Of a stretch of DNA of 64,000 nucleotides, positions 1-64,000 are shown one piece after another. The notes beneath the pieces were generated by a model. The model was not told the origin of the DNA. It did not search any database and saw only the letters and a list, made by a program, of their open reading frames with translations. Source of the DNA: Bdellovibrionales bacterium. GTDB taxonomy: Bacteria > Bdellovibrionota > Bdellovibrionia > Bdellovibrionales > JAUICD01. Within the stretch, counting starts at the first letter, position 1; the number at the start of each line of letters is the position of its first letter. The position numbers and the translations under genes were made by a program. The stretch is taken from NCBI GenBank assembly GCA_965197425.1, contig CBDANC010000014.1, forward strand, positions 317,662-381,661, read 5' to 3'.

Positions 1-55
1 CTATCAAAGGCTACCACTGATTTTTCCCCCAGTGGCGCAACTTGGCTTAGCCTTA

Positions 56-484
56 TTACTCAACACAAATGTAGTCGGTACCACTATCTGTGTGAGTACA
101 CTTAGCCTCACCATCACCAACAGTTAGCGCATTAACGTCATCTGTTTCGTCCGCCTCAGCACATTTACTAGGACTAGCGCCATTAGCAGCGGCAAAGTCA
201 AAACTGCCACTACACGCTTCAAGGGCAGGGGTGACAGGGGTGGTGGCGGTAGATGCTGCCGTTTGAACACAAGTGACATCTTTTTCGTCGTCACCTTCTC
301 CTTCGGTAGTAGTACACTGTTTTTCATCTGTCTCTAAATCATCTTTTTGAGTTTTTACATCACCCTCATTACTACTTTCCACACAACTGCCTGCAACGTA
401 GTTATCACCACAAGAAGACAGGTCGTCTTTACCACATGACGCTACAAATACCAGCGACAATATGATCATTAATTTCTTCATCAT
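56..484 (-). CDS. hypothetical acidic secreted lipoprotein
   Basis: ORF track. N-terminus MMKKLMIILSLVFVASCGKD is a signal peptide plus lipobox (VAS-C). Mature part is D/E/T-rich with scattered Cys. No family recognised. Confidence 0.55.
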   Translation of the reverse strand: MMKKLMIILSLVFVASCGKDDLSSCGDNYVAGSCVESSNEGDVKTQKDDLETDEKQCTTTEGEGDDEKDVTCVQTAASTATTPVTPALEACSGSFDFAAANGASPSKCAEADETDDVNALTVGDGEAKCTHTDSGTDYICVE

Positions 485-721
485 AACTCCTTTATATCTA
501 ACAAGTCCTTCGCAACATCCCGTGGCAAAACAGCTGGATTCTTCTCAGCGCATGGACCAAACCTACCAGGGCAAGACTAGCAAACCCAAAAATTACTGTC
601 AATACTATTTTTCGCAAAAAACCCAGAAAAACTTAAGTCCAAAACTTCAAATTGCGTTCGAAACGATCCATAAAACAAGTCTCCAACTAAAGGTTAATAA
701 GGTTATCTTGTATAAATTGTA

Positions 722-2206
722 CTAGCCCTCATAGGATATAAAAACTACATCTTCTTCCATATTAAGGCCGTTTGGTTTTAGTTTTTCATTTCTTATTATA
801 ACTACTTTTTTATCTTCTCTAGCCTCGCTCGCCATGAAATAAAATAAGCTGCAACCCAAAGTCACCAGATCACGTCCACATGAATCAGGCGGTCTGATTT
901 TATCAATGTCTTCTTCTTGAATAAATGATTGGACAATTTCTTTAACTTCCAAAAGAGCGTGTTCGCACTCTTCCAAAGATAGCCCTGGCTCAAAAATTGG
1001 TATAAAACGCAATAATCTTGACCTCTTACCATATAATCCACACTGTATGCCCGATATGCCCATAAGATCAGGCAGTTCTAAGTAAAGTTTGTTAACATTT
1101 TTTTGAAGCTTCAAAGTCTCCAATGATGCCAAACTTAATGCTTTATAGTTTTGTGAAGCCTCTTCCCTCATCCCAACTTCTTGCAAGTACATGCCCTGAA
1201 AGGGAGTAAAAGAATTATGAACAGACAAGTTAGGTTGCTTTATAAGATGTAAATACATCTCTCCTGGCGTCTGATCCCAGTCAATTTCAACCGTCAGTTT
1301 ACCCTCATTTTCGTGAATATCCTCATTTCTATTTCCTATGACAATATTCTGAAAAGCCTTCACACCTAAGCTACGCTCCCTACTGACTGCATGAGAGAAA
1401 TATTTTCCAGGTCTCCTTAGCTCTTCATCTAATTTTGAGACATGCCATAAAGTCTCAAGAGCACTTTTGAATTCTATATCATCTATATTGTCGTGCTTTA
1501 AAATTCTAGTGTCAAAATAGCTTTCTAAACCCAACACCCTATCACTACTTATTCTCTCCCTTGCAAATATGGCTTTGAGCCTGTCAGGAGACATAATCAC
1601 ATCACGTACGATGGTAACCCAATTGTCCACAGAAACATCAGGGCCAGTTACTACATGCAGCTTGTCTTCAACGCCAATCACATAGTCAAAAAAAACATCC
1701 TCTCCATCCTCTCCATCCTCTACTCTTCGATTGATAATTTCTATACTGCCAATTGATATTATTGAAGTATTTTGCGGAAAACTATCCAGAACAGTAGCTT
1801 CCACTAAATTTTCGATAGAATCAGAACAACTGTCTTGAGTTACATCCTCACTACACACAACATCCACACCTAATCTATCGAGCAAATACCACACCTTCTG
1901 AGACAATTCTAAAGACATAGGTGCTGATTGACTACGGTTTTTGGAATCTTCAGAATCTTCAGAGTTTTTAGAAAAATACTCCAACAATCTACCCTGCACC
2001 AGCCAATTACTTCTCCAAACTTCAGAAGTTAAGTTTATAATTTGATCTGCAGAAAGCCGGGCATCAGCTTCTTCATACACCACATTTTCTTCCTCAGGTT
2101 CCACCTCAAAATGAGAAGTTCCACCGGAACCTGTGTTTTTATTTTCCTTACTGTCTCCGCAAGAAACCAAAAATATTAAAGCTACCAATATAAAACCATA
2201 TCTCAT
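722..2206 (-). CDS. hypothetical lipoprotein (494 aa), last gene of a three-lipoprotein operon
   Basis: MRYGFILVALIFLVSCGDS has a signal peptide and lipobox. Its ATG overlaps the stop of the upstream ORF (ATGA, 2203-2206). No family recognised. Confidence 0.6.
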   Translation of the reverse strand: MRYGFILVALIFLVSCGDSKENKNTGSGGTSHFEVEPEEENVVYEEADARLSADQIINLTSEVWRSNWLVQGRLLEYFSKNSEDSEDSKNRSQSAPMSLELSQKVWYLLDRLGVDVVCSEDVTQDSCSDSIENLVEATVLDSFPQNTSIISIGSIEIINRRVEDGEDGEDVFFDYVIGVEDKLHVVTGPDVSVDNWVTIVRDVIMSPDRLKAIFARERISSDRVLGLESYFDTRILKHDNIDDIEFKSALETLWHVSKLDEELRRPGKYFSHAVSRERSLGVKAFQNIVIGNRNEDIHENEGKLTVEIDWDQTPGEMYLHLIKQPNLSVHNSFTPFQGMYLQEVGMREEASQNYKALSLASLETLKLQKNVNKLYLELPDLMGISGIQCGLYGKRSRLLRFIPIFEPGLSLEECEHALLEVKEIVQSFIQEEDIDKIRPPDSCGRDLVTLGCSLFYFMASEAREDKKVVIIRNEKLKPNGLNMEEDVVFISYEG

Positions 2207-3432
2207 GTCATATCCTCTATTTTTTGATCTAATAATTCTAAAAGCTCTATATGTCCATCAAGTGATAGCTCAAGAGAACCCCATGTTTCTTCCATTTGAA
2301 TCAACATATCTTGATGCTGAGCTATCAAAGCATCTCTAGTGTTGTTATACTCTTCATATAGCAATTGAAAGTAGTTGGCATACTCTGCCGGGGAATTTAC
2401 GTTTAGATCTAAAAAATAGTTGGTTCGGGCTATCAGATCATTCCATAGAGTACGACCATTATCAGGCTCATACATAGAAGGATTTTCCAATAAAGCATTA
2501 TCTAAAAAAGAGATGCCCAAACCCACAGTCATAAATGTCCCAACTTTTGCTGCCGTTCTAATTTTTTTGTTTGTTTCAATCCCGTTAGCCACTACCTGTG
2601 CTGCTCTTCTAACCTTATTAGCATGCACAACACCTTTAGCAGCAACTGCGACCACTTTTACAACTCCGTATTGCCATAAAACCACACTCAATCCAATATC
2701 TAGTGCAATTACTGAGACCATCTTTATTGTGTCATTTTGCTTTTTTGTCCCAATCCCCCTATCCAAACTTTCTAAAAAATCGGTATCAAATATACCGGGA
2801 CCTCCATGCATTTGAGATAAGTAAGAGCTTGCACTGGTTGATACCTTCGATATCAAGCCCAACCATTGATCCCTATCATCAACATCACATAAGTAATCAA
2901 AACCAGTCAAAAATGTTCCACCTTCCAAACCAGCAGCAACAAAAGCACCATACTCACCAAAAATATGGCTTGCCTGCTCTAATCTTGCTCTTTTGTTATT
3001 TTGTTTATACTCACCGCTAGCTCTTCTAGAAACGGTTTTTCTCAAGTCCTTTGAAAGTTCAGTATGTGAATCTATAAACGCCTTGCAAGTTTTATCTCGC
3101 CAGTCTGTTTCAGATAATTTTTGTTCTAACAACAAATTATTGTGATCAATCAACAAATCTAAATCATGAACAAGTGTTTCTGTTAGCATAGGTTCGTTTG
3201 AAACATTTAAACTATCTTTTGTTACATTAGATGGAGCTAGAATTACCTCTATAACACCCAATCTGTTTCTTACATCACGTTTCAAACCTTCTAGCTGTGC
3301 TAGAGTTAGATTATCTTGATCCAGTATCGATGAATCGCTTACTAAGTTATCGAATCTTAGTTTATGAGGTAGGAAGTTATCGCTGGAACATCCCGGAGCA
3401 ACAAACAGCATTGCCACCAAAACATATCTCAT
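2203..3432 (-). CDS. hypothetical lipoprotein (409 aa) with C-terminal Gly/Ala/Val-rich hydrophobic segments
   Basis: MRYVLVAMLFVAPGCSSD lipobox. 4-nt start/stop overlaps on both sides. Hydrophobic stretch VSVIALDIGLSVVLWQYGVVKVVAVAAKG ... VGTFMTVGLGISFL, then an acidic helical tail. Confidence 0.6.
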   Translation of the reverse strand: MRYVLVAMLFVAPGCSSDNFLPHKLRFDNLVSDSSILDQDNLTLAQLEGLKRDVRNRLGVIEVILAPSNVTKDSLNVSNEPMLTETLVHDLDLLIDHNNLLLEQKLSETDWRDKTCKAFIDSHTELSKDLRKTVSRRASGEYKQNNKRARLEQASHIFGEYGAFVAAGLEGGTFLTGFDYLCDVDDRDQWLGLISKVSTSASSYLSQMHGGPGIFDTDFLESLDRGIGTKKQNDTIKMVSVIALDIGLSVVLWQYGVVKVVAVAAKGVVHANKVRRAAQVVANGIETNKKIRTAAKVGTFMTVGLGISFLDNALLENPSMYEPDNGRTLWNDLIARTNYFLDLNVNSPAEYANYFQLLYEEYNNTRDALIAQHQDMLIQMEETWGSLELSLDGHIELLELLDQKIEDMT

Positions 3433-4604
3433 CTTATTCCTTGCCTTAATGTTTCTAGTAGCTCTTTATATAATAGCTCCTTTTCTTCGCTGGTGAGCTC
3501 TCCTTGAAATTCTGGGTGTTCTGGATCAAACTCAATGAACTCATCTAATAGAAGATTATAGTCTTCAAGCTTAGCAAATTCTCCTTTGGACATAGATAAG
3601 CCAGCAACTCCACCACCTAAAATATACCCCGTATGCCCAGTGACATAAGCCGATGACAAGGTACCAATTGCCGGAACCACACGCGTAGATGCTTGGACTC
3701 CATTTGCTAAAGATGTATTTGCCCATCTATTAGAAACATTAGACCAGTTGACTCTACCAAAAGATATCTTGGAAATAACTTTGTTTGCACCCCACCTAAC
3801 TGCTCCACCTACAGGTCTTCTGAACCGCGCTCCAGCCAAAAAAGAAACAATACCAATAATAGCTCCTGCGGCACCTTTATTGTTCTCCCACTCATACATA
3901 TCAATATTTTTTCTCTGTTCTATACGAGCAGCAAAAATAGATATCTGTTCTACAACATAATCCACATCTATATTAGTGGGTTTATCATCGTTGGGCCTTG
4001 CTTCAATAACTTGATCAAGCAACAAGCTAACCAAAAAAGAATCATAGTTTGCAGCTCCAAGATCATTTAAGAAAAAAGCTTCTACGGGCCTATCCAAACT
4101 AGATTTGTCAATAATAGCCTGTTTTAGATGGCAAAGCACGGGAGTCATTGGGGCTTGGAATATTGGAAGTTCCTCAAATGTTATATTGTCCCAAACAGCA
4201 CTTCTGTCCTCGAACAAGTACTCTTCGGGTAAAGAATAAGGAAATGTTCTTAGAGAAGAATCATTTTCCAAGTCATCGCAGTCAATTACATCTCCAGGCT
4301 CAGTCGATACATCCTCCAACTCAGCTGCTTTAGCGGTATCAGGTGCAGTCATAACCCTTCTTACAATGTCTTCATTATAAATAAGAAGATTGTCAGGTTC
4401 CTCTAGCTGCTCTTCGGGATCCACAAGTTCTTCGGCTTCTTCTGATTCTGTTTGCTCAGATTCTGGTTCTTCTGCAGCATCAGGCAAACCCGGTTCAGTT
4501 TCAGACTCAGAAGCTTTCTGACAACCCAATACCAAAAAAGCCAGTATCAAAAAATAGCCAGTGCAAATAAGTAAAGACCTAAACCTCATGACATCACATT
4601 TCAT
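3429..4604 (-). CDS. hypothetical lipoprotein with glycine-zipper-like segment, first gene of the operon
   Basis: The ORF track extends to 4649, but the ATG at 4604 (MKCDVMRFRSLL...) has AGGAGG 9 nt upstream. Lipobox LAFLVLGC. GAAGAIIGIVSFLAGA and GGGVAGLS resemble glycine-zipper segments. Confidence 0.6.
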   Translation of the reverse strand: MKCDVMRFRSLLICTGYFLILAFLVLGCQKASESETEPGLPDAAEEPESEQTESEEAEELVDPEEQLEEPDNLLIYNEDIVRRVMTAPDTAKAAELEDVSTEPGDVIDCDDLENDSSLRTFPYSLPEEYLFEDRSAVWDNITFEELPIFQAPMTPVLCHLKQAIIDKSSLDRPVEAFFLNDLGAANYDSFLVSLLLDQVIEARPNDDKPTNIDVDYVVEQISIFAARIEQRKNIDMYEWENNKGAAGAIIGIVSFLAGARFRRPVGGAVRWGANKVISKISFGRVNWSNVSNRWANTSLANGVQASTRVVPAIGTLSSAYVTGHTGYILGGGVAGLSMSKGEFAKLEDYNLLLDEFIEFDPEHPEFQGELTSEEKELLYKELLETLRQGIR

Positions 4605-4792
4605 GGCGTGGAACCTCCTGACACTAAGCCAAAGCCTGCACCAAAACATAACTCAAAACTAAGACCCACATCTTAATAAAACTAAACTCTTGTATTATTT
4701 ATAAACCTAGGCTGTTTTTGTAAGCCTTATTGTCACCAGATATTTTTTTTAAATAGAAAATTGCAAGCCCGACTGCCAGATAAGGGTCAGTG

Positions 4793-4811
4793 TTGATCGT
4801 ATAAAAGGTTC
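4793..4811 (+). repeat. left copy of a 19-nt direct repeat (ttgatcgtataaaaggttc) bracketing the TA cassette
   Basis: Exact 19-mer also at 5892-5910. Flanks are partly similar (tcagt..., ...ctagtt), giving about 35 nt of imperfect repeat. Confidence 0.8.
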
Positions 4812-4853
4812 ACAACTAGTTGAAGTTGGAATAAAAAAAGAGGTTGACTTATT

Positions 4854-4869
4854 GTCATGGATCCGTGAC
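4854..4869. promoter_or_regulatory. near-perfect 16-nt palindrome (gtcatggatccgtgac), candidate TA operator
   Basis: 14 of 16 positions are self-complementary. It lies 10 nt upstream of the higB-like GTG start. TA operons are typically autoregulated at such palindromes. Confidence 0.35.
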
Positions 4870-4878
4870 ACTGGATAA

Positions 4879-5211
4879 GTGAAGAGGGTTGACTTCCACA
4901 GCTCTGCAAAAAAGATCATTAAAAAGTTCCCTAGGGCTGTTCGCTTATCTTTAGGTAAGGCCATTTTTGCGATGCAGATGGGACAGAGGTTAGGAATGCC
5001 TTTTACTAGGGTGATGAAAGATATTAGTAAGGGTGTTGAAGAGATTAGAATTAAGGATACCTCTGGTACTTACCGGGTTTTCTATTTTACAAGGCTTCAA
5101 GATACTATTTTAATTTTCCATGCCTTTAAGAAGAAAACTCAAAAAACGCCAAAAAAGGAGATTGATTTAGGAAGAAGACGATTAAAGGAGATGCTGAATA
5201 ATTATGAATAA
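4879..5211 (+). CDS. HigB-like / Gp49 (DUF891) RelE-ParE superfamily toxin
   Basis: GTG start. EIRIKDTSGTYRVFYFTRLQDTILIFHAFKKKTQKTPKKEIDLGRRRLKE matches the conserved Gp49-type toxin core recalled from memory. The toxin-first order and 8-nt overlap with the HTH antitoxin are typical of higBA. Confidence 0.8.
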   Translation: MKRVDFHSSAKKIIKKFPRAVRLSLGKAIFAMQMGQRLGMPFTRVMKDISKGVEEIRIKDTSGTYRVFYFTRLQDTILIFHAFKKKTQKTPKKEIDLGRRRLKEMLNNYE

Positions 5212-5512
5212 AAAAAAGTTAAAAAATGCTATCACAACGAAAACAGCTCAAGAGTTAGCTGAGGTTCTCGGGCTTAGTCTTGCTGAGAGTATTGAAATTC
5301 AATTTAGTGTTGAATTAAATAATAAAATTATTGAAGTTGTTAAGAATAAGAGACTTACTCATGCTGAAGTTTCTAAATTCACTGGGATAGGAAGAACAAA
5401 GATCACAGCTATCATGAACAGAAACCTCCACGAAATTTCAATAAAGACACTCATTCGTGTTCTTGGGGGGCTAGGCTATAGAGTTAGCCCCAAGTTTTCT
5501 AAATCGGCCTAA
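5204..5512 (+). CDS. HigA-like XRE-family HTH antitoxin
   Basis: LTHAEVSKFTGIGRTKITAIMNRNLHEISIKTLIRVLGGLGYRV is the typical HTH plus C-terminal segment of Gp49-partner antitoxins. Translationally coupled to the toxin. Confidence 0.8.
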   Translation: MNKKKLKNAITTKTAQELAEVLGLSLAESIEIQFSVELNNKIIEVVKNKRLTHAEVSKFTGIGRTKITAIMNRNLHEISIKTLIRVLGGLGYRVSPKFSKSA

Positions 5513-5752
5513 AACCCCTCTAAAAAGGTTCGGCCTTTACAATAAACTGTCATTTATCTGTTTAGAATATTTCCCCTTTTTTTTAGGTCTGTTGTGTTTT
5601 TATCGTGACAAGACATTTTTCTTCTCTATAAAAAGTTAACCTTGGAAACCATAATTTTAGTTAATAATGCCAGATCCTAGAATAATGGATCCCAGATTGC
5701 CTTCTTCCACGTTACCCGTGTCCCTTGTAGTACAATCAAAGTAACGGGATTA

Positions 5753-5881
5753 GCTATGAGGAAGATGCAGTAAACATAGTATTATTCCTATCTCTGACTT
5801 ATCGACAAAACAAAGAATTTACAGGGACCTTCCGGAACGTAATTCACCTATCAAAAACTGGCGAAGCCGGTTTTTGATAGG
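5753..5881. repeat. two dispersed repeat modules (F: 5753-5814; E2 hairpin: 5822-5881)
   Basis: Module F recurs inverted at about 56190-56253. E2 (gaccttccggaacRtaattc + hairpin cctatcaaaaactggc/gccggtttttgatagg) recurs at 38501-38565. Confidence 0.7.
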
Positions 5882-5891
5882 TTCAATCAGT

Positions 5892-5910
5892 TTGATCGTA
5901 TAAAAGGTTC
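5892..5910 (+). repeat. right copy of the 19-nt direct repeat bracketing the TA cassette
   Basis: Identical to 4793-4811. Its last base is the first base of the stop codon (complement) of the 733-aa gene. Confidence 0.8.
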
Positions 5911-8111
5911 TATCTAGTTTTACAAATATGCATGCTCCACATACACAGTCTATTGTTTTTGTTTGTCTCTATAAATTGTGTAACATCAGATAAAAGAGAG
6001 TATTGACACGCATCAGATATCATGGGCGTATCTATATTACGAATGTGACGTCTGGTACACTCGGGAAATAGTTTGTCTTTAAGCTCCCCAACTTTTACAA
6101 GAGGAACCCTCACTTTACATACATTAGGAAAAGCATAGAATTTCTTCCAATTGCACAACTCCAATCCAGGTGCAAGATCTGCCATAAAAGCAGCTATCCG
6201 TTCTTCACCTTTAGATTTGGGCATACAAACTTCAGGATCTTCAACCGGCCCTTCATCTCTTATTGCACTTTTTTGAGCACGACTACATTCTAGGATTTCG
6301 GCTTGTGCAATTTCTCCACTAGGTTCTTCATCCTTTTGTCGGCCTTGTGTTTGTGCATGATCAGATCTGCTTTCCGTAATAGGAGGGGTGGGCTGCCTAG
6401 GAATGGAGGGAACATTAGTTTCAGCATTATTATCAGGTTCAGCTCTTGGCTGTTGTTGTGCCACTCTAGGTTGCCGTTCCGTTAATTTAGGCTTTTCTGT
6501 TCTAGGTTGTGATTCTGCTACTCTTGGTTGCTGTACTGGCTCAGGTTCTTCTACTATCCTTTCCCATCTATCTCCACAGGTTGTGTTATTGCACTCTGAT
6601 ATAGGCCATTTAAAGTGCTTACTATCGGTTTCTCTACACCCTACATTAGATTCAATTCCAACTGTCCCACACATTACCTCCAAATGAATATGATCTTCAT
6701 GATATGCATAAGGGTACGTTTTTTCTAAGGCATCTTTATATTTATCAAGCTCTCCTATTTGTCTAGCTACTTTTACTAGGTTAGCCTTTACATAAGGAGA
6801 AATTATAAATCTATTAATTGTACCTGTATCATAGAACTCTTTTATTAATTTTAAGTTGTTTAAACTATCATCACGACTCAAAGCTATTCTGTTGTTTGAA
6901 GTTACAATATCTGTAAAAGGATCGCTATCATCTGTTATATATGATATATCCACGTCCAAACCATTTTGATGGGTTTTGTGAAACTGATCTGGATTGCTTA
7001 AATAAGGTAATCTTCCACCTTCTTCATTAGCAGACTTGTTAACCACTATAGTTATAGAACATCTACCTAATAGCCTCCCTTTAAACTGTTCTCCTGTATA
7101 TAACAATACAGCATTTAAAAGAGCAGATGCATATCTAACCGTTCTCTTTCTAGTACTATTATCTGCCCATTTTACGCAATGGCTCGGATCATTAACTAAG
7201 GGTTCTCCATTTAATAAAAGTCCTCGCGCCTTAACTTCTTCTCCTCCAACCTCCACTGACTTTTCAACACGCATATTAAAAGGTCTTGCAAAGGTATTCA
7301 TACTACCTGCTCTATTCAGGCTAAATAAAGTTGCCCCATCACCGCCTGCTTGCACTCTAACACTGTCTGATGGAATTACAGAGGATATATTTACATTGTT
7401 TCGCCTTCTAAGGTTGCTGAGATACTCTGTCCAATGCTCGACAAAATCATTGGAGGCTATAGAGGGTTGGTTTTCCAAAAACTCATCCATCTGATCATCT
7501 GTTACCTCTAGTCTTCTTGCTACTGATTGTACATTTGTTTGAGTTATGTATTCTGCTTGCCTTCCACCTTCTGGATCTGGATCTGAATCTTCTAAATACA
7601 CCACTGGTTTATTTATCGCATCAGAATAAGTTTCGGTTTGTATTGTTTTAAGTTTATCGTTGGAATCTATATAAAATAAATCAACTATCACATGGCCACA
7701 ATTAGATGATTGGCAATTTCCGTACCCACCAACTCTATCTTCTTCACCACCTGCAAATAACTCCACACTCCCCGACTCATTAACAGCTCCTGTTAAAGTT
7801 ACTTCTTTTGTTTCATCACCTGTTTGTAAATTAAAGCTTACTTCCATAGTTTTTTCATCAGAATCCGGTGAATCGTTAATCTTAAGGGATACATCCGATA
7901 TTTGACTTTTTGTTTCATAGTGTACTGTATTTACAGTTGTCACATGACCTTGTCTAATTTTATGCTCTCCTATAACCATCAAAACTTCAGTCTCCCTTTG
8001 ACCACAAGAAGGAAAGAAACTAAAAAACAAAGCTAAGAGCAAAAGCGCGAATGAAGTCTGGGTTAACCTAGACTTTAAAAAAGTAGACTTGATAAACGAA
8101 CGAAATTTCAC
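5910..8111 (-). CDS. MepA-like (peptidase M74 / LAS-fold) murein endopeptidase-domain lipoprotein with long N- and C-terminal extensions
   Basis: GTG start and lipobox FFPSCG. HKTHQNGLDVDISYI, RFIISPYVKANL and HEDHIHLEVMC align with E. coli MepA GHASHQTGLDVDI / RIFVNPAIKQQL / HRAHMHVRLRC (from memory). A P/Q-rich repeat (QPRVAESQPRTEKPKLTERQPRVAQQQPRAEP) and a Cys-containing C-terminal domain follow. Confidence 0.7.
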   Translation of the reverse strand: MKFRSFIKSTFLKSRLTQTSFALLLLALFFSFFPSCGQRETEVLMVIGEHKIRQGHVTTVNTVHYETKSQISDVSLKINDSPDSDEKTMEVSFNLQTGDETKEVTLTGAVNESGSVELFAGGEEDRVGGYGNCQSSNCGHVIVDLFYIDSNDKLKTIQTETYSDAINKPVVYLEDSDPDPEGGRQAEYITQTNVQSVARRLEVTDDQMDEFLENQPSIASNDFVEHWTEYLSNLRRRNNVNISSVIPSDSVRVQAGGDGATLFSLNRAGSMNTFARPFNMRVEKSVEVGGEEVKARGLLLNGEPLVNDPSHCVKWADNSTRKRTVRYASALLNAVLLYTGEQFKGRLLGRCSITIVVNKSANEEGGRLPYLSNPDQFHKTHQNGLDVDISYITDDSDPFTDIVTSNNRIALSRDDSLNNLKLIKEFYDTGTINRFIISPYVKANLVKVARQIGELDKYKDALEKTYPYAYHEDHIHLEVMCGTVGIESNVGCRETDSKHFKWPISECNNTTCGDRWERIVEEPEPVQQPRVAESQPRTEKPKLTERQPRVAQQQPRAEPDNNAETNVPSIPRQPTPPITESRSDHAQTQGRQKDEEPSGEIAQAEILECSRAQKSAIRDEGPVEDPEVCMPKSKGEERIAAFMADLAPGLELCNWKKFYAFPNVCKVRVPLVKVGELKDKLFPECTRRHIRNIDTPMISDACQYSLLSDVTQFIETNKNNRLCMWSMHICKTR

Positions 8112-8267
8112 ACATTACGGATCGGATTAAAAATTTAAGATCTAAACGTGGCAAACAAATAACAAAATAATCGCCACACAATATTGTTAAGAATAAATTT
8201 TGATCAAAGATAATTATTATTTAAAGCTATAATTTAGTACAGGTTTATATACTTAAGTACAGTACTA

Positions 8268-9932
8268 TTAGATATCATCAATCCTACTTTCTGATGTGGG
8301 GTTTGTATCTGTGTTTTCTTCTTCTTGTGCATCATCCACTGGCGTAGGAGTTACACCAGGATCTTCTTGTTCATTATCTGCTGGTGTTAGAGTTGTACTA
8401 GGGTTGTTTTGTTCTTCACCCCAACAAACATTGTCATTACACCAATCTACAAGCCATGTTCTGCTGGATGCAGAAGTATCTCTACATCCTCTGTTTTCCG
8501 TTACACCTTTATTCGGTACTGTACCACCAGCAGCACAGATTATTTCCAAATGCATGCGGTCTTTGTATTTAGGAGCTGGATGTGGATAAATTTTTGACAG
8601 GGTATCTTGATATATTGATAAATTGCCCTCATCTTTTGATAGCTTTACAAGCTGTGCTTTTATTTCAGGTGATGTTACAAATCTATTAACCATACCCGTA
8701 TCATAAAAATACTTCATTAATGAGCGCTGCCATTTTAAATAAGAACCCCCTAGAGTAAAAGTTCCTTCATCATCGACTGTACTTGCAAATAGTCCTTGCC
8801 TGCTTTGAGGAGTTATATAGGCTATATCTACATCTAAACCATTTTGATGAGTTTCGTGATGTCCATTACCACCTAATAAAGTAAGTTCACCACCTTTTTG
8901 ATTAGAGGCCTGACCTAAAACAATGTTAATAGAGCATGCTCCTCCACGCTTAAGTTTTTGCCCCACAAAAAGTAGTGTGGCATTTAAAAGCGAAGAAGCA
9001 TATCTATGCTCTTCGTTAATTGTTGACAAACTATCTTCCGGATTTTTACTCCATATAATACAATGCTCTTCACTGTCCACAAGCTTCTCTCCATTCAATA
9101 GTATCCCAGGTATTGTCAGATCCTGCTCATTCACTATGATTTCTTGTGAAAGCCTCATGTTTATGGGTCTTGCAAAAGTATCCGTTGGTGCATCTGAACT
9201 CAACGTAATAAAGTCTCCATCAGTACCAGAATAATTGGTTTCTATTGCATCTGAAGGAAGCTCTGATGATATATTTTTTCCAGTACTTTCAAGAGTGTTA
9301 AGATATGACTTCCAGTATGAAACAAAAGCATCAGAAGCAACTCTAGCTGGGATTACCGGTCCAATAATTATATTTCCAGGCCTTGTTCCGTCATTATTAT
9401 TAGCTGGGTTTTCCGGTTCATTAAATACCACATTTGAGCCTCTGGTACTCCTTCCTTGCACAGTTTGTTCTTGGTCATTCTTGTCCTTATAAGTTATTTC
9501 TATAGTTACAATATCACTACAATCTTGAACAAGACAACTTACAGCTCCTCTCACACTATCAGAGTGCTCTTCGTTTTTTACCTGAGCAATAAGAGGATCG
9601 CCATCTGTTCCAAAAGCACCCATTAGTTCAAGTTCTAGAATATCCCCACTTTCTCCACCGTCTTTCATGTACATTAAACCTACAGTAGCTTCTGTAGGAT
9701 CTTTTGTATCCTCAATTTTGAATGAAACATCTTTAATATAGTCACTATATTCAATAGGAGCAGTCATATGTCCATCCCTTGTTGGGTGAGACTCAACAAC
9801 AGTAATAGTTCTCAAATTACGTGAACCACACGATGGAAACCAGCTAAATAATATAACCACACCAGCCAAGACAAATAGTGTCTTTGCAACTTTAGATTTT
9901 AAAAATTTAGCTTTCTTAAATAAGGAATTCAC
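8268..9932 (-). CDS. MepA-like (M74 / LAS-fold) lipoprotein, shorter paralog
   Basis: GTG start with AAGGAG 6 nt upstream and lipobox WFPSCG. HHETHQNGLDVDIAYI, RFVTSPEIKAQL, KDRMHLEIIC. Collinear with the upstream paralog along most of its length. Confidence 0.7.
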   Translation of the reverse strand: MNSLFKKAKFLKSKVAKTLFVLAGVVILFSWFPSCGSRNLRTITVVESHPTRDGHMTAPIEYSDYIKDVSFKIEDTKDPTEATVGLMYMKDGGESGDILELELMGAFGTDGDPLIAQVKNEEHSDSVRGAVSCLVQDCSDIVTIEITYKDKNDQEQTVQGRSTRGSNVVFNEPENPANNNDGTRPGNIIIGPVIPARVASDAFVSYWKSYLNTLESTGKNISSELPSDAIETNYSGTDGDFITLSSDAPTDTFARPINMRLSQEIIVNEQDLTIPGILLNGEKLVDSEEHCIIWSKNPEDSLSTINEEHRYASSLLNATLLFVGQKLKRGGACSINIVLGQASNQKGGELTLLGGNGHHETHQNGLDVDIAYITPQSRQGLFASTVDDEGTFTLGGSYLKWQRSLMKYFYDTGMVNRFVTSPEIKAQLVKLSKDEGNLSIYQDTLSKIYPHPAPKYKDRMHLEIICAAGGTVPNKGVTENRGCRDTSASSRTWLVDWCNDNVCWGEEQNNPSTTLTPADNEQEDPGVTPTPVDDAQEEENTDTNPTSESRIDDI

Positions 9933-10059
9933 TAAATTCTCCTTAAGTCCAATACAAAAACTGCACTCTAACGATCGGTTTCTTATGTTAAAAAATTAAC
10001 CAGGACCAAATACTGGTTGTCTTATAAACTTCAATCGAACTATTCATAAATTTTTTTAT

Positions 10060-10279
10060 AAAGGTCTTCCTAATGAGGCTAATAAAAGTTGATTGGCGTA
10101 GCGGTGTGCAAAGCACGTCGCTGAGCAAAGAAACTTTTTTAGCTGAATGGTTGCCCAGCTCTGGACACGATGCCGATCCCGTCACTAAAGGTCTTCGCTG
10201 AAACTGAAAGTTGCCTTGGCGAAATACAGTGCGAAGCACAAGTGTAGCCAAGGTACTTTCAGTATCAGAGTTGCCCAGC
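10060..10279 (+). repeat. composite intergenic repeat (A-type module + D hairpin module)
   Basis: Starts aaaggtcttcctaatgaggct. 10188-10279 is identical by eye to 13788-13879. Contains ttgcccagctctggacacgatgccgatcc, shared with the loci at 13.7, 28.1-28.4 and 29.4 kb. Confidence 0.85.
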
Positions 10280-10701
10280 AGATAACTCTCCTTAAAACAA
10301 TATCTTTTGTCATAGGATTTATAAGTTTCGTAGAAAGAATAAAATGTGTGCAATTATTGGAATTTAACTGGCTGTAACAAAATTTGTTAACACAAATTAC
10401 CCTTTTACATGGTTAGAAATGGAGGTTGACATATGACCAAATAAATTGCATATTGTTCACAAATACTTAGGTCCTGTACCGCTTATTGGTTGAAGTTTGC
10501 ATGTAGCCGGGTTTCCGCTTTGTAAATAATATACAACACATAGAAAACATTAGAAACGCCCCTCCCCTTACATTAAGTTTTGTATATTTTCGCATATTAG
10601 GTTTTGTGTATTATATTTTGCTATAAGTGGTGGTAGGGTTTGAAAAGTATAAATTATAGATTATGAATTTAAACATGTAGATTGCGTAGGAGGTTTATTA
10701 T

Positions 10702-12804
10702 ATGACTAATCCACTAAGTTCAAATTTTTTTCAGTTCACATTAGCATCGTTTTTTGTGCTTTTTTTGGCTAGCATTGCCAACGCTCAATGCTTGGTATCC
10801 CCTCGTGGAGATGAGAGTTGGGCAAACCTTCCTGTATATGAGGCGGCTTTTATAAGAGCTGCAGAGAAGGCTGATGGGAGCTGCTTAATACACATGTTGG
10901 AAGAAGAGCAGGTGAACATAAATGTACAAGATGATAGAGGGAACACCGCAGTTATTTTATTGGCCTCAAGACCAGGAATAATACCAGCGGATTTGGTTAA
11001 AAAGCTAGTTACATATGCTTACATAGATCTGACTATTAGAAATAATGGAGGATTAAATGTCTTCGATATGGCTAGCTATGGTAATCAAAGGGTGCTTCTT
11101 TTTTTAAATGAATTACTTGCTGATCATTCTAGTACTTTTTTGGATTCTATTGCCAATAGAAATATACAAGCAGTCCAAAGAGCAATTAACTTTGGTGTAG
11201 ACCCTAACATTAGACATGAAGGTCCTAACGGTGAGACTGCTCTAATGGTTGCTGCTAGAGCAAGATATCTTCCTGTGGCTGAAGCTATTTTGAATTCATC
11301 TACTCCTGTGGATATAAACTACCAGCTTGATAACGGAGAAACAGCCTTAATGATTGGTGTACATAGCTGGCATATGGTTGACACACTTTTAGAGCGTGAA
11401 GACATAGATGTAAATATTGAAGATTTAAATGATAGAACTGCATTAATTCATGCAGTTTTTGATAGAAACAACAGTTCTGTTAGACGTCTATTACAAGTAG
11501 AAAACATAGATGTTAATGTAACAGATGTGGGTGGGGAAACAGCACTTTTAGCAGCTAAAAGACTTAATGAACCGGAAATAGTAAACATCTTAAAGCCTTA
11601 TGTTTCGATGGCGTTACACAAAGCTAGTATCGAGGGTGATGTCAGCACTGTGAATTCTATTATATCTCAAATTGTACATGACAATACACCAGATGCAAAC
11701 ACCAGTGATCTTATAAACTCAAAGGACTCGAACGGAAACACTCCTTTAATGAATGCTGTCTTGAGTGAGAGTGAATCAAAAAATACTGTGGTTCGTACTT
11801 TAATTTCTGCATCAAACATTGATTTAAATGCTTCCAATCAAAGAAAAGAAACAGCTCTACTACTTGCCGCGAGGGTTGGGGATTCATCTGCTTTTAGACA
11901 GATCTTATCCTCTGACAAATTAGAAGATGTAAATGCTCGGGATAGATATGACAGAACTGCACTGATGAATGCCTCTCTTTCTGGAGCATTAGAAATTGTG
12001 AATCAACTTTTGACTTTTGAAGGAACTAATATCGGCATTAGGAACAGGTCTAATGAGTCAGCTAAGAGAATTGCAGAAAGACTCGGTCACTCAGATATAG
12101 TAGCCGTATTAGAGGAAGCTGAGATCGTAGCAAAAGAGAAATTTTTTGAAGCTTCTAGATCAGGAGACATGGAAGCGTTAAGGTTATATCAAACTGGATT
12201 TGATATAAATATAAGAGAAGAAAATAGAGATGGCAGTACTGCTTTGATAAATGCTGCCAGAAGTGATCATACATCTATGGTAGAAGAGTTATTAAAATTC
12301 CCGAATATAGATGTAAATGCTAAATCATATGATGGTTCTACAGCTTTGACTGCGGCTTCACAGCTTGGACATGCAGATGTGGTCAATCTACTTATAAATA
12401 ATGTCGAAACCCATTTAGATGTATTTGGTAAACAAGGAAGAACTGCCTTTATGTGGGCTGCTATCTCTGGCAATAATATCATTATTATTAATAACCTCAT
12501 GGCAAAGAACGCTGATCTTACCCTTGAAGACAAAGAACGCGGGTTTACTGCATTGATGTTTGCAGCTCAGAGAAGAAAAATAAGTGTTCTTGAACGAATT
12601 CTACCTCATAAAGACGTAGGTGTATCTGATATAGAAAAAGCCATGGAGGTGACAAGAAGCGGGGAAGTGTTAGATTTGTTAGAACAGCACAGACTTGATA
12701 AAATGACTGTTGGTGAAAGAATTAGCAATTGGTGGAAAAAACACTTTTCAGGAGGATCGGAAGCTTTCTCTTTCGAACCCTTTCCAAGAAATGAAATTTA
12801 TTGA
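10702..12804 (+). CDS. secreted ankyrin-repeat protein (700 aa)
   Basis: GGAGG 8 nt upstream of the ATG. Signal peptide FFVLFLASIANAQC. More than 12 ANK units recognisable (GNTAVILLA, GETALMVAARA, GETALMIGV, DRTALIHAV, GETALLAAKRLNEPEIVNIL, GNTPLMNAV, ETALLLAARVGD, RTALMNASLSGALEIVNQLL, GSTALINAARSDHTSMVEELL, GSTALTAASQLGHADVVNLLI, GRTAFMWAAISGN, FTALMFAAQRR). Confidence 0.85.
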   Translation: MTNPLSSNFFQFTLASFFVLFLASIANAQCLVSPRGDESWANLPVYEAAFIRAAEKADGSCLIHMLEEEQVNINVQDDRGNTAVILLASRPGIIPADLVKKLVTYAYIDLTIRNNGGLNVFDMASYGNQRVLLFLNELLADHSSTFLDSIANRNIQAVQRAINFGVDPNIRHEGPNGETALMVAARARYLPVAEAILNSSTPVDINYQLDNGETALMIGVHSWHMVDTLLEREDIDVNIEDLNDRTALIHAVFDRNNSSVRRLLQVENIDVNVTDVGGETALLAAKRLNEPEIVNILKPYVSMALHKASIEGDVSTVNSIISQIVHDNTPDANTSDLINSKDSNGNTPLMNAVLSESESKNTVVRTLISASNIDLNASNQRKETALLLAARVGDSSAFRQILSSDKLEDVNARDRYDRTALMNASLSGALEIVNQLLTFEGTNIGIRNRSNESAKRIAERLGHSDIVAVLEEAEIVAKEKFFEASRSGDMEALRLYQTGFDINIREENRDGSTALINAARSDHTSMVEELLKFPNIDVNAKSYDGSTALTAASQLGHADVVNLLINNVETHLDVFGKQGRTAFMWAAISGNNIIIINNLMAKNADLTLEDKERGFTALMFAAQRRKISVLERILPHKDVGVSDIEKAMEVTRSGEVLDLLEQHRLDKMTVGERISNWWKKHFSGGSEAFSFEPFPRNEIY

Positions 12805-12879
12805 TAAGATTTTTATATGACTAAATAAAAACAGATAGTCATATAGGAACTATTAATTTTAAAATCTAAAATTAAAAGA

Positions 12880-12908
12880 TGTCAGAGGTAGCACCTCTGG
12901 CATTTTTT
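12880..12908 (+). terminator. rho-independent terminator after the ankyrin gene
   Basis: Stem tgtcagaggt / acctctggca (one mismatch), loop agc, followed by tttttt. Confidence 0.6.
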
Positions 12909-12923
12909 GGTTATTAGTAAGGT

Positions 12924-13700
12924 ATGTCCAGAGTTTTAATACATATAGAATACGACGGAACAAATTATAAGGGCTGGCAAAAACAACCTGGTAAAAAAAC
13001 GATACAATCAGAACTGGAAAGCTGTTTAAAACAAATTTTTAAAACAAATATTTCTGTGTCAGGTTCTGGAAGAACAGATGCCAAAGTACACGCACTTAAT
13101 CAAGTTGCACACTTTGATATGCCCAAACCATTTGAAACTCACAAGATAGCAAAGGCAATGAGTGCAAATTTGCCAAAAGATATTGTGGTTAAACATGCGA
13201 GCCCAGTTTCCCACAATTTTCACGCAAGAAAATCCTGTATTAAAAAGACCTATATATACAAAATCTTCAATAGCCAATCACCCAGTTCTATTTTGAGAAA
13301 TTACACTTGTTATGTATCCTATCCACTAGATCTAACCTACTTAAATGATCTGGCAGGTTTCTTGATAGGAGAACATGATTTCACAAGTTTTAAGGCAACT
13401 AATTCAAATGCAAAAACTTCTGTAAGAACAATTTATCAGGCTAAGTGGGAGAAAAGTGGAAGTCATGTTAAATTTTTGATTGAGGCAAATGGATTTCTAA
13501 AGCAGATGATAAGAAACATAGTAGGAACACTTTTATACATGAATTTAAAAAAAATGCCTAAAAGTACATTATCAAAAATAATAGAATCAAGAGATAGAAC
13601 CAAGGCCTTTAAAGCAGCTCCACCACAAGGGTTATATCTAAAAAGATGCTATTTTAATAATAAAGGTGAGCTTAATGAGGCTAATAAGATGGATTGGTGA
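12924..13700 (+). CDS. truA: tRNA pseudouridine(38-40) synthase TruA
   Basis: IEYDGTNYKGWQKQPG and GSGRTDAKVHALNQVAHFD (catalytic Asp) are classic TruA motifs. The last 13 codons lie inside a repeat element. Confidence 0.9.
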   Translation: MSRVLIHIEYDGTNYKGWQKQPGKKTIQSELESCLKQIFKTNISVSGSGRTDAKVHALNQVAHFDMPKPFETHKIAKAMSANLPKDIVVKHASPVSHNFHARKSCIKKTYIYKIFNSQSPSSILRNYTCYVSYPLDLTYLNDLAGFLIGEHDFTSFKATNSNAKTSVRTIYQAKWEKSGSHVKFLIEANGFLKQMIRNIVGTLLYMNLKKMPKSTLSKIIESRDRTKAFKAAPPQGLYLKRCYFNNKGELNEANKMDW

Positions 13701-13940
13701 AATGCAGGACAAAGTCCAAATGAAACCAAAACATCTTTTAGCCGAATGGCTGCCCAGCTCTGGAACACGATGCCGATCCGGTCACACAAGGTCTTCGCTG
13801 AAACTGAAAGTTGCCTTGGCGAAATACAGTGCGAAGCACAAGTGTAGCCAAGGTACTTTCAGTATCAGAGTTGCCCAGCTCTGAAACACGATGCCGATCC
13901 GGTCACATTGATCAGGCAGTCGGCCAAGCAGGCAGATAGG
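13662..13940 (+). repeat. composite intergenic repeat (A module + D hairpin + A 3' half + tgcctga-type tail)
   Basis: aaaggtgagcttaatgaggctaataagatggattggtgaaatgcaggacaaagtccaaatgaaaccaaaacatcttttagc forms a long imperfect hairpin. The D module is identical to 10188-10279. ttgcccagctctgRaacacgatgccgatccggtcac occurs twice. Confidence 0.85.
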
Positions 13941-13976
13941 TGATTGATTTTTTAGTTTTTCCAAAAAATTGAGTTA

Positions 13977-14297
13977 TTAAATGGGGTCTATTTTTTTAAC
14001 ATCCACAATTTTTTCGTCTTTGATGGTAAGTTCAAAACCCTCTTTTCTGGCATTGTCTTTTATCTCGTTTATTTTCCCTTTTCTTTGGGCTTGTTCTAAT
14101 TCTCTATCCTGGTTTATTTGATTGATCTGCCTTTCGATTTCATCATGTATACCTAGATTTAGGGTTGTGGTGGTAGATGTGGTGGTCTTATAGACTAGAC
14201 CTTCTGACACAAAATCAACCTCTGTGGAATAAATCTCTCCATATGCACCGAGCACAACACAAAGGGCTAGCAAAATAAATAAATATCCATTCCTCAC
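13977..14297 (-). CDS. small secreted hypothetical protein
   Basis: ORF track with GTG start. N-terminal signal peptide YLFILLALCVVLGAYG. Charged coiled C-terminal half. No family recognised. Confidence 0.45.
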   Translation of the reverse strand: MRNGYLFILLALCVVLGAYGEIYSTEVDFVSEGLVYKTTTSTTTTLNLGIHDEIERQINQINQDRELEQAQRKGKINEIKDNARKEGFELTIKDEKIVDVKKIDPI

Positions 14298-14349
14298 AAA
14301 GTCTAAATCGTTATTTTCTGGATTAGACTTTAAGGATTAAGACAAAAAA

Positions 14350-14925
14350 TTAGTCCAGGTCCACGTTAGAAGATGGCAATTCTTCTGAAAGTGAGTCAGG
14401 AGACATCGGCCTTATCCCCGGCGTAAGCCTAGTAGGGCTATCTTCATTTGAAAGGCCCACGGAAGATTTAGACTCATTTTGGTGAGCTTTTACCCCATGA
14501 CCTTTGCCGTAGCTTGCGGGAGCCCTAGACCCCTTTTCAATAAGACCTTTGACATATTCATGCTCAGAAGCTTTTGGTGGGTTCTCTCTGGTAAAAACAT
14601 CTAGCTTTGCTAAGTAAGAAGAAATACTGCCATTATCATTTTGAATTATTTCTCTTAGGACCTTTAGGGGTGCAAATAATGCTGCTTTTTTTTCTGCCTC
14701 AAAAATAATCTGAGTTAGAGTGGAAGCAGTGATATCTCTCTTGGTTTTGTTATCTACAACTGTAACCTTCTCTTGAGCCTTGATCATCCTAGATATGTCA
14801 TCCAAAGTTACATAGCAGCTCTGCTGGGTATCATACAACTTCCTGTTCTGATAACGCTTTATAATCTTGGGCATTCCGTTACTTGGGTCCATAACATTTG
14901 AATCTATTCCTTCTTGTGTATTCAA
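14350..14925 (-). CDS. PhaR-like polyhydroxyalkanoate synthesis regulator (PHB_acc_N DNA-binding domain)
   Basis: TTG start with AAGGAGG 7 nt upstream. IIKRYQNRKLYDTQQSCYVTLDDISRMIKAQEKVTVVDNKTKRDITASTLTQIIFE matches the PhaR N-terminal domain (IKKYPNRRLYDT...). Confidence 0.8.
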   Translation of the reverse strand: MNTQEGIDSNVMDPSNGMPKIIKRYQNRKLYDTQQSCYVTLDDISRMIKAQEKVTVVDNKTKRDITASTLTQIIFEAEKKAALFAPLKVLREIIQNDNGSISSYLAKLDVFTRENPPKASEHEYVKGLIEKGSRAPASYGKGHGVKAHQNESKSSVGLSNEDSPTRLTPGIRPMSPDSLSEELPSSNVDLD

Positions 14926-15177
14926 AACAATACCTCCTTTCTCCTATGTACTATTTTTTACTGGGCGTGCTGACACTATTAACAACTTATATGCCTTGTC
15001 AAGACCATGTTTAAAACCAGGATCTAGTAACTAGAAATAGAGGCCAATTGGAAAAATATTGCAATATTTAGTGGATTTATTGCCAATGTTTACTCTAAAA
15101 CTTGACACCTCCTTAGGTTTACCCTCCGCTCACCATAAGCACCTAATGTTAGGCTCTGGGGTGGCCGATGAGCATCT

Positions 15178-16941
15178 GTGTTGGTATTTCTAAGGCTAAA
15201 CCTTATCATTTTGTGTAGCATGCTTGTAGCTTGCTCAACTTTTAATAAAGTAAATAAAGACGCAAACATATCTCATGTTAAAAAGCCTGTGTCAAAGACA
15301 GCCCTGTCTGACTATCACTTTATGATTGGGGAAATTTCAAGCCTTGAGGGAAATTCAAATCAGGCTATCAGTCACTTTAAACTTGCCAGCTTATACCAAC
15401 CACAGTCTGACATACACTATAGATTGGCAGAAGAGCATTTAGATACAGGCAATATTAAGGCTAGTATTGAAAGTTCCAAAAAAGCCTTAGAACTAAACCA
15501 ACAAGCGACAAAGCCTCTTGTGCTTTTGGGCAACTTATATGCCATAGAAGACAATATAGATAAGGCCACAAAAGCATTCAAAAGGGCCGTAACTAAGAAA
15601 GAATATTCTGCCCTCTTATATTTAAGTGCTATTTATGAAAAACAGGGCAATTTCTCTAATGCTATAGAGATGTTAAAAAAATCTTTACACCTTTCTCCAT
15701 CAACATCACACATAGCCCACTATAAGCTAGGCAACTTATATCTAAATCAAAATCCTCTCTTAGCCAAAAAACACTATAGGCTGGCTATTGAGGAAAATTG
15801 GGATTTTGTTCCACCAGTTCTTAGTCTACATGATATGTATAAATCAGAGGGAAATATAGAACAGGCAGTAGGTGTTCTATCTAATTTTCAATCCATATCT
15901 AACAAAACTCCCGAAGTTTCATTAAGACTAGCAGATCTTTATCTAGCACAAAAACGCTTACCAGATGCCTATAATGAATTTAGCTTTATTTATAATACAA
16001 TGCCCTATGATCTTACAGTCCCAACAAAAATGGGTTTAATATTGGTAGAACAAGGGAAATATGAACGAGCAGCTGCCATTTTTAACCAAATTTTGGATCA
16101 AGCCCCTGACTCTGATTCAACCAAATTTTATTTGGCTGCAGTTTATGAAGAATTAGATTTAAAACAAGAGGCCCTAGATACATTCCTGGAAATTACAAAG
16201 AATTCTTCTCACTACGAAGAAGCAATGCTACATGCAGCATATCTAAGTAACTTTTTAGGTAAAAAATCCAGTGCCTTATTAATAATGAAAGAAACTTTAA
16301 AGTCTCACCCTTCACTACAGGTTAAAATAATGTATGCAAACTTACTAGGTGAGCAGGGGAAGCATGACGAAGCTATCTTGATACTTACAAATGCTCTTTT
16401 GGATTTTCAGAATAACATCGACTTATACTACGCTATAGGCTCAATATACGATATGGCAGGAGAAAAAAACAAAACAATAGAGTTTATGAGTAAGGTTATT
16501 GAATTAGACCCTAACAATGTGGCTGCACTAAATTACATAGCTTACACTTATTCCGAACAGGGCTTGAACCTAGATACCGCTCAGAGACTTGCACATAAAG
16601 CTCTAAGACTTAATCCTAATGATGGGTATATTAAAGATACTCTAGGTTGGATCCTATATAAAAAAGGAAGACTAGAAGATGCAATTGTGATACTAGAATC
16701 AGCGCATGACCTTGAACCAAACGAAAGTGTTATAGCAGATCACCTAGGAGATGTATATTACAAAAACAATCAGATCAGAAAAGCAACAGCTATGTATGAA
16801 AAGGCAGTGGAGCTTGAAACCAATGCAGCCCTACTTGATGAAATTAAGGCAAAACTTGCAAATCTTAAAGATAACGAACCACCAACTGAAATCCCTAACC
16901 AAACTCCTCTACAAGACTACGAAATTATTTCTGCTAACTAG
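15178..16941 (+). CDS. TPR-repeat lipoprotein
   Basis: Lipobox MLVACS. Successive 34-aa TPR-like units throughout (e.g. AIEMLKKSLHLSPSTSHIAHYKLGNLY, AALNYIAYTYSEQGLNLDTAQRLAHKALRLNPNDG). Confidence 0.8.
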   Translation: MLVFLRLNLIILCSMLVACSTFNKVNKDANISHVKKPVSKTALSDYHFMIGEISSLEGNSNQAISHFKLASLYQPQSDIHYRLAEEHLDTGNIKASIESSKKALELNQQATKPLVLLGNLYAIEDNIDKATKAFKRAVTKKEYSALLYLSAIYEKQGNFSNAIEMLKKSLHLSPSTSHIAHYKLGNLYLNQNPLLAKKHYRLAIEENWDFVPPVLSLHDMYKSEGNIEQAVGVLSNFQSISNKTPEVSLRLADLYLAQKRLPDAYNEFSFIYNTMPYDLTVPTKMGLILVEQGKYERAAAIFNQILDQAPDSDSTKFYLAAVYEELDLKQEALDTFLEITKNSSHYEEAMLHAAYLSNFLGKKSSALLIMKETLKSHPSLQVKIMYANLLGEQGKHDEAILILTNALLDFQNNIDLYYAIGSIYDMAGEKNKTIEFMSKVIELDPNNVAALNYIAYTYSEQGLNLDTAQRLAHKALRLNPNDGYIKDTLGWILYKKGRLEDAIVILESAHDLEPNESVIADHLGDVYYKNNQIRKATAMYEKAVELETNAALLDEIKAKLANLKDNEPPTEIPNQTPLQDYEIISAN

Positions 16942-17476
16942 CTTTATTTTATCTTGTAGCTCTACAAACAAAAAACAAAGCACTCAGCTTATATCTGCAA
17001 GTAAGTTTTCTGCTAAAGCCAAGTTAACAGTAGAAAAAAAAAGTAGGGTTTTGAATATAAACATAGTAGCAACAAAGCCATCAAAAATAAGGCTCGAAGT
17101 TAGTACAACACTTGGAATAAATATAGCAAGTATAGCTCTGGATAATACTCATTTAACTTACTATATACATCGTATGGATGAATACTATAGTGGAACAGAA
17201 CAGCTGAAATCAATTGGAGGTTTAGAATTTCCATTTACACTCTCCAGCCTAATTTATTTTTTATTTAATGAAAACCCAGGTGACTGGGATTGTACGAAGT
17301 CAGATAACACCCTTTTATCTTGTAACAAAAAAGATGTAGAAGTAGCTTGGAAAAATAAAAATAAAAAAATTTTAATTGATATAAAATCCAAAACCTCAGA
17401 AGCATCTCTATATATTAATAATGTTAGTCACAACAAAATGGTTGGAATAGAGGTCTTTAGAATTCCAAAGCCTTAA
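16838..17476 (+). CDS. hypothetical lipoprotein (weak LolB/DUF4292-like resemblance)
   Basis: Lipobox FILSCSS. The ORF-track start (16751) overlaps the TPR gene by 190 nt, so I chose ATG 16838, but the true start is uncertain. The function call is weak. Confidence 0.45.
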   Translation: MKLRQNLQILKITNHQLKSLTKLLYKTTKLFLLTSFILSCSSTNKKQSTQLISASKFSAKAKLTVEKKSRVLNINIVATKPSKIRLEVSTTLGINIASIALDNTHLTYYIHRMDEYYSGTEQLKSIGGLEFPFTLSSLIYFLFNENPGDWDCTKSDNTLLSCNKKDVEVAWKNKNKKILIDIKSKTSEASLYINNVSHNKMVGIEVFRIPKP

Positions 17477-17567
17477 AGCAAATTCTTTAGCCTTAGTTAC
17501 ATCAGGAAAGAGCCGTTCTACCTGATTGCCTGACTGCCTGACTACTAGATCAGTGTTAAAGAAGACC

Positions 17568-18506
17568 TTAAACAAATTGTTTTTCTTTCATCCATTCATT
17601 ATCTAAAAATTTGGTTAGATAATTTCGTACACCATCTGGCAATATAACCACACAGTTAGAACCTTCATCTAAATTTTTAGCTACCTGAAGCGCCCCATAC
17701 ATTGCAGAGCCTGATGAACCACCACAAAGTAATCCTTCTTGTCTTATAATTTTTCTGGCCATGTTAAAAGATTCTTTGTCATTTGTTTTGATCCAAATAT
17801 CTATTATATCTCTGTCTAAAACTTTTGGGATAAAGTCATACCCAATGCCTTCTACATTGTATGTTGCCACATGTGATCCTCCTGCCAGGATAGAGCCTTC
17901 TGGATCAACTCCTACTATTATACATTTTGGATTTTTACTTTTAAATTTACGAGCCATTCCTGTTATGGTTCCACCCGTTCCTGTGCCTGCTACAAGCATA
18001 TCTACTTTTATTTGATCTAGAATTTCTTGTGCTGTGTTTTCAAAATGTGCGTCTGGATTATTTGAGTTGGAATATTGATCTAGAATATATGAATCTGAAA
18101 TTTGTTGATTTAACTTTTTGGCAACATTGAGATGGCTTTTTTCATCATCATATGAAACTTCTGTTGGAGTTCTTACAATTGAAGCCCCAAGGGCTTTTAG
18201 CACAACTTCTTTTTCTTTACTCATTTTTTCTGGCATAACAATTACTATTTTATAACCTAATGCAGCCCCTGCCATTGCAATTCCAATTCCAGTATTTCCA
18301 CTGGTGGGTTCTATAAGAGTATCACCTGGTTTTATTTTCCCCTCGTACTCTGCTTGTCTTATCATGCTGTAAGCTATTCTATCTTTCACAGAACCACCTG
18401 GATTTAAAAACTCACATTTAGCATAAAGATTGCATTTTAGATTTTTGGAAAGCTTATTGATCTTTACAAGAGCTGTATTTCCTATTGCCTCTAATATATT
18501 TTCCAT
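17568..18506 (-). CDS. cystathionine beta-synthase-type PLP enzyme (catalytic core only; CysK/CBS family)
   Basis: [70 protein letters not shown] and [16 protein letters not shown] are collinear with the human CBS core as I recall it. No heme or Bateman (CBS-pair) domains. Confidence 0.85.
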
Positions 18507-18610
18507 AAGGTTTTCCTAACCCAACACTGATTGAGCATGACAAACAATCTGGCTTTGCTAGATTTTTGTCATGCAAATTACGCTACTCCACAGTCACTTT
18601 GAAACCAAAA

Positions 18611-18960
18611 CTTTGGTTCAATTGGCTTACGGGATAAATCTTTATACTTTCCAATTGAAATAACCTCCCTGCGGTCGGTTTTTCAGCTGAATGGTTGCCC
18701 AGTTCAAAGATAAGCCTAACGAGGCCAAATAAATGGACTGGTGCAACGAGTGTACAAAGTACAAGTGAAACCAGAACATTTGTTGGCCAAGTGGCTCCTT
18801 CCCGGTGGACCTCACAGCCAATACCCTACCACTACACATGTCATCAAATTCATTTCCATCAAGATGCTAATCCTGTTCCACAAGGTCTTCCTAATCAAGC
18901 TAAAAGATGGATTGGTGCAACGTGAAAATTGCCCAGCTTTAGTTAGACCGAGGAGGATGA
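18611..18960. repeat. composite intergenic repeat (inverted C-module core + two diverged A-type modules)
   Basis: 18611-18679 is the reverse complement, with a few mismatches, of 29511-29580. caaggtcttcctaatcaagctaaaagatggattggtg at about 18881 is an A-module 5' end. Confidence 0.75.
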
Positions 18961-19004
18961 GTCTAACCAAAGTTATTAAATCTGACAGTATTGGTTTTAA
19001 AGTT

Positions 19005-20123
19005 TTATCTAGTTAGATAAGTTATATCTACTCTTGCACCTTGAGGGATAGATTGTTCAAAAGTTATATTTCGTCCAATAACTTTGTATCTTGAGCTAGG
19101 TACCACAGTCACTTGACTACCTGATCCGTCTGTAACTGTCACTGTCATTTGAGGTGGCTTTACAGGAGATCTAGAAAGCTTAAAGCTACTAGGAGATATT
19201 GAAGCTCCCATATTTGATAAAATATCTGAATAGTCTATTTCGCATATACTGCCTATTACACCTCCAGTATATTTGACAGCTCTTGTAACACCTCTAGCAT
19301 ATCCTGCCCAACCTCTATTTTCCATCTGTGCTAGTTGCTGGTTGTAGCAATCAGTATCTCCCGGCTCTATGATAATTCCGTGAACTGTAACTTTCTTATT
19401 ATATCCCCAAGTTCTTTGAAAGATATTTACAAGATCTTCTGGAACTACAGTATCGCTTGTGTCTTCGTCAGAGAGTATTACAAATGCTAAATCAGAGTTT
19501 TGTCTAAAAAATCCCTGGTTTTTTGTGTTTCTTAATCTGATTGCTTCTATAATAGCACCAAATGGTTTTTCATCTGCAGAGGGTTGTTCTACACACTTGC
19601 TTCTATCATCTAGCCTTCCGCAGTACAAAGTTTCATCTCTTTGCATGGTATATCTGAAAAGTAAATCTGCATTTTGAACGCCAGAGGTTAATGTTCTATA
19701 TGTTCTACCTCCAGATACAAAGTGTAAAAGCTCACCATTTGTACTATAATATCCACCATCAATGTCAGTAGTGGTAATCCCTATCTGCCAATTTGCTCCC
19801 CCCAAACCATCTAAAAAACTACTTAACTCCTCAGCCACCTTGGTTTGTTCTTCATACATAGAAAGTGAGTTATCAACCACAAATAAAATGTCTATTGCAC
19901 TGTTATTGTTATTTACAAAACTCTCGGTCTTAGTAAATGGGTTAGAGTTGGATGCCCCTTCTGATAAATCGCCTGTCATGGCAGAATCTACACCGACAGA
20001 AGACAAATCACCTGTCATATCTTCAGACGAAAACTCAACCTTACTGCAATTCTGATAACCACCCACAACAATAACAAGTAGGCAAATATAAATTACCGTA
20101 TTTCTTGATCTAGCAGTTTTCAT
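19005..20123 (-). CDS. von Willebrand factor A (vWA) domain secreted/lipoprotein
   Basis: MIDAS motif ILFVVDNSLSMYEEQ. The internal ATG at 20123 gives MKTARSRNTVIYICLLVIVVGGYQNC (signal plus possible lipobox). The ORF track extends to 20177. Confidence 0.65.
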   Translation of the reverse strand: MKTARSRNTVIYICLLVIVVGGYQNCSKVEFSSEDMTGDLSSVGVDSAMTGDLSEGASNSNPFTKTESFVNNNNSAIDILFVVDNSLSMYEEQTKVAEELSSFLDGLGGANWQIGITTTDIDGGYYSTNGELLHFVSGGRTYRTLTSGVQNADLLFRYTMQRDETLYCGRLDDRSKCVEQPSADEKPFGAIIEAIRLRNTKNQGFFRQNSDLAFVILSDEDTSDTVVPEDLVNIFQRTWGYNKKVTVHGIIIEPGDTDCYNQQLAQMENRGWAGYARGVTRAVKYTGGVIGSICEIDYSDILSNMGASISPSSFKLSRSPVKPPQMTVTVTDGSGSQVTVVPSSRYKVIGRNITFEQSIPQGARVDITYLTR

Positions 20124-20254
20124 GTGAACCCAAGCTCCGAAACAAAGTATATCATAAACACAATGCTTTGTGGGCAATATATGGAAAAATTTTAGGTCTA
20201 GTTTTTAGACTTAATTGATTGAAATACTACAAATAGATAAGGTAGCATTTACAC

Positions 20255-20605
20255 GTGCAAACGACAGTACCAAAGGATTGGATATGCCTTACCGGCTATT
20301 CCAACAAATATGATGTCAGTGTCTCAACCTTAAGAAGACGAATTAAGAGACAACACATTGAATACAAACTTCAACAGGGAAAATATTTCATAATTGATCA
20401 AGAGCCAGGTTCCCTGTCACAAACGCTGAAAACAACCACAAGCTTTGATCCGGACTTAGTCTTAAATTCTCTAGAATCTTTGGTAAACGAAATAAAATCA
20501 ACCTATGTAAATACCCTAGAAGAAAAAGACAAGGTGATCTTTGAACTTCAAAAGGAAAATTCAGACCTCAAATCTTTAGTTAATGTCATGGAAAATGATC
20601 TGTAA
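20255..20605 (+). CDS. small hypothetical protein with MerR/excisionase-like HTH and coiled-coil tail
   Basis: GTG start. LTGYSNKYDVSVSTLRRRIKRQHIEYK resembles a short HTH. Ends 1 nt before the convergent nuoN stop. Confidence 0.4.
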   Translation: MQTTVPKDWICLTGYSNKYDVSVSTLRRRIKRQHIEYKLQQGKYFIIDQEPGSLSQTLKTTTSFDPDLVLNSLESLVNEIKSTYVNTLEEKDKVIFELQKENSDLKSLVNVMENDL

Positions 20606-20606
20606 A

Positions 20607-22061
20607 TTACATTCCTTCCATATAAGATAAAAAGATGGAGATTAATTTTTCTGAAAACACTCCGCCTAACAAAATAATCACAGCAGATGTTGTTAGCACA
20701 AATGAAGAAAAGAAATCCTTTTTTATATTAATATTAGCATCACTTTCGATTTTAGATGTGTACATAATTAAAATAGGTCTTATGTAATAGTACATACTGA
20801 TTACAGTACTAACAACAGCCCATAGTACTAACCAAAAAAGTCCTTTGTTGATTGCAGCTCCAAATAAATAAAATTTTCCAAAAAATCCCATGGTGGGAGG
20901 AAGTCCTGCCAAACTTAAAAGGCATATGGAAAAAAAGGCAGCATGCATTGGTTTTGATCTTAAATTTTTAAGATCAGAAATTAAAATAACTTCAGATGTC
21001 TTAGTCTCTAAAAGACTAACTATAGCAAATGCACCAAAATTCATTGCTACATATGCAACAAGATAAAACATAATAATAGCTGCATCACCTGAAGCTCCAA
21101 ACCCTAAACAAACAATTCCAATAAGAACATAGCCCGAATGAGCAATGCTAGAATATGCCAACATTCGCTTTAAAGACTCTTGCTTTAAGGCACATAAACC
21201 TCCAACAAGCATTGTTAAAACACTTAACCATTGAAGTATATCAATCAACAGAGGGGACTCACTTAAAAATCCAAATAAAAATATCTTTAGCAAGAATACA
21301 AAACCAACAACTTTTCCTGCGGTGGACATATAAACAGTAGCTGGAGTAGGTGCTCCTTGGTACACATCTGGTACCCATGCATGAAATGGAAACACTGATG
21401 CCTTAAACAAAAATCCACCTGTTAAAAGGATAAATCCTGTCAAAAACAAAGGGTCTTCGTTTATTAAAGGCACACTCTGTTTAAACTCAGAAATAGAAAG
21501 ACTGCCTAAAGATCCATATATTAATGCAATTCCATAAAGTAGTATGGCCGAGGCAACGCTTCCTATAACAAAATACTTAAGCGAAGCTTCTTTAGAAAAT
21601 TTCTCTTCCAAACTAAGCCCTGTTAGTACATAAAAAGCAAGTGACATTAACTCAATACCTATAAAAGAGAGCATCAGATTGTTTGATACAAAAACAACTA
21701 CAATTCCTATAGCTGCATTTATAATTAAAAAAACATGTTCTGAAAATTTATCGCTTCTTACATCTAAAGATTGATAAGAGATTAAGAGAGTAAAAATAGT
21801 AATTATAATAACCAAAATAGACGAAATATAAGCCAGGTTATCTATAATAATTGTATTAGAAAATCCACTTAACCCAGGGCCGGAGTAAAACAAAGCCCCA
21901 ACTGCAAGTATCAACCCAACACACACCTGTGTAATTGTACTAATATAGGAACTTTCCTTATTGCCGGTCATGATTTTGATACTAATAGGTAACAGACTGG
22001 TCAAAAACATTATGATAAGAGGCAATACAATCAATACATCTGAAAAACTAGCTGTATTCAT
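20607..22061 (-). CDS. nuoN: NADH-quinone oxidoreductase subunit N
   Basis: 484-aa polytopic antiporter-like protein. Last gene after nuoM, with a 4-nt overlap. Confidence 0.85.
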   Translation of the reverse strand: MNTASFSDVLIVLPLIIMFLTSLLPISIKIMTGNKESSYISTITQVCVGLILAVGALFYSGPGLSGFSNTIIIDNLAYISSILVIIITIFTLLISYQSLDVRSDKFSEHVFLIINAAIGIVVVFVSNNLMLSFIGIELMSLAFYVLTGLSLEEKFSKEASLKYFVIGSVASAILLYGIALIYGSLGSLSISEFKQSVPLINEDPLFLTGFILLTGGFLFKASVFPFHAWVPDVYQGAPTPATVYMSTAGKVVGFVFLLKIFLFGFLSESPLLIDILQWLSVLTMLVGGLCALKQESLKRMLAYSSIAHSGYVLIGIVCLGFGASGDAAIIMFYLVAYVAMNFGAFAIVSLLETKTSEVILISDLKNLRSKPMHAAFFSICLLSLAGLPPTMGFFGKFYLFGAAINKGLFWLVLWAVVSTVISMYYYIRPILIMYTSKIESDANINIKKDFFSSFVLTTSAVIILLGGVFSEKLISIFLSYMEGM

Positions 22062-23623
22062 TCATCCTCCTTTTCAGATATATTTGAGTTGTCAACTTCT
22101 AGATCGTAAGTTTCTAGATAATCCTGAGGTTCAGATTCATAGACTTTCAGGCTATAAGTTTGTTTATTTTCTACCAAATGCTCTATGCTTGCTTTGGAAA
22201 AATCCAAAAATTTATTGGGCATTATTCCCATAACAAATATCAATAAGACAAATGGAATCAGCACGAGTACCTCCATAAGATTTAGATCGTGAGATACCGA
22301 ATTAACAACCTTACTTTCTTTTCCATAAAAAACTTTTTTATACATATAGAGCATGTAGACCGCACCTAGTATAACTCCTAATACCGCAATGGAAGCCAAA
22401 GTTTTGCTGACCTGAAAACCTCCTAGTAAAATCAAAAGTTCTCCAACAAAACCATTGGTTCCTGGAACAGCTATAGAAGCCATGGTAACTATAAAAAACA
22501 AAATAGCATAAAGAGGCATTTTTTTAGCCAAACCACCATACTCATCCATGTCTCTTGTTTTTGTTCTTTTATAAATCATACCAACAAGTAAAAATAAAGC
22601 ACTTGTACTAACCCCATGATTTAACATCTGGTATAGCCCACCAGTAATACCATAAACATTTAATGAAAAAAGACCCAAGATAACATATCCCATATGTGAA
22701 ACAGATGAGTATGCAACCAATTTTTTAACATCAGTTTGAACAAAGGCCATCATCGCACCGTACACAATGCCAATTACTGCTAAGATCAAAAATATCAGAG
22801 CAAAACTTTCAAGAGAATCTGGGAACAAAGGTATAGCCCATCTGATAAATCCATATGCCCCTAGCTTTAGCGTAACCCCTGCCAATATTACAGAGCCTGC
22901 AGTTGGAGCCTCCACATGTGCATCAGGAAGCCATGTGTGAAATGGTATTATAGGCACCTTGATTGCGAAAGCTAAAGAAAAGGCAATAAACATTAGATTT
23001 TGTGGGTTAAGCCACATACCTGTAACAAATGGTATATCTAACTTGTAAAAATCTATAATACTAGCACTAAAAAATCCAAGCTGGTCTCTGGTCAAAAACA
23101 TCAACGAAATAATTGCAACCAACATAAGTAATGAGCCAACCATAGTGAAAATAAAAAACTTTACAGCAGCATAAACTTTTCTAGGGCCACCCCAAATTCC
23201 TATTAAAAAATACATTGGTATCAAGGATGCCTCGAAGAAAATATAAAAGAGAAAAGCATCCAAAGATAAAAAAGTTCCTAAAACAAAAGTTTCCAGAACT
23301 AAAATATGAAAGTAAAAAGACTTCTTATTGGAATCAGAAGACAAAACAACTAAAGGTATCAACAAAGTTGTAAGTAACAAAAGCCAAATGGAAATTCCAT
23401 CCACACCTATAAAATAAGAGATTCCCAAAGACTCAATCCAAGGAATATTTGCTGTAAATTGCAGATCATGAGTGGATTTATCAAAAACAAATAACAGGTA
23501 TAAACTTAGCACAAAAACTAAAGAAGAAGATATGCTAGCAAAAAGCTTTGTAAAGTTACCAGGAACTTTTAATAAAATAATTGCAAAAATAAGAGGTGAG
23601 AAAATTAAAAGACTTAACATCAT
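22058..23623 (-). CDS. nuoM: NADH-quinone oxidoreductase subunit M
   Basis: HTWLPDAHVEAPTAGSVILAGVTLKLG is the NuoM/ND4 signature. Overlaps nuoL and nuoN. Confidence 0.9.
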   Translation of the reverse strand: MMLSLLIFSPLIFAIILLKVPGNFTKLFASISSSLVFVLSLYLLFVFDKSTHDLQFTANIPWIESLGISYFIGVDGISIWLLLLTTLLIPLVVLSSDSNKKSFYFHILVLETFVLGTFLSLDAFLFYIFFEASLIPMYFLIGIWGGPRKVYAAVKFFIFTMVGSLLMLVAIISLMFLTRDQLGFFSASIIDFYKLDIPFVTGMWLNPQNLMFIAFSLAFAIKVPIIPFHTWLPDAHVEAPTAGSVILAGVTLKLGAYGFIRWAIPLFPDSLESFALIFLILAVIGIVYGAMMAFVQTDVKKLVAYSSVSHMGYVILGLFSLNVYGITGGLYQMLNHGVSTSALFLLVGMIYKRTKTRDMDEYGGLAKKMPLYAILFFIVTMASIAVPGTNGFVGELLILLGGFQVSKTLASIAVLGVILGAVYMLYMYKKVFYGKESKVVNSVSHDLNLMEVLVLIPFVLLIFVMGIMPNKFLDFSKASIEHLVENKQTYSLKVYESEPQDYLETYDLEVDNSNISEKEDE

Positions 23624-25524
23624 GCACCTTTAAAATTGCTAATCAAAATAAAACTAATAAAACACATTCCTAACACCACATATAGCACATACCACTGCAA
23701 GTTTCCGTTTTGCACATTTCTAACAGTAGATGATATGTGCATAACAAAATCCGATAGTTTGTAAGTTATTTTATCTATAATACCCACATCAACTTTTCTA
23801 AATAAATTTTGACTAAATTGAATTACTTGTCCTGAAACAGTTTTGTCATAAAAATCATCCAAAAAGTATTTGCGAGACAAAACATTTTTTACTCTAGGAA
23901 GTTTCTGCTTGAGACTTTCCAAAATATTTGGCCTAGCCATATAGGCTACACAGGTTGCAAGTGCTACCAAAAGCACAATACTGCTTGAAGCTATCATCAA
24001 AGATATCTCCACCGTAGCGCTGGGTGGAGTGCTCTGTGGGACAGCTACAATACTATCTGATAACCAATTAGCTAAAAAGTTAGGAACAGCAGAATGTCCT
24101 ATTACATGAGGAATTCCAATCAGGCCGCCTAGCACTGATAACACTGCTAAAACTATCAATGGAATTTTTATTAAAAGACCTGATTCATGTGGTTTTTTGA
24201 CCGAAGAAAATCTGGGCTTACCCCAAAATGTAAGACACATTGTTTTGGTCATATAAAAAGAGGTAAACGCAGCTCCTATCACGCCCAATACCCAAAACCC
24301 AACATTCCCTCTGGTTGAGTGAAAACTCATCCAAAGTATTTCATCCTTACTAAAAAATCCAGATAAAAAAGGAAATCCTATTATGGCTAAAAACCCTAAC
24401 AGAAAAGTGATATGTGTGGTGGGCATATATTTTCTAAGACCACCCATTTTTGTAATGTCTTGTTCATTGTGCATTCCATGAATTACACTTCCTGCGCCTA
24501 GAAACAAAAGTGCTTTAAAAAATGCATGTGTTATTAAATGAAAAAGCCCAGCACCAAATGCTCCCACACCCACGGCTAAAAACATATAACCTAGTTGTGA
24601 TATTGTAGAGTAAGCCAATATTTTCTTAATGTCAGTCTGTAAAAATGCAATGGAGGCAGCTATTATTAAAGTCAACACTCCTACAATGCTTATAACCAAC
24701 ATGGAAGCAGGAGATGTCATATAAAAAACATTAAGCCTTATTATCATATAAACACCAGCTGTTACCATTGTGGCTGCGTGTATAAGTGCAGACACGGGAG
24801 TAGGGCCTGCCATAGCATCAGGAAGCCATGTGTACAGTGGGAGTTGTGCAGATTTTCCTGTGGCTCCTAAAAACAATAAAATTGCAGCCGCGGTTACCCA
24901 GCTTGTGTTTTCACTAACTTGGTTTATCAAATCAAACTCTAAGGTTTTTAGGTTTATAAAAATCAAGAACATGCCAAGTAAGAAAAAAGCATCCCCAATT
25001 CTGTTCATTACAAAAGCCTTCATCCCAGCCTTAGCTTTTGCTTCATCATCAAACCAAAAGCCTATCAACAGATACGATGCAAGTCCCACACCTTCCCATC
25101 CAACAAACATAACAAGTAGGTTTGATCCCAAAACCAAAATCAACATGTTGAATACAAAAAAGTTTAGATAGGCAAAGTATTTATTAGGTTTTTTGTCATG
25201 ACTCATATATTCAATACTAAATAGATGAATTAAAAAACCTACTCCTGTGACAACTAAAATCATCAAAGAACTTATTTGATCTACTACAAATGAAGCTTTG
25301 ATATTAAATTCATCAACAAATACCCAGTCAAACAAATGAAGCTTTATAGGCGTTCCATCTGAGAGCAAAGTATGAAACAATTTATAGGACAGACAAAACG
25401 ACAAGAAGACCATCGCAGTTGCCACTATTCCAGAGAACTTGTAGTTTTGTGTTTTTAAATTAAGGCCATTTATTACAAAACCTAAAAGTGGGAAAAGTAA
25501 AATTAAACCTATTAATATTTCCAT
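23620..25524 (-). CDS. nuoL: NADH-quinone oxidoreductase subunit L
   Basis: 634 aa. WLPDAMAGPTPVSALIHAATMVTAGVY is the NuoL/ND5 signature. Long C-terminal extension with terminal TM. Confidence 0.9.
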   Translation of the reverse strand: MEILIGLILLFPLLGFVINGLNLKTQNYKFSGIVATAMVFLSFCLSYKLFHTLLSDGTPIKLHLFDWVFVDEFNIKASFVVDQISSLMILVVTGVGFLIHLFSIEYMSHDKKPNKYFAYLNFFVFNMLILVLGSNLLVMFVGWEGVGLASYLLIGFWFDDEAKAKAGMKAFVMNRIGDAFFLLGMFLIFINLKTLEFDLINQVSENTSWVTAAAILLFLGATGKSAQLPLYTWLPDAMAGPTPVSALIHAATMVTAGVYMIIRLNVFYMTSPASMLVISIVGVLTLIIAASIAFLQTDIKKILAYSTISQLGYMFLAVGVGAFGAGLFHLITHAFFKALLFLGAGSVIHGMHNEQDITKMGGLRKYMPTTHITFLLGFLAIIGFPFLSGFFSKDEILWMSFHSTRGNVGFWVLGVIGAAFTSFYMTKTMCLTFWGKPRFSSVKKPHESGLLIKIPLIVLAVLSVLGGLIGIPHVIGHSAVPNFLANWLSDSIVAVPQSTPPSATVEISLMIASSSIVLLVALATCVAYMARPNILESLKQKLPRVKNVLSRKYFLDDFYDKTVSGQVIQFSQNLFRKVDVGIIDKITYKLSDFVMHISSTVRNVQNGNLQWYVLYVVLGMCFISFILISNFKGA

Positions 25525-25541
25525 TACCTAACCTTTAACCA

Positions 25542-25859
25542 TTAGCCTTTAAGATTCTCAAACAATTTAATATGTGCACCCTTAAACTTTTTAAGTACAC
25601 ACACCGCTATTGTTAAACCAATAGCTGCCTCACTAGCTGCTATAGCTAAAACAAAAAACACCACAATCTGACCATCTAGATCATTCATAAATCTAGAAAA
25701 TGTCACAAAAGTTATATTGACTGCGTTTAGCATTAATTCAATAGACATCAACATAATTAATATGTTTTTTCTTACCAATACTCCAATTATACCTATGGAA
25801 AACAGGAGGGCAGATAGTACAAGATAGTGCTGTATTCCTACATCAAACATTGGTACCAC
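25542..25859 (-). CDS. nuoK: NADH-quinone oxidoreductase subunit K
   Basis: About 100 aa with three TM segments. LMSIELMLNAVNITFV is the NuoK/ND4L motif. The start may be Met4 (25850). Confidence 0.85.
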   Translation of the reverse strand: MVPMFDVGIQHYLVLSALLFSIGIIGVLVRKNILIMLMSIELMLNAVNITFVTFSRFMNDLDGQIVVFFVLAIAASEAAIGLTIAVCVLKKFKGAHIKLFENLKG

Positions 25860-26352
25860 CTTTGCTTTTAGCTATAGACAAAGCCCCTACCAAAACCACA
25901 AGCAACAAAACACCTATAAGCTCAAAGCTAACTAAATGATCAGTAAACAATTTTAGGGCAAGACCCTTGGTAGCTACTATTGCATCTGTGCCAGCTTCTG
26001 ATAATTTTATATCTTTTATAGAAAAGTAAATTCCGGAAGTAATACATCCGAAGACAATACTAGCGCTTGCTATTTTAAGAGCTAGAACAAAGTTTCCTCT
26101 AGAAAACGGGTATTTCTCGCTCTTAACATCCAGGATCATAAGCACCATAACAAACAAAACAACAACTGCACCTGCGTATATGATGAGCTGAACTCCTGCA
26201 AGAAAATATGCTTCTAAGCTAAAAAACAATCCTGCAACAATGACCATGCTGACACCCAGGCTTAGGGCACTGTATATTGGACTGGGCAAAACTATAACCG
26301 CTACAGAAGATGTCAGTAGTAAAATAGCAAAGATAAAAAATATGATATCCAT
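25843..26352 (-). CDS. nuoJ: NADH-quinone oxidoreductase subunit J
   Basis: 169 aa. The N-terminal pattern IFAILLLTSSVAVIVLPSPIYSALSL...AGVQLIIYAGAVVVLFVMVLM is typical of NuoJ/ND6. Lies between nuoH and nuoK. Confidence 0.85.
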   Translation of the reverse strand: MDIIFFIFAILLLTSSVAVIVLPSPIYSALSLGVSMVIVAGLFFSLEAYFLAGVQLIIYAGAVVVLFVMVLMILDVKSEKYPFSRGNFVLALKIASASIVFGCITSGIYFSIKDIKLSEAGTDAIVATKGLALKLFTDHLVSFELIGVLLLVVLVGALSIAKSKGGTNV

Positions 26353-26354
26353 TA

Positions 26355-27515
26355 TTATCCCAAGCCTTTGGTTTTAATTAAAAACACTATTACAGCTGTT
26401 ATAGCTACATTTGCTAGAGCTAATGGCAACAAGGTTTTCCAGCCAAATTGCATTAACTTATCATATCTAAATCTAGGCAGTGTCCATCTGACCCAAACAA
26501 AAAGCCACATTAAACAAGCTACCTTAGATATCAACACTATGTGAAAAAACAAAGCTTTTAGAATGTTAATAGAAGTTGTGCCATCAACATATGTTGCAAT
26601 AAAATCATGAACTGAGTTTTCTGTTACCATAGGTAAGCCCCATCCCCCTAAAAACATCAACACGAAGAGAACACTGGCTACCATCATATGTCCATACTCA
26701 CCCATAAAGAAGATAAGCATCTTAAACCCACCGTATTCTGTATGAAAACCAGCTACTAATTCTGACTCTGTTTCTGGCAAATCAAATGGAAGGCGGTTTG
26801 TTTCAGCAAAAATAGCAACTAGAAATAACAGAGCTCCTAGTGGTTGAAAAAATATTCCCCATCTAGGTAAAAACCAAAATGAATATTCTAATGTAGTATT
26901 TGCAAATAGAGGAACTTGCTGAAAGCTTACCATATCATAAAAATTAAATGTGGCATAAATCATCAACATACCGACCAAAGAAAGACTCAAGGAGAGTTCA
27001 TAGCTAATCATCTGAGCACTAGCCCTAAGTGATCCTAAAAGAGAATATTTATTTCCAGAGGCAAAGCCTGCTATTAATATTCCGTATGCTCCTAAAGATA
27101 AAATTGCCAGTATATATATAATCCCAATATCTATATCAAATCCACTAAAGCTAAAGGTGTACCCACCCCAAGTTTTTCCAAAGAGCTCAAATGATTCTGT
27201 GGTTATAGGGATGGATAGGGGTAGTGCAGTAAAAGTAAGTGCTGCAGGTAAAAGGGCTAAGACAGGAGCTAGTAGGAATAAAAATTTTATTCCTTTTTTG
27301 GGAACAAAGGATTCTTTAAATATAAACTTCACTGCATCTGCCAAAAGCTGCATCAATCCTAAAGGACCTACTCTATTAGGGCCAAATCTCATTTGAATAA
27401 ATGCCGATCCTCTCCTTTCTATCCAAACCAAAAGGGGGACTGCTTGTACCATCATTAAAAAAATTGCAATAAGCTTTATTGTGTTTATGCTAATTTCTAA
27501 AATGTCACTTCCCAT
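26355..27515 (-). CDS. nuoH: NADH-quinone oxidoreductase subunit H
   Basis: ERRGSAFIQMRFGPNRVGPLGLMQLLADAVKFIFKE is the NuoH/ND1 signature. Confidence 0.9.
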   Translation of the reverse strand: MGSDILEISINTIKLIAIFLMMVQAVPLLVWIERRGSAFIQMRFGPNRVGPLGLMQLLADAVKFIFKESFVPKKGIKFLFLLAPVLALLPAALTFTALPLSIPITTESFELFGKTWGGYTFSFSGFDIDIGIIYILAILSLGAYGILIAGFASGNKYSLLGSLRASAQMISYELSLSLSLVGMLMIYATFNFYDMVSFQQVPLFANTTLEYSFWFLPRWGIFFQPLGALLFLVAIFAETNRLPFDLPETESELVAGFHTEYGGFKMLIFFMGEYGHMMVASVLFVLMFLGGWGLPMVTENSVHDFIATYVDGTTSINILKALFFHIVLISKVACLMWLFVWVRWTLPRFRYDKLMQFGWKTLLPLALANVAITAVIVFLIKTKGLG

Positions 27516-27571
27516 AAATCTATCTCTTACAAGAACAAATAATTATAACTTTTAATTAATGCTTAAGGTGA

Positions 27572-27943
27572 TTAGTCCCACTTAAGCCCGCCAACTTTAA
27601 ACTCATAAATTAATCCATAGACCAAAATTGCAAAAAAGATACCCATGGATGTGAGTAAAAACAATCCCATTTCTGTTATGTTTTCTATAAAAACCAGAAC
27701 CCAAGGAAAAAGGAAAATAATCTCTATATCAAATAAAATAAATGAAATGGCGGTTAGGTAAAATTTTATAGAGATCCTGCTACTTTTAGGGGGAACCCCT
27801 TCCACTCCACACTCGTAGGGTGATTCTTTTAGTTCATTTGTGGGATTTTTACCTGCGGCCACTGCATTTAAATAAATAAGCCCAAATGCAAACACCAGCA
27901 CAAACAAAAATATAATAATGATAGGTAAAATCTGTGCTATCAC
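27572..27943 (-). CDS. nuoA: NADH-quinone oxidoreductase subunit A
   Basis: GTG start. SPYECG ... FILFDIEIIFLFPW is the NuoA/ND3 signature. Confidence 0.85.
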   Translation of the reverse strand: MIAQILPIIIIFLFVLVFAFGLIYLNAVAAGKNPTNELKESPYECGVEGVPPKSSRISIKFYLTAISFILFDIEIIFLFPWVLVFIENITEMGLFLLTSMGIFFAILVYGLIYEFKVGGLKWD

Positions 27944-28060
27944 CTAAAAGGCACCTGTAGGTTAGGGTATAATTTACTTAAACTTATCTTTCATACACCA
28001 TATAACACCAAAACAAGGGTTTTTAACAATGTTGTTTCTCAACCCTCTAACGCAAGGTCC

Positions 28061-28465
28061 AAGGTCTTCCGAATCAAGCTAAAAATAGATTGGTGAAATG
28101 CAGGACAAAGTCCAAATGTAACCAAGACATTTTTTAGCTTGAGGGTTGCCCAGCTCTGGACACGAGGCTGATCCCATCACTAAGGTGAGGTTAATGAAGC
28201 TAGAAACAAGGTGACTTGTTGCCTTTTTCTAGCTGAATGCCTGTTCCCTGGTGAACACGATGCCGATCCATTTGCTAAAGGTCTTCCGAATCAAGCTAAA
28301 AATAGATTGGTGAAATGCAGGACAAAGTCCAAATGTAACCAAGACATTTTTTAGCTTGAGGGTTGCCCAGCTCTGGACACGAGGCTGATCCCTTTGCTAA
28401 AGGTCTTCCGAACGAAGAAAAAAACAAGGGGGCCATCGCCTGATCCCCGCTTGCCTGATGCTGGA
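28061..28465 (+). repeat. repeat array: A1 (28061-28174), B module (28175-28277), A2 (28278-28391), truncated module plus tgcctga-type tail
   Basis: A1 and A2 are 114 nt and identical by eye. B has the same architecture (aaggtgaggttaatgaagct ... hairpin aacaag-gtga-cttgtt ... acacgatgccgatcc). Confidence 0.9.
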
Positions 28466-28759
28466 TCATGTATTCTTACACAGTTTGTATAGATATCCTC
28501 CTAGTATACTTGCTTCTTCTATTAGGTTTTTGTGGTTTATGATTTCTAGTATTGCTTGTGTTTCTCTGAGTGACCCTAGGCTTATTGTATGGAATCTTCT
28601 TCTTTCTTTAACTGTTGGTCTGGAACTTCCTTCTGCTAAATTGAGCACAATGCTTAGTATAGCTCTTTGGAATTGGTTCCTGAGTGGTTCTTTCAGGTAC
28701 AGGTTCTTAGAATTATTATAAAATTGAACTGCTAACTGATAAGTTCTAAAATTTTTCAT
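28466..28759 (-). CDS. four-helix-bundle protein (23S rRNA intervening-sequence protein / Avd-like family)
   Basis: FRTYQLAVQFYNNS...LRNQFQRAILSIVLNLAEGSSRPTVKERRRFHTISLGSLRETQAILEI fits the family consensus (QL.RA..SI..NIAEG ... F...A.GS..E). AAGGAGA 8 nt upstream of the ATG. Confidence 0.85.
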   Translation of the reverse strand: MKNFRTYQLAVQFYNNSKNLYLKEPLRNQFQRAILSIVLNLAEGSSRPTVKERRRFHTISLGSLRETQAILEIINHKNLIEEASILGGYLYKLCKNT

Positions 28760-28767
28760 AATATGTT

Positions 28768-28840
28768 GTCTCCTTTTTTAGAAAAAATATTTGCTCCATA
28801 GTTTTTATCTGGGGGGAAATATTTTTTAAAAAAAGGAGAC
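28768..28840 (-). promoter_or_regulatory. long interrupted hairpin that can sequester the Shine-Dalgarno of the four-helix-bundle gene
   Basis: 12 bp (28768-28779 with 28829-28840, gtctcctttttt/aaaaaaggagac) plus 11 bp (28782-28792 with 28817-28827), with a 24-nt loop. The SD arm ends 8 nt upstream of the ATG on the minus strand. Confidence 0.45.
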
Positions 28841-28954
28841 CATCGCCTGACTACCTGTTTGCCCGCCTGCCAGAATGCCTGTCTGCCCGGGTACTTAGTG
28901 ATTGCTTTATATTATGCCTTGTGCTAATTGTTTTTTGGTCTTTAGGGAGTTGCT

Positions 28955-29347
28955 GTGAGTGCAAAGGCAAAAGTGAATGGGAAAACAAATGGTGCCACAG
29001 AGGATTTAGCCTCTGTTACTGGCAAACTTAACAAAAGCAACGTGAATGTCTCTTTTTGCCCTGGGGATACTGTAGAGGTATATGTCAGGGTGAAAGAGGG
29101 AGAAAAGGAGAGGACCCAGGTTTTCAAAGGCTTGATACTAAAAGTCCAAGGCTCTGGTTGTGGAAGGTCTTTCACGGTAAGAAAAATTTCATATGGAGTT
29201 GGAGTGGAGAGAACCTTCCCTTTCACAAGCCCCTTCATACAAAAAGTAAAGCTGATATCTCGTGGTGAAGTTAGAAGAGCAAAGCTATATTATATTAGAA
29301 ATTTGAAGGGTAAGGCTGCTAGAATCAAATCTGAGTTGACTAGATAA
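28955..29347 (+). CDS. rplS: 50S ribosomal protein L19
   Basis: GTG start with GGGAG 5 nt upstream. [31 protein letters not shown]...[21 protein letters not shown]...RRAKLYYIR is the L19 signature region. Confidence 0.9.
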
Positions 29348-29360
29348 ATGTTCAAATCTA

Positions 29361-29477
29361 AAGGTCTTCCTAATCAAGCTAAAAAATGGATTGGTGAAAT
29401 GGTAAGACGGAGTCCAAATGTAACCAAGGCATTTTTTAGCTTGATGGTTGCCCAGCTCTAGAACACGATGCCGATCC
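29361..29477 (+). repeat. A-type repeat module (copy A3)
   Basis: aaggtcttcctaatcaagctaaaaaatggattggtgaaatgg...cattttttagcttg hairpin plus ttgcccagctctagaacacgatgccgatcc. Starts 14 nt after the rplS stop. Confidence 0.85.
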
Positions 29478-29484
29478 CTTTGCC

Positions 29485-29621
29485 AAAGATCTTCCTAACG
29501 AGGACAAAAAACCGACTGCAAAGGAGGTTCATCCAATTGGATAACATAAAGATTCATCCCGTGAGCCAATTGAACCAAAGGCAACAAGTCCACTTGTTTT
29601 TATCCTCATTCGGAAGACTTT
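29485..29621 (+). mobile_element. MITE-like element bounded by ~25-nt imperfect terminal inverted repeats
   Basis: The left end aaagatcttcctaacgaggacaaaaa matches the reverse complement of the right end, aaagtcttccgaatgaggataaaaa (1 indel, 3 mismatches). The core 29511-29580 recurs inverted at 18611-18679. No ORF. Confidence 0.6.
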
Positions 29622-30203
29622 GTGGAATTTGACCCTCAGAAAGAATCTATCATAGGAGTTGATGAGGCCGGGAGAGGGTCTTTGGCGGGGCCTGTTTATG
29701 CTGCTGCTGTTAGGATTAAATGTTTTAAAAATATTTCTGCTTACAAAGACTCAAAGCTTCTAAGCCCAAAAGCCAGAGAAAAGATTTTTGAAGAAATAAT
29801 AACAAATCAAGATTATGCAATAGGCAAAGCAACTGCCAGAGAAATAGAGGAGCTAAACATACTAAATGCAGCACTGCTTGCCATGCGTAGGGCTGTGTTA
29901 GATCTTGGTTTGAGTAAAAAGTTTTTAGTATTAGTTGATGGATCATTTTTAATCCCTGATCTGGATTTAAGACAGGTGGCTTTAACCAAAGGAGAATCCA
30001 GGGCAAAATCAATAGCTGCAGCCTCTATTGTAGCAAAAGTTGCTAGGGATAAGAAAATGTGTAGTCTATCGAAGGAGTATCCTCAATATGGTTTTGAAAC
30101 TCATAAGGGCTATCCAACGCAAGCTCATGTCCAGGCAGTTAAGCGATACGGCCCTTGTCAAATCCATAGAAGAACATTTTCAAAAATCAGAGAACTTATT
30201 TAA
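29622..30203 (+). CDS. rnhB: ribonuclease HII
   Basis: GVDEAGRGSLAGPVYAAAV and the collinear RNase HII core. The GTG start directly abuts the repeat element. Confidence 0.9.
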   Translation: MEFDPQKESIIGVDEAGRGSLAGPVYAAAVRIKCFKNISAYKDSKLLSPKAREKIFEEIITNQDYAIGKATAREIEELNILNAALLAMRRAVLDLGLSKKFLVLVDGSFLIPDLDLRQVALTKGESRAKSIAAASIVAKVARDKKMCSLSKEYPQYGFETHKGYPTQAHVQAVKRYGPCQIHRRTFSKIRELI

Positions 30204-30216
30204 CACCAAGTGGAAT

Positions 30217-30561
30217 GTGGTAGAAAAATTAATAAGCGAAGGGCTTAGAGACCTTGGGTTTAGAATCATAGAAAAAAACTACAAGACTCCTTTTGGAGAA
30301 ATTGACCTGCTTTCGTCTTATAAAAATCAAATGTTTATGATAGAAGTAAAAGCCGTCTCAGAAATTGATATGCTAGATAGACTTAACAGAAGTGGTCAAA
30401 AAACAAGACTTGTTAATATTTATCACTACCTAAACGAGCGGAGTGTCCGCACTTCGAACAAAGCTTCGTATGGTGTGGCAAATTTAAGGACCATGCTAAT
30501 TGTAGTGGAAAGAAAAAGTAAAGAAGTGATAGTCTATCTGGATTATCTTAGCATAGAATAG
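30217..30561 (+). CDS. yraN: YraN-family (UPF0102) endonuclease-like protein
   Basis: GEIDLLSSYKNQMFMIEVKA matches the YraN GEIDLI...VFVEVK core. rnhB-yraN synteny is common. The ORF-track start 30040 overlaps rnhB, so I propose in-frame GTG 30217. The start is uncertain. Confidence 0.6.
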   Translation: MVEKLISEGLRDLGFRIIEKNYKTPFGEIDLLSSYKNQMFMIEVKAVSEIDMLDRLNRSGQKTRLVNIYHYLNERSVRTSNKASYGVANLRTMLIVVERKSKEVIVYLDYLSIE

Positions 30562-30607
30562 TTATCATAGTGTTGGTGGTAAACATAGCGGACGAGCAGT
30601 TGGGTTG

Positions 30608-30759
30608 TTGGTGGAGTACAAAATATAATGTATGTTTTCACCACCATTAAATGCCTCCACCCGCAGGGTGGTGCCTTACGGCACAGGTATTTAATTGGTG
30701 GAGTACAAAATATAATGTATGTTTTCACCACCATTAAATGCCTCCACCCGCAGGGTGGT
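30608..30759 (+). repeat. tandem pair of identical 65-nt units (30608-30672, 30695-30759; period 87 nt) upstream of glnS
   Basis: Unit is ttggtggagtacaaaatataatgtatgttttcaccaccattaaatgcctccacccgcagggtggt. It contains the hairpin ccaccc-gca-gggtgg. A diverged third copy of the 3' part lies at 32734-32778. Confidence 0.9.
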
Positions 30760-30782
30760 AGTAAACAATATAGTAGACAGCA

Positions 30783-32408
30783 ATGAAAACCAATTTTATT
30801 CAACAGATCATCGAAAATTCAAATACAGATGTTGTAACTAGATTTCCTCCAGAGCCTAATGGATATCTACATGTAGGTCATGCCAAAGCTATTTGCTTAA
30901 ACTTTGGGTTAGCAAAAATGTTTAAGGGAAAATGCTTTTTAAGGTTTGATGATACCAATCCAGAAACAGAGAGCGTTGAATATATCAAAGCAATTCAAGA
31001 AGACATAAAGTGGTTGGGATTTCAGTGGAATGGCAAGGCAAGATATGCTTCTGATTACTTTGAAGCTCTTTTTGAGTTAGCGGTTGAGCTTATAAAAAAG
31101 GACCTGGCATTTGTGGATGACGGGAGTGTAGAAGAAATTAGATCCATGAGGGGGTCGCTTACTGCGCCTGGAAAAGAAAGCCCTTATCGAAACAGAATTG
31201 TACAAGAAAACTTAGCGCTCTTTAATCAAATGAGGGAGGGGAAATTTGATGATGGTCAGAAGGTTTTAAGGGCTAAGATAGACATGACAAGTGGAAACAT
31301 GAATTTAAGAGATCCAATTTTATATAGAATAAAAAAAATGTCTCATCCTAGAACAAAAGATTGGGTTATTTATCCAACCTATGATTTTGCACACGGACAA
31401 TCAGATGCAATGGAGCGCATAACTCACTCTATTTGTACTTTGGAATTTGAAGATCACAAACCCTTGTATGATTGGCTTATTGAAAATCTAACTCTTCCTT
31501 CAAGACCAAGGCAGTATGAATTTTCAAGATTAAACTTAGATTATACAGTGATGAGCAAGAGAGCTTTGTTGCATTTGGTAGAAAATAAATATGTATCAGG
31601 TTGGGATGATCCTAGAATGCCCACAATTAGAGGTATGAGAAGAAGGGGATATCCTGCTAGTGCTATAAGAAAAATGTGTGAACTAGTAGGTGTTACAAAA
31701 AAAAATACTATAACCAAGCTTAGTTTTTTGGAGGAGTGTGTAAGAAGACAGTTGGATGATGTTCCTAGACTAATGGCGGTGTTAAAACCAATAAAAGTAG
31801 TTTTAACAAATTATAATGGGGAAGAAATCCTAACTCCGCTTATTCACCCACAAAAACCGGAGCTTGGAAGAAAAAAGTTAATGTTTACAAAACAAATTTT
31901 TATAGAACAAAGTGATTTTATGTTAGAGCCAAAGAAAGGATTTCATAGATTAGGTCCCGGTGGCTTAGTAAGGCTTAGATATGCTTATGTTATTAGATGT
32001 GATGAAGTAACAAAAGACAAACAGGGCAATGTTGTGGAGTTAAGGTGTACTTATTTTCCGGAAACTAAAGGTGGAAAACCATTGGCTAGTGGAAAAAAAG
32101 TAAAGGGAATAATTCATTGGGTTTCATGTATTTATAATAAAAAAATAGAGGCAAGATTATACGACAGATTATTTTTTGCAGAAAATCCTGGAAAAGATTT
32201 TTTGAAAGATCTTAACCCAAATTCCTTGGAGATAATAAAAAATGCCAGAATGGAAAATACAAATAAGGTGGAAACTCCACTCGTATATGAAACATGCCAG
32301 TTTGAAAGATTGGGATTTTTCTGTCCAGATCCAGACTCCACCAAAAAAAATTTAGTAATGAACAAGGTTATTGCATTAAAAGATTCTTATACTGGCACTG
32401 ATTGCTAG
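30783..32408 (+). CDS. glnS: glutaminyl-tRNA synthetase
   Basis: RFPPEPNGYLHVGHAKAICLNFG (HIGH region), VMSKR (KMSKS region), and the GlnRS-type C-terminal anticodon-binding region. Confidence 0.95.
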   Translation: MKTNFIQQIIENSNTDVVTRFPPEPNGYLHVGHAKAICLNFGLAKMFKGKCFLRFDDTNPETESVEYIKAIQEDIKWLGFQWNGKARYASDYFEALFELAVELIKKDLAFVDDGSVEEIRSMRGSLTAPGKESPYRNRIVQENLALFNQMREGKFDDGQKVLRAKIDMTSGNMNLRDPILYRIKKMSHPRTKDWVIYPTYDFAHGQSDAMERITHSICTLEFEDHKPLYDWLIENLTLPSRPRQYEFSRLNLDYTVMSKRALLHLVENKYVSGWDDPRMPTIRGMRRRGYPASAIRKMCELVGVTKKNTITKLSFLEECVRRQLDDVPRLMAVLKPIKVVLTNYNGEEILTPLIHPQKPELGRKKLMFTKQIFIEQSDFMLEPKKGFHRLGPGGLVRLRYAYVIRCDEVTKDKQGNVVELRCTYFPETKGGKPLASGKKVKGIIHWVSCIYNKKIEARLYDRLFFAENPGKDFLKDLNPNSLEIIKNARMENTNKVETPLVYETCQFERLGFFCPDPDSTKKNLVMNKVIALKDSYTGTDC

Positions 32409-32585
32409 CACTGAAAAACCATTGACAACAAACTGTCTTCGCTAGTTTTTGGCGGCGGCCCAACGTTGCACAAGGTCTTCGCACACGTTCCAACATTGAT
32501 TAAATCTGACCATAAACTGTATTTTATTAGGATTTTCTAAAAAAAGTTATAGCAATGTGTATCTTGTTTGCTATGATCTTGTTTC

Positions 32586-35500
32586 ATGGGATGGGGCTTT
32601 CAAAACAAAAACCTTCACAAGGGTATCGACAGTTGTAACACCAACAGTGCTAGTGCTGTTGATGTTGTTGGCGAAGAAGTTAATGCTAAAAACTTTAGTA
32701 ATAACAAATATTTAGCTCCCCCCCCCCCCCCCCAATATAAATTTCCACTATTAAAATGTCTCCACCTGCAAGGTGGTGGGTACTCCACTGGTGGTGGTTT
32801 TACTTTAATAGAGACTGTAGTTGGTTTAGCCTTAGTATCCATATCTGGTTTTGTAGTTACATTTATATCTGGTCAGATGAACACGGCATCTAAGTTGACT
32901 GATGATTCCTATGAATGTGCAGCTATAGCTACTAATGTAATGGAGAGATTTTCTCAGGGTGGCTTAGAGCCTATTGTTTTGCTTAACTCAGAGCATTTCC
33001 CTGGTACTCCTCCTACTGATTTTGAAGCAGCTATAGAAGAAAGAAGCACTATATCTGTAAACACTAGTGGAGAGGCTACTCATAATGCTGGTCCTAATCT
33101 TGTTATAGAGCCTCATGGTAGTAATAGTCACATTACTTTGAAAGTAGATAAGTTTCATAGAGGTAGTGGTGTTAGTTTAGTAGAAGATTTATTTAACGAG
33201 TACCGTTCTACCATATGTCCATCTAATGTAGATAACCTGACCTTTGATCTTGCTAATGATATGGTGATTACCTACAAGGCTGGTAACACTGCTAAGCTGA
33301 TAGACTTACATAAGAAGCTAGATGATGTAAAACCAGCAACTCCAGGACCTGAACCTGATTACTATAAGGAAATGGCTGATGCTAATTTATCTTCTAATAA
33401 CTATGCTTGGGATACTTTTACCTCTGAGTACTTATATGGTTTATCCAAGAGTCTCAAAAATGCCTTAAATTTGCATCTCTTAGCAGGTTTTACTGATTAT
33501 AGTACTAGTTATACTAATACTGCTCAGCCATATGATGTGAAGATAGGTATAAGGCCTTGGAGTTTATCTAATCGTAGTGCTCTTGGTTGTACTGATACTA
33601 AGGTTCATCCAGCAGTCTTTTTAAGACCTGGTTCTAAATATGACAGATACATTACAGATAGTATTTTAGGCACCAACGAATTAGAGAGACAGAATAAGAT
33701 TGGTTATAAGCTGGAGAGGAGTCTAACTTCAGCTAAGATGAGGTCAGATGTAGGTTTGAAGTTATTTGTTGAAGTTAAAACAAGACCTGGTGTGGATAAG
33801 TTAGAAAGATCCTGTAAGTCAAATAAGTTATTTGCTTATGCTAACAGCTTTGCAGTTCCTCCATCTAGAAGACCTGTATATGTTCACCATGACAGAGAGA
33901 TTAAAGATGGTTCTAATGATTTTATAGCTTCCACAACTCACCCTCTTCAAAACAACCCTGGTTTAAATGTTGGTTATAAGTATGGTGCTGCTGATTCTAT
34001 CCCTACTAAGCCTGATGGTGCTACTCATGCTACTCTTAGTGATTATGCTACAGAAGCTACATTAAACTTTAGGAATATTGGTAAGGTTTGGAGAGATGTA
34101 AACAACCCTAGTTCCTTTGCTGATGATGAGGAAGATTTTAGAGGGGTCTTTTTATGTGGTTTTGAGAAGAATCGTTTTGAAGACTGTGTTAAAGGCCCCC
34201 CCGATTGTGATGATATACCAGGTTTAAGCTCCTATAGGACTTTTGGTACTAATGGTGCACATAAGGCTGGTATAAGAAGCTATGATACTGAGTATGGTAG
34301 TAGAGATGGCTCCGTAAACTCATCTAGGAGATGGGATTTATGTGAGAACTTTAAGCTTACCCCCAGTCAATCTAATAATTCTACCACACTAAAAGCCAGT
34401 GCATCCAATGTAGATGATGGTAAGTTAGGACTTGAGTTAGATAATTTAAATGTATCCAGTTGGCCTGATGAAGATCAGGATGCTGATTATAGAGTTAGAT
34501 TTAAGTTAGTAGATGAATATGGTAATGATTACTCTGCCACAGAAAATGGACAGATACAGGAGGATGATTATACCGAGGAGCATAGAGTTTTTGCCTACAA
34601 CTGTGCACAGTTTGGTAATACTCATGCTTCTGGTAGTTATCAAAATCCCCCTATAGGCTGTGGAGTTATAAATCCTGATCCTAATATTGCTAAGTACAAC
34701 CGTAGGATAGATAATCCTTTCTATAATACCCAAGCAGATTGTGAACATCAGTTTAACCTACTTTCCAGCCCCAGTGCTCAATGTGTGAAAGTTACTAATA
34801 TTAGGGTTTACAATGATTATTTTGATGATTCCATAGAGGAGAGGACAGGTCCTGCGAACAGCCCTGTTCGTCCTGTTAATGGTACTGGAGTTACCTGTGA
34901 TTATTGGGTTGAGCAATGTGTAAAAGATGGTACAGCCTGTGTGCAATGTGGCCAAGGTTATATGCGTGATTATCCTAATGCCACAAGACAATCTTGTCAT
35001 GGAGGTTCTGCAAGCTTAGGTGGAGTTACCTGTTATAAAGCAGGCTCTCATTGTTGTCATAATGATTATGGTAGTTTTAACTGTTTTACAGGTAAGGATC
35101 CTTGTTCAAATCCTAATGGTTGTGGATTTAACCAAGATCCTACCTGTGGAGCTACCTGTGGTGATAACGGCCACGGATGTAATATTTGTACAGGAGCTAC
35201 TCCTTGTAACACAGCTGGTTGTGATAGTTGTAGTTTTGGTACTGCTGGAGTTTGTCAATATAAGTGTAGTTTCCCTACTCAGTACTGTGATGGTGCTAGT
35301 AATTGTGTAGAATGTCTGAATGACGGCCACTGTGGTGGTAATGATATATGTTGTTCTTACAGTTGTAAGGCCCCATGTAGTCCAGATTCTGATCAATGTG
35401 AGGAGTGTGCTAGTGATTGTGCATCTCCTCATTCAATATGTGGTTCTGGTGAAGGGTGTAATGGTAGTGGGTGTTGTGTAGAGCTACCGCCTTGGTGTAA

Positions 35501-43570: not shown

Positions 43571-44158
43571 TTAAGAAATTTCTAAAGAAGAGGTAAGAGT
43601 TCTTATCAACAACTCTTCTACATAAGTTCTTTTGATTTTCGGTACAAAACTAAATAATCCATCCATACACGACTTATCTAAACCACAGGGTTTAAGCTCA
43701 AACTCTAAAAAATCATTTGTTAGATTAAATGCCATTCCATGATATGTTACCCACTTCTTTGCTCCAACACCTATTGATGCTATCTTCTTATCAAACACCC
43801 AAACCCCAGTGTCCTTTGCATAAGCGTTTAACTTAAACTCTTTTAAAACCTCAATTGCAACTTGCTCCAAATTTCTCAAGTGCTTGTGAAGGTCTCTTTT
43901 TTTTAAACTTAATATTGGATAAAGTAAAATTTGCCCAGGACCATGTAAGGTAACCTTTCCGCCTCTTCTTATCTTGAAAATTTCACCATCAAAATTTTTT
44001 ACATCTTCCATATTACCAGCAGAACCCACTGTAATAACCTTTGGATGAGAACAAACAATTAGAAATTCTTTTCCCGTGTTATGAGTTATGTCCAACAACT
44101 CTAGTTGCTTGTTAAGAGCTTCTTTATAATCTATTAACCCAAGGTTTATAACTTTCAT
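43571..44158 (-). CDS. lipB: octanoyltransferase LipB
   Basis: RRGGKVTLHGPGQILLYPIL is the LipB signature. ATGA overlap with the lpd stop. Confidence 0.9.
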   Translation of the reverse strand: MKVINLGLIDYKEALNKQLELLDITHNTGKEFLIVCSHPKVITVGSAGNMEDVKNFDGEIFKIRRGGKVTLHGPGQILLYPILSLKKRDLHKHLRNLEQVAIEVLKEFKLNAYAKDTGVWVFDKKIASIGVGAKKWVTYHGMAFNLTNDFLEFELKPCGLDKSCMDGLFSFVPKIKRTYVEELLIRTLTSSLEIS

Positions 44159-45537
44159 TGTCTTTGAAATATATGAACAGGATGACCTAAACCAAGTTCA
44201 CTTGTTTCCATAATCATTTCACTTAATGTAGGATGCGGATGTATAGTTAAAGCAATATCCTCTAAGCTGGCTCCCATTTCTATTGCAAGGCAAGCTTCCC
44301 CTATTAAATTACTTGCATCAAATCCAACTATTTGAACCCCCACAACTAATCCTGTATTTTTCTGGGAAATAATTTTAACAAAACCATAATCCTCCATCAC
44401 AGAAACTGCCCTTGCATTTGCTTTATACGGAAATTTTGAAATTTTATAATCTGCCTTGTTACCCAGCTCTTTTTCACTAAGACCCACAGTTGCAATTTCA
44501 GGGTCTGTGAATATTACAGCAGGTATCACCTTGGCATCAAACACTCTATTTTTTTTGGCAATTACATCAGCTGCCAAAAGTCCTTCATAACTAGCCTTAT
44601 GAGCAAGCATAGGATTTTTAGCTACATCCCCTACCGCAAAAATATTAGAAACACTTGTTCTCATTTGAGGATCTGTTTTTATAAACCCAGATTCATCTAA
44701 ATCCAAATTTAAATTTTTTATCCAAGCTGAATTTGACACTCTTCCTACCGTAACCAAAACCTTATCAGCTTTTAACAAAAGATTACTCCCCTCTATATCC
44801 GCCGAAACCTCCACAGAAGAAACCTTTTTATCAACACTTAACGCCTTTGAATTAGTATGTATATCAACTCCCAAAGTTTTAAATCTCTTTAGGATTTCTT
44901 TACATACATCATCATCTACTAAGCCAGAAAAAAGATTGTCAGAAGCCTCCAAGACAACAACCTTAGTACCAAGCTTTGCCATATAACACCCGATTTCAAG
45001 ACCTATATATCCACCACCAATTACTATTAATTTTTTTATGGGTGTTTTTTGATTTAAGGCTCCAGTAGAAGATAAAATCAAATTCTCGTCATATTCGAAC
45101 CCAGGAATAGTACACGGACTTGATCCAGTAGCTATAATAAAATGTTTTGCTTTTATCCTGCGATCAGAAATAACAATTTCCTGAGAGTTAACAAACGAAG
45201 CTTTTCCTTTTATTACATCCACCTTGTTTGCCTTTAAAAGACTCAAAACTCCCTGCCTCATTTGATCACAAATGCTTTCCTTCCATAACTGCAACTTTCC
45301 AAAATCAACTTCCTGGCTTTCTACAAAAATACCCATTTTACTTGCATTCTCTAAACTTTTAAAAAAATGAGATGCATGGATCAAAGCCTTGGAAGGAATA
45401 CACCCTACATTTAAACAAACTCCACCTAACAAATTCTTTTCCACAACCGCAGTTTTCAATCCATGCTGGGAACATCTAATTGCAGCAGGATAACCACCAG
45501 GACCTGCACCTATTACAACAACATCATACTCTGACAC
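44155..45537 (-). CDS. lpdA: dihydrolipoyl dehydrogenase (E3)
   Basis: GTG start with GGAG upstream. VVIGAGPGGY FAD motif, redox-active GGVCLNVGCIPSKAL, C-terminal HPHPTLSE interface motif. Confidence 0.93.
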   Translation of the reverse strand: MSEYDVVVIGAGPGGYPAAIRCSQHGLKTAVVEKNLLGGVCLNVGCIPSKALIHASHFFKSLENASKMGIFVESQEVDFGKLQLWKESICDQMRQGVLSLLKANKVDVIKGKASFVNSQEIVISDRRIKAKHFIIATGSSPCTIPGFEYDENLILSSTGALNQKTPIKKLIVIGGGYIGLEIGCYMAKLGTKVVVLEASDNLFSGLVDDDVCKEILKRFKTLGVDIHTNSKALSVDKKVSSVEVSADIEGSNLLLKADKVLVTVGRVSNSAWIKNLNLDLDESGFIKTDPQMRTSVSNIFAVGDVAKNPMLAHKASYEGLLAADVIAKKNRVFDAKVIPAVIFTDPEIATVGLSEKELGNKADYKISKFPYKANARAVSVMEDYGFVKIISQKNTGLVVGVQIVGFDASNLIGEACLAIEMGASLEDIALTIHPHPTLSEMIMETSELGLGHPVHIFQRQ

Positions 45538-45562
45538 CTGTCATTCTCCGTTTAATTTGAAA

Positions 45563-46906
45563 TTACTCTATTATCATTTTTAAAGGGTTTTCTAATTTGT
45601 TTTTTAAATCACTCAAACACTTAGCTGCAACTGCTCCATCTATCAACCTATGATCTGCTGTTAGACTTATGTTCATCATATCTCTTGGAACAAATTTTCC
45701 ACATTTAAATACAGGAACTTTTTTGATCCTATATACTCCAATTATAGAAACTTCAGGATGATTTATAATTGGAGTAGCCGAAAGACCACTAATACTACCA
45801 ATGTTGGTTATTGTTATAGTACCTTCTTTTAAATCTTCTAGCTCAAGCTTCCCACTTCTAGCTTTATCAGACAAAACCTTAAGCTCTACGCTTATATCTA
45901 AAATTGATTTTTTGGCCACATTTTTTATTACAGGCACTATCAAACCATCAGGAGTATCTGTGGCAAAACCAATGTTACAGTTTTTTTTGTATATAATATC
46001 CGTATCAGTTAACGAAGCATTTATCATAGGATATTTTTTAATTACCAAAACCAAAGCCTTCATAATAAATGGAAGGAAAGTTATTTTTTTATCAGGATAA
46101 TCTTCCTTAAGCTCTGCTCTTAATTTTACAAGATTAGTTACATCTACTTCTTCTAACACAGAAAAGTGAGGTATTATCTTTTTTGAATTACTCATAGCCT
46201 GTGCAATTTTTCTTCTAATACCTATAAGCTTAACCACTTTATCTTCTTCAAAAACAGACGGCCTATCTTTTTCTAAAGAAGTTACATTTTCTGATACCAA
46301 GTTTTCTGAGGCAAAAATATCTTTAGCAGGCGTTGGCTTTATGCCCATAGCATTTTGAACATCTAACTTGGTTACACGACCCATGTTACCAGTACCCTGT
46401 ATTTTGTTAATGTCTACACCCTGCTCTCTAGCAAAGCGCCTGGTTGAAGGAGTAGCCAAAACATGACCCTCTGCAACTGGCAGATACTCCTCTCGTGATG
46501 GAGAAATATCACTAGAGCTATTTTCTACAGCAGGATTTACTTGAGTTAAATTTTCCCTATTTGATTTAGATTCAACTACTGTTTCAGGTTTGGGGGGCTT
46601 AGGGGGTTTAGGAATTTCAGACACATCAACTGCTTTCTGGGTTTCTTTTTTAGAAAGCGTGTCCTTCGAAGCTTCCTCTATAACTAAAAGTGTTTCACCT
46701 ACCTTTATTGTATCGCCCTCTTTTGCATTAAGTGTTTTAATCTTGCCGTCAAGAGCGCTGGGGATTTCTACCGTTGCTTTGTCAGTCAGCATTTCACATA
46801 ATCCATCATCAGTTTTTACACTGTCACCTGCTTTTACAAGCCACTTTACTAACTCTCCCTCTTGAACTCCTTCTCCTATCTCAGGCAAGGGAATATTTTT
46901 AGCCAT
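45563..46906 (-). CDS. 2-oxoacid dehydrogenase E2 component (dihydrolipoamide acyltransferase)
   Basis: Start moved to ATG 46906 (AGGAG 6 nt upstream; [14 protein letters not shown]...). Lipoyl domain [20 protein letters not shown] linker, subunit-binding [16 protein letters not shown], catalytic DHRLIDG. Substrate class not assignable. Confidence 0.9.
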
Positions 46907-47786
46907 TTTTTCTCCTTTGACTCGCAACACTTTTCATAAAGAACTCATAAGCTCTATAAGAACTCCTCACTAATGGACCGCTAGCTACATACATAAAGCC
47001 TAAATTTTCTGAAACATCCTTCCAATAGTCAAACTCCTCTGGTGTAATATACTCTACCACAGGAAGAAATCTCTTAGAAGGTCTTAGGTATTGACCAAAA
47101 GTTACTACATCACAACCCACAGAACGCAAATCTTTTAAAGCACTCAAGATCTCGCTTTTTCTCTCTCCCAATCCTAACATTAGAGATGACTTTGTATATA
47201 CATTGGATAATTTTTTAGCCTGCTCTAATACAAACAAAGATTGCCTAAAACCAGCACGCATATCTCTTACTTTGGGAGTAAGTCTCTCTACCGTTTCTAT
47301 ATTATGAGCAAACACATCAGGGGAAGAACTTAAAATTGTTTTTAGATCTGTTACAGAACCCTGAAAGTCAGGAGCCAAAACCTCCACAATAATTTTGCTG
47401 TTGTTGTTTTTAATCACCTCAACAGTCTTTGCAAAATGCAAAGCCCCACCATCTGCTAAATCATCCCTGTCAACACTAGTAAGCACCACATAATCCAAGG
47501 CCATCCTAGATACAGCAACCCCCACCTTATAAGGCTCTAACTTATCCAAAGTACCATCCAATTTAGCAGTTTTTACATTGCAAAATTTACAACCCCTAGT
47601 ACAAGTATCTCCCATTATCATGATGGTAGCAGTACCGCCTGACCAGCACTCCCCTATATTTGGGCACTTTGCCTCCTTACAGACAGTAGCCAGGCCCAGT
47701 TCTTTAAACATAGAGGATAACTCAAAATATTTGTCTTGAGAGGGAAGCTTAGCTCTTAACCATTTAGGCTTTTGTAAAACTGACAT
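46899..47786 (-). CDS. lipA: lipoyl synthase
   Basis: [13 protein letters not shown] auxiliary-cluster motif and radical-SAM [10 protein letters not shown]. Confidence 0.93.
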
Positions 47787-47932
47787 AGAAAATCTCTTAT
47801 CCTAATCATATTAGTGTATGTCATTTTTTTAAATCTGTTTTTGTTATCAAGGTTACTCTTTAAACCTAAGCTTGGATAGTATAAAGTGCAATACCTATGA
47901 TTTGTGCCACAGATGGCACCGTATAAATCCAC

Positions 47933-50926
47933 ATGCAGAACAAATGTAACAGAGGGTTATCTGTGTTTGAAAAGATTGGTCTTATATTTAAACAAAAAAG
48001 CTTTAAGCTTTTTTTTTGTATTAGGTTTTTAGTTGTCCTTTCAGTTACCTTAAGCTTTCTTGTTTTCCCTGCAAAAGCTCTCTCCAACTACAACAGTGAT
48101 GAAAACATAGTTGAGACCGGCCCTAAAACAATGGGGCTGGAGTTTCCAAACGGCAAAACACTTCTCTATGTCCCTGACATGGAATATTCACAAGAAGAGT
48201 TCGAAAGCATAAGTGATATTGAACAAAAAACCTTGGCACTTGGAAAACAAATGCTAAAGCTACAAAACTTAGTAAATGAGCCAGAAACTGGCAATCCTGA
48301 ATATAATTTTCGCATACAAGAACTCTTTAGAGAAGACATAGAGGCAATAGTTCTGAAGGAGATTTCAGGATCTAGAGAGCTTACGCCAGATGTTCTAATA
48401 AAACATGCGAGAGAAAATTTAATGTTTTTAAATCAAAGGTTGGCTTTAGATAAAGCATTAGATCAACTTTTAACATGGCATTCGCTAAGTTATTCTCCTG
48501 GAGAAGAATTTTTACCAGATGATGTTTTACACAAAATAGAACAAAGATTTGATGGCTTAGGAGCAATTGCACAGAGCATGGCCACCACCGTTAGAGAAGA
48601 ACTTGATTTTAATAAAAGTAGAGAGCTTGTGGAAGCAGCAGCTAATTCTTTGTTTTGGACTGGAATAGAAATAGGGGAAATGGCATCAGAAAGAACAGCT
48701 CTTTCCACACGACTAACCGAGCTAAATGGTGAACTAGCAGAATCAACAAGATATCAAAGACAAAATCTTATTAATGAAAGGGCATCAGTCTCTAATAATA
48801 TCGCAATCCACACAATGTTAATCGATAACATGCTAGCTTCTCAGCCATGGTTTTATTTTTTAGATACTGCTGTTACGATCACAGAATCTGACAATCCTGT
48901 AACACTAATGGGATTTATCTGGGAATATACCAAACTCAGTACGGAACAAAATCAAAACTACGACCCAAACGAACTGGCCTTGATCACAGAAACCATTATA
49001 GAAATTGTGTTAGAACAAGCAATAGAAGCAAAAAATAGAACAAAAGATTTTATAGAAGCTATTTTAACTGATGATGAAAAGTACATAGCTCCGCTTATGA
49101 CCTTAAGGGCAGAAACTCTAGATGCGGTAAACCAAGTTCTCTTAGAACAAGAAAGCCATAACAACATTCCAACTCTTGAAGACTACAGAATGGCAGATTA
49201 TAAAATGTCACAAAGATTTGGATTTGTAGCAAATAAATTCCATGCACTAAGATGGCAAGAAGTAGCCACCGATATAGGGTTTGCTGTTGCTTCTGCAACG
49301 GCCATAAAGTTTTATTACCGGGGTGATAAACCGGTAAAAACCTATGATGTAAGGCGGTTCATTAAAAATAGGGTTACAAATAACAAAATAAGAAGGTTGT
49401 TCCCAGCAACAAGAGCTTGGGCAGAACTTTGGTGGGGCAGATTAGATAAATCACAACTTGGGAAAATAAGAAGAGACACCCCTTGGATCATAGCAGTTCA
49501 AGGCGGTTGGTATACAATCCGCCTTGTCAGAAAAACACAATATCGAACAGAACTGATCAAATTTGTTCCAGATGCTATGTGGGCAGGAGCGGCAAGTAGA
49601 TCCTATGCCTCCATGGCTCAAATAGGATATAAAGATTTGTGGCTTAATGCTGTCTTTGATGTTTTAGGCACTTTTACAATGACAAGATGGTTTAGACACC
49701 TAACTCCTAAAGGAGTAGGGAATGCTGTAGCTTACCCATTCAAGAAGAGCAAAGAATTGTTACTAGGCGACGGGCAAGGAAAAAAAGGGTTAATAGGCAC
49801 AATAAAAGCTCTTACGGATGCTATAAAAGGAAGTATTACTAAAACCTCACACTTAGTTAAGCGTTTATATCCACCTATTGTAAGATTTTGGAGAAACCGC
49901 ATAACTCTGTATTCCAAGGAAGCTGCGTTCGTTTTAGGTAGTTTATTGTTTGTAATGGATTCTCAATTGGGAAGAATGCAAAGACCAGATTTTATAGAAA
50001 CTATTACGCGCTCTTGGAGAGGAGAAGCGTCCTTTCCAGAAAAAATTTCGAAAGCTTTTGAAAATTTATGGTATGCATCAAAAGTGGCTATTTTTGGAGA
50101 TAGACAAACCCTGCTAGATACTATTTCAATCGCAGGTGTTGATGCTACATTTATATTTTTTGCCAATAGAAGAGCAATGGCCACTCATAATATGGCAGCG
50201 TTGTATGCAGGTGGAACCGCTATATTTGAATCGTCAGCTCAATTCTTGAGTGTTCGATCAGAAAATAGAAATAACTCATACTTTTCTAATCGCTCAGATA
50301 CATCCTTGTTCTCAAGGCCTCTTGATAGGGTTGGTTGGGAAAGAATTTGGGCTCATTTGGGATATGTATCTAGCTTTTCCATAGCAAAATTTTTTATAGC
50401 ATACTTACCTATCAGAACCCTGAGTTTAGGTGTACTTACAAACATACGTGCCTCTAGTAACTTGAATAAATTTAGAAAATTTGTAGGAGACAGTCGTTTC
50501 CCCGAACGCAGATTGCAATATGGACACTTACTCCAAAATGTAAATGACAAGACCATTAGAACATTGGTGAGAAATCCAGCCCTTACAAAAGCGATTCAAG
50601 AAGAAATTATCACACGTAAAAAGATCTGGTTATTAGCTGAGTTTCTAGGATCATATGCCAGCAATGGTGTTGGAAACTTCATATTTATTACAGTCGCATC
50701 AAAATTAGAACAAACTAGAGTGGAAGGACAAAGTCTAAGCCCTGAGATTATAAAGTGGACAAAAAACACTTTAGAAGAAGAAGGATTAGATCATGACCAC
50801 GCAACTTTGAATGGATTGTATGATGATGTTTCAAAAGATATAGCCATACTAAAACTCTTAAGAGCTGAGGTTGAAGACCAGGCCAGAGACAATTTGGAGC
50901 AGCCTAATGAACCAGATGCTAACTAA
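47933..50926 (+). CDS. large hypothetical membrane-associated protein (997 aa)
   Basis: N-terminal signal/anchor FLVVLSVTLSFLVFPAKA. About 400 aa of helical/coiled sequence, then a basic, Trp/Arg-rich region with several hydrophobic segments. No family recognised. Confidence 0.6.
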   Translation: MQNKCNRGLSVFEKIGLIFKQKSFKLFFCIRFLVVLSVTLSFLVFPAKALSNYNSDENIVETGPKTMGLEFPNGKTLLYVPDMEYSQEEFESISDIEQKTLALGKQMLKLQNLVNEPETGNPEYNFRIQELFREDIEAIVLKEISGSRELTPDVLIKHARENLMFLNQRLALDKALDQLLTWHSLSYSPGEEFLPDDVLHKIEQRFDGLGAIAQSMATTVREELDFNKSRELVEAAANSLFWTGIEIGEMASERTALSTRLTELNGELAESTRYQRQNLINERASVSNNIAIHTMLIDNMLASQPWFYFLDTAVTITESDNPVTLMGFIWEYTKLSTEQNQNYDPNELALITETIIEIVLEQAIEAKNRTKDFIEAILTDDEKYIAPLMTLRAETLDAVNQVLLEQESHNNIPTLEDYRMADYKMSQRFGFVANKFHALRWQEVATDIGFAVASATAIKFYYRGDKPVKTYDVRRFIKNRVTNNKIRRLFPATRAWAELWWGRLDKSQLGKIRRDTPWIIAVQGGWYTIRLVRKTQYRTELIKFVPDAMWAGAASRSYASMAQIGYKDLWLNAVFDVLGTFTMTRWFRHLTPKGVGNAVAYPFKKSKELLLGDGQGKKGLIGTIKALTDAIKGSITKTSHLVKRLYPPIVRFWRNRITLYSKEAAFVLGSLLFVMDSQLGRMQRPDFIETITRSWRGEASFPEKISKAFENLWYASKVAIFGDRQTLLDTISIAGVDATFIFFANRRAMATHNMAALYAGGTAIFESSAQFLSVRSENRNNSYFSNRSDTSLFSRPLDRVGWERIWAHLGYVSSFSIAKFFIAYLPIRTLSLGVLTNIRASSNLNKFRKFVGDSRFPERRLQYGHLLQNVNDKTIRTLVRNPALTKAIQEEIITRKKIWLLAEFLGSYASNGVGNFIFITVASKLEQTRVEGQSLSPEIIKWTKNTLEEEGLDHDHATLNGLYDDVSKDIAILKLLRAEVEDQARDNLEQPNEPDAN

Positions 50927-50948
50927 TATGTTCTAGCTATGACTATTT

Positions 50949-51917
50949 TTAGTTACTCATTTTTTTGAGTTTAGATGTAAGGTTGGGTATGAATTCTAAG
51001 GCATCTGCGACTATTCCATAATCAGCCTCTTTAAAGATAAAAGCATTTTCATCTTTATTAACTGCAACAACAACTTGACTTGTTCTCATACCTGCCAAGT
51101 GTTGAATAGCACCTGAAATTCCAACTGCTATATACAATCTAGGTGAAACAGTTTTACCCGTCTGACCTACCTGCATATGATGTGGCACCCAACCTGCATC
51201 AACCACAGCCCTAGATGCACCTACGCTGGCATTAAGAACTTCTGCTAGCCTATGTAAAAATACAAAATTTTCTTTTGCCTTTAACCCTCTTCCTCCTGAA
51301 ACTATAATACTAGCTTCTGTAAGATCCACTTTTTTTTGTTCGTCCAGGATTTCAATAAATTCCAAACTATTTGTTTTTTCAACATCTACTATTTTTGTAA
51401 CATTGGATGGTTTTTTAGAGGTAAGGTTTATTTCAAATTGATTAGGTCTAAAAGTAACTACCTTAACATCACAATTTTTAAATGTAACTTTACTGGAGCA
51501 CTTCCCTGCATAAAGAGGTTTGGTTACAAAAAAATCTTCCTTTGTTAAATGAAGGTTAGTACAGTCACTTGCAAAACCAGCTTCCTTTTTTACAGATAAT
51601 CTAGCAAAAAGATCCAAAGTAATTCCAGATACCGCACCTAAAATAATATTTGCCTTTGTCATACCCAACACATTAAGCAATGCGTTTGTATAAAAAATGG
51701 GATCATAATTTTGATATAAATCAGAATCTGACAACAAAACGTTGATTCCACAATGTTCAAGCTCTTTAGCTGCATTAGAAGATCCAGGCCCTACTAACAA
51801 CACATTTATATCTATAGAATTATCTGCATTAGAATTTAATACTTTTGAAATTACCTCTAAGGAGGCTTTTTTAAGAACCCCTTTATTATGTTCAGAAAAT
51901 ATTAAGACTTTATTCAT
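50949..51917 (-). CDS. etfA: electron transfer flavoprotein subunit alpha
   Basis: IVSGGRGLK...VGASRAVVDAGW...QVGQTGKTVSPRLYIAVGISGAIQHLAGM is the EtfA FAD-binding region. Confidence 0.9.
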   Translation of the reverse strand: MNKVLIFSEHNKGVLKKASLEVISKVLNSNADNSIDINVLLVGPGSSNAAKELEHCGINVLLSDSDLYQNYDPIFYTNALLNVLGMTKANIILGAVSGITLDLFARLSVKKEAGFASDCTNLHLTKEDFFVTKPLYAGKCSSKVTFKNCDVKVVTFRPNQFEINLTSKKPSNVTKIVDVEKTNSLEFIEILDEQKKVDLTEASIIVSGGRGLKAKENFVFLHRLAEVLNASVGASRAVVDAGWVPHHMQVGQTGKTVSPRLYIAVGISGAIQHLAGMRTSQVVVAVNKDENAFIFKEADYGIVADALEFIPNLTSKLKKMSN

Positions 51918-51936
51918 ATTGCTTAGCTTTATATTC

Positions 51937-52707
51937 CTACATTACTTTAGCTTCGTTTTTAAGAAGTTCTATTAGTTTTTCTGACATTTCATCTATACTG
52001 CCTTCAATCATCTGTACTTTTTGTCTTTTTTTAGGTGGTGTAAAATCCGAAAATTCCACCTTAGATTCCTTTAGATCAACTCCAAGATCAGTTATAGAAA
52101 TTTGTTCTATGGGTTTTTGTTTGGCCTTTAGTATATTTGGAAGTTTTGGATATCTAGGAAGATTAAGTCCTTTTGTTGCGGTAATAACACATGGTGTATT
52201 TAGCCTTACTACATGCTTAACACCACCTTCTACATCGATTTGTGCTGTTATTTTTTCTGAATAAGAAATACTACTTACATTTGTAGCACTTGGAATATCA
52301 AAAAATGCTCCCAACATAGAGCCTATGCTAGATTGGTTGTGATCTATAGACAAAGTTCCAAGGAAAATAATATCAAATGGACCTTTGTTTTTTAAAGCAA
52401 GGCTTAAAATTTTAGCTTTTAAATAGCTATCAGCAATATTAGTTTCACAATCTATCAAAACAGCATCATCTATACCCATAGCTAGTGCATGTCTTATAGG
52501 TGTAACAATGCTTAAAGCAGAGCCTATAGAAAACACAGTTGCACTACAGTTGTAGTGTTCCTTTGCCTTTATAGCTTCTTCTATAGCAAACTCATCGTAA
52601 GGATTGATTATCCACTTGGGATCTCTTGCTTCTATTTTGTCATCTGTTAAAAGAAGTTTGCTTTCTGTATCATAAACCTGCTTAACACAAACTGCTATCT
52701 TCATCAC
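51937..52707 (-). CDS. etfB: electron transfer flavoprotein subunit beta
   Basis: MKIAVCVKQV...NPYDEFAIEEA is the EtfB N-terminus. Immediately upstream of etfA. Confidence 0.9.
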   Translation of the reverse strand: MMKIAVCVKQVYDTESKLLLTDDKIEARDPKWIINPYDEFAIEEAIKAKEHYNCSATVFSIGSALSIVTPIRHALAMGIDDAVLIDCETNIADSYLKAKILSLALKNKGPFDIIFLGTLSIDHNQSSIGSMLGAFFDIPSATNVSSISYSEKITAQIDVEGGVKHVVRLNTPCVITATKGLNLPRYPKLPNILKAKQKPIEQISITDLGVDLKESKVEFSDFTPPKKRQKVQMIEGSIDEMSEKLIELLKNEAKVM

Positions 52708-52800
52708 TTAAAGGTAACACATGTATTAGTTCCTTCAAGATATTTAAGTTGCAAGAAATCTTTGTTATGCTCAATTAAATTTCATACATCAAAATTAAAT

Positions 52801-52834
52801 AAAAAAAGGTAGGCCAATTAACCTACCTTTTTTC
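52801..52834 (-). terminator. bidirectional rho-independent terminator
   Basis: aaaaaaa-ggtagg-ccaattaa-cctacc-tttttt. Stem of 6-7 bp flanked by an A run and a T run. Downstream of the 386-aa gene. Confidence 0.7.
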
Positions 52835-52859
52835 TTTTACACTAGCTTTAACTATTAAA

Positions 52860-54020
52860 TTAATTACCTGATGTTGATTGACGAATTAAATCCCCAAGTG
52901 TGTTCCAGCCTAAAGCTTCGTCATCGTCAAGATCTCCCAAACTACATTTCTCAATTTCAGCTCTGCTATCTTCAGAGTAGATATAAAAACCGTTGTCGTT
53001 GGCAATTTCTTTTAAGTTCTCGCATATCAAAGGCGTAATATCAAGTAATGCAAAGTTCCTACCTAACAAGTTATCAGATGGAGCAGCACCTATATTCATA
53101 GGCATAATTAAACTTCTGATAACTCCAAGCTCCAATGATCTAGAAAGAATCCTATCTCCAAAAGCATTAGGATTAGCAATTTCAACCAATGCTCCGTTCT
53201 GAATATGTTCATGACTGAAAGTTCCGTTTAGCCCCCAAGAATACGCTGGGATTACCCGAACTAAAGATGAAAACGGGTGGGCATCTACAACCATAACATG
53301 TGCAAGAGGGCGTCTAGTTGTCTTAGTAAACCCAAGATACCTAGAGTTACTATCACAAGGAATTCCACTAAACGAGTGTTTTATATTGTGTATCATAAAC
53401 ACATCGCCTTCCTTCACATTGGCGCGGCTACCAGTCGAAATATAGAAATGATCAGTGAAAGCGTCTGGCTTTTGCACAACCCTACTTCTCCACTCATCTC
53501 CATAGTTGTTATTTACATCATCAACAGCCTTTCTGACTCCATCCTGTAAAGCATTCCGAATAAGATCATTGATAGGGGTGGCCCTAACATGATCCAAACA
53601 TACTCCACCAGACACAATACCTGAAGCACTTGCATTTCCACAGTACAACTCACCATTCCTAACATATAAGTCAAATTGCCATTTTTTGTTTTCCTCTTTT
53701 GCCTCGGAACTTGTCCTAACGAGTTCATAATGATCTTGAGCCGCAATAGTAATTGCTGTACTCATAGACAATTTTGCAGAAGTAGCAATAAATCCTGTAC
53801 TAAAAAAACTTAAAAAACCCCTTAGCAAATCAAATCCCATAACGTGGTTATTTTCGGTAAATACCTCTAAGCTAAGTGCGGTATTATGAATTCTATAATC
53901 TGTATAAGAGTTCAAACAACTATCCATAGATGAGGTGTACCTAGCTCTATCAACCTCTGTCTGAGCCTCAGATAAATAAGGCACCACAACCAATACCAAA
54001 CATAAAAGAAATTTCTTCAT
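52860..54020 (-). CDS. hypothetical secreted protein (paralog 1)
   Basis: Signal peptide LCLVLVVVPYLSEA-Q. Collinear with 54416..55747 from DRARY(T/I)SSMDSCLN onward. No family recognised. Confidence 0.65.
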   Translation of the reverse strand: MKKFLLCLVLVVVPYLSEAQTEVDRARYTSSMDSCLNSYTDYRIHNTALSLEVFTENNHVMGFDLLRGFLSFFSTGFIATSAKLSMSTAITIAAQDHYELVRTSSEAKEENKKWQFDLYVRNGELYCGNASASGIVSGGVCLDHVRATPINDLIRNALQDGVRKAVDDVNNNYGDEWRSRVVQKPDAFTDHFYISTGSRANVKEGDVFMIHNIKHSFSGIPCDSNSRYLGFTKTTRRPLAHVMVVDAHPFSSLVRVIPAYSWGLNGTFSHEHIQNGALVEIANPNAFGDRILSRSLELGVIRSLIMPMNIGAAPSDNLLGRNFALLDITPLICENLKEIANDNGFYIYSEDSRAEIEKCSLGDLDDDEALGWNTLGDLIRQSTSGN

Positions 54021-54184
54021 AACCCCTCCCCAAAAAAATTACAAACCGACACAAATTCTACCATTCTCACAAGAGAACAGGTCAACTCTTAAAATCAATC
54101 CACTAATATTATTATTTATCTAACGTTTTGAAATGTGCAAAATATGAGCAAACAATTTCGAGTACGGCATTTAGAATGCTCTTA

Positions 54185-54263
54185 CTTCTATTTTGTCATC
54201 TGTTAAAAGAAGTTTGCTTTCTGTATCATAAACCTGCTTAACACAAACTGCTATCTTCATCAC
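54185..54263 (-). pseudogene. duplicated 5' fragment of etfB (first 26 codons)
   Basis: 54185-54426 is identical by eye to 52629-52870 (offset 1,556). The copied reading frame stops after about 30 codons. Confidence 0.75.
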
Positions 54264-54356
54264 TTAAAGGTAACACATGTATTAGTTCCTTCAAGATATT
54301 TAAGTTGCAAGAAATCTTTGTTATGCTCAATTAAATTTCATACATCAAAATTAAAT

Positions 54357-54390
54357 AAAAAAAGGTAGGCCAATTAACCTACCTTTTTTC
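54357..54390 (-). terminator. duplicate of the bidirectional terminator
   Basis: Same sequence as 52801-52834, within the 242-bp perfect duplication. Downstream of paralog 2. Confidence 0.7.
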
Positions 54391-54415
54391 TTTTACACTA
54401 GCTTTAACTATTAAA

Positions 54416-55747
54416 TTAATTACCTGTTGTCGGTGGCACACCACTGTTACCTTGGCCAAGAGCTTGAGAGGCCTGAGACGTAACTGTGTCACCTAAACTT
54501 TGACGAATTAAGCCCTCAAGTGTGTTGCCACCAAAACCCTCGTCATCGTCAGGATCTTCCCAAAATATTCTTTCTAAAGTAGCTTCGTCTGCACCACATC
54601 TTGCAATTTCAACCCTGCGATCCTCAGAGTAGATGTAAAAACCATTTTGATTTGCAACTTCCCTTAGGTTTTCACATATCAAAGGCGTAATGTTAAGCAA
54701 TATAGAATTCCTACTACTTAACAAGTTGCCAGATTGACTTGAAGGAGTTAAATTAGCTGCTTCTCCACCTCCTGATGGAGCAGTAGCTGTATTCATAGGC
54801 ATGATTAAGCTTCTGATAATTCCAAGCTCTAAGGATCTAGAAAGAATTCTATCTCCAAAAGCATTAGGGTTAGCAATTTCAACCAATGCCCCGTATTGAA
54901 TGTGTTTGTGACTTGGAACTCCATTTAGATCCCAAGAGTACTCTGGTATTACTTGAACCAAAGATGAAAATGGGTGGGTATCTATAACCCTAACATGCGC
55001 AAGGGGGCGTCTGGTTGTCTTAGTAAATCCAAGATACCTAGAATTAACATCACAAGGAATTCCACTAAACGAGTGCTCTATATTATATATCATAAACACA
55101 TCGCCTTCTTTTACATTTGCATAGTTGCCAACTGGAACATAGAAATGATCGATGAAAGCATCCGGTTTTTGTACAACCCTACTTCTCCACTTATCTCCAT
55201 ATTTATTATTCACATCATCAACAACCTTTCTAACTCCATCTCGTAAAGCATTTCGAATAAGATCATTAATAGGGGTGGCCCTAACATGATCCAAACATAC
55301 TCCACCAGACACAATACCTGAAGCATTATCATTTCCACAGTCTAACTCACCATCAGCTCTAACACCTATGTGAAATTGCCATTTTTTGTTTTCTTCTTTT
55401 GCCTCAGAATTTACCCTAACAGCTTCATAGTAATCTTGAGCTGTGGTAGTAAGGGCTGTACTCATAGACAACTTTGCAGAAGTAGCAATAAATCTTGCAC
55501 TAAACAAACTCAAAAAACCCCTTAGCAAATCAAATCCTAAAGCGTGGTTATTTTCGGTAAGCACCTCTAAGCTAAGCACGGTATTATGAATTCTATAGTT
55601 TGCATAAGCGTTCAAACAACTATCCATAGATGAGATATACCTAGCTCTATCAAACCTACCAAAGAGTCCGCCTGTATTTACATTTTTGCAGGCCACACTA
55701 GATACAAGAATAACTAGAGCTAAAAATGAATATTGTATTGTTCTCAT
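54416..55747 (-). CDS. hypothetical lipoprotein (paralog 2)
   Basis: Lipobox VSSVAC. Homologous to paralog 1 but with insertions (e.g. SGGGEAANLTPSSQSGN) and a longer Gly/Ser/Gln-rich C-terminus. Confidence 0.65.
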   Translation of the reverse strand: MRTIQYSFLALVILVSSVACKNVNTGGLFGRFDRARYISSMDSCLNAYANYRIHNTVLSLEVLTENNHALGFDLLRGFLSLFSARFIATSAKLSMSTALTTTAQDYYEAVRVNSEAKEENKKWQFHIGVRADGELDCGNDNASGIVSGGVCLDHVRATPINDLIRNALRDGVRKVVDDVNNKYGDKWRSRVVQKPDAFIDHFYVPVGNYANVKEGDVFMIYNIEHSFSGIPCDVNSRYLGFTKTTRRPLAHVRVIDTHPFSSLVQVIPEYSWDLNGVPSHKHIQYGALVEIANPNAFGDRILSRSLELGIIRSLIMPMNTATAPSGGGEAANLTPSSQSGNLLSSRNSILLNITPLICENLREVANQNGFYIYSEDRRVEIARCGADEATLERIFWEDPDDDEGFGGNTLEGLIRQSLGDTVTSQASQALGQGNSGVPPTTGN

Positions 55748-55891
55748 CTGTAATCCCCCATAAACCCTTTGCCCTTTTAAGTGCCTATTTAAGGCTACGG
55801 CTTAAAAGCCTTAAGGCTATGTGCTACTTGTCGGACAAAAATTTTTTAAAAATTAGATAGGTTTAGGCATTCTGTTCAAAGGTCATAGAAA

Positions 55892-55965
55892 TGGAGGTGA
55901 CGGCCGGATTCGAACCGGCGTAAGAGGTTTTGCAGACCCCGGCCTAACCACTTGGCTACGTCACC
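55892..55965 (-). tRNA. tRNA-Cys (GCA)
   Basis: The reverse complement reads GGTGACG-TA-GCCAAGTGGTTAGGC-...GGGGT-CTGCAAA-ACCTC...CCGGTTCGAATCCGG-CGTCACC-TCCA. 7-bp acceptor stem, GCA anticodon in a 7-nt loop, GGTTCGAATCC T-arm, U73 discriminator and encoded CCA. Confidence 0.9.
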
Positions 55966-56075
55966 ACTTTGAGATTTAAATTTAAGACTTAAAACACAAT
56001 ATAAACATATCTCACACCTAATGTACATTTAGCAATGGTTGATTTTTACAATTATTTGACAGGACTTTTTTCAAT

Positions 56076-56253
56076 AAAGGTGAGCTTGATGAGGCTAAAA
56101 GATGGATTGGTGAAATAAAGGACGTAGTCCAAATGAAACCAAAACATCTTTTAGCCTCATGGCTCTTTCGAAAACAGATCTCTGCAAACCCCCTGTTTTA
56201 TCGATAAATCAGAGATAGAAATAATATCATGTTTCTGCGTCTTCCTCATGGGG
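56076..56253. repeat. composite intergenic repeat (short A-type hairpin module + inverted F module)
   Basis: The hairpin is aaaggtgagcttgatgaggctaaaagatggattggtg...catcttttagcctc. 56190-56253 is the inverted counterpart of 5753-5814. Confidence 0.75.
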
Positions 56254-56292
56254 GATGCACTAGCATAAATACCAAACCTTTTGTCATAGGTG

Positions 56293-57687
56293 TTAGGTTA
56301 TCCATATCATTTCATGTGGCATTTTTCTTCTCACACTTCTCAAATAATCTCTAGGCGATATATTTAAAAAATCACTTACTCTTGGCATATAGATACATGA
56401 ATACCTAATAACCTGCCTTGCAAAAAAACTTTCCTCATTACCCATTCTCATAATTTCACCCCAATGCAAATTAAAGGCACTTTGAATATTTTGTATATTT
56501 TCTCTTATCTTGAGATCAATATTGCCAATTTGAGTTTGAAGCTCTCTAAACTCCTCTTCAGAAACACTAAGCCCTGTTTCTTTTTGCTTGGTTACTATAT
56601 CTACCATTCTTTCTTCCAACGGCTGTTTTTTTTGCATTAAGGCTTCAACCTCCGAATTCAACGGACTGGTTTTAACCAACGCATCTAATTCATGATCTAA
56701 TTCTTCCACAACCAATCCAGTTCTCCAATTGCACTCCTTTTTAAGCCTTACAATATCTCCATATATGTGATCCCCTATATACAATATGTCTTCTTCATTT
56801 AGATTCATGTTTTTAGTAAATGTTTTAGCATTTCCGCCCTGAAACACACCTTTTGTAATGACTTGTTTGTTGTTTGTCATAGTATTAGTATTTGGATCTA
56901 TGCTTAAAAAGGGAATGTCATCATAAAAAAACCTGGGCTTATCCCCTCCTGTTATAATTATATCAAACAGATCAAGCCAATGTTTATGATTAGATAAAAA
57001 AGGCAAAATGGTATAGTCCAAAAGCATCTTTGCGTACTCATAAAAAGAATTTGTAAGTAAAAACAATTTTTTTCCATGAGCTTTAAATCTCTCAAGACCC
57101 TTCACCACATCCGGATCTTGTATAATATAATTTTTGATATCGTTTTCTACTACACCTTTTATGCTCCAATCACTATGACACTCATTAGTGCAATACCTCA
57201 CATCTTCTGCAATTTCTTGATAGGCAGGCAGAGATTGAAATAAACTAGTGTCCTTTAAATCTACAAGCTGAGAAAACAAAAGAGCTATCGCAACCGAAAA
57301 CCCACTGTTTATAAAAAAGTAGTTGTCTAACCTAGAGTCTATATATATATCATGATGTTGTTTTTTTAAACCTGTATAGCTTATTTTTTTTGTCCCGTGG
57401 GCTTTTAATCTTATTTTGCCAAATTGGTTTAGCTTTAAAACATCTCCATTTTTAGAGTCCAATACTAGGCCACGAATTACATTATCAAAGTCATATTTTA
57501 AATTCATAATTTCTTCAGGATATCCTTTAAGGGAAATTAATTTTTTTAAAACATGCTTGTAGGTTAATTCTTCAAATTTTCTAGTATTATATCTTACAAG
57601 GGTATGATCCATATCAAACCCAACATATTTGATCTTTCTTAAGTTTAAAGTTCTATTAATAAAAACTCTTGATTTTGTTTGATTCAA
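56293..57687 (-). CDS. HAD-superfamily cytosolic purine 5'-nucleotidase (cN-II / NT5C2-like family)
   Basis: TTG start. VFINRTLNLRKIKYVGFDMDHTLVRY (DMDxT motif I), FLLTNS, ILYIGDHIYGDIVRLKK, WRTGLVVEEL are collinear with human NT5C2 as I recall it. Confidence 0.85.
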   Translation of the reverse strand: MNQTKSRVFINRTLNLRKIKYVGFDMDHTLVRYNTRKFEELTYKHVLKKLISLKGYPEEIMNLKYDFDNVIRGLVLDSKNGDVLKLNQFGKIRLKAHGTKKISYTGLKKQHHDIYIDSRLDNYFFINSGFSVAIALLFSQLVDLKDTSLFQSLPAYQEIAEDVRYCTNECHSDWSIKGVVENDIKNYIIQDPDVVKGLERFKAHGKKLFLLTNSFYEYAKMLLDYTILPFLSNHKHWLDLFDIIITGGDKPRFFYDDIPFLSIDPNTNTMTNNKQVITKGVFQGGNAKTFTKNMNLNEEDILYIGDHIYGDIVRLKKECNWRTGLVVEELDHELDALVKTSPLNSEVEALMQKKQPLEERMVDIVTKQKETGLSVSEEEFRELQTQIGNIDLKIRENIQNIQSAFNLHWGEIMRMGNEESFFARQVIRYSCIYMPRVSDFLNISPRDYLRSVRRKMPHEMIWIT

Positions 57688-57770
57688 AATACTTTCCTCT
57701 ACATTTCAAAAGTAATATATTATTTTAGATTATAAGGTGCAATTAAAAATAAATGGCCAAAAAACACCTT

Positions 57771-57849
57771 TGAAGCCTCATTAAGCTCACCTTTGTTAAA
57801 AAAAGGTAGGCGTAGCCTCCTTGTTTTTGGCCTCATTAGCCTCACCTTT
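57771..57849 (-). repeat. two inverted A-module 5' termini flanking a terminator-like hairpin
   Basis: gaagcctcattaagctcaccttt (57772-57794) and ggcctcattagcctcaccttt (57829-57849). The second contains the TGA stop of the 602-aa gene. Confidence 0.75.
57798..57828 (-). terminator. rho-independent terminator after the TadG-like gene
   Basis: aaaaaaa-aggtaggc-gta-gcctcctt-gttttt. An imperfect 8-9 bp stem with a T run on the minus strand. Confidence 0.55.
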
Positions 57850-59650
57850 GTATTAGATTTTTAATTTTTCCTCTAATACCTTCACCCCCCAACGGAAGGT
57901 CTCTTTCTAGGTATTTCCTAGAGATGAGTTTTGCCGAGTATCCAACTCTGCCTCCAACTGAGCAACCTCCTGGAATTTTCCCTTCACTTTTACAGTAAGC
58001 AAACATTTCACCTGCCGCATTTTGATTCTCTCCACTTGCCATAGTAGGATTCCAACTACTTAACAGATGACTCCAATCTTGTAGCACCCATGGAGCATTT
58101 GGCTTATAATCATTAATTGATGTTTTTATAGATACATAAGCATCTGGTTTTTCTAAAGACATTACACTTTGATAATTTTCTATCTCATCTGGCTCTATTG
58201 AATAGTATGTGGCATCAAACACATTGGGGACCATTGCACTTAGTTCGGATACTCCTATGGGTGCCAGATCGCTTCGTATATAGTTTTTTCTTTCATAACG
58301 AAGTCTTACTCCCTGCTCATTTTTATCAACTAAAAATGCCAATAAATTTTCTTTTGAATTTAATCCTTCACCATCTCCAGGGTACAATGAATAGTTAGGC
58401 ACTAATCTTTCATGTGAAATTTGGTTTGTTCCAATATCAGTAGCGGCAGGAGGAAGCAGTTTATCCAAAGCTTTATCAAAAGAAACATCTGATTTGTCAC
58501 TGCCACGATGCCATGTACTATACATCCAAGGGCCTATGCTTCCTCCAAATGGTTTTGCATAGCTTTCCGCTGTTAGTGCTACTGGTTTTCCTAAAGGTGC
58601 AAACACTTTTCTAGGAGTAGAAATTGCATTAACCTTAGCATATACAACATGCCACGGGTTTTTCTCATAACCTAAAGTAAATGTTTTTTCTAATATTGAA
58701 TCATCTACATTTCCATATTTTTTATAAGTTGGTAGAGTTTTAGCTTTATCACCGCTTCCATAGTGAGTGATTACTTTGGGGAATATGGTACATCCACCAC
58801 CTGGTCTATAAACTGAATCAGCATATAAAATTATTGGCACAAGATTGATCTGATTAAACATACTTTTACTGTCTTTTAGAGGGTTTACAAAAAATGGACC
58901 TTCTTTGAGGGCTGCTAGGTTAGAGCGAGTCAAGTTTCCCATTAGAGTATTTGAAACTCCGTCTTCAATTTTATTCCCCTCTAAATCTTCGCCATTTTTT
59001 AACTTTTCATGTAACTCTTCAAATTTTTTGCTTTGTTCAATAGAATAATTATGAAACTGTTCTATCCATTTGTATCCGGCAAGCCAATTAGCACTTCCCG
59101 CTAACTCACATTGTGTTTTAGATTCCGCCTGCGCTCTTTTTGAGAGCGCTAGTGCCATTTCATTTAATTTTCCTATAAAACCAAATTTGGCTATATTTGT
59201 TAAAGTGGGGAGCTCTGGCAATGTAGTATTCAAATTCTTACACAAGTTGCCAGTAAGGTCCGTTTTCACATCAGGATGTACATAATCCCAAAAAGCATGA
59301 TTGGTGCATATGCTGGGAAACTCATTTGAGTTATCATCATATACTTTTCCTTCACCTTTTTTTTGAAATGGATGAGCTAATCTTCCAGAATCTCCAATTG
59401 CTCTTACTCTGTAAGATAAGAGCTTCCAGTTTTGTTTCATCTTGTAATTTATATGTGCCATTAGGTTTAAAATTTCAGCCTGTTTAGTGGCAGCATAATA
59501 AGATGCTAAATCAACTGAGTTTTGTAAATTAATTTTGTCGTGTACTACTAGACCAATGTTTATGGTCATTGCAAAAAACACAAATAGAACCTGAAAGATT
59601 AAGACTATAAATATAGACATTTGTCCTTTTTGATAAGCTCTACTAGGCAT
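57842..59650 (-). CDS. TadG-like protein (N-terminal Flp pilus-assembly TadE/G-like domain)
   Basis: GQMSIFIVLIFQVLFVFFAMTINIGLVVHDKINLQNSVDLASYYAA matches the Tad N-terminal domain pattern (TM + ...LQnAaDaAALA). The remaining ~540 aa are unassigned. Confidence 0.65.
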   Translation of the reverse strand: MPSRAYQKGQMSIFIVLIFQVLFVFFAMTINIGLVVHDKINLQNSVDLASYYAATKQAEILNLMAHINYKMKQNWKLLSYRVRAIGDSGRLAHPFQKKGEGKVYDDNSNEFPSICTNHAFWDYVHPDVKTDLTGNLCKNLNTTLPELPTLTNIAKFGFIGKLNEMALALSKRAQAESKTQCELAGSANWLAGYKWIEQFHNYSIEQSKKFEELHEKLKNGEDLEGNKIEDGVSNTLMGNLTRSNLAALKEGPFFVNPLKDSKSMFNQINLVPIILYADSVYRPGGGCTIFPKVITHYGSGDKAKTLPTYKKYGNVDDSILEKTFTLGYEKNPWHVVYAKVNAISTPRKVFAPLGKPVALTAESYAKPFGGSIGPWMYSTWHRGSDKSDVSFDKALDKLLPPAATDIGTNQISHERLVPNYSLYPGDGEGLNSKENLLAFLVDKNEQGVRLRYERKNYIRSDLAPIGVSELSAMVPNVFDATYYSIEPDEIENYQSVMSLEKPDAYVSIKTSINDYKPNAPWVLQDWSHLLSSWNPTMASGENQNAAGEMFAYCKSEGKIPGGCSVGGRVGYSAKLISRKYLERDLPLGGEGIRGKIKNLIQR

Positions 59651-59716
59651 AACTTTTTATATCATTTTTTATAATTGATTAAAACTTATACTTTGTTAGA
59701 TTAAAATTTAATAGCT

Positions 59717-60418
59717 ATGAAATTTTCTTTCTTTATTACTAACTTTAGTATAGTTGGCACAATACTTATCACTATTATTAGCTCTAATACCAATGCAAAT
59801 ACCTTAAGGACAACCTGGTATAGAATAGAAGCTAACAAAATTCCAACAGGGTATATGGCAAAAACCCTGTCCTTTGATAAAGACAAGTTTAAGATCAAAA
59901 GCACAATCTACAACTATGAAGGACAAGACTTTAGGATACATGAAATTACTTCTTTTGCAGATAAGACACTTAAACCTCTTTCCTATGAACATGTAATAAA
60001 GAGAACAAAAGATAATAAAGATAATATTGTTATAAAAGCGGAGTTTAATAATAATATTTTATCTAAAACCAAAACTTTAGATAACCAAACTTTTTTTCGA
60101 CAAGATATTATCCCTCCAAATACCATTTTAAAAGATTTCTTATACTTGGTTTCGATAAATGATGAGATATCGAACAATCAAATCAAAACTTATAATGTTT
60201 TAGACAACAGTGTTTATAAAATGGAACCCAAGATTGATCCGGTTATTTTAGAGGAAAAAAAGATCTATAAATCACAAAATATTGTTTTGTTAAAAACATC
60301 TTTTGGCTATACTCAGATTGACAAACTAGGCAAAGTTATCTTTGAATCTAACTTTAATAGAAATATAAGCCTAGCTAGAAATATGAGGGCTCTTAGAAAT
60401 TATCTAGGGAGTTTATAA
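59717..60418 (+). CDS. hypothetical secreted protein
   Basis: Signal-like N-terminus FSIVGTILITIISSNTNA. Lys/Asn-rich. No family recognised. Confidence 0.5.
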   Translation: MKFSFFITNFSIVGTILITIISSNTNANTLRTTWYRIEANKIPTGYMAKTLSFDKDKFKIKSTIYNYEGQDFRIHEITSFADKTLKPLSYEHVIKRTKDNKDNIVIKAEFNNNILSKTKTLDNQTFFRQDIIPPNTILKDFLYLVSINDEISNNQIKTYNVLDNSVYKMEPKIDPVILEEKKIYKSQNIVLLKTSFGYTQIDKLGKVIFESNFNRNISLARNMRALRNYLGSL

Positions 60419-60443
60419 GTTTGGTCAATTTAACTATTAGTAG

Positions 60444-61370
60444 TTGGAAGTTTTGCGTTTTATATTACACAGAATTATAGCAACCATACCCGTAGTCTTT
60501 GGGGTTATTACTATAACCTTTTTTCTAATTCACCTAGTTCCGGGTGATCCTGTAGACATAATGTTGGGTGATCAAGCTAGCGTAGCCGACCGAGAAATTT
60601 TAAGATCAGAGTTGGGTTTAGATAAACCAATTTTAATGCAATACACTCTTTATCTGAAAGGCTTGCTTAAGCTTGATTTAGGCACATCACTTTTAAGCAA
60701 AAGACCCGTGTCTCATGAAATAGCAGAAAGAATTCCTGCTACGGTTGAGCTTACTATATTTGCAATGTTTTGGGCATTGTTAATAGGTATTCCTTTTGGG
60801 ATTTTAGCTTCCTTAAAACAATACTCTTGGATAGATAATGGTGTTTTAGCATTTGGCCTTTTGGGCATGTCAATTCCTAGATTTTGGTTGGGTCCCGTAC
60901 TCATTTGGATTTTTTCTATAAAGCTAGATCTATTCCCTGTAAGTGAAAGGGGTGGGTTAGCGCATATAATATTACCTTCCCTAAGCCTTGGTCTAGCCTT
61001 GGGAGCTATTTTGATTCGTATGACTAGAGCTTCAATGCTAGAGGTTGTGAAAGAACCTTACATACAAACCGCTTTATCAAAAGGGTTATCCTTCTTTTTA
61101 GTTTACTTTAAACATGCACTAAGAAATGCTGCAATTCCTATTATTACAATAGTTGGTCTCCAATTTGGAACTCTACTTACAGGTGCGGTTGTTACTGAAA
61201 CAATATTTGATTGGCCTGGTATTGGAACTTTGTTTTATCAGGGCATAACGCAGAGAAATTACCCTCTAGTACAAGGATGTGTTTTGTTAATTTCACTTAC
61301 TTATGTTTTTGTAAACTTACTCACTGATTTGGTCTATATGCTCATCAATCCAAGGACTCGTGCTATATGA
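60444..61370 (+). CDS. ABC transporter permease, DppB/OppB family
   Basis: (M)LRFILHRIIATIPVVFGVITITFFLIHLVPGDPV is the typical N-terminus. TTG start at 60444 or 60453. Confidence 0.85.
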   Translation: MEVLRFILHRIIATIPVVFGVITITFFLIHLVPGDPVDIMLGDQASVADREILRSELGLDKPILMQYTLYLKGLLKLDLGTSLLSKRPVSHEIAERIPATVELTIFAMFWALLIGIPFGILASLKQYSWIDNGVLAFGLLGMSIPRFWLGPVLIWIFSIKLDLFPVSERGGLAHIILPSLSLGLALGAILIRMTRASMLEVVKEPYIQTALSKGLSFFLVYFKHALRNAAIPIITIVGLQFGTLLTGAVVTETIFDWPGIGTLFYQGITQRNYPLVQGCVLLISLTYVFVNLLTDLVYMLINPRTRAI

Positions 61371-62170
61371 AAAGGCTATTAATTTACCTTGGCGGAGGCA
61401 TTATTTTACTAATGATATTGGTTAGTATTTTTGCCCCTTGGATAGCAATTCAAGATCCAATGGTAATGAATTTGGAAAAGCAATTCCTACCTCCATCTTT
61501 CGAACATCCTTTTGGACTTGACCAAAATGGAAGTGACGTATTTAGCCATGTTGTATATGGCACAAGAGTGAGTTTGTTTGTGGCAGTCATGGTAGTGGGC
61601 ATTAGTCTTATTATAGGGCTGGTTGCTGGGTCTATAGCAGGATTTTTTGGCGGGCTATATGATCAAATATTGATGAGAATTGTAGATACTGTATATGCAT
61701 TTCCTGGATTTTTACTTGCTATAGCTATGGTTAGTGTTATGGGGCCTTCTATTAAAAACTTGATCATTGCTATGATTGTTACTGGTTGGGCTGGATATGC
61801 CAGGTTGGTGAGAGGCGAATTTCTACATATAAAAGTAAAAGACTATGTAAGTGCTGTGAGAGCCTTAGGAGCTAAACCTGCAAGGCAAATCATTGTTCAT
61901 ATTTGGCCCAATTTGGTAGGTCCTTTAGTGGTACAAGCTTCTTTTGCAATGGCTGGCACAATAATCTCAGAATCCGCTCTTAGTTTTTTAGGCTTAGGAG
62001 CTCCTTCCTCTACTCCAACATGGGGGGCTTTGCTAAATGCAGGAAGAAAAGTGTTACTGGAAGCACCACACATAAGTATATTTTCTGGAACTGCAATTGT
62101 TCTTTTAGTATTAGGATTTAATTTTTTTGGAGATGGCTTAAGGGATATTCTTGACCCTAAAAAATATTAG
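61367..62170 (+). CDS. ABC transporter permease, DppC/OppC family
   Basis: 4-nt overlap with the preceding permease. FGLDQNGSDVFSHVVYGTRVSL and the EAA-type loop region are typical. Confidence 0.85.
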   Translation: MKRLLIYLGGGIILLMILVSIFAPWIAIQDPMVMNLEKQFLPPSFEHPFGLDQNGSDVFSHVVYGTRVSLFVAVMVVGISLIIGLVAGSIAGFFGGLYDQILMRIVDTVYAFPGFLLAIAMVSVMGPSIKNLIIAMIVTGWAGYARLVRGEFLHIKVKDYVSAVRALGAKPARQIIVHIWPNLVGPLVVQASFAMAGTIISESALSFLGLGAPSSTPTWGALLNAGRKVLLEAPHISIFSGTAIVLLVLGFNFFGDGLRDILDPKKY

Positions 62171-62184
62171 CCATATAAAAAGCT

Positions 62185-63144
62185 ATCGATTCACTTGGAC
62201 AAATATTTATAGTTGGTCTAGAAGGGCATTCTCTTTTAGATGAAGAAGCCAACTTTATATCCACAAACAACATAGGTGGAGTAATTTTATTTGACAGAAA
62301 CATTTCTTCAAAAACGGAGCTTTCAGATCTTATAGCAAGTATAAAAAAATTATCCCCTAGTATTCTTATAGCTGTTGACAATGAAGGAGGTAGAGTTCAG
62401 AGGTTAAAAGCTCCTTTGTTTAAAACCCTTCCTGCTATGAAATATTTTGGAGACTGTGACATACAACACAGTTCTTATCAAATAAAAGAATTTGTACAAA
62501 CTATGAGTGATGATTTAAGAAGTGTAGGATTTAATTTAAATTTTGCACCATGCTTAGATGTGCTTACTAATAACAAAAATGAAGTTATTGGCGATAGATC
62601 ATTTGGATGCAATAAAGAAGTGGTATCTAAATTAGGAAGGGCTTTCATACTGGAGTTTTTAAAACAAAAAATTATCCCTTGTGCAAAGCATTTTCCAGGA
62701 CATGGTTCCACAGAAGTGGACTCGCATGAAAGTTTACCCGTTGTTAAAAAATCATTTGAGGATTTAAATTCATTAGATTTTGTACCATTTAAGAATGTTA
62801 TAGATATTGTGCCTATGGTTATGACAGCACATATTGTGTATAGCGCAATAGATCATTTACCTGCAACTTTGAGCAAAAAGACAATTGCAATTTTGAGGTC
62901 GTGGGGATATGACAAAGTTGTAATAAGTGATGATCTAGAGATGGGAGCTCTAAATTTTGATGCATCTGAAATTCCCATACAAGCAGTAAATGCAGGGTGT
63001 GATATGTTGTTATATTGTAACAAACTCTCTTCCGCTAAAGCAGGGTTTGAGTCAGTAGAACACGCTTTGAGGGCTAACAAAATACAAAAACATACAATAC
63101 AAAAAAGCTTGGATAGAATAAGTTTATTAAAAAAGGAGTTATAG
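62185..63144 (+). CDS. nagZ: beta-N-acetylhexosaminidase NagZ (5' end lacks a canonical start codon)
   Basis: LGQIFIVGLEG, IGGVILFDRN, IAVDNEGGRVQR, AKHFPGHGSTEVDSH and ISDDLEMGA are NagZ/GH3 motifs. The frame is open from 62179, but the first ATG/GTG/TTG is TTG 62416 (the ORF-track start). 62185 (ATC) is a placeholder. Confidence 0.75.
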   Translation: MDSLGQIFIVGLEGHSLLDEEANFISTNNIGGVILFDRNISSKTELSDLIASIKKLSPSILIAVDNEGGRVQRLKAPLFKTLPAMKYFGDCDIQHSSYQIKEFVQTMSDDLRSVGFNLNFAPCLDVLTNNKNEVIGDRSFGCNKEVVSKLGRAFILEFLKQKIIPCAKHFPGHGSTEVDSHESLPVVKKSFEDLNSLDFVPFKNVIDIVPMVMTAHIVYSAIDHLPATLSKKTIAILRSWGYDKVVISDDLEMGALNFDASEIPIQAVNAGCDMLLYCNKLSSAKAGFESVEHALRANKIQKHTIQKSLDRISLLKKEL

Positions 63145-63858
63145 ATGATAGTAGCGTTTCTTTTGTCCATGGCAATAGCATCTGAAGTCAGAGTTGTTAG
63201 TTTTTCTCCTGCCGTGACTGAGACATTATTTGATTTGGAGTTAGGTGAATATATTGTGGGTACAAGCGATTATTCCAACTATCCTCCTGAAGCTAAAAAC
63301 ATTCCAAGTATAGGAGGCTATACACAGCCTAATATGGAAAAAGTGATAATGCTTCAGCCCGACTTTATCATTACAGAAGTACCTTACAGAGAAAAATTCT
63401 TTAAACGGGTAGGTATTGAAACCATTGTTTTAAAATCAGAAAAAATAACAGACTATAAAGAAAATATTTTGCTTTTGAAACAAAAATTTTCTAAAGCCAA
63501 TCAAACAAAAGTTTTAGAAGAGTGGGATCGAAATTTTACAAAACTAGCAACAGTAAAACCTGAGATGCCAGCCGTAATTCAGCTATCAGATAGCCCGGTA
63601 ATGGTGGCTGGAAGAGAAACTTTACTAGATAATATATTATCGATGTGTGGAGTGAAAAATCTATTTGAATATAAAGGTTACAAGATGGTATCGAGAGAAG
63701 TTTTGTGGTTTTTGAGTGGCAAAGGTACTCTAATTAATGTTTCCAAAAATCCCTCCAACAAACCTGAGGTTAAAAATATAAATCCTGATTTGCTTAGCAG
63801 ACTTACATTAAGAATGTCAGAGAATTTACATAAAATATGTTCAGAACTTTCGAATTAA
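63145..63858 (+). CDS. periplasmic binding protein, BtuF / iron-siderophore-cobalamin family
   Basis: RVVSFSPAVTETLFDLELGEYIVGTSDYSNYPPEAKNIPSIGGYTQPNMEKVIMLQPDFII resembles the BtuF N-lobe. The ATG directly follows the nagZ stop. Confidence 0.7.
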   Translation: MIVAFLLSMAIASEVRVVSFSPAVTETLFDLELGEYIVGTSDYSNYPPEAKNIPSIGGYTQPNMEKVIMLQPDFIITEVPYREKFFKRVGIETIVLKSEKITDYKENILLLKQKFSKANQTKVLEEWDRNFTKLATVKPEMPAVIQLSDSPVMVAGRETLLDNILSMCGVKNLFEYKGYKMVSREVLWFLSGKGTLINVSKNPSNKPEVKNINPDLLSRLTLRMSENLHKICSELSN

Positions 63859-64000
63859 AATTTTTAGTTATTTTACTAATAGGACTCTTGTGCCTTATTT
63901 TTGTCTCACTTAGTGTGGGGCCTAGTGGATTAAATTTATTTGACCTTATTAAATCCGATTCACCACAAAACAAAATCATATTTATTGATTTAAGATTTCC
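63837..64000 (+). CDS. FecCD/BtuC-family ABC permease (5' partial, runs off the window)
   Basis: My own translation gives MFRTFELKFLVILLIGLLCLIFVSLSVGPSGLNLFDLIKSDSPQNKIIFIDLRF, the typical N-terminus of FecCD permeases. Overlaps the end of the binding-protein gene. Confidence 0.6.
   Translation, partial: MFRTFELKFLVILLIGLLCLIFVSLSVGPSGLNLFDLIKSDSPQNKIIFIDLRF

Follow-up and report, generated by a model that had tools for sequence, protein, structure and literature searches.

Small non-coding hairpin repeats of an undescribed family in the gene gaps of a Bdellovibrionota-like bacterium

The gene gaps of the 64,000-nucleotide (64-kb) stretch of DNA that we analysed, hereafter the window, hold small non-coding repeats that form hairpins and make up a family not described before. 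Mobile repeats of this general kind are familiar from bacteria, and the family adds a new example. The units recur, fold into hairpins that carry compensatory changes, are dispersed, occupy sites that are empty in relatives and, in one case, have inserted one inside another. On the best reading, the family resembles BIME, BOX and MITE elements and belongs to none of them, and we think it somewhat more probable than the competing accounts taken together that its members are mobile repeats, non-coding, non-autonomous and specific to one lineage. The genomes of bacteria are shaped by small interspersed repeats. The host is uncultured, and its nearest relatives with a name are MAGs of the Bdellovibrionota, a poorly known lineage in which, to our knowledge, no repeat families have been described.

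Recurring modules make up about 2.4 kb (3.8%) of the window, spread over 11 intergenic loci (Table 1), close to the roughly 2.5 kb (about 4%) estimated in the preliminary description. The latter had proposed a mosaic family with modules in both orientations, and motif counts and self-BLAST located the claimed repeats at every locus and on both strands. The head motif AAAGGTCTTCCKAATSARGC gave six matches and the head variant AAAGGTGAGSTTAATGARGC six (both strands counted), compared with none expected from shuffles, while the tail motif gave three at up to three mismatches, again with none expected, and 6–8 copies with relaxed identity (families D8 and D10). With self-BLAST E-values among loci ranging from 1e-63 to 1e-8, the similarity holds up statistically. 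At 32434–32505, listed earlier as a possible locus, there is a 14-nt relic (CACAAGGTCTTCGC) and nothing more. When the whole window was searched against Rfam at the gathering threshold only tRNA-Cys passed, and a search at E<=10 over 27950–29650 returned just noise (13–22 bits); the repeats match no known RNA family. Plasmid and phage databases contained no match to the repeats, a literature search with the tail string found no paper, and the GTDB representative genomes scanned with the tail pattern gave 0 matches; a GlnRS scan of these genomes found relatives no closer than 57% identity. The sole match of a JGI metagenome scan (L081) was rejected as a chance match within a high-G+C coding region. 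The repeats are thus real, are found beyond this region (see below) and are absent from Rfam, so that the original proposal stands on the three points on which it had been made to depend.

The basic unit, 95–125 nt long, consists of a head, one long imperfect hairpin and a tail (TTGCCCAGCTCTGGAACACGATGCCGATCC). The head reads (T)AAAGGT followed by CTTCC, GAGCT or GAGGT, and most of it is taken into the hairpin, which has about 40 pairs and an outer stem formed by the conserved head and GAATGG(Y)TGCC. Hairpins span about 65–95 nt and have the conserved 5' end (T)AAAGGT. The tail is conserved, mostly unpaired and placed 3' of the hairpin, and it lacks an inverted counterpart, making the unit asymmetric. 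At least five unrelated hairpin sequences share this one head-and-tail scaffold, each hairpin being itself multi-copy. In agreement with the earlier description of hairpin-forming modules, most units fold far better than shuffled sequences (z -2 to -8.6), and DNA folding parameters gave the same folds as before; module X (29483–29585) has no significant fold. In alignment A1, 94.8% of the cells are paired. Changes on both sides were seen in 11 of 28 pairs, compared with 3.8 +/- 1.4 in shuffles, none of 500 of which reached 11, and in slid controls at most 2 pairs had changed on both sides. Pairing is preserved by compensatory changes, which in a DNA palindrome can also be produced by arm-to-arm conversion without selection. 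Each head variant changes in step with its 3' partner (CTTCC with GGTTG, GAGCT with GGCTG, GAGGT with GCCTG), and further covariation links ATCAAGC/GCTTGAT versus ATGAGGC/GCCTCAT; the variable positions of the head consensus given previously belong to the stem and covary with the 3' arm. In 12 of 13 hairpins the head strand gives the more stable fold, and there are 21 G.T versus 8 A.C oppositions, a strand asymmetry drawn from about 12 non-independent units.

Several other identities were considered for the units and rejected. A hammerhead ribozyme (CTGATGAG-like heads) is not indicated, as its core lacks conservation (AATCAAGC variants) and Rfam gave no match, and a K-turn or loop-E at the UAAUGA/GAAU internal loop was dismissed as an essential feature because head1 units carry a perfect helix there. 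Coding readings, as RPE-like peptides or as small ORFs from AGGTGA-N5-ATG in head2, fail because stops and 1-nt indels interrupt the frame and because head1 lacks an ATG. On reading the sequence, AATCAAGCTAAAA did not fit the IHF consensus WATCAANNNNTTR.

Table 1. Repeat units, accessory modules and associated elements in the window (positions counted from its first nucleotide).
Feature	Position	Strand or relation	Evidence or remark
Accessory modules Z and Y plus long near-perfect hairpin	5753..5881		between convergent genes
Module Z	5756-5830	inverted copy of 56176-56249	self-BLAST 81% over 75 nt, E 9e-15
Module Y	5818-5845	similar to 38495-38522	86% over 28 nt
Near-perfect hairpin	about 5845-5882	around GCGAAGC loop	fold
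Full unit: head1, hairpin type B, tail	10058..10186	+	MFE -39.6, z -2.4, R1 score 119 bits
Unit: head1, hairpin type C, truncated tail	10187..10279	+	97% identical to 13765-13879 (family D19); z -6.1
Full unit: head2, hairpin type A, tail	13660..13787	+	z -3.8, 140 bits (R1)
Full unit: head1, hairpin type C, tail	13788..13908	+	z -4.5
Solo octamer-type run, CAGGCAGT-like, array end	13909..13940	-	motif as in the arrays 5' of PF05635 genes
Octamer run (period 8) plus head relic TAAGGTCTTC	17519..17570	-	TRF 17521-17543, period 8
Module X, inverted copy of 29507-29580	18611..18683	-	85% over 74 nt, E 1e-17
Array: partial arm and tail start, diverged unit, degenerate tail, truncated head1 unit	18684..18960	+	z -5.3, 95 bits (R1)
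Diverged head2-hairpin A' unit in 18684..18960 array	18704-18801	+	
Truncated head1 unit closing 18684..18960 array	18879-18960	+	
Full unit: head1, hairpin A, tail	28058..28180	+	139 bits (R1)
Unit: head2' (GAGGT), short hairpin, tail variant CCTGTTCCCTGGTGAACACGATGCCGATCC	28181..28276	+	
Full unit: head1, hairpin A, tail	28277..28398	+	98% identical to 28061-28183 (family D7); 141 bits (R1)
Head1, G+C hairpin, octamer-type motifs	28399..28465	+	minus-strand reading is PF05635 gene trailer
Separate element: PF05635 gene, palindromic leader, degenerate octamer run	28466..28890	-	
Full unit: head1, hairpin A, tail	29358..29482	+	138 bits (R1)
Head1 variant plus module X	29483..29585	+	self-BLAST; z -0.7
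Inverted head1 plus short hairpin	29577..29621	-	self-BLAST, fold
Relic: tail end plus head, CACAAGGTCTTCGC, 14 nt	32470..32483	+	downstream of glnS; exact match to 13782-13795; weak evidence
Head variant, short hairpin, module Y	38495..38582	-	
Head2-hairpin A-tail unit, split apically by nested unit	38568..38805	-	inverted repeats I1, I4
Nested unit: head2', hairpin with UUCG loop, tail variant	38660..38757	+	
Unit: head2, hairpin A (near-perfect stem), alternative tail CTCTTTCGAAAACAG...	56074..56170	+	z -8.6, 103 bits (R1)
Module Z, inverted copy of 5756-5830	56176..56253	-	self-BLAST
Two short units	57771..57853	-	motif matches, sequence
Short unit: head2', short hairpin, T-run	57795-57853	-	
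Solo head, direct AAAGGTG repeat on its flanks	57771-57798	-	

The arrays at 10058, 13660, 28058 and 29358 run head-to-tail, with only 29577–29621 inverted, an arrangement distinct from REP doublets. Unit 38660–38757 is nested, in the opposite orientation, within the apical hairpin region of unit 38568–38805, and the junction of this insertion recurs in contigs of runs X3, X4 and X5. A block of tail, head and hairpin C is 97% identical at two loci, where it stands behind different first hairpins (D19), pointing to recombination.

In metagenomes, the modules occur on many contigs with unlike flanks (runs X1–X6), and their copies number from tens to more than 100, figures that are summed contig depths from metagenomes that may hold several strains. 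Depth in X1 was about 4 for unique sequence, about 40 for the head, about 140 for arm plus tail, 160–250 for module X, about 37 for hairpin C and about 27 for hairpin B; the module X copy at 18611..18683 reached about 388, compared with 2.5 for unique sequence. Between 26 and 45% of the X1 contigs examined continue into unlike sequence, and the alternative tail of the 56074 unit recurs in X3–X5 contigs. Orthologous intergenic regions are filled here and empty in relatives. The L19-rnhB spacer is 275 bp here, filled by a 264-bp composite, versus 16–17 bp in two relatives (L083 and L084), and the spacer 5' of cysK is 499 bp versus 59–124 bp in relatives. At the 3' end of cysK about 90 bp are inserted, with none in L082 or in an X7 contig from a closer relative, the one informative contig for an empty cysK site in closer strains. 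Diverged units were found at non-orthologous spacers in L082 (7939–8067, 43.9 bits) and L084 (12633–12733, 26.6 bits). Neither a target-site duplication nor a target motif emerged consistently.

As non-autonomous mobile repeats, the units would enter the very short spacers of a compact genome, mostly right at a stop codon or only a few bases from one; they would stack head-to-tail and could also land inside each other, and recombination at the shared head and tail segments would then shuffle them into mosaics. Among ORFs of at least 80 aa in the 64 kb we found no reverse transcriptase, transposase or RAYT, as had been noted before for the latter two, and it is quite probable that a gene outside the window encodes an enzyme that mobilises the units in trans. 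By analogy with REP/RAYT and IS200/IS605-type HUH systems, this enzyme may recognise the single-stranded head-strand hairpin in place of double-stranded TIRs, a suggestion we make tentatively and at rather less than even odds.

In a rival account, which we consider possible but rather unlikely, a DDE transposase moves the units, which would be classical MITEs, either Correia-like or of IS630 or IS5 ancestry, with the head as TIR and duplicated targets containing TA/TAA or TTAA. Tandem arrays would then arise as each head recreates a preferred target, (T)TAA|AGG. Such an origin would suit hairpins that are each in effect a pair of long inverted repeats, although the units are asymmetric through their unmatched tail and the stability of the hairpins is strand-biased. 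The 29358 head and the inverted head at 29621 form TIR-like ends of the 264-bp composite, yet no duplication is present at the L19-rnhB site or at the nested insertion (38660–38757). The cysK insert, in contrast, has a direct TTTAAGG on both sides where L082 has it just once, TAA precedes 11 of the 18 heads and sits at four of the seven unit junctions, and in X1 and X2 contigs the sequence that follows inverted heads has the consensus CTTTAAGG. TTTAAGG at cysK, which is the one clean case, the recurrent TAA and the inverted heads all favour a DDE-type MITE over an HUH mechanism. We saw no IS whose ends match, those of the IS4-like element in L086 being unrelated.

The positions of the units relative to genes bear on a further explanation, improbable in our view, namely that they are functional RNA modules (3'-UTR stem-loops, processing sites, terminators or small RNAs) selected for their structure and copied by duplication or recombination. 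The truA ORF owes its final 13 codons and its stop codon to the head at 13660, the cysK stop codon is the TAA of the head relic at 17519..17570, and the TGA stop codon of a Tad-like gene lies inside the head of the 57795–57853 unit; the unit at 29358 begins 12 nt past the L19 stop codon and that at 38568..38805 begins 4 nt past the stop codon of a 1510-aa gene. On the favoured reading as mobile repeats, too, the units just 3' of these five co-oriented genes would be transcribed and probably act as 3' stem-loops as a secondary effect. Co-orientation with the gene, 0–12 nt after the stop codon, at five loci would fit RNA modules, but at least three loci are antisense to both neighbours (18611–18960, 28058–28465 and 56074–56253), and the orthologous genes of relatives lack units and manage without them. 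Compensatory changes and G.U pairs keep head-strand pairing, one hairpin has a UUCG loop, and short units show an arrangement of A-run, hairpin and T-run; however, terminator scans did not call the long units, the only call being the inner stem 38692–38704, Rfam yields no match, and the nested insertion and the tens to more than 100 copies suit selfish spread better. Promoter or terminator function was rejected, as scans give no enrichment at the units. By eye, short units such as 57795–57853 look terminator-like.

It is slightly less probable still that the repeats form a 'scaffolded hairpin' system, not a decaying MITE, in which a fixed scaffold carries interchangeable multi-copy hairpins with pairing kept on one strand and, in single-stranded form, is recognised by a partner, perhaps tied to expanded PF05635 octamer-array cassettes at array ends. 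If true, Bdellovibrionota-like bacteria would possess a mobilisation or RNA-protein system of a new type. Those cassettes account for what had been described as terminal tgcctga heptamer runs: their period is in fact 8 (TRF), and the runs belong to the leader and trailer of a separate, multi-copy gene cassette. Its gene, for a PF05635 (Avd-like four-helix-bundle) protein (28466–28759, minus strand; Pfam E 5e-16), has a conserved palindromic leader and a degenerate octamer run (28840–28890), in a layout that is the same in L085 and L086. That the units are accessory ends or terminators of these cassettes, the cassettes being the real mobile entities and most units remnants, is very unlikely. 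Immediately 3' of the PF05635 gene there is a head both in the window (28399–28418) and in L084 (5067), with head-like sequence in L085 (about 5150–5185), and cassette-type octamer runs close two gene-less arrays (13909–13940 and 17519–17553); but 10 of the 11 loci have no PF05635 gene nearby, and the L085 and L086 cassettes have no long-hairpin units. There are at least 15 PF05635 paralogs, on contigs probably from the window's own assembly, yet unit depth is far above that number. Finally, an assembly or chimera artefact or chance similarity, conceivable for a metagenome assembly with short-read contigs that break at repeats, is effectively refuted by the independent recovery of the modules in Logan contigs of at least six runs from several studies and by the 0 matches expected from shuffles.

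Small interspersed repeats break assemblies, and here every short-read contig stops at one; they alter gene ends, as at truA, cysK and the Tad-like gene. Such repeats also give recombination a place to act, and transcripts can be stabilised or terminated by them. The family described here offers a clean set of filled and empty sites, together with one nested insertion, in a compact genome whose bearer may be host-associated, and it could be used to type strains and to track down its mobilising enzyme. The occurrence of unrelated hairpins on one conserved scaffold, with pairing kept, is unusual.

The term BIME/MITE-like, used in the preliminary description, is fair as a functional analogy. Like REPs and BIMEs, the repeats are extragenic, multi-copy and mosaic with other motifs, all loci being intergenic, and like MITEs the units are shorter than 400 bp, have no ORF and exist in many dispersed copies. 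Membership of the REP/BIME or Correia-type families is not borne out, because the hairpins are about 90 nt long and without GTAG, the units are mostly head-to-tail, and TIRs with a TA target-site duplication are not consistently present. Shared with REP/BIME elements and the RAYT-associated REPINs of Pseudomonas are the palindromic module combined with short motifs, the clustered arrays, the frequent placement just past stop codons, the hairpin on one strand and the tens to hundreds of copies. However, REPs are 20–40 nt palindromes with a 5' GTAG that alternate or form inverted pairs, whereas the hairpins here are about 65–95 nt with a 5' (T)AAAGGT, several unrelated hairpins occupy one scaffold, and there is no sequence similarity; a cognate RAYT is usually flanked by REPs, and none is present among the window ORFs of at least 80 aa. 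Correia elements of Neisseria and ERIC/IRU elements of enterobacteria are likewise imperfect palindromes (100–150 bp) in transcribed intergenic DNA, with filled and empty sites between relatives and internal insertions (ERIC variants), but the 26-bp TIRs and the TA duplication of Correia elements are not consistently present here, and the asymmetric tail and the lack of an IHF-site match on reading set our units apart from both. The resemblance to BOX elements of Streptococcus pneumoniae (boxA-boxB(n)-boxC), which differ in sequence and host, is one of architecture only: both are intergenic, have a head, a variable middle and a tail, are predicted to form stable secondary structure and have no known cognate transposase, although the BOX middle varies in number and here the middle hairpin varies in sequence and whole units stand in tandem. 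In PATEs of the IS200/IS605 group each end has a subterminal hairpin, and a fixed target of 4-5 nt lies 5' of the left end, whereas our units have one central hairpin and variable 5' flanks (TTAT, TAAT, CAAT, TAAC, ATAC and ATCT), with no TnpA seen in the window; they are nevertheless alike in having asymmetric ends, no clear TSD, a hairpin that matters on one strand and nested insertion in a single-stranded loop region.

We read the core region, 28061-29621, together with every other locus named in a preliminary description, which had claimed a mosaic of hairpin-forming repeats at ten or more loci. Motif counts against shuffled sequences and self-BLAST confirmed the repeats at these loci, 32434-32505 alone being weak (a 14-nt relic only). 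The head motif as originally described matched six times in the window and never in the shuffles, its variant matched six times with both strands counted, and the tail matched three times at up to three mismatches, with 6-8 copies at lower identity (families D8, D10 and D13 of the within-window repeat search). A self-BLAST search with the loci as queries returned ~100 pairwise matches in the window, including 10058-10279 with 13660-13879 (E 2e-63) and 28061-28183 with 28278-28400 (E 4e-56). Together the loci cover ~2.4 kb (3.8% of the window), and all are intergenic, save for slight overlaps with the 3' ends of some ORFs. The truA ORF extends 13 codons into a head, the TAA stop of cysK is the TAA of a head, and the Tad-like gene has its TGA stop within a head of the GAGCT/GAGGT type (head2); units also start 4 nt past the stop codon of a 1510-aa gene and 12 nt past that of L19.

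When the arrays are cut at the heads, a common three-part unit emerges, consisting of a head, (T)AAAGGT followed by CTTCC (head1), GAGCT or GAGGT and then nAATnAnGC; a single long imperfect hairpin; and a tail, GAATGG(Y)TGCC followed by CAGCTCTGGAACACGATGCCGATCC and ~7 nt. Alternative tails are found at 56164 and as the 28225/38718 variant. The head is no separate module: it forms the outer stem of the hairpin on the 5' side, and its variants have their own 3' partners (CTTCC/GGTTG, GAGCT/GGCTG and GAGGT/GCCTG); ATCAAGC...GCTTGAT in some units is likewise replaced by ATGAGGC...GCCTCAT in others. The same head/tail scaffold holds at least five unrelated inner hairpins. At 10165-10279 and 13765-13879, a tail end, a head and hairpin C recur as one block (97% identity; family D19) behind different first hairpins, an apparent sign of recombination. 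In the window (18507-18610) and in the relative L084 (14375-14498) alike, the cysK leader has a conserved hairpin and the motif CGTAATT; this motif resembles module Y, so that some modules may be long-standing parts of leaders and not recent arrivals.

Repeat pieces and PF05635 gene cassettes, with depth in metagenome run X1
Feature	Coordinates	Depth in X1	Remark
Unique flanks		~2.5-4	
Head1		~40	
Right arm and tail		~140	
Short unit		100-150	
Hairpin type A	13662, 28060, 28277, 29360, 56076, 38803(-)		diverged copy at 18706
Hairpin type B	10060	~27	
Hairpin type C	10187, 13788	~37	
Two short hairpin types	28181 and 38662		
Module X	18611-18683, 29507-29580	160-250 (388 at one position)	recurs in either orientation (self-BLAST)
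Modules Y and Z	5753-5881, 38495-38522, 56176-56249		recur in either orientation (self-BLAST)
PF05635 cassette, window	28466-28890		
PF05635 cassette, L085	4579-5116		
PF05635 cassette, L086	9697-10294, 12304-12573		
PF05635 cassette, L084	4640-5060		

The long units fold with z values of -2.0 to -8.6 against dinucleotide shuffles, and DNA parameters give them the same folds; module X has no significant fold by the same measure (z -0.7). Seven A/B units were aligned, giving 28 consensus pairs in which 94.8% of cells are paired. Changes on both sides were seen in 11 of these pairs, compared with 3.8 +/- 1.4 in column shuffles (none of 500 reached 11) and at most two when pairing partners were slid as a control. 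Of the two strands, the head strand gives the more stable fold in 9 of 12 full units and 12 of 13 hairpin-only segments, and oppositions include 21 G.T against 8 A.C (binomial p ~0.02, the units not being fully independent), so that the hairpin seems to matter as a single strand, RNA or DNA, on the head strand. Triloops (AAA, GAA or GTA) with a C-G closing pair, GCGAAGC among them, make up most of the apical loops, and one loop is UUCG.

In run X1, 95% of the window's 31-mers are present, and 26%-45% of aligned contigs continue into unlike sequence. Modules with other flanks are also found in related strains of runs X3-X6. Unit 38660-38757(+) is nested in the apical hairpin region of unit 38805-38568(-), and contigs of runs X3-X5 share its junction. 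For syntenic comparison we used three relatives with NuoH 87-92% identical (L082, L083 and L084). The L19-rnhB spacer is 275 bp in the window and 16-17 bp in L083 and L084, the nuoA-L19 spacer 1012 bp compared with 242-244 bp in L082 and L083, and the cysK 5' spacer 499 bp compared with 59-124 bp in the relatives; 3' of cysK, the window has a ~90 bp insert, the L082 genes overlap, and a contig of run X7 has a 12-nt spacer. BLAST of window units against the three relatives found essentially none, and motif scans gave a single head-like match (L084 5067). A covariance model built from the A/B alignment detected diverged units in L082 (7939-8067; 43.9 bits, E ~1e-7) and L084 (12633-12733; 26.6 bits). 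These occupy spacers other than the window's, the window spacer matching the L084 site being 1 bp, indicating that the repeat family predates the species and that its sites turn over.

The units are probably non-autonomous elements mobilised in trans. As in the preliminary description, no transposase or RAYT was found among the window ORFs scanned, nor was a reverse transcriptase. Tentatively, and by a small margin, we favour single-strand hairpin recognition of the HUH type as what would move them: the units are asymmetric, arrays are directly tandem, stability is biased to one strand, one insertion is into a loop, and target duplication is absent at two well-defined sites. That they are DDE-type MITEs is slightly less probable; in its favour are a composite at 29358-29621 bounded by inverted heads, a cysK insert with TTTAAGG on both sides compared with a single copy in L082, TAA preceding 11 of 18 heads, and a flank consensus CTTTAAGG in contigs of runs X1 and X2. 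An origin purely as functional RNA is less probable, since three loci are antisense to both neighbouring genes, the units are not picked up in terminator scans, and relatives lack units at the same genes.

The heptamer runs that were said to end the arrays are present, although TRF gives a period of 8 (17521-17543), and they are part of a gene cassette, a second kind of repeated element that often abuts the hairpin units, since the runs flank or precede PF05635 genes. Runs 28430-28465 and 28840-28890 flank a 97-aa gene at 28466-28759(-) of this family, which is similar to Avd, an accessory protein of DGRs (PMC10053308). The gene (Avd-like four-helix bundle, '23S rRNA IVS protein') has at least 15 paralogs with 73-84% identity on contigs of 451,728 (the length of the window's own contig), 461,012, 307,069 and 217,076 bp, which are probably from the window's own assembly, and many more on related large contigs. 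Long octamer arrays, AGGCAGTC/AGGCAATC, lie upstream of the gene in two further loci, L085 (18.6 copies) and L086 (11.9); a conserved palindromic leader between array and gene in L085 is also present in the window. L084 carries the gene, whole or as a remnant, in the nuoA-L19 spacer, where short tandem repeats precede it, and L082 and L083 are without it. Heads lie beside the gene both in the window and in L084, as does a head-like motif in L085. In L086, an IS4-like DDE transposase separates a complete copy from one truncated at its 5' end.

The window (G+C ~36%) carries housekeeping genes (nuoA-N, L19, RNase HII, GlnRS, TruA, CysK, lipoate and 2-oxoacid dehydrogenase genes, ETF) and a Tad-like protein. 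The best named relatives of NuoH are Bdellovibrionales/Bdellovibrionota MAGs at ~60-65% identity; GTDB representative genomes hold nothing close to the window, and relatives at 87-92% identity are present in ENA and Logan assemblies. Eukaryote-like proteins (a 700-aa ankyrin-repeat protein, a cN-II 5'-nucleotidase and TPR proteins; 10702-12804, 56293-57687 and 15178-16941) and one related contig of 1.6 Mb are hints that this Bdellovibrionota-like lineage may live as a predator or in association with a host. Two giant ORFs (32586-43339) form an ~11-kb island without counterpart in L082-L084, where glnS adjoins or nears lipB. A head relic (32470) lies at the island's border, and the 38495-38807 repeat cluster divides it. 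The cysteine-rich 1915-aa ORF (32586-38333) has no Pfam match, a 426-nt tandem repeat (36444-37330) and, ~130 nt in, a 16-C run (32718-32733), possibly a phase-variation tract or else a homopolymer miscalled at low assembly coverage; the 1510-aa ORF has a weak reprolysin-like M12 domain. A tandem duplication of ~1.6-1.7 kb (52623-55747) holds two paralogous ORFs of 386 and 443 aa with no Pfam match and with 86-99% identity in segments; one strong terminator hairpin recurs after both (52801-52834, 54357-54390). A Gp49/HigB-like toxin and HTH antitoxin pair (4879-5512) lies directly upstream of repeat locus 5753-5881, and L085 also has a Gp49-like gene (176-469).

Rfam and the plasmid and phage databases gave no match to the units, and a literature search gave none to the tail string. 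In behaviour, the repeats are like BIMEs/REPs, pneumococcal BOX elements and palindromic MITEs, but they depart from REPs in size, GTAG and inverted doublets, and lack defining features of IS200/IS605 PATEs; for Correia-type MITEs the signs are mixed. The family is a new case within a known kind, the interspersed mosaic palindromic repeats, and its sole unusual trait is that several unrelated hairpins are kept in one conserved scaffold.

Follow-up and report, generated by a model that had tools for sequence, protein, structure and literature searches.

A giant cysteine-rich protein with a prepilin-type N-terminus and a putative homopolymeric switch in its long leader, encoded by an uncultured Bdellovibrionales bacterium

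What kind of protein is encoded by a bacterial gene that begins like a type IV prepilin gene and runs on into a dense array of cysteine codons, and could its expression be switched? This question is raised by one open reading frame in the window, the whole 64,000-nucleotide stretch of Bdellovibrionales DNA analysed here:

32586-38333, plus strand: giant pilin-like gene, a single open frame of 1,915 codons

The frame is open throughout and encodes 1,915 aa, as the initial annotation had stated for this uninterrupted 5.7-kb ORF, and it is neither chimeric nor interrupted, the N-terminal 800-1,090 aa having been found again in P0002, P0003, P0004/L001 and P0017/L083. An artefactual or chimeric ORF was ruled out by four other assemblies. 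Of the 216 cysteines in the protein, 2 precede residue 99, 12 fall in aa 99-770 and the other 202 make up 17.6% of aa 771-1915. The region aa 99-770 is the Cys-poor stretch of about 680 aa described initially, and the array that follows, placed at about nt 34890, was measured to start at 34896; the high density reported for it (38 Cys in 190 aa) stood, the densest 190-aa window actually containing 40. The sole hydrophobic stretch of the whole protein is aa 71-98 (G71-M98). The 202 cysteines of the array, together with a hydrophobic helix as the only export signal, point to an oxidising, extracytoplasmic location.

The hydrophobic stretch coincides with the segment on which assignment to the prepilins depends:

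32796-32879, plus strand: predicted class III signal-peptide core, G71/F72-T-L-I-E76 followed by a hydrophobic helix to M98, from HMM matches, hydrophobicity and family invariance

The sequence after the putative cleavage site, FTLIETVVGLALVSISGFVVTFISG, is hydrophobic with Glu at +5, as in signal peptides of this type, where about 21 mainly hydrophobic residues follow that site; aa 1-70 form a hydrophilic stretch whose last residues, GGG, directly precede Phe, in keeping with class III leaders, which end in Gly or Ala, although at a length far beyond the usual. Isolated N-terminal pieces of the window protein scored 16.6-18.2 bits against TIGR02532 (cut-off 16.3) and the first 300 aa scored 14.5, below that cut-off; against PF07963, the isolated N-terminus scored 17.9-19.8 bits and the full set of pieces searched 15.9-19.8, under the Pfam cut-off of 21.2. 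The remaining N-terminal HMM matches were all to pilins or pseudopilins (GspI, GspH, ComGF and ComGE), and no Pfam or NCBIfam match was reported with the full 1,915-aa protein as the query. Among the relatives (E<0.1), 8 of 8 matched TIGR02532 (best E 2e-4) and 7 of 8 matched PF07963 (best E 1.2e-5). The G, F, T, E, T, G and V-S of the core are invariant in 8 family members, and G-1, F1, T2, E5, T6 and G9 are unchanged across relatives that are otherwise 28-50% identical. In the subunits of type IV filaments, the peptidase acts at Gly-1 and Glu5 provides the assembly salt bridge (PMC10191384). The non-basic residues directly before Gly-1 in the window (GGYSTGGG), the sub-threshold PF07963 score and the lack of a match at full length count against the prepilin reading. 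Motif, HMM and family invariance together support a class III (prepilin-type) signal peptide at the N-terminus of the window protein, and the GFTLIE segment noted initially exceeded the TIGR02532 cut-off on isolated pieces.

The same segment bears on a rival explanation, in which the protein is signal-anchored in type II (N-in/C-out) orientation: the pilin-derived helix would be a permanent inner-membrane anchor, with a 70-97-aa cytoplasmic tail, a periplasmic or envelope-spanning Cys body and no filament. A window sequence that remains sub-threshold in Pfam suits such an anchor, whereas the invariance of G-1, F1 and E5 throughout the family and HMM matches that are all to pilins do not; a plain membrane anchor would need neither Gly-1 nor Glu5, and a Glu at the fifth residue of a transmembrane anchor, preceded by a fixed Gly, is unexpected without a peptidase or assembly constraint.

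The region upstream of the core contains three features:

32538-32585, plus strand: conserved upstream block, from interlocus identity, with an extended -10-like TGcTATGAT (32569-32577) 8 nt 5' of the ATG

32586-32795, plus strand: leader-peptide coding region, aa 1-70, hydrophilic, with 6 K/R and 4 D/E, from an open-frame test

32762-32776, plus strand: hairpin CCACC-TGCAA-GGTGG immediately ahead of the Gly-Phe-Thr codons, a palindrome with copies also twice upstream of glnS

No other in-frame ATG, GTG or TTG was found between 32586 and the motif. In the window, no stop interrupts the 73 codons that precede Gly-1 (P=0.008, judged by composition), whereas the other two frames are shut within 13-18, and the frame upstream of the Gly is open for 85 codons in L001 and 63 codons in L082; open leader frames of 63-85 codons are present at three independent loci, each with P ~0.005-0.012. 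A fourth locus, L083, has a 74-aa leader with the same ATG. Judging from these frames, a leader of at least 70 aa is genuine and translated, in agreement with the 70-aa leader initially read from ATG 32586 as the sole canonical start. Leaders in the family measure 70, 74, 84 and 97 aa, far exceeding the usual prepilin range, which counts against the pilin reading. An N-terminal extension so unusually long, translated and conserved, opening with MGW.F.NKN, favours the permanent anchor; beyond the first ~11 residues, however, the tail varies freely in sequence and length and tolerates repeats and a homopolymer, and so behaves like a discarded leader, unlike a functional domain.

The window, L083 and L001 share the sequence TTTGCTATGATCTTGTTT[CT]ATGGG in identical form and diverge in its flanks. 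No Shine-Dalgarno sequence was found before ATG 32586, whereas many other window genes have one of the AGGAG type; TGcTATGAT is a candidate promoter, and the mRNA is possibly leaderless. The window contains 3 copies of the pattern CCACC-N5-GGTGG where 0.02 would be expected, and comparable hairpins stand ahead of GFT in L083, L001 and L082 despite differing encoded peptides. An internal start near or inside the motif, prompted by the SD-like AAGGTGG before the GFT codons, was considered and rejected: the codon at +3 is TTG or ATG in L001 and L082 and TTA and CTA in the window and L083, and the invariance of G, F and T as residues means that translation must start upstream of the motif. As for a riboswitch or other cis-acting RNA in the leader, an Rfam search at E up to 1 gave no match in the window and one chance-level match in L082, and the leader RNA folds with modest z-scores of -1.6 to -2.2.

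The neighbourhood of the gene was then considered for pilus machinery and for a partner of the giant protein:

38692-38704: terminator-like hairpin in the gap between the two convergent genes, with T runs on either strand, from a consensus scan only

38807-43339, minus strand: convergent gene for a repeat protein of 1,510 aa whose C-terminal part is a metzincin domain (Reprolysin_5, E 1.5e-6)

57842-59650, minus strand: ORF with a TadE/G-like N-terminal domain (PF13400, E 1.3e-6), 19.5 kb from the giant gene

Neither pilD nor pilB-Q nor gsp genes were identified among the window ORFs scanned, so the initial annotation was right about the absence of these genes but had passed over the TadG-like ORF in stating that the window holds no pilus-assembly gene. 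No gene for a prepilin peptidase or for type IV pilus or type II secretion assembly lies beside the giant gene in any of four loci, a setting that counts against the pilin reading and favours the permanent anchor. Many lipobox proteins are encoded in the window, and the sequence suggests a diderm source organism; with a diderm envelope, the ~1,800-aa body, very large for such a route, would need passage through an outer-membrane secretin, which counts against pilus display and likewise favours the anchor. Given the invariance of Gly-1 and Glu5 and the free variation of the tail, the anchor is regarded as possible, though rather unlikely.

The giant gene and a convergent metzincin gene are also arranged in this manner in L082, where the metzincin is 34% identical (E 2e-101); judging from these loci, the two genes have stayed neighbours across distant family members. 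This retention, and the fact that the products of both genes are exported repeat proteins, would fit a second rival, in which the metzincin or another protease frees the Cys-rich body from a membrane-anchored N-terminus to give a soluble or matrix protein and not a pilus subunit. Co-location is the sole link between the two, however; the neighbour in L001 is a tandem paralogue, with no metzincin gene called there, and no cleavage motif was identified. Shedding is viewed as very unlikely.

The body downstream of the helix was divided by comparison with the relatives:

32880-34895, plus strand: conserved Cys-poor region, aa 99-770, from alignment to relatives, with the predicted amphipathic end of helix alpha-1 to about aa 125

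34896-35852, plus strand: proximal Cys-rich region, aa 771 to about 1089, which aligns to about aa 960 in four of four full-length relatives and is identical over its entire length only to P0002

35853-38330, plus strand: hypervariable distal Cys-module array, aa ~1090-1915, which differs among relatives

36444-37330, plus strand: 426-bp (142-aa) tandem repeat, 2.1 copies at 97% identity, from a repeat scan

Over aa 99-770, identity is 100% with P0002, 84% with P0017, 68% with P0004 and 28% with L082 (E 2e-39); the motifs YDV[KR]IGIRPW, KLFVEV, GVFLC and LVDEYGN are common to the relatives, and no Pfam, NCBIfam or PDB sequence match was found. P0002 is identical to the window protein as far as about aa 1090 and then carries a different array (with 8 copies of a 51-aa unit), and the arrays of P0003 and P0004 are shorter and otherwise arranged; small modules in shuffled order make up the array, and their tandem amplification differs from strain to strain. 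Three array sub-segments searched against Pfam and NCBIfam at E up to 10 gave only one meaningless match (E=3.4), and none to the described Cys-repeat families (EGF, furin-like, Giardia VSP, Dicty_CTDC and DUF4215/Myxococcus Cys repeat); a search of PDB sequences at E up to 1 gave none. These results lend no HMM support to the likeness to eukaryotic EGF, furin, VSP or Dictyostelium-type repeats drawn by the initial annotation, and they bear out its other statement, that the array lies outside recognised families; that it belongs to no described family is thus supported by the searches. A type IV pilin would be expected to pack an alpha-1 helix of some 50 residues on a beta-sheet head (the 'lollipop'). 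AlphaFold2 models of aa 71-800 (3-sequence alignment) and aa 71-260 (7 sequences) reached a pLDDT of 26.5 and 32.5; counted from the start of the mature chain, they place helices at roughly 3-29 and 36-54, but at pLDDT 26-32 these are unusable as evidence of such a head. No silent cassettes or paralogues were found elsewhere in the 64-kb window by tblastn and blastn.

Only about 10 relatives were found in protein-database searches, and none among the GTDB species genomes and JGI metagenomes scanned; a literature search for an already described Cys-rich giant prepilin returned nothing relevant. The window is matched in neighbour-gene synteny only by L083; between these two, the N-terminal part of the giant protein is 84% identical whereas the flanking genes are 92-97% identical, so that the giant protein diverges faster. 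The family is most likely very rare, fast-evolving and undescribed. As a separate observation on the window, its GlnRS is 52-57% identical to the best of 599 matches from all phyla.

The leader also contains the element on which the question of switching depends:

32718-32733, plus strand: C16 homopolymer encoding PPPPP and the C of CAA, codons 45-50 of the leader, a putative slipped-strand ON/OFF switch

The initial translation of the leader had read PPPPP and had passed over the C16 run behind it, which is the only G/C homopolymer of at least 8 in the 64-kb window (36% GC). By computation, the full-length protein is obtained from C13, C16 and C19, whereas the remaining lengths between C12 and C20 yield products of 50-56 aa; one C gained or lost leads to a stop within 2-6 codons. 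C16 has the predicted properties of a contingency locus, namely a G/C tract of about 9 or more within an ORF whose expression alters with tract length. As contingency loci show, a G/C tract of at least 9 slips at a high rate whatever its 'intent'; a C16 within the first 50 codons would hence be expected to generate OFF variants. At the matching site, the window has C16, L001 has C9, P0003 has 'PPP' and L083 has no tract; tract length is thus polymorphic between relatives, with the L001 and L083 lengths taken from low-coverage long-read contigs. OFF alleles were deduced from gene calls: P0002, 100% identical to the window protein over aa 98-805, is called from exactly M98, the first in-frame start downstream of the tract, which is how a gene caller would be expected to treat an OFF allele. 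In the distant relative L082 (5x coverage), the gene is split at a G14 run into ORFs of 148 and 988 aa, and one added G restores the frame; the short relatives P0011, P0012, P0013 and P0015 terminate alike, in '...GGG(G)ATKI' or '...GGGAQI'.

These data may also be explained without regulation: the leader would be dispensable, C16 a neutral poly-proline expansion within it or in part a product of misassembly, and the split or truncated relatives sequencing errors or pseudogenes. The absence of any tract from L083 counts against a switch, and every intact allele is simply in frame. Homopolymer lengths cannot be trusted in L001, L082 and L083, which were assembled from long reads at 3-5x coverage and show evident frameshifts elsewhere; the poly-G relatives all shift into one and the same incorrect frame, a pattern that could stem from systematic under-calling as much as from biology. 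Neutrality is harder to reconcile with the slippage expected of so long and early a tract, with its uniqueness in 64 kb of AT-rich DNA, with a run of at least 9 C shared in position by the window and L001 despite an overall protein identity of only 58% (P0003 having its 'PPP' there too), with an independent G14 in the same gene of a second clade, or with the start of P0002 at the post-tract ATG. A non-regulatory tract is judged unlikely, and C16 may act as an actual ON/OFF switch.

The reading preferred for the locus, to which a probability of about one half is assigned, is that it encodes a phase-variable exported megaprotein with a cleaved prepilin leader that houses the C16 switch, displayed in the manner of a modular pilin and carrying a recombining Cys array. 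Translation would begin at ATG 32586, possibly on a leaderless mRNA, and the ribosome would pass through a 70-aa cytoplasmic leader containing the hypermutable C16. Replication slippage by one C would turn the gene OFF, leaving a 50-56-aa peptide, and a compensating change would turn it ON again. In the ON phase, G/FTLIE and the hydrophobic helix would insert the protein N-in/C-out into the inner membrane, prepilin peptidase would cut off the leader after Gly71, and the Glu5-containing helix would allow a type IV filament machine to incorporate the protein as a modular pilin of low abundance. The filament would then display the ~670-aa conserved domain and ~1,150 aa of disulfide-knotted modules extracellularly, and recombination between repeats could reshuffle or amplify the distal array, producing strain-specific length and antigenic or ligand specificity. 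The protein is most likely a switchable surface adhesin; from its sequence, we infer actual switching, adhesin function, cleavage by the peptidase and incorporation into a filament. More tentatively, the family might represent a 'megapilin' class of type IV filament subunits, with a cleaved leader of 70-100 aa housing a slippage switch, interchangeable disulfide-knot cassettes, ON/OFF as well as size and antigen variation and a dedicated metzincin, in an uncultured lineage that is possibly associated with eukaryotic hosts.

If the protein is indeed processed for and displayed on a type IV filament, the cargo limit of pilin modules would move to ~1,800 aa with ~100 potential disulfides, the leader tolerance of prepilin peptidase would extend to 70-97 aa, and a phase-variation switch could hide in a discarded leader. 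The array would constitute a new family of small Cys-knot modules without a database signature, and an uncultured bacterium would possess Neisseria-style contingency, which usually marks an intimate, antagonistic interaction with host or prey. If it is only membrane-anchored, the protein would still represent a very rare, fast-evolving surface family, of local interest.

The closest known architecture is that of the modular type IV pilins (S. sanguinis PilB and PilC, ETEC CofB, V. cholerae TcpB and the T2SS GspK), the known examples of which are adhesion or ligand-binding minor subunits; the ~1,800 aa that follow the pilin N-terminus here fit this plan. The authors of a survey of these proteins report that an extra part without a database signature is common (PMC8179133). 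The suggestion that the protein may be of a new kind should be moderated, modular pilins being already known, but its size stands out: 1,915 aa, compared with ~450-550 aa in the modular pilins studied and a survey maximum of 860 aa (PMC8179133), which it exceeds more than twofold. Unlike those proteins, this family has a leader of 70-97 aa (5-30 aa in modular pilins), a grafted part with ~18% Cys and no recognised domain, and no pilus operon context. The window protein also retains Glu5, in contrast to the subunit that caps the tip-located minor-pilin complex (PMC10191384). The large prepilin-N-terminus proteins of Verrucomicrobia and Planctomycetes (Verru_Chthon cassette, TIGR02596/TIGR02599) likewise have a GFTLIE-type start and are not obvious pilus subunits; a few family members match such models weakly, in the N-terminal motif only (E 0.03-0.04), and the Verru_Chthon-type proteins have unrelated bodies with neither Cys arrays nor long leaders. 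The ectodomains of Giardia VSPs, Mycoplasma Vlp/Vsa and eukaryotic EGF/furin-like repeats are similarly CxxC-rich or tandemly repeated, with repeat number or order that varies between strains, a likeness that is compositional only, with no HMM or sequence relationship. In Mycoplasma Vlp/Vsa, a homopolymer switches expression. In Neisseria pilC, the tract reportedly lies in the part of the gene that encodes the signal peptide. Neisseria PilC is not a pilin, carries a Sec signal peptide and shows no sequence similarity to the giant protein. A G(9-20) tract within its gene acts as the switch (PMC5953494). The pilC1/pilC2 (and Opa) genes nevertheless offer the nearest parallel in logic, since in pilC1/pilC2 a pilus-associated adhesin gene is governed by an in-frame G/C homopolymer, and the tract in the giant gene would likewise lie in a discarded leader, with switching predicted here.

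The giant ORF is genuine and encodes a megaprotein of the exported type, whose class III signal peptide is conserved. As the initial annotation had described, it is a single uninterrupted frame of 1,915 codons (nt 32586–38333 of the window, + strand) with a Cys-dense array and one hydrophobic segment. The protein contains 216 Cys residues, distributed as 2 in aa 1–98, 12 in aa 99–770 and 202 in aa 771–1915 (17.6%), with 40 in the densest 190-aa stretch, and its sole hydrophobic segment is aa 71–98, GFTLIETVVGLALVSISGFVVTFISGQM. We recognised no C-terminal sorting signal in our reading of the sequence. The GC content of the window is 33–47%, or about 36% when the giant gene is excluded, and ordinary bacterial genes are present (nuoA/H/J/L/M/N, PDH E2/E3, lipA/lipB, ETF, rplS, rnhB, yraN and glnS).

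The proposal that aa 71–98 are prepilin-like was upheld with a qualification: no match to Pfam or NCBIfam was reported for the full-length protein, but the isolated N-terminus scores 16.6–18.2 bits against TIGR02532 (cut-off, 16.3) and, below the cut-off for the window sequence, 17.9–19.8 bits against PF07963 (cut-off, 21.2). Its remaining matches are all pilin or pseudopilin models (GspI, GspH, ComGF, ComGE, PilV and ppdD-like), and the family members tested match TIGR02532 in 8/8 and PF07963 in 7/8 cases. The homologous proteins P0003, P0004 and P0017 retain GFTLIET[VLI][VI]G[LF]ALVSISGFVV, and a distant second clade (proteins P0009–P0016 and locus L082) retains GFT[LM][LV]ET..G.ALVS..G.VV.F; G-1, F1, T2, E5, T6 and G9, together with a later helix motif, Y-x-C...A...F...G, are invariant across both clades. 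Prepilin peptidase cuts after Gly-1, and Glu5 forms the assembly salt bridge (PMC10191384). It is rather unlikely that the pilin-derived helix is a mere permanent membrane anchor preceded by a cytoplasmic tail, since a plain anchor needs neither residue. On this comparative evidence, which we regard as decisive, the N-terminus is accepted as a class III signal peptide, and cleavage and assembly are predicted.

The usual prepilin leader is about 5–30 aa long, and leaders of 70–97 aa are far beyond this. PMC10191384 describes leader length only as variable. The 70-aa leader, already remarked upon as unusual, has counterparts in the relatives: the frame 5′ of the Gly codon runs without a stop through 73 codons in the window, 85 in contig L001 and 63 in L082 (P = 0.008, 0.0045 and 0.0115, respectively, given local composition), the two alternative frames close within 1–18 codons, and the leader in locus L083 is 74 aa from the same ATG. 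An in-frame TGA is located three codons 5′ of the ATG in the window and L001, and no other in-frame start codon was found between ATG 32586 and M98. These frames indicate that the long leader is real. Approximately 50 nt 5′ of the ATG are nearly invariant among the window, L083 and L001; the leader after the ATG is strongly divergent. The conserved block contains TGcTATGAT, a putative extended −10 promoter ending 8 nt 5′ of the ATG. The giant gene has no Shine-Dalgarno sequence, in contrast to many others in the window, and its mRNA is perhaps leaderless.

The initial reading of the ORF overlooked a run of sixteen C at nt 32718–32733 (codons 45–50 of the leader), which is the sole homopolymer in the 64 kb at thresholds of at least 8 for G/C and at least 10 for A/T. 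When tract lengths of 12–20 were considered in silico, C13, C16 and C19 yielded the full-length product, and all others led to a stop after 2–6 codons and a product of 50–56 aa. A leader that is discarded would be an ideal site for a slippage tract. The corresponding site is C9 in L001 and Pro-Pro-Pro in P0003, and L083 has no tract. The homologue P0002, which is 100% identical to the window protein over aa 98–805, with visible identity continuing to about aa 1090, is annotated as starting with MNTASKL, that is, at M98. Because M98 is the first in-frame ATG/GTG/TTG past the tract, this annotation fits the output of a gene caller for an out-of-frame tract, from which we infer that the P0002 start reflects such a tract. 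The L082 homologue is split by a G14 run (L082 3833–3846) into ORFs of 148 and 988 aa; one additional G restores the frame, and the rejoined protein aligns to aa 179–647 of the window protein (28% identity, E = 2e-39). Four short relatives (P0011, P0012, P0013 and P0015) likewise end in “...GGG(G)ATKI” or “...GGGAQI”. The split and the short forms could be OFF alleles of a phase switch, or could arise from slippage during transcription or from homopolymer errors in long reads. L001, L082 and L083 resemble long-read contigs of ~3–5x coverage with other evident frameshifts, and the poly-G relatives share one wrong frame, which systematic under-calling of the tract fits too. The comparison makes a solid case for long tracts within the family and is suggestive only of ON/OFF states.

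A hairpin with its 3′ arm in the G-rich codons just before Phe1 was identified at all four loci, and the encoded peptides differ (LHLQGGG, SARKVG and DPTVGWG):

Window and L083: CCACC-TGCAA-GGTGG
L001: CACCT-N9-AGGTG
L082: CCAACC-GTA-GGTTGG

L082 additionally contains two GCYGGC-TGAAA-GCCRGC hairpins that differ by one compensatory pair. The same element, with the 5′ flank ATTAAA(A)TGYCTCC, occurs twice just upstream of glnS:

30608–30672 and 30695–30759: perfect 65-nt direct repeat, 87-bp period, immediately 5′ of the glnS start

Each repeat copy ends in ATTAAATGCCTCC and the hairpin CCACCC-GCA-GGGTGG; in L083, the region 5′ of glnS contains just one copy, in a short form. A related copy (32750–32778) constitutes the last part of the giant gene leader, and CCACC-N5-GGTGG is observed 3 times in the window versus 0.02 expected. 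The element may be a structured regulatory RNA, a hot spot of duplication or a small repeat. The element ATG at 30651 upstream of glnS would start MPPPAGW... and an out-of-frame element ATG at 32756, read in leader frame +2, MSPPARW...; we read these, if started, as short Pro-rich upstream or overlapping ORFs.

The Cys-poor body (aa 99–770) is 68–100% identical within the close clade and 28% identical to L082, and carries the family motifs VTL.VD, EDL.N.Y...ICP, YDV[KR]IGIRPW, GYKL..SL, KLFVEV, GVFLC and LVDEYGN. No relatives were found in Pfam, NCBIfam or PDB sequences, and two AlphaFold2 models (pLDDT 26.5 and 32.5) were both unusable. Between the window and L083, the N-terminal part of the giant protein is 84% identical and GlnRS, RplS, YraN and RnhB are 92–97% identical, indicating that the giant gene evolves faster than its neighbours. 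From aa 771 onward, the protein consists of consecutive small Cys modules, of which certain kinds recur:

Kind 1: C-x2-[DN]-x-[DS]-C-x3-7-C-x3-7-C-x3-C
Kind 2: G-x-M-[TS]-x-Y-P-...-C-...-TC[YWH]
Kind 3: DGT-x-CGTCGxCxxGxC

The array is alignable across all four full-length relatives to about aa 960; past about aa 1090, the array is hypervariable, and module order, number and length are wholly different, even between the window protein and the otherwise identical P0002. The P0002 array has a 51-aa unit in 8 copies, and that of the window a 142-aa unit in 2.1 copies (97% DNA identity). A partial family member on L001 (2–3787, + strand; >1,261 aa, 219 Cys, 55-aa tandem unit in 8 copies) lies directly upstream of the P0004 gene, forming a tandem paralogue pair. 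The suggested likeness to EGF, furin or VSP repeats is one of composition only; no segment of the array matched any described Cys-repeat family in Pfam, NCBIfam or PDB sequences.

The gene order rplS-rnhB-yraN-glnS followed by the giant gene is shared by the window and L083. Other features of the window are as follows:

38807–43339 (−): repeat protein of 1,510 aa ending in a metzincin domain, convergent and downstream of the giant gene
57842–59650 (−): TadG-like ORF, 602 aa, with a TadE/G-like domain at the N-terminus (PF13400, E = 1.3e-6, exceeding the gathering threshold)
10702–12804 (+): ankyrin-repeat protein, 700 aa, signal-peptide-like N-terminus
56293–57687 (−): eukaryote-type cytosolic 5′-nucleotidase (PF05761, E = 1e-135)
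722–4649, 5910–9932 and 52860–55747 (−): lipoprotein-like ORF clusters without a Pfam match
55892–55965 (−): tRNA-Cys(GCA), the sole tRNA

A terminator-like hairpin separates the giant and metzincin genes, a pair that recurs in L082 (metzincin identity 34%, E = 2e-101). The metzincin protein has a signal-like N-terminal segment, a lipoprotein-box-like “LATLGLSSCGD” ~225 aa in (“LATLGLSSCND” in L082) and, after the box, ~180-aa repeats each opening “PC.R...GYF.L”. The TadG-like ORF, a Tad/Flp-type pseudopilin-like gene, contradicts the earlier statement that the window lacks pilus genes. Ankyrin-repeat proteins and eukaryote-type 5′-nucleotidases typify bacteria engaged in interactions with eukaryotic cells; together with the many lipoproteins and the TadG-like ORF, they would fit a life in association with a host or prey but do not prove it. 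The three regions with lipoprotein-like clusters also contain two paralogue pairs (M74-like, 733 and 554 aa; 386 and 443 aa, sharing “DRARY.SSMDSCLN.Y”). The position of the tRNA-Cys gene 17.5 kb from the Cys-rich gene is probably a coincidence. Window GlnRS is 52–57% identical to its best matches, which are spread over many phyla.

The family is very rare. A search of 5.8 billion clusters recovered 4 full-length proteins, and one of 1.84 billion representatives of a further database gave 9 matches. A profile search added 5 N-terminal fragments and a separate search one more partial homologue; GTDB species genomes and JGI metagenomes yielded none. P0013 and P0016 are apparently on one 1.24-Mb contig. 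Elsewhere, L001 carries dapF/dapB-like ORFs in fragments, a sign of either assembly errors or gene decay.

In the mechanism that we propose, slippage at C16 would switch expression of the giant gene reversibly ON and OFF; the class III signal peptide would direct N-in/C-out insertion; prepilin peptidase would remove the leader; a type IV filament machine would then take up the protein through its Glu5 helix as a rare modular subunit, displaying a disulfide-rich stalk; and recombination between modules would vary array length and specificity. We give this whole chain a probability of roughly 0.5, the permanent anchor about half that weight, and other rivals share the rest.

The claim of novelty does not extend to the architecture class. 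New are the size of the protein (1,915 aa, with some 200 Cys), the length of its leader, the location of the putative switch within that leader, the signature-less cassette array and the tiny family; the proposed switch, the leader and the array are all unusual, and all three can be tested. Pilus adhesins under homopolymer control are a classical theme. In Neisseria pilC, a pilus-associated adhesin gene of this known kind, a genic G(9–20) tract switches expression (PMC5953494); the tract logic of the giant gene matches it, with switching here proposed from sequence. Modular pilins, likewise already known, are widespread and diverse (>1,200 proteins, 264 architectures), and the giant protein shares their architecture class at 1,915 aa, compared with a survey maximum of 860 aa (PMC8179133).

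Follow-up and report, generated by a model that had tools for sequence, protein, structure and literature searches.

A 16-cytosine tract in the leader of a giant pilin-like gene from an uncultured Bdellovibrionales lineage: a putative phase-variation switch

Does an uninterrupted run of 16 cytosines in the 5′ end of a giant pilin-like open-reading frame (ORF) act as a phase-variation switch, and does translation pass through it at all? We addressed both questions computationally for a locus in a 64-kb stretch of Bdellovibrionales DNA (hereafter, the window), where a sequence-only reading had proposed the run as a candidate switch. With moderate confidence, we interpret the run as a putative slipped-strand translational ON/OFF phase-variation locus in the leader of the pilin-like gene.

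The tract (C16, positions 32718–32733, plus strand) consists of five CCC codons (codons 45–49) and the first base of the CAA codon for Gln50. It starts 132 nt past the ATG at 32586 and ends 62 nt ahead of the Gly71 codon (32796–32798), precisely where the sequence-only reading had placed it. The homopolymer scan of the window likewise bore out the claim that this is the sole long G/C homopolymer in an AT-rich region (36.7% G+C): the runner-up C run is a C7 (34196–34202), and the longest G run spans six bases. By our own arithmetic, assuming a C frequency of about 0.19, roughly 4e-7 such C or G runs of 16 are expected by chance per 64 kb on both strands. The tract exceeds the length at which G/C runs are known to slip (about 7–9 or more); as a single such tract in a 64-kb window, it does not establish a genome-wide contingency repertoire. 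Coding need does not explain it, since CCC is rare in the ORF (it accounts for 5.8% of prolines elsewhere in the giant ORF, versus 13% in other window ORFs) and the other poly-proline runs of the same ORF use mixed codons, e.g. CCT CCG CCT CCA. The tract is hence not a by-product of proline coding.

To define the coding consequences of slippage, tract lengths from 12 to 20 C were simulated in silico, and each variant was translated from ATG 32586. Within this range, a full-length product (1914–1916 residues) is obtained only from 13, 16 and 19 C, and all remaining lengths reach a stop codon after 50–56 residues. Tracts of 14, 17 or 20 C end in ...PI at a TAA in positions 32738–32740 (50–52 residues), and tracts of 12, 15 or 18 C end in ...NINFHY at a TAA in positions 32752–32754 (54–56 residues). 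The simulated translations at 15 C (...PPPPPNINFHY-stop) and 17 C (...PPPPPPI-stop) reproduce the frame predictions of the sequence-only reading, and with them its claim that a change of one nucleotide in either direction abolishes all downstream translation from ATG 32586. Because the tract sits near the 5′ end of the ORF (codons 45–50 of 1915), any non-triplet change leads to early termination. The assembled state, 16 C (a length taken from the assembly that may be off by one), is ON. For annotation this means that a one-base misread of the tract will cause the gene to be called a pseudogene or a truncated gene.

The giant ORF (32586–38333, plus strand) encodes 1915 residues. A 71-residue leader precedes the G|FTLIE motif and a hydrophobic helix; behind these come a unique domain of some 750 residues and then a Cys-rich repeat region spanning roughly 1100 residues. 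The cleavage-site motif, G71|FTLIETVVGLALVSISGFVVT, places Gly at −1, Phe at +1 and Glu at +5, three positions that are invariant in 10 family members, ahead of a predicted alpha-1N segment of a class III signal (32799–32861, plus strand; F72–T92, about 21 mostly hydrophobic residues). Profile matches to this region are sub-threshold. Using the first 200 residues as query, Pfam N_methyl scores 17.0 bits against a cut-off of 21.2 and NCBIfam TIGR02532 scores 15.4 bits against 16.3, both over residues 71–88, and these scores fall further when the whole protein is queried. The leader is also about three times longer than any prepilin leader described, with those known so far spanning 6–26 residues (PMC4471445), and lies outside the range expected of a short prepilin leader. 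A profile search of solved structures returned no pilin match for the giant protein, and two AlphaFold2 models reached a mean pLDDT of only 30 and 34, the second with a 51-residue N-terminal helix that is not reliable. The 64-kb window contains no prepilin peptidase gene and one TadE/G-like ORF (57842–59650). What stands of the earlier description of this gene as pilin-like is thus the G|FTLIE motif and the hydrophobic stretch, but not a score above curated cut-offs: the protein appears to resemble a modular pilin and is a candidate member of that family. Within the Cys-rich region, a 426-nt tandem repeat (36444–37330, plus strand; 2.1 copies, 97% identical) is a second variable part of the gene, with a different array in one of its orthologs (P0122). 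The rest of the 64-kb window contains no partial silent copy of the giant gene, which argues against cassette-type gene conversion within it. Exact-protein look-ups of the giant ORF, of a version starting at M98 and of the glutaminyl-tRNA synthetase (GlnRS) returned no record.

Orthologs allowed us to follow the tract position across lineages. P0001 (contig L001; 79% identical) was identified through a word-indexed search of 5.8 billion proteins and P0123 (contig L053) through an exhaustive profile search, whereas P0132 and P0122, together with the short protein P0129, were compared as proteins. An initial genome-contig scan had returned no ortholog of the giant gene, and neither a protein profile nor an invariant 23-mer of the 5′ element matched a relative among JGI metagenome contigs. 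In L053, the homologous site, with recognizable flanks, carries a C9 (3978–3986) read in frame as GTA CCC CCC CCC ACT, and gain or loss of one nucleotide truncates this product too, at 34–55 residues. L001 has CAAACAG at the tract position and no C tract, and contig L054 begins downstream of the 5′ end of the gene. The comparison of tract length among relatives suggested by the sequence-only reading thus yields 16, 9 and 0 C at the homologous site (window, L053 and L001), in what are different lineages rather than strains of one species, and both tract-bearing orthologs (window and L053) are in frame. The protein comparison adds a near-identical strain. P0122 (1711 residues) begins exactly at window residue M98, is 100% identical to residues 98–1089 and then continues into a different Cys-rich repeat array. 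P0129 (62 residues) matches the leader up to ...EYLA and then diverges into a 16-residue tail that is unrelated, lacks a proline run and found no match in any frame of the sequences compared. P0129 and P0122 are taken to be encoded on the same 461,012-bp contig, from the same source. In this strain, the giant gene thus probably breaks off at the tract position or immediately beyond it, and the lack of a proline run in P0129 and its unmatched tail indicate that the break is not a simple 1-nt slip.

The giant ORF forms part of an accessory island (32409–43570) located between glnS (30783–32408) and lipB (43571–44158). The island was delimited by comparison with three relatives that lack the giant ORF and its convergent neighbor in this gap: glnS adjoins lipB directly in L050 and L051, and a single 278-aa gene separates them in L052. 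The convergent neighbor (38807–43339, minus strand) encodes 1510 residues with a reprolysin/metzincin-like domain (Reprolysin_5, 29 bits against a cut-off of 27). This convergent pair recurs in L053 and L054, pointing to the metzincin-like ORF as a conserved partner of the giant ORF. NuoH assigns the source of the window to the Bdellovibrionales, and by the same protein L052 (OZ241914.1) is the nearest species representative, a 1.6-Mb circular metagenome-assembled genome at 87% identity. Its glnS–lipB gap contains a C23 run (12838–12860) that, read on the minus strand, falls between a perfect TTGACA and a TAGCAT, 61 nt upstream of the 278-aa gene, the product of which combines a lipobox-like N-terminus with a hydrophobic C-terminus. 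Across about 160 kb of this clade (our own estimate), C16, C9 and C23 are the only G/C runs of at least 9, while about 175 kb of other Bdellovibrionales loci (also our own estimate) contain one G9 and no longer G/C run. All three clade runs lie beside accessory membrane or surface genes. Elsewhere, the window carries genes for complex I, pyruvate dehydrogenase, ETF, a 700-aa ankyrin-repeat protein and a TadE/G-like protein.

A run of this length could also have grown without any adaptive role. Mutation-driven expansion in a lax leader would produce a tract that is unstable and unselected, in a gene drifting to loss within a reduced-genome lineage. Several features of the locus agree with such non-adaptive runaway slippage. 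The leader has accumulated many in-frame indels as well as short duplications (of 33 nt and 18 nt with respect to L001; in L053, NTSARxV is repeated three times), the orthologs are fragmented in L001, L053 and L054, L001 has no tract, and the gene is split into P0129 and P0122 in the near-identical strain. However, L001 and L054 are contigs of 3x coverage, so that many of their breaks are probably errors. Two strains share 992 residues of the mature protein at 100% identity, and identity between lineages is 61–79%, which indicates purifying selection on a functional protein; both tract-bearing orthologs are in frame, and a second long tract lies by another surface-protein gene in the same gap. 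Taken together, this evidence makes drift toward loss an unlikely account of the tract.

Expression might instead be dampened or tuned with no change in DNA and no inheritance, through slippage of RNA polymerase on C16, which would yield transcripts in mixed frames, or through stalling of ribosomes on poly-proline, which would make translation dependent on EF-P. RNA polymerase slips on homopolymers and ribosomes stall at stretches of five prolines, and we carry this general knowledge over to the tract, which exceeds the length of the RNA–DNA hybrid and provides five translated CCC codons. Transcriptional slippage at homopolymers is documented (PMC5009743, PMC4256274). Bacterial cases on record, however, mostly involve A/T runs, and such tuning is compatible with DNA-level switching, which would be expected for C16 anyway. 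As an explanation in place of the switch, we regard it as quite improbable.

Homopolymer length is the main residual error of long-read assemblies. The relatives used here are long-read metagenome assemblies, with coverage given in their contig names, and it is therefore conceivable that the tract is a product of assembly or polishing, or is mis-sized, and that the real sequence is shorter or out of frame. This is very improbable for a run that is internal, in frame and bounded on both sides by homologous sequence, given that an independent assembly from another lineage contains a C9 at the same site and that a 27x circular genome contains a C23 nearby; a 16-nt run arising de novo would, moreover, be an unusual type of artifact.

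The slipped-strand reading further requires that translation initiate upstream of the tract, a point on which the sequence-only reading had left room for doubt. A listing of start codons up to position 32800 shows ATG 32586 to be the sole in-frame start before the motif, with no in-frame ATG, GTG or TTG from the tract to G|FTLIE. The next in-frame ATG, M98 (32877–32879, plus strand), lies downstream of the signal and is the start that gene callers will adopt if the leader is broken, as in P0122. The leader itself (32586–32798, plus strand; codons 1–71, ending in Gly71) is of low complexity and indel-prone, but it is open in frame in all three orthologs in which it can be followed (71 codons in the window, 74 in L001 and 83 in L053) even though their sequences are strongly divergent. 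Composition-matched shuffles of these leaders rarely remain open (P = 0.015, 0.006 and 0.008), and the two alternative frames contain 1–16 stops. The net length differences between the window and L001 leaders (33, 6 and 18 nt) are multiples of three, and two of the few substitutions just 5′ of the motif are synonymous in the leader frame (CCA/CCT and TGT/TGC). All three genes share the same ATG, an MGW or MGR N-terminus and an in-frame TGA 12 nt upstream.

Conservation extends upstream of the start codon. An element of about 45 nt (32540–32585, plus strand) is kept in the three orthologs, with an invariant core, TTTGCTATGATCTTGTTT, and similarity to L001 stops abruptly upstream of it. The element includes an extended −10-like sequence, TGcTATGAT (32569–32577), 8 nt 5′ of ATG 32586, and no Shine-Dalgarno sequence is present at this ATG, as is also the case for many other window genes. 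From this arrangement we infer that the element may be a promoter for a leaderless or near-leaderless mRNA. A consensus promoter scan yielded only chance-level matches, including one on the minus strand abutting the tract, and did not call the element because its −35 is weak. A known RNA leader or riboswitch was rejected, with an Rfam search of 32380–32920 empty even at E ≤ 1, and so was a promoter-spacer homopolymer switch for C16, since the tract lies 132 nt inside a conserved ORF. The shared ATG, the conserved 45 nt before it, the open leaders and the in-frame length differences lead us to conclude that translation most likely starts at 32586 and passes through the tract, which largely settles the doubt. 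One ortholog may speak against a long leader: in P0132 (1562 residues, encoded on a 56,862-bp contig), the annotated start is a separate ATG located 18 codons ahead of the cleavage site, so that the long leader may be dispensable in some alleles. A real start downstream of the tract (e.g. a non-canonical CTG at codon 61), which would leave the tract in the 5′ UTR or promoter and acting on transcription only, could draw on the 18-residue leader of P0132, on the lack of precedent for a 71-residue prepilin leader (PMC4471445) and on the missing Shine-Dalgarno sequence, but it is highly improbable in view of the absence of in-frame start codons between tract and motif, the start, upstream element and open, in-frame leader kept in both L001 and L053 behind a stop 12 nt before the ATG, the synonymous changes next to the motif and the frequent lack of Shine-Dalgarno sequences in other window genes.

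The slipped-strand switch that we favor would operate as follows. Translation would initiate at ATG 32586, as conservation suggests, possibly on a leaderless mRNA transcribed from the TGcTATGAT element. Ribosomes would then traverse the five CCC prolines and go on to translate G|FTLIE and the remainder of the 1915-residue protein, as encoded in the assembled sequence. Slipped-strand mispairing at replication, established for G/C tracts of at least 8, would add or remove cytosines. According to our simulations, tracts of 13, 16 or 19 C would be ON, and other lengths would terminate after 50–56 residues with no usable restart before the signal sequence. The population would presumably be a mixture of protein-bearing and protein-free cells. 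The leader is probably cleaved off, and a tract located in this weakly constrained segment would therefore cost the mature protein nothing.

The genomic context fits a contingency gene, with an accessory island, a variable, repeat-rich C-terminus and a broken gene in a near-identical strain. A putative surface role is in line with the class III-like motif, the Cys-rich repeats, the metzincin-like partner and the island setting. Variation of tract length at the homologous site and the C23 in the same gap of a relative add support to the proposed switch. Against it we count the near-identical strain, in which the gene is broken otherwise than by simple slip, and the 71-residue leader, far beyond the 6–26 residues of prepilins (PMC4471445). 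The phase-variation claim of the sequence-only reading thus survives in part: the tract is in frame, changes of one nucleotide truncate the product and the site differs among orthologs, but the near-identical strain offers no simple-slip allele.

A broader reading, which we put forward tentatively and consider doubtful, is that in small-genome, probably host-associated Bdellovibrionales the C9–C23 runs are switches on accessory surface-protein cassettes at a glnS–lipB hot spot. Giant modular pilins would be the main example, constituting a new family with long cleavable leaders of 71–83 residues and a conserved, possibly leaderless promoter. If so, Bdellovibrionota would gain its first described case of simple-repeat phase variation; our literature search found no paper tying homopolymer phase variation to Bdellovibrio or its phylum. 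More speculatively, the G16 on the template strand could form a G-quadruplex that promotes recombination, giving rise to the mosaic leaders and the repeat arrays swapped between near-identical strains, by analogy with gonococcal pilE. If the tract does switch, uncultured kin of predatory bacteria would diversify their cell surface as mucosal pathogens do. The giant protein and its metalloprotease partner would then be indicated as the molecules that meet host or prey, under fluctuating selection, which would give a tangible starting point for studying how this lineage, represented only by metagenomes, lives.

Homopolymer phase variation is well known elsewhere, and the present candidate would add to it an unusual gene and an unstudied lineage. 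A well-known parallel is pilC of Neisseria gonorrhoeae and N. meningitidis. The gonococcal gene, going by the entry for Jonsson 1991 listed in PMC4471445, encodes a pilus-associated protein subject to frameshift phase variation at a poly-G tract. The two loci share a G/C homopolymer at the 5′ end of a pilus-related gene, where the signal or leader is encoded, with truncation upon gain or loss of one nucleotide and thus an ON/OFF logic at the level of translation. They differ in that there is no sequence relationship between them and that PilC is not a pilin and has a Sec signal. The C16 tract, as a putative switch, instead belongs to a 71-residue leader before a class III-type motif, in a 1915-residue protein. 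The inlA gene of Listeria monocytogenes (PMC2831843) is similar in that it encodes a large surface protein, bears a homopolymer close to its 5′ end and gives a very short product upon frameshift, but its tract is a poly(A) of 7–8 nt, which is expected to slip far less often than C16.

With respect to the protein itself, the modular type IV pilins exemplified by PilB and PilC of S. sanguinis (PMC8179133) show the same G|F...E5 motif and hydrophobic helix followed by large grafted modules, which are probably ligand-binding. The largest modular pilin surveyed has 860 residues (PMC8179133), less than half of the 1915 encoded here, making this gene unusual in itself. The giant protein departs further from this group in its leader (71 versus 6–26 residues) and in its sub-threshold scores against the family models.

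Promoter-spacer switches such as those of Bordetella fim (PMC1891110) resemble not the window C16 but the C23/G23 of L052 between TTGACA and TAGCAT, where the spacer would be 29 nt, against a functional 16–18. The genomes of Campylobacter jejuni, with 29 polyG/C tracts of at least 7 (PMC4965091), and of Bordetella pertussis, with homopolymeric tracts that include the fim promoters (PMC1891110), are AT-rich or otherwise unbiased and contain tens of tracts of 7–15 nt for which switching has been measured. The lineage studied here is uncultured, with one tract per 64 kb and one in a relative, of 16 and 23 nt, and it shares with both pathogens the presence of long G/C runs, polymorphic between related genomes, in or before genes for surface structures.

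The giant pilin-like ORF (window 32586-38333, + strand, 1915 aa) and a convergent 1510-aa metzincin-like ORF together occupy an 11-kb island (window 32409-43570) that three relatives lack between glnS and lipB. The pair is also present in contigs L053 and L054, and in L053 its neighbourhood differs from that in the window.

A conserved 45-nt element lies directly upstream of the giant-ORF ATG in the window (32540-32585) and in the two contigs carrying orthologues of the ORF, L001 (3648-3693) and L053 (3842-3887), and is kept across lineages whose proteins share only 61-79% identity. Within it, TGcTATGAT sits 8 nt ahead of the ATG and a Shine-Dalgarno sequence is absent, which may point to a leaderless giant-ORF mRNA.

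In a near-identical strain the giant gene is represented, on what is taken to be a single 461,012-bp contig, by two split products, a 62-aa leader fragment (P0129) and a 1711-aa body (P0122), which were compared with the window at the protein level. Of 46 positions in the leader fragment, 5 differ from the window, yet the body is 100% identical across 992 residues (98-1089), a disparity suggestive of 5′-terminal recombination or of an additional leader cassette. The 16-residue tail of the leader fragment has no match among the sequences compared in this analysis. At the other end, within its Cys-rich region, the giant ORF carries a tandem repeat (window 36444-37330; 426-nt unit, 2.1 copies, 97% identical), and the corresponding array in P0122 differs, with about eight 44-residue units, despite the identity of residues 98-1089; very close strains thus differ in the C-terminus of the giant protein.

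On the opposite strand, a promoter-like match (GAGACA-17-TATATT, window 32734-32762) ends directly at the G16 run. If this match were a promoter, an antisense transcript would begin inside the G run; the count of such matches is at chance level, and conservation of this one in L053 is not obvious.

Directly upstream of the L053 orthologue, and on the same strand, lies a second giant Cys-rich ORF (2-3787, truncated at the end of the contig, >1261 aa), and some lineages may carry tandem paralogues of the giant gene. Elsewhere in the window, ORFs of 494, 409 and 406 aa lie in tandem (722-4649, - strand) and have no Pfam match; since the first two begin alike, with ATGAGATAT, the three may form a lineage-specific paralogue family. 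The window also encodes a 602-aa TadE/G-like protein (57842-59650, - strand) and a 700-aa ankyrin-repeat protein (10702-12804, + strand), the latter, taken with the nearest relative's genome size of 1.6 Mb (OZ241914.1), hinting at a eukaryote-associated lifestyle.

In L052, from OZ241914.1, three direct repeats of ~100-110 nt each follow glnS (L052 11685-11945); every one has hairpins ahead of it and TTGTGCAACGTTCAAGGT at its end. The core AACGTTGCACAA recurs just past glnS in the window (32462-32473) in the opposite orientation, and may belong to a small repeat element marking an insertion hot spot. The glnS-lipB gap that houses the island in the window holds, in L052, a C23 run (12838-12860), flanked by a perfect TTGACA on one side and TAGCAT on the other, which may be a promoter-spacer switch. 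It reads G23 on the strand of a gene (11940-12776, - strand) that begins 61 nt downstream of the run, and whose 278-aa product has a lipobox-like N-terminus, a long hydrophobic C-terminus and a weak match (E 0.009) to a chlamydial inclusion-membrane family.
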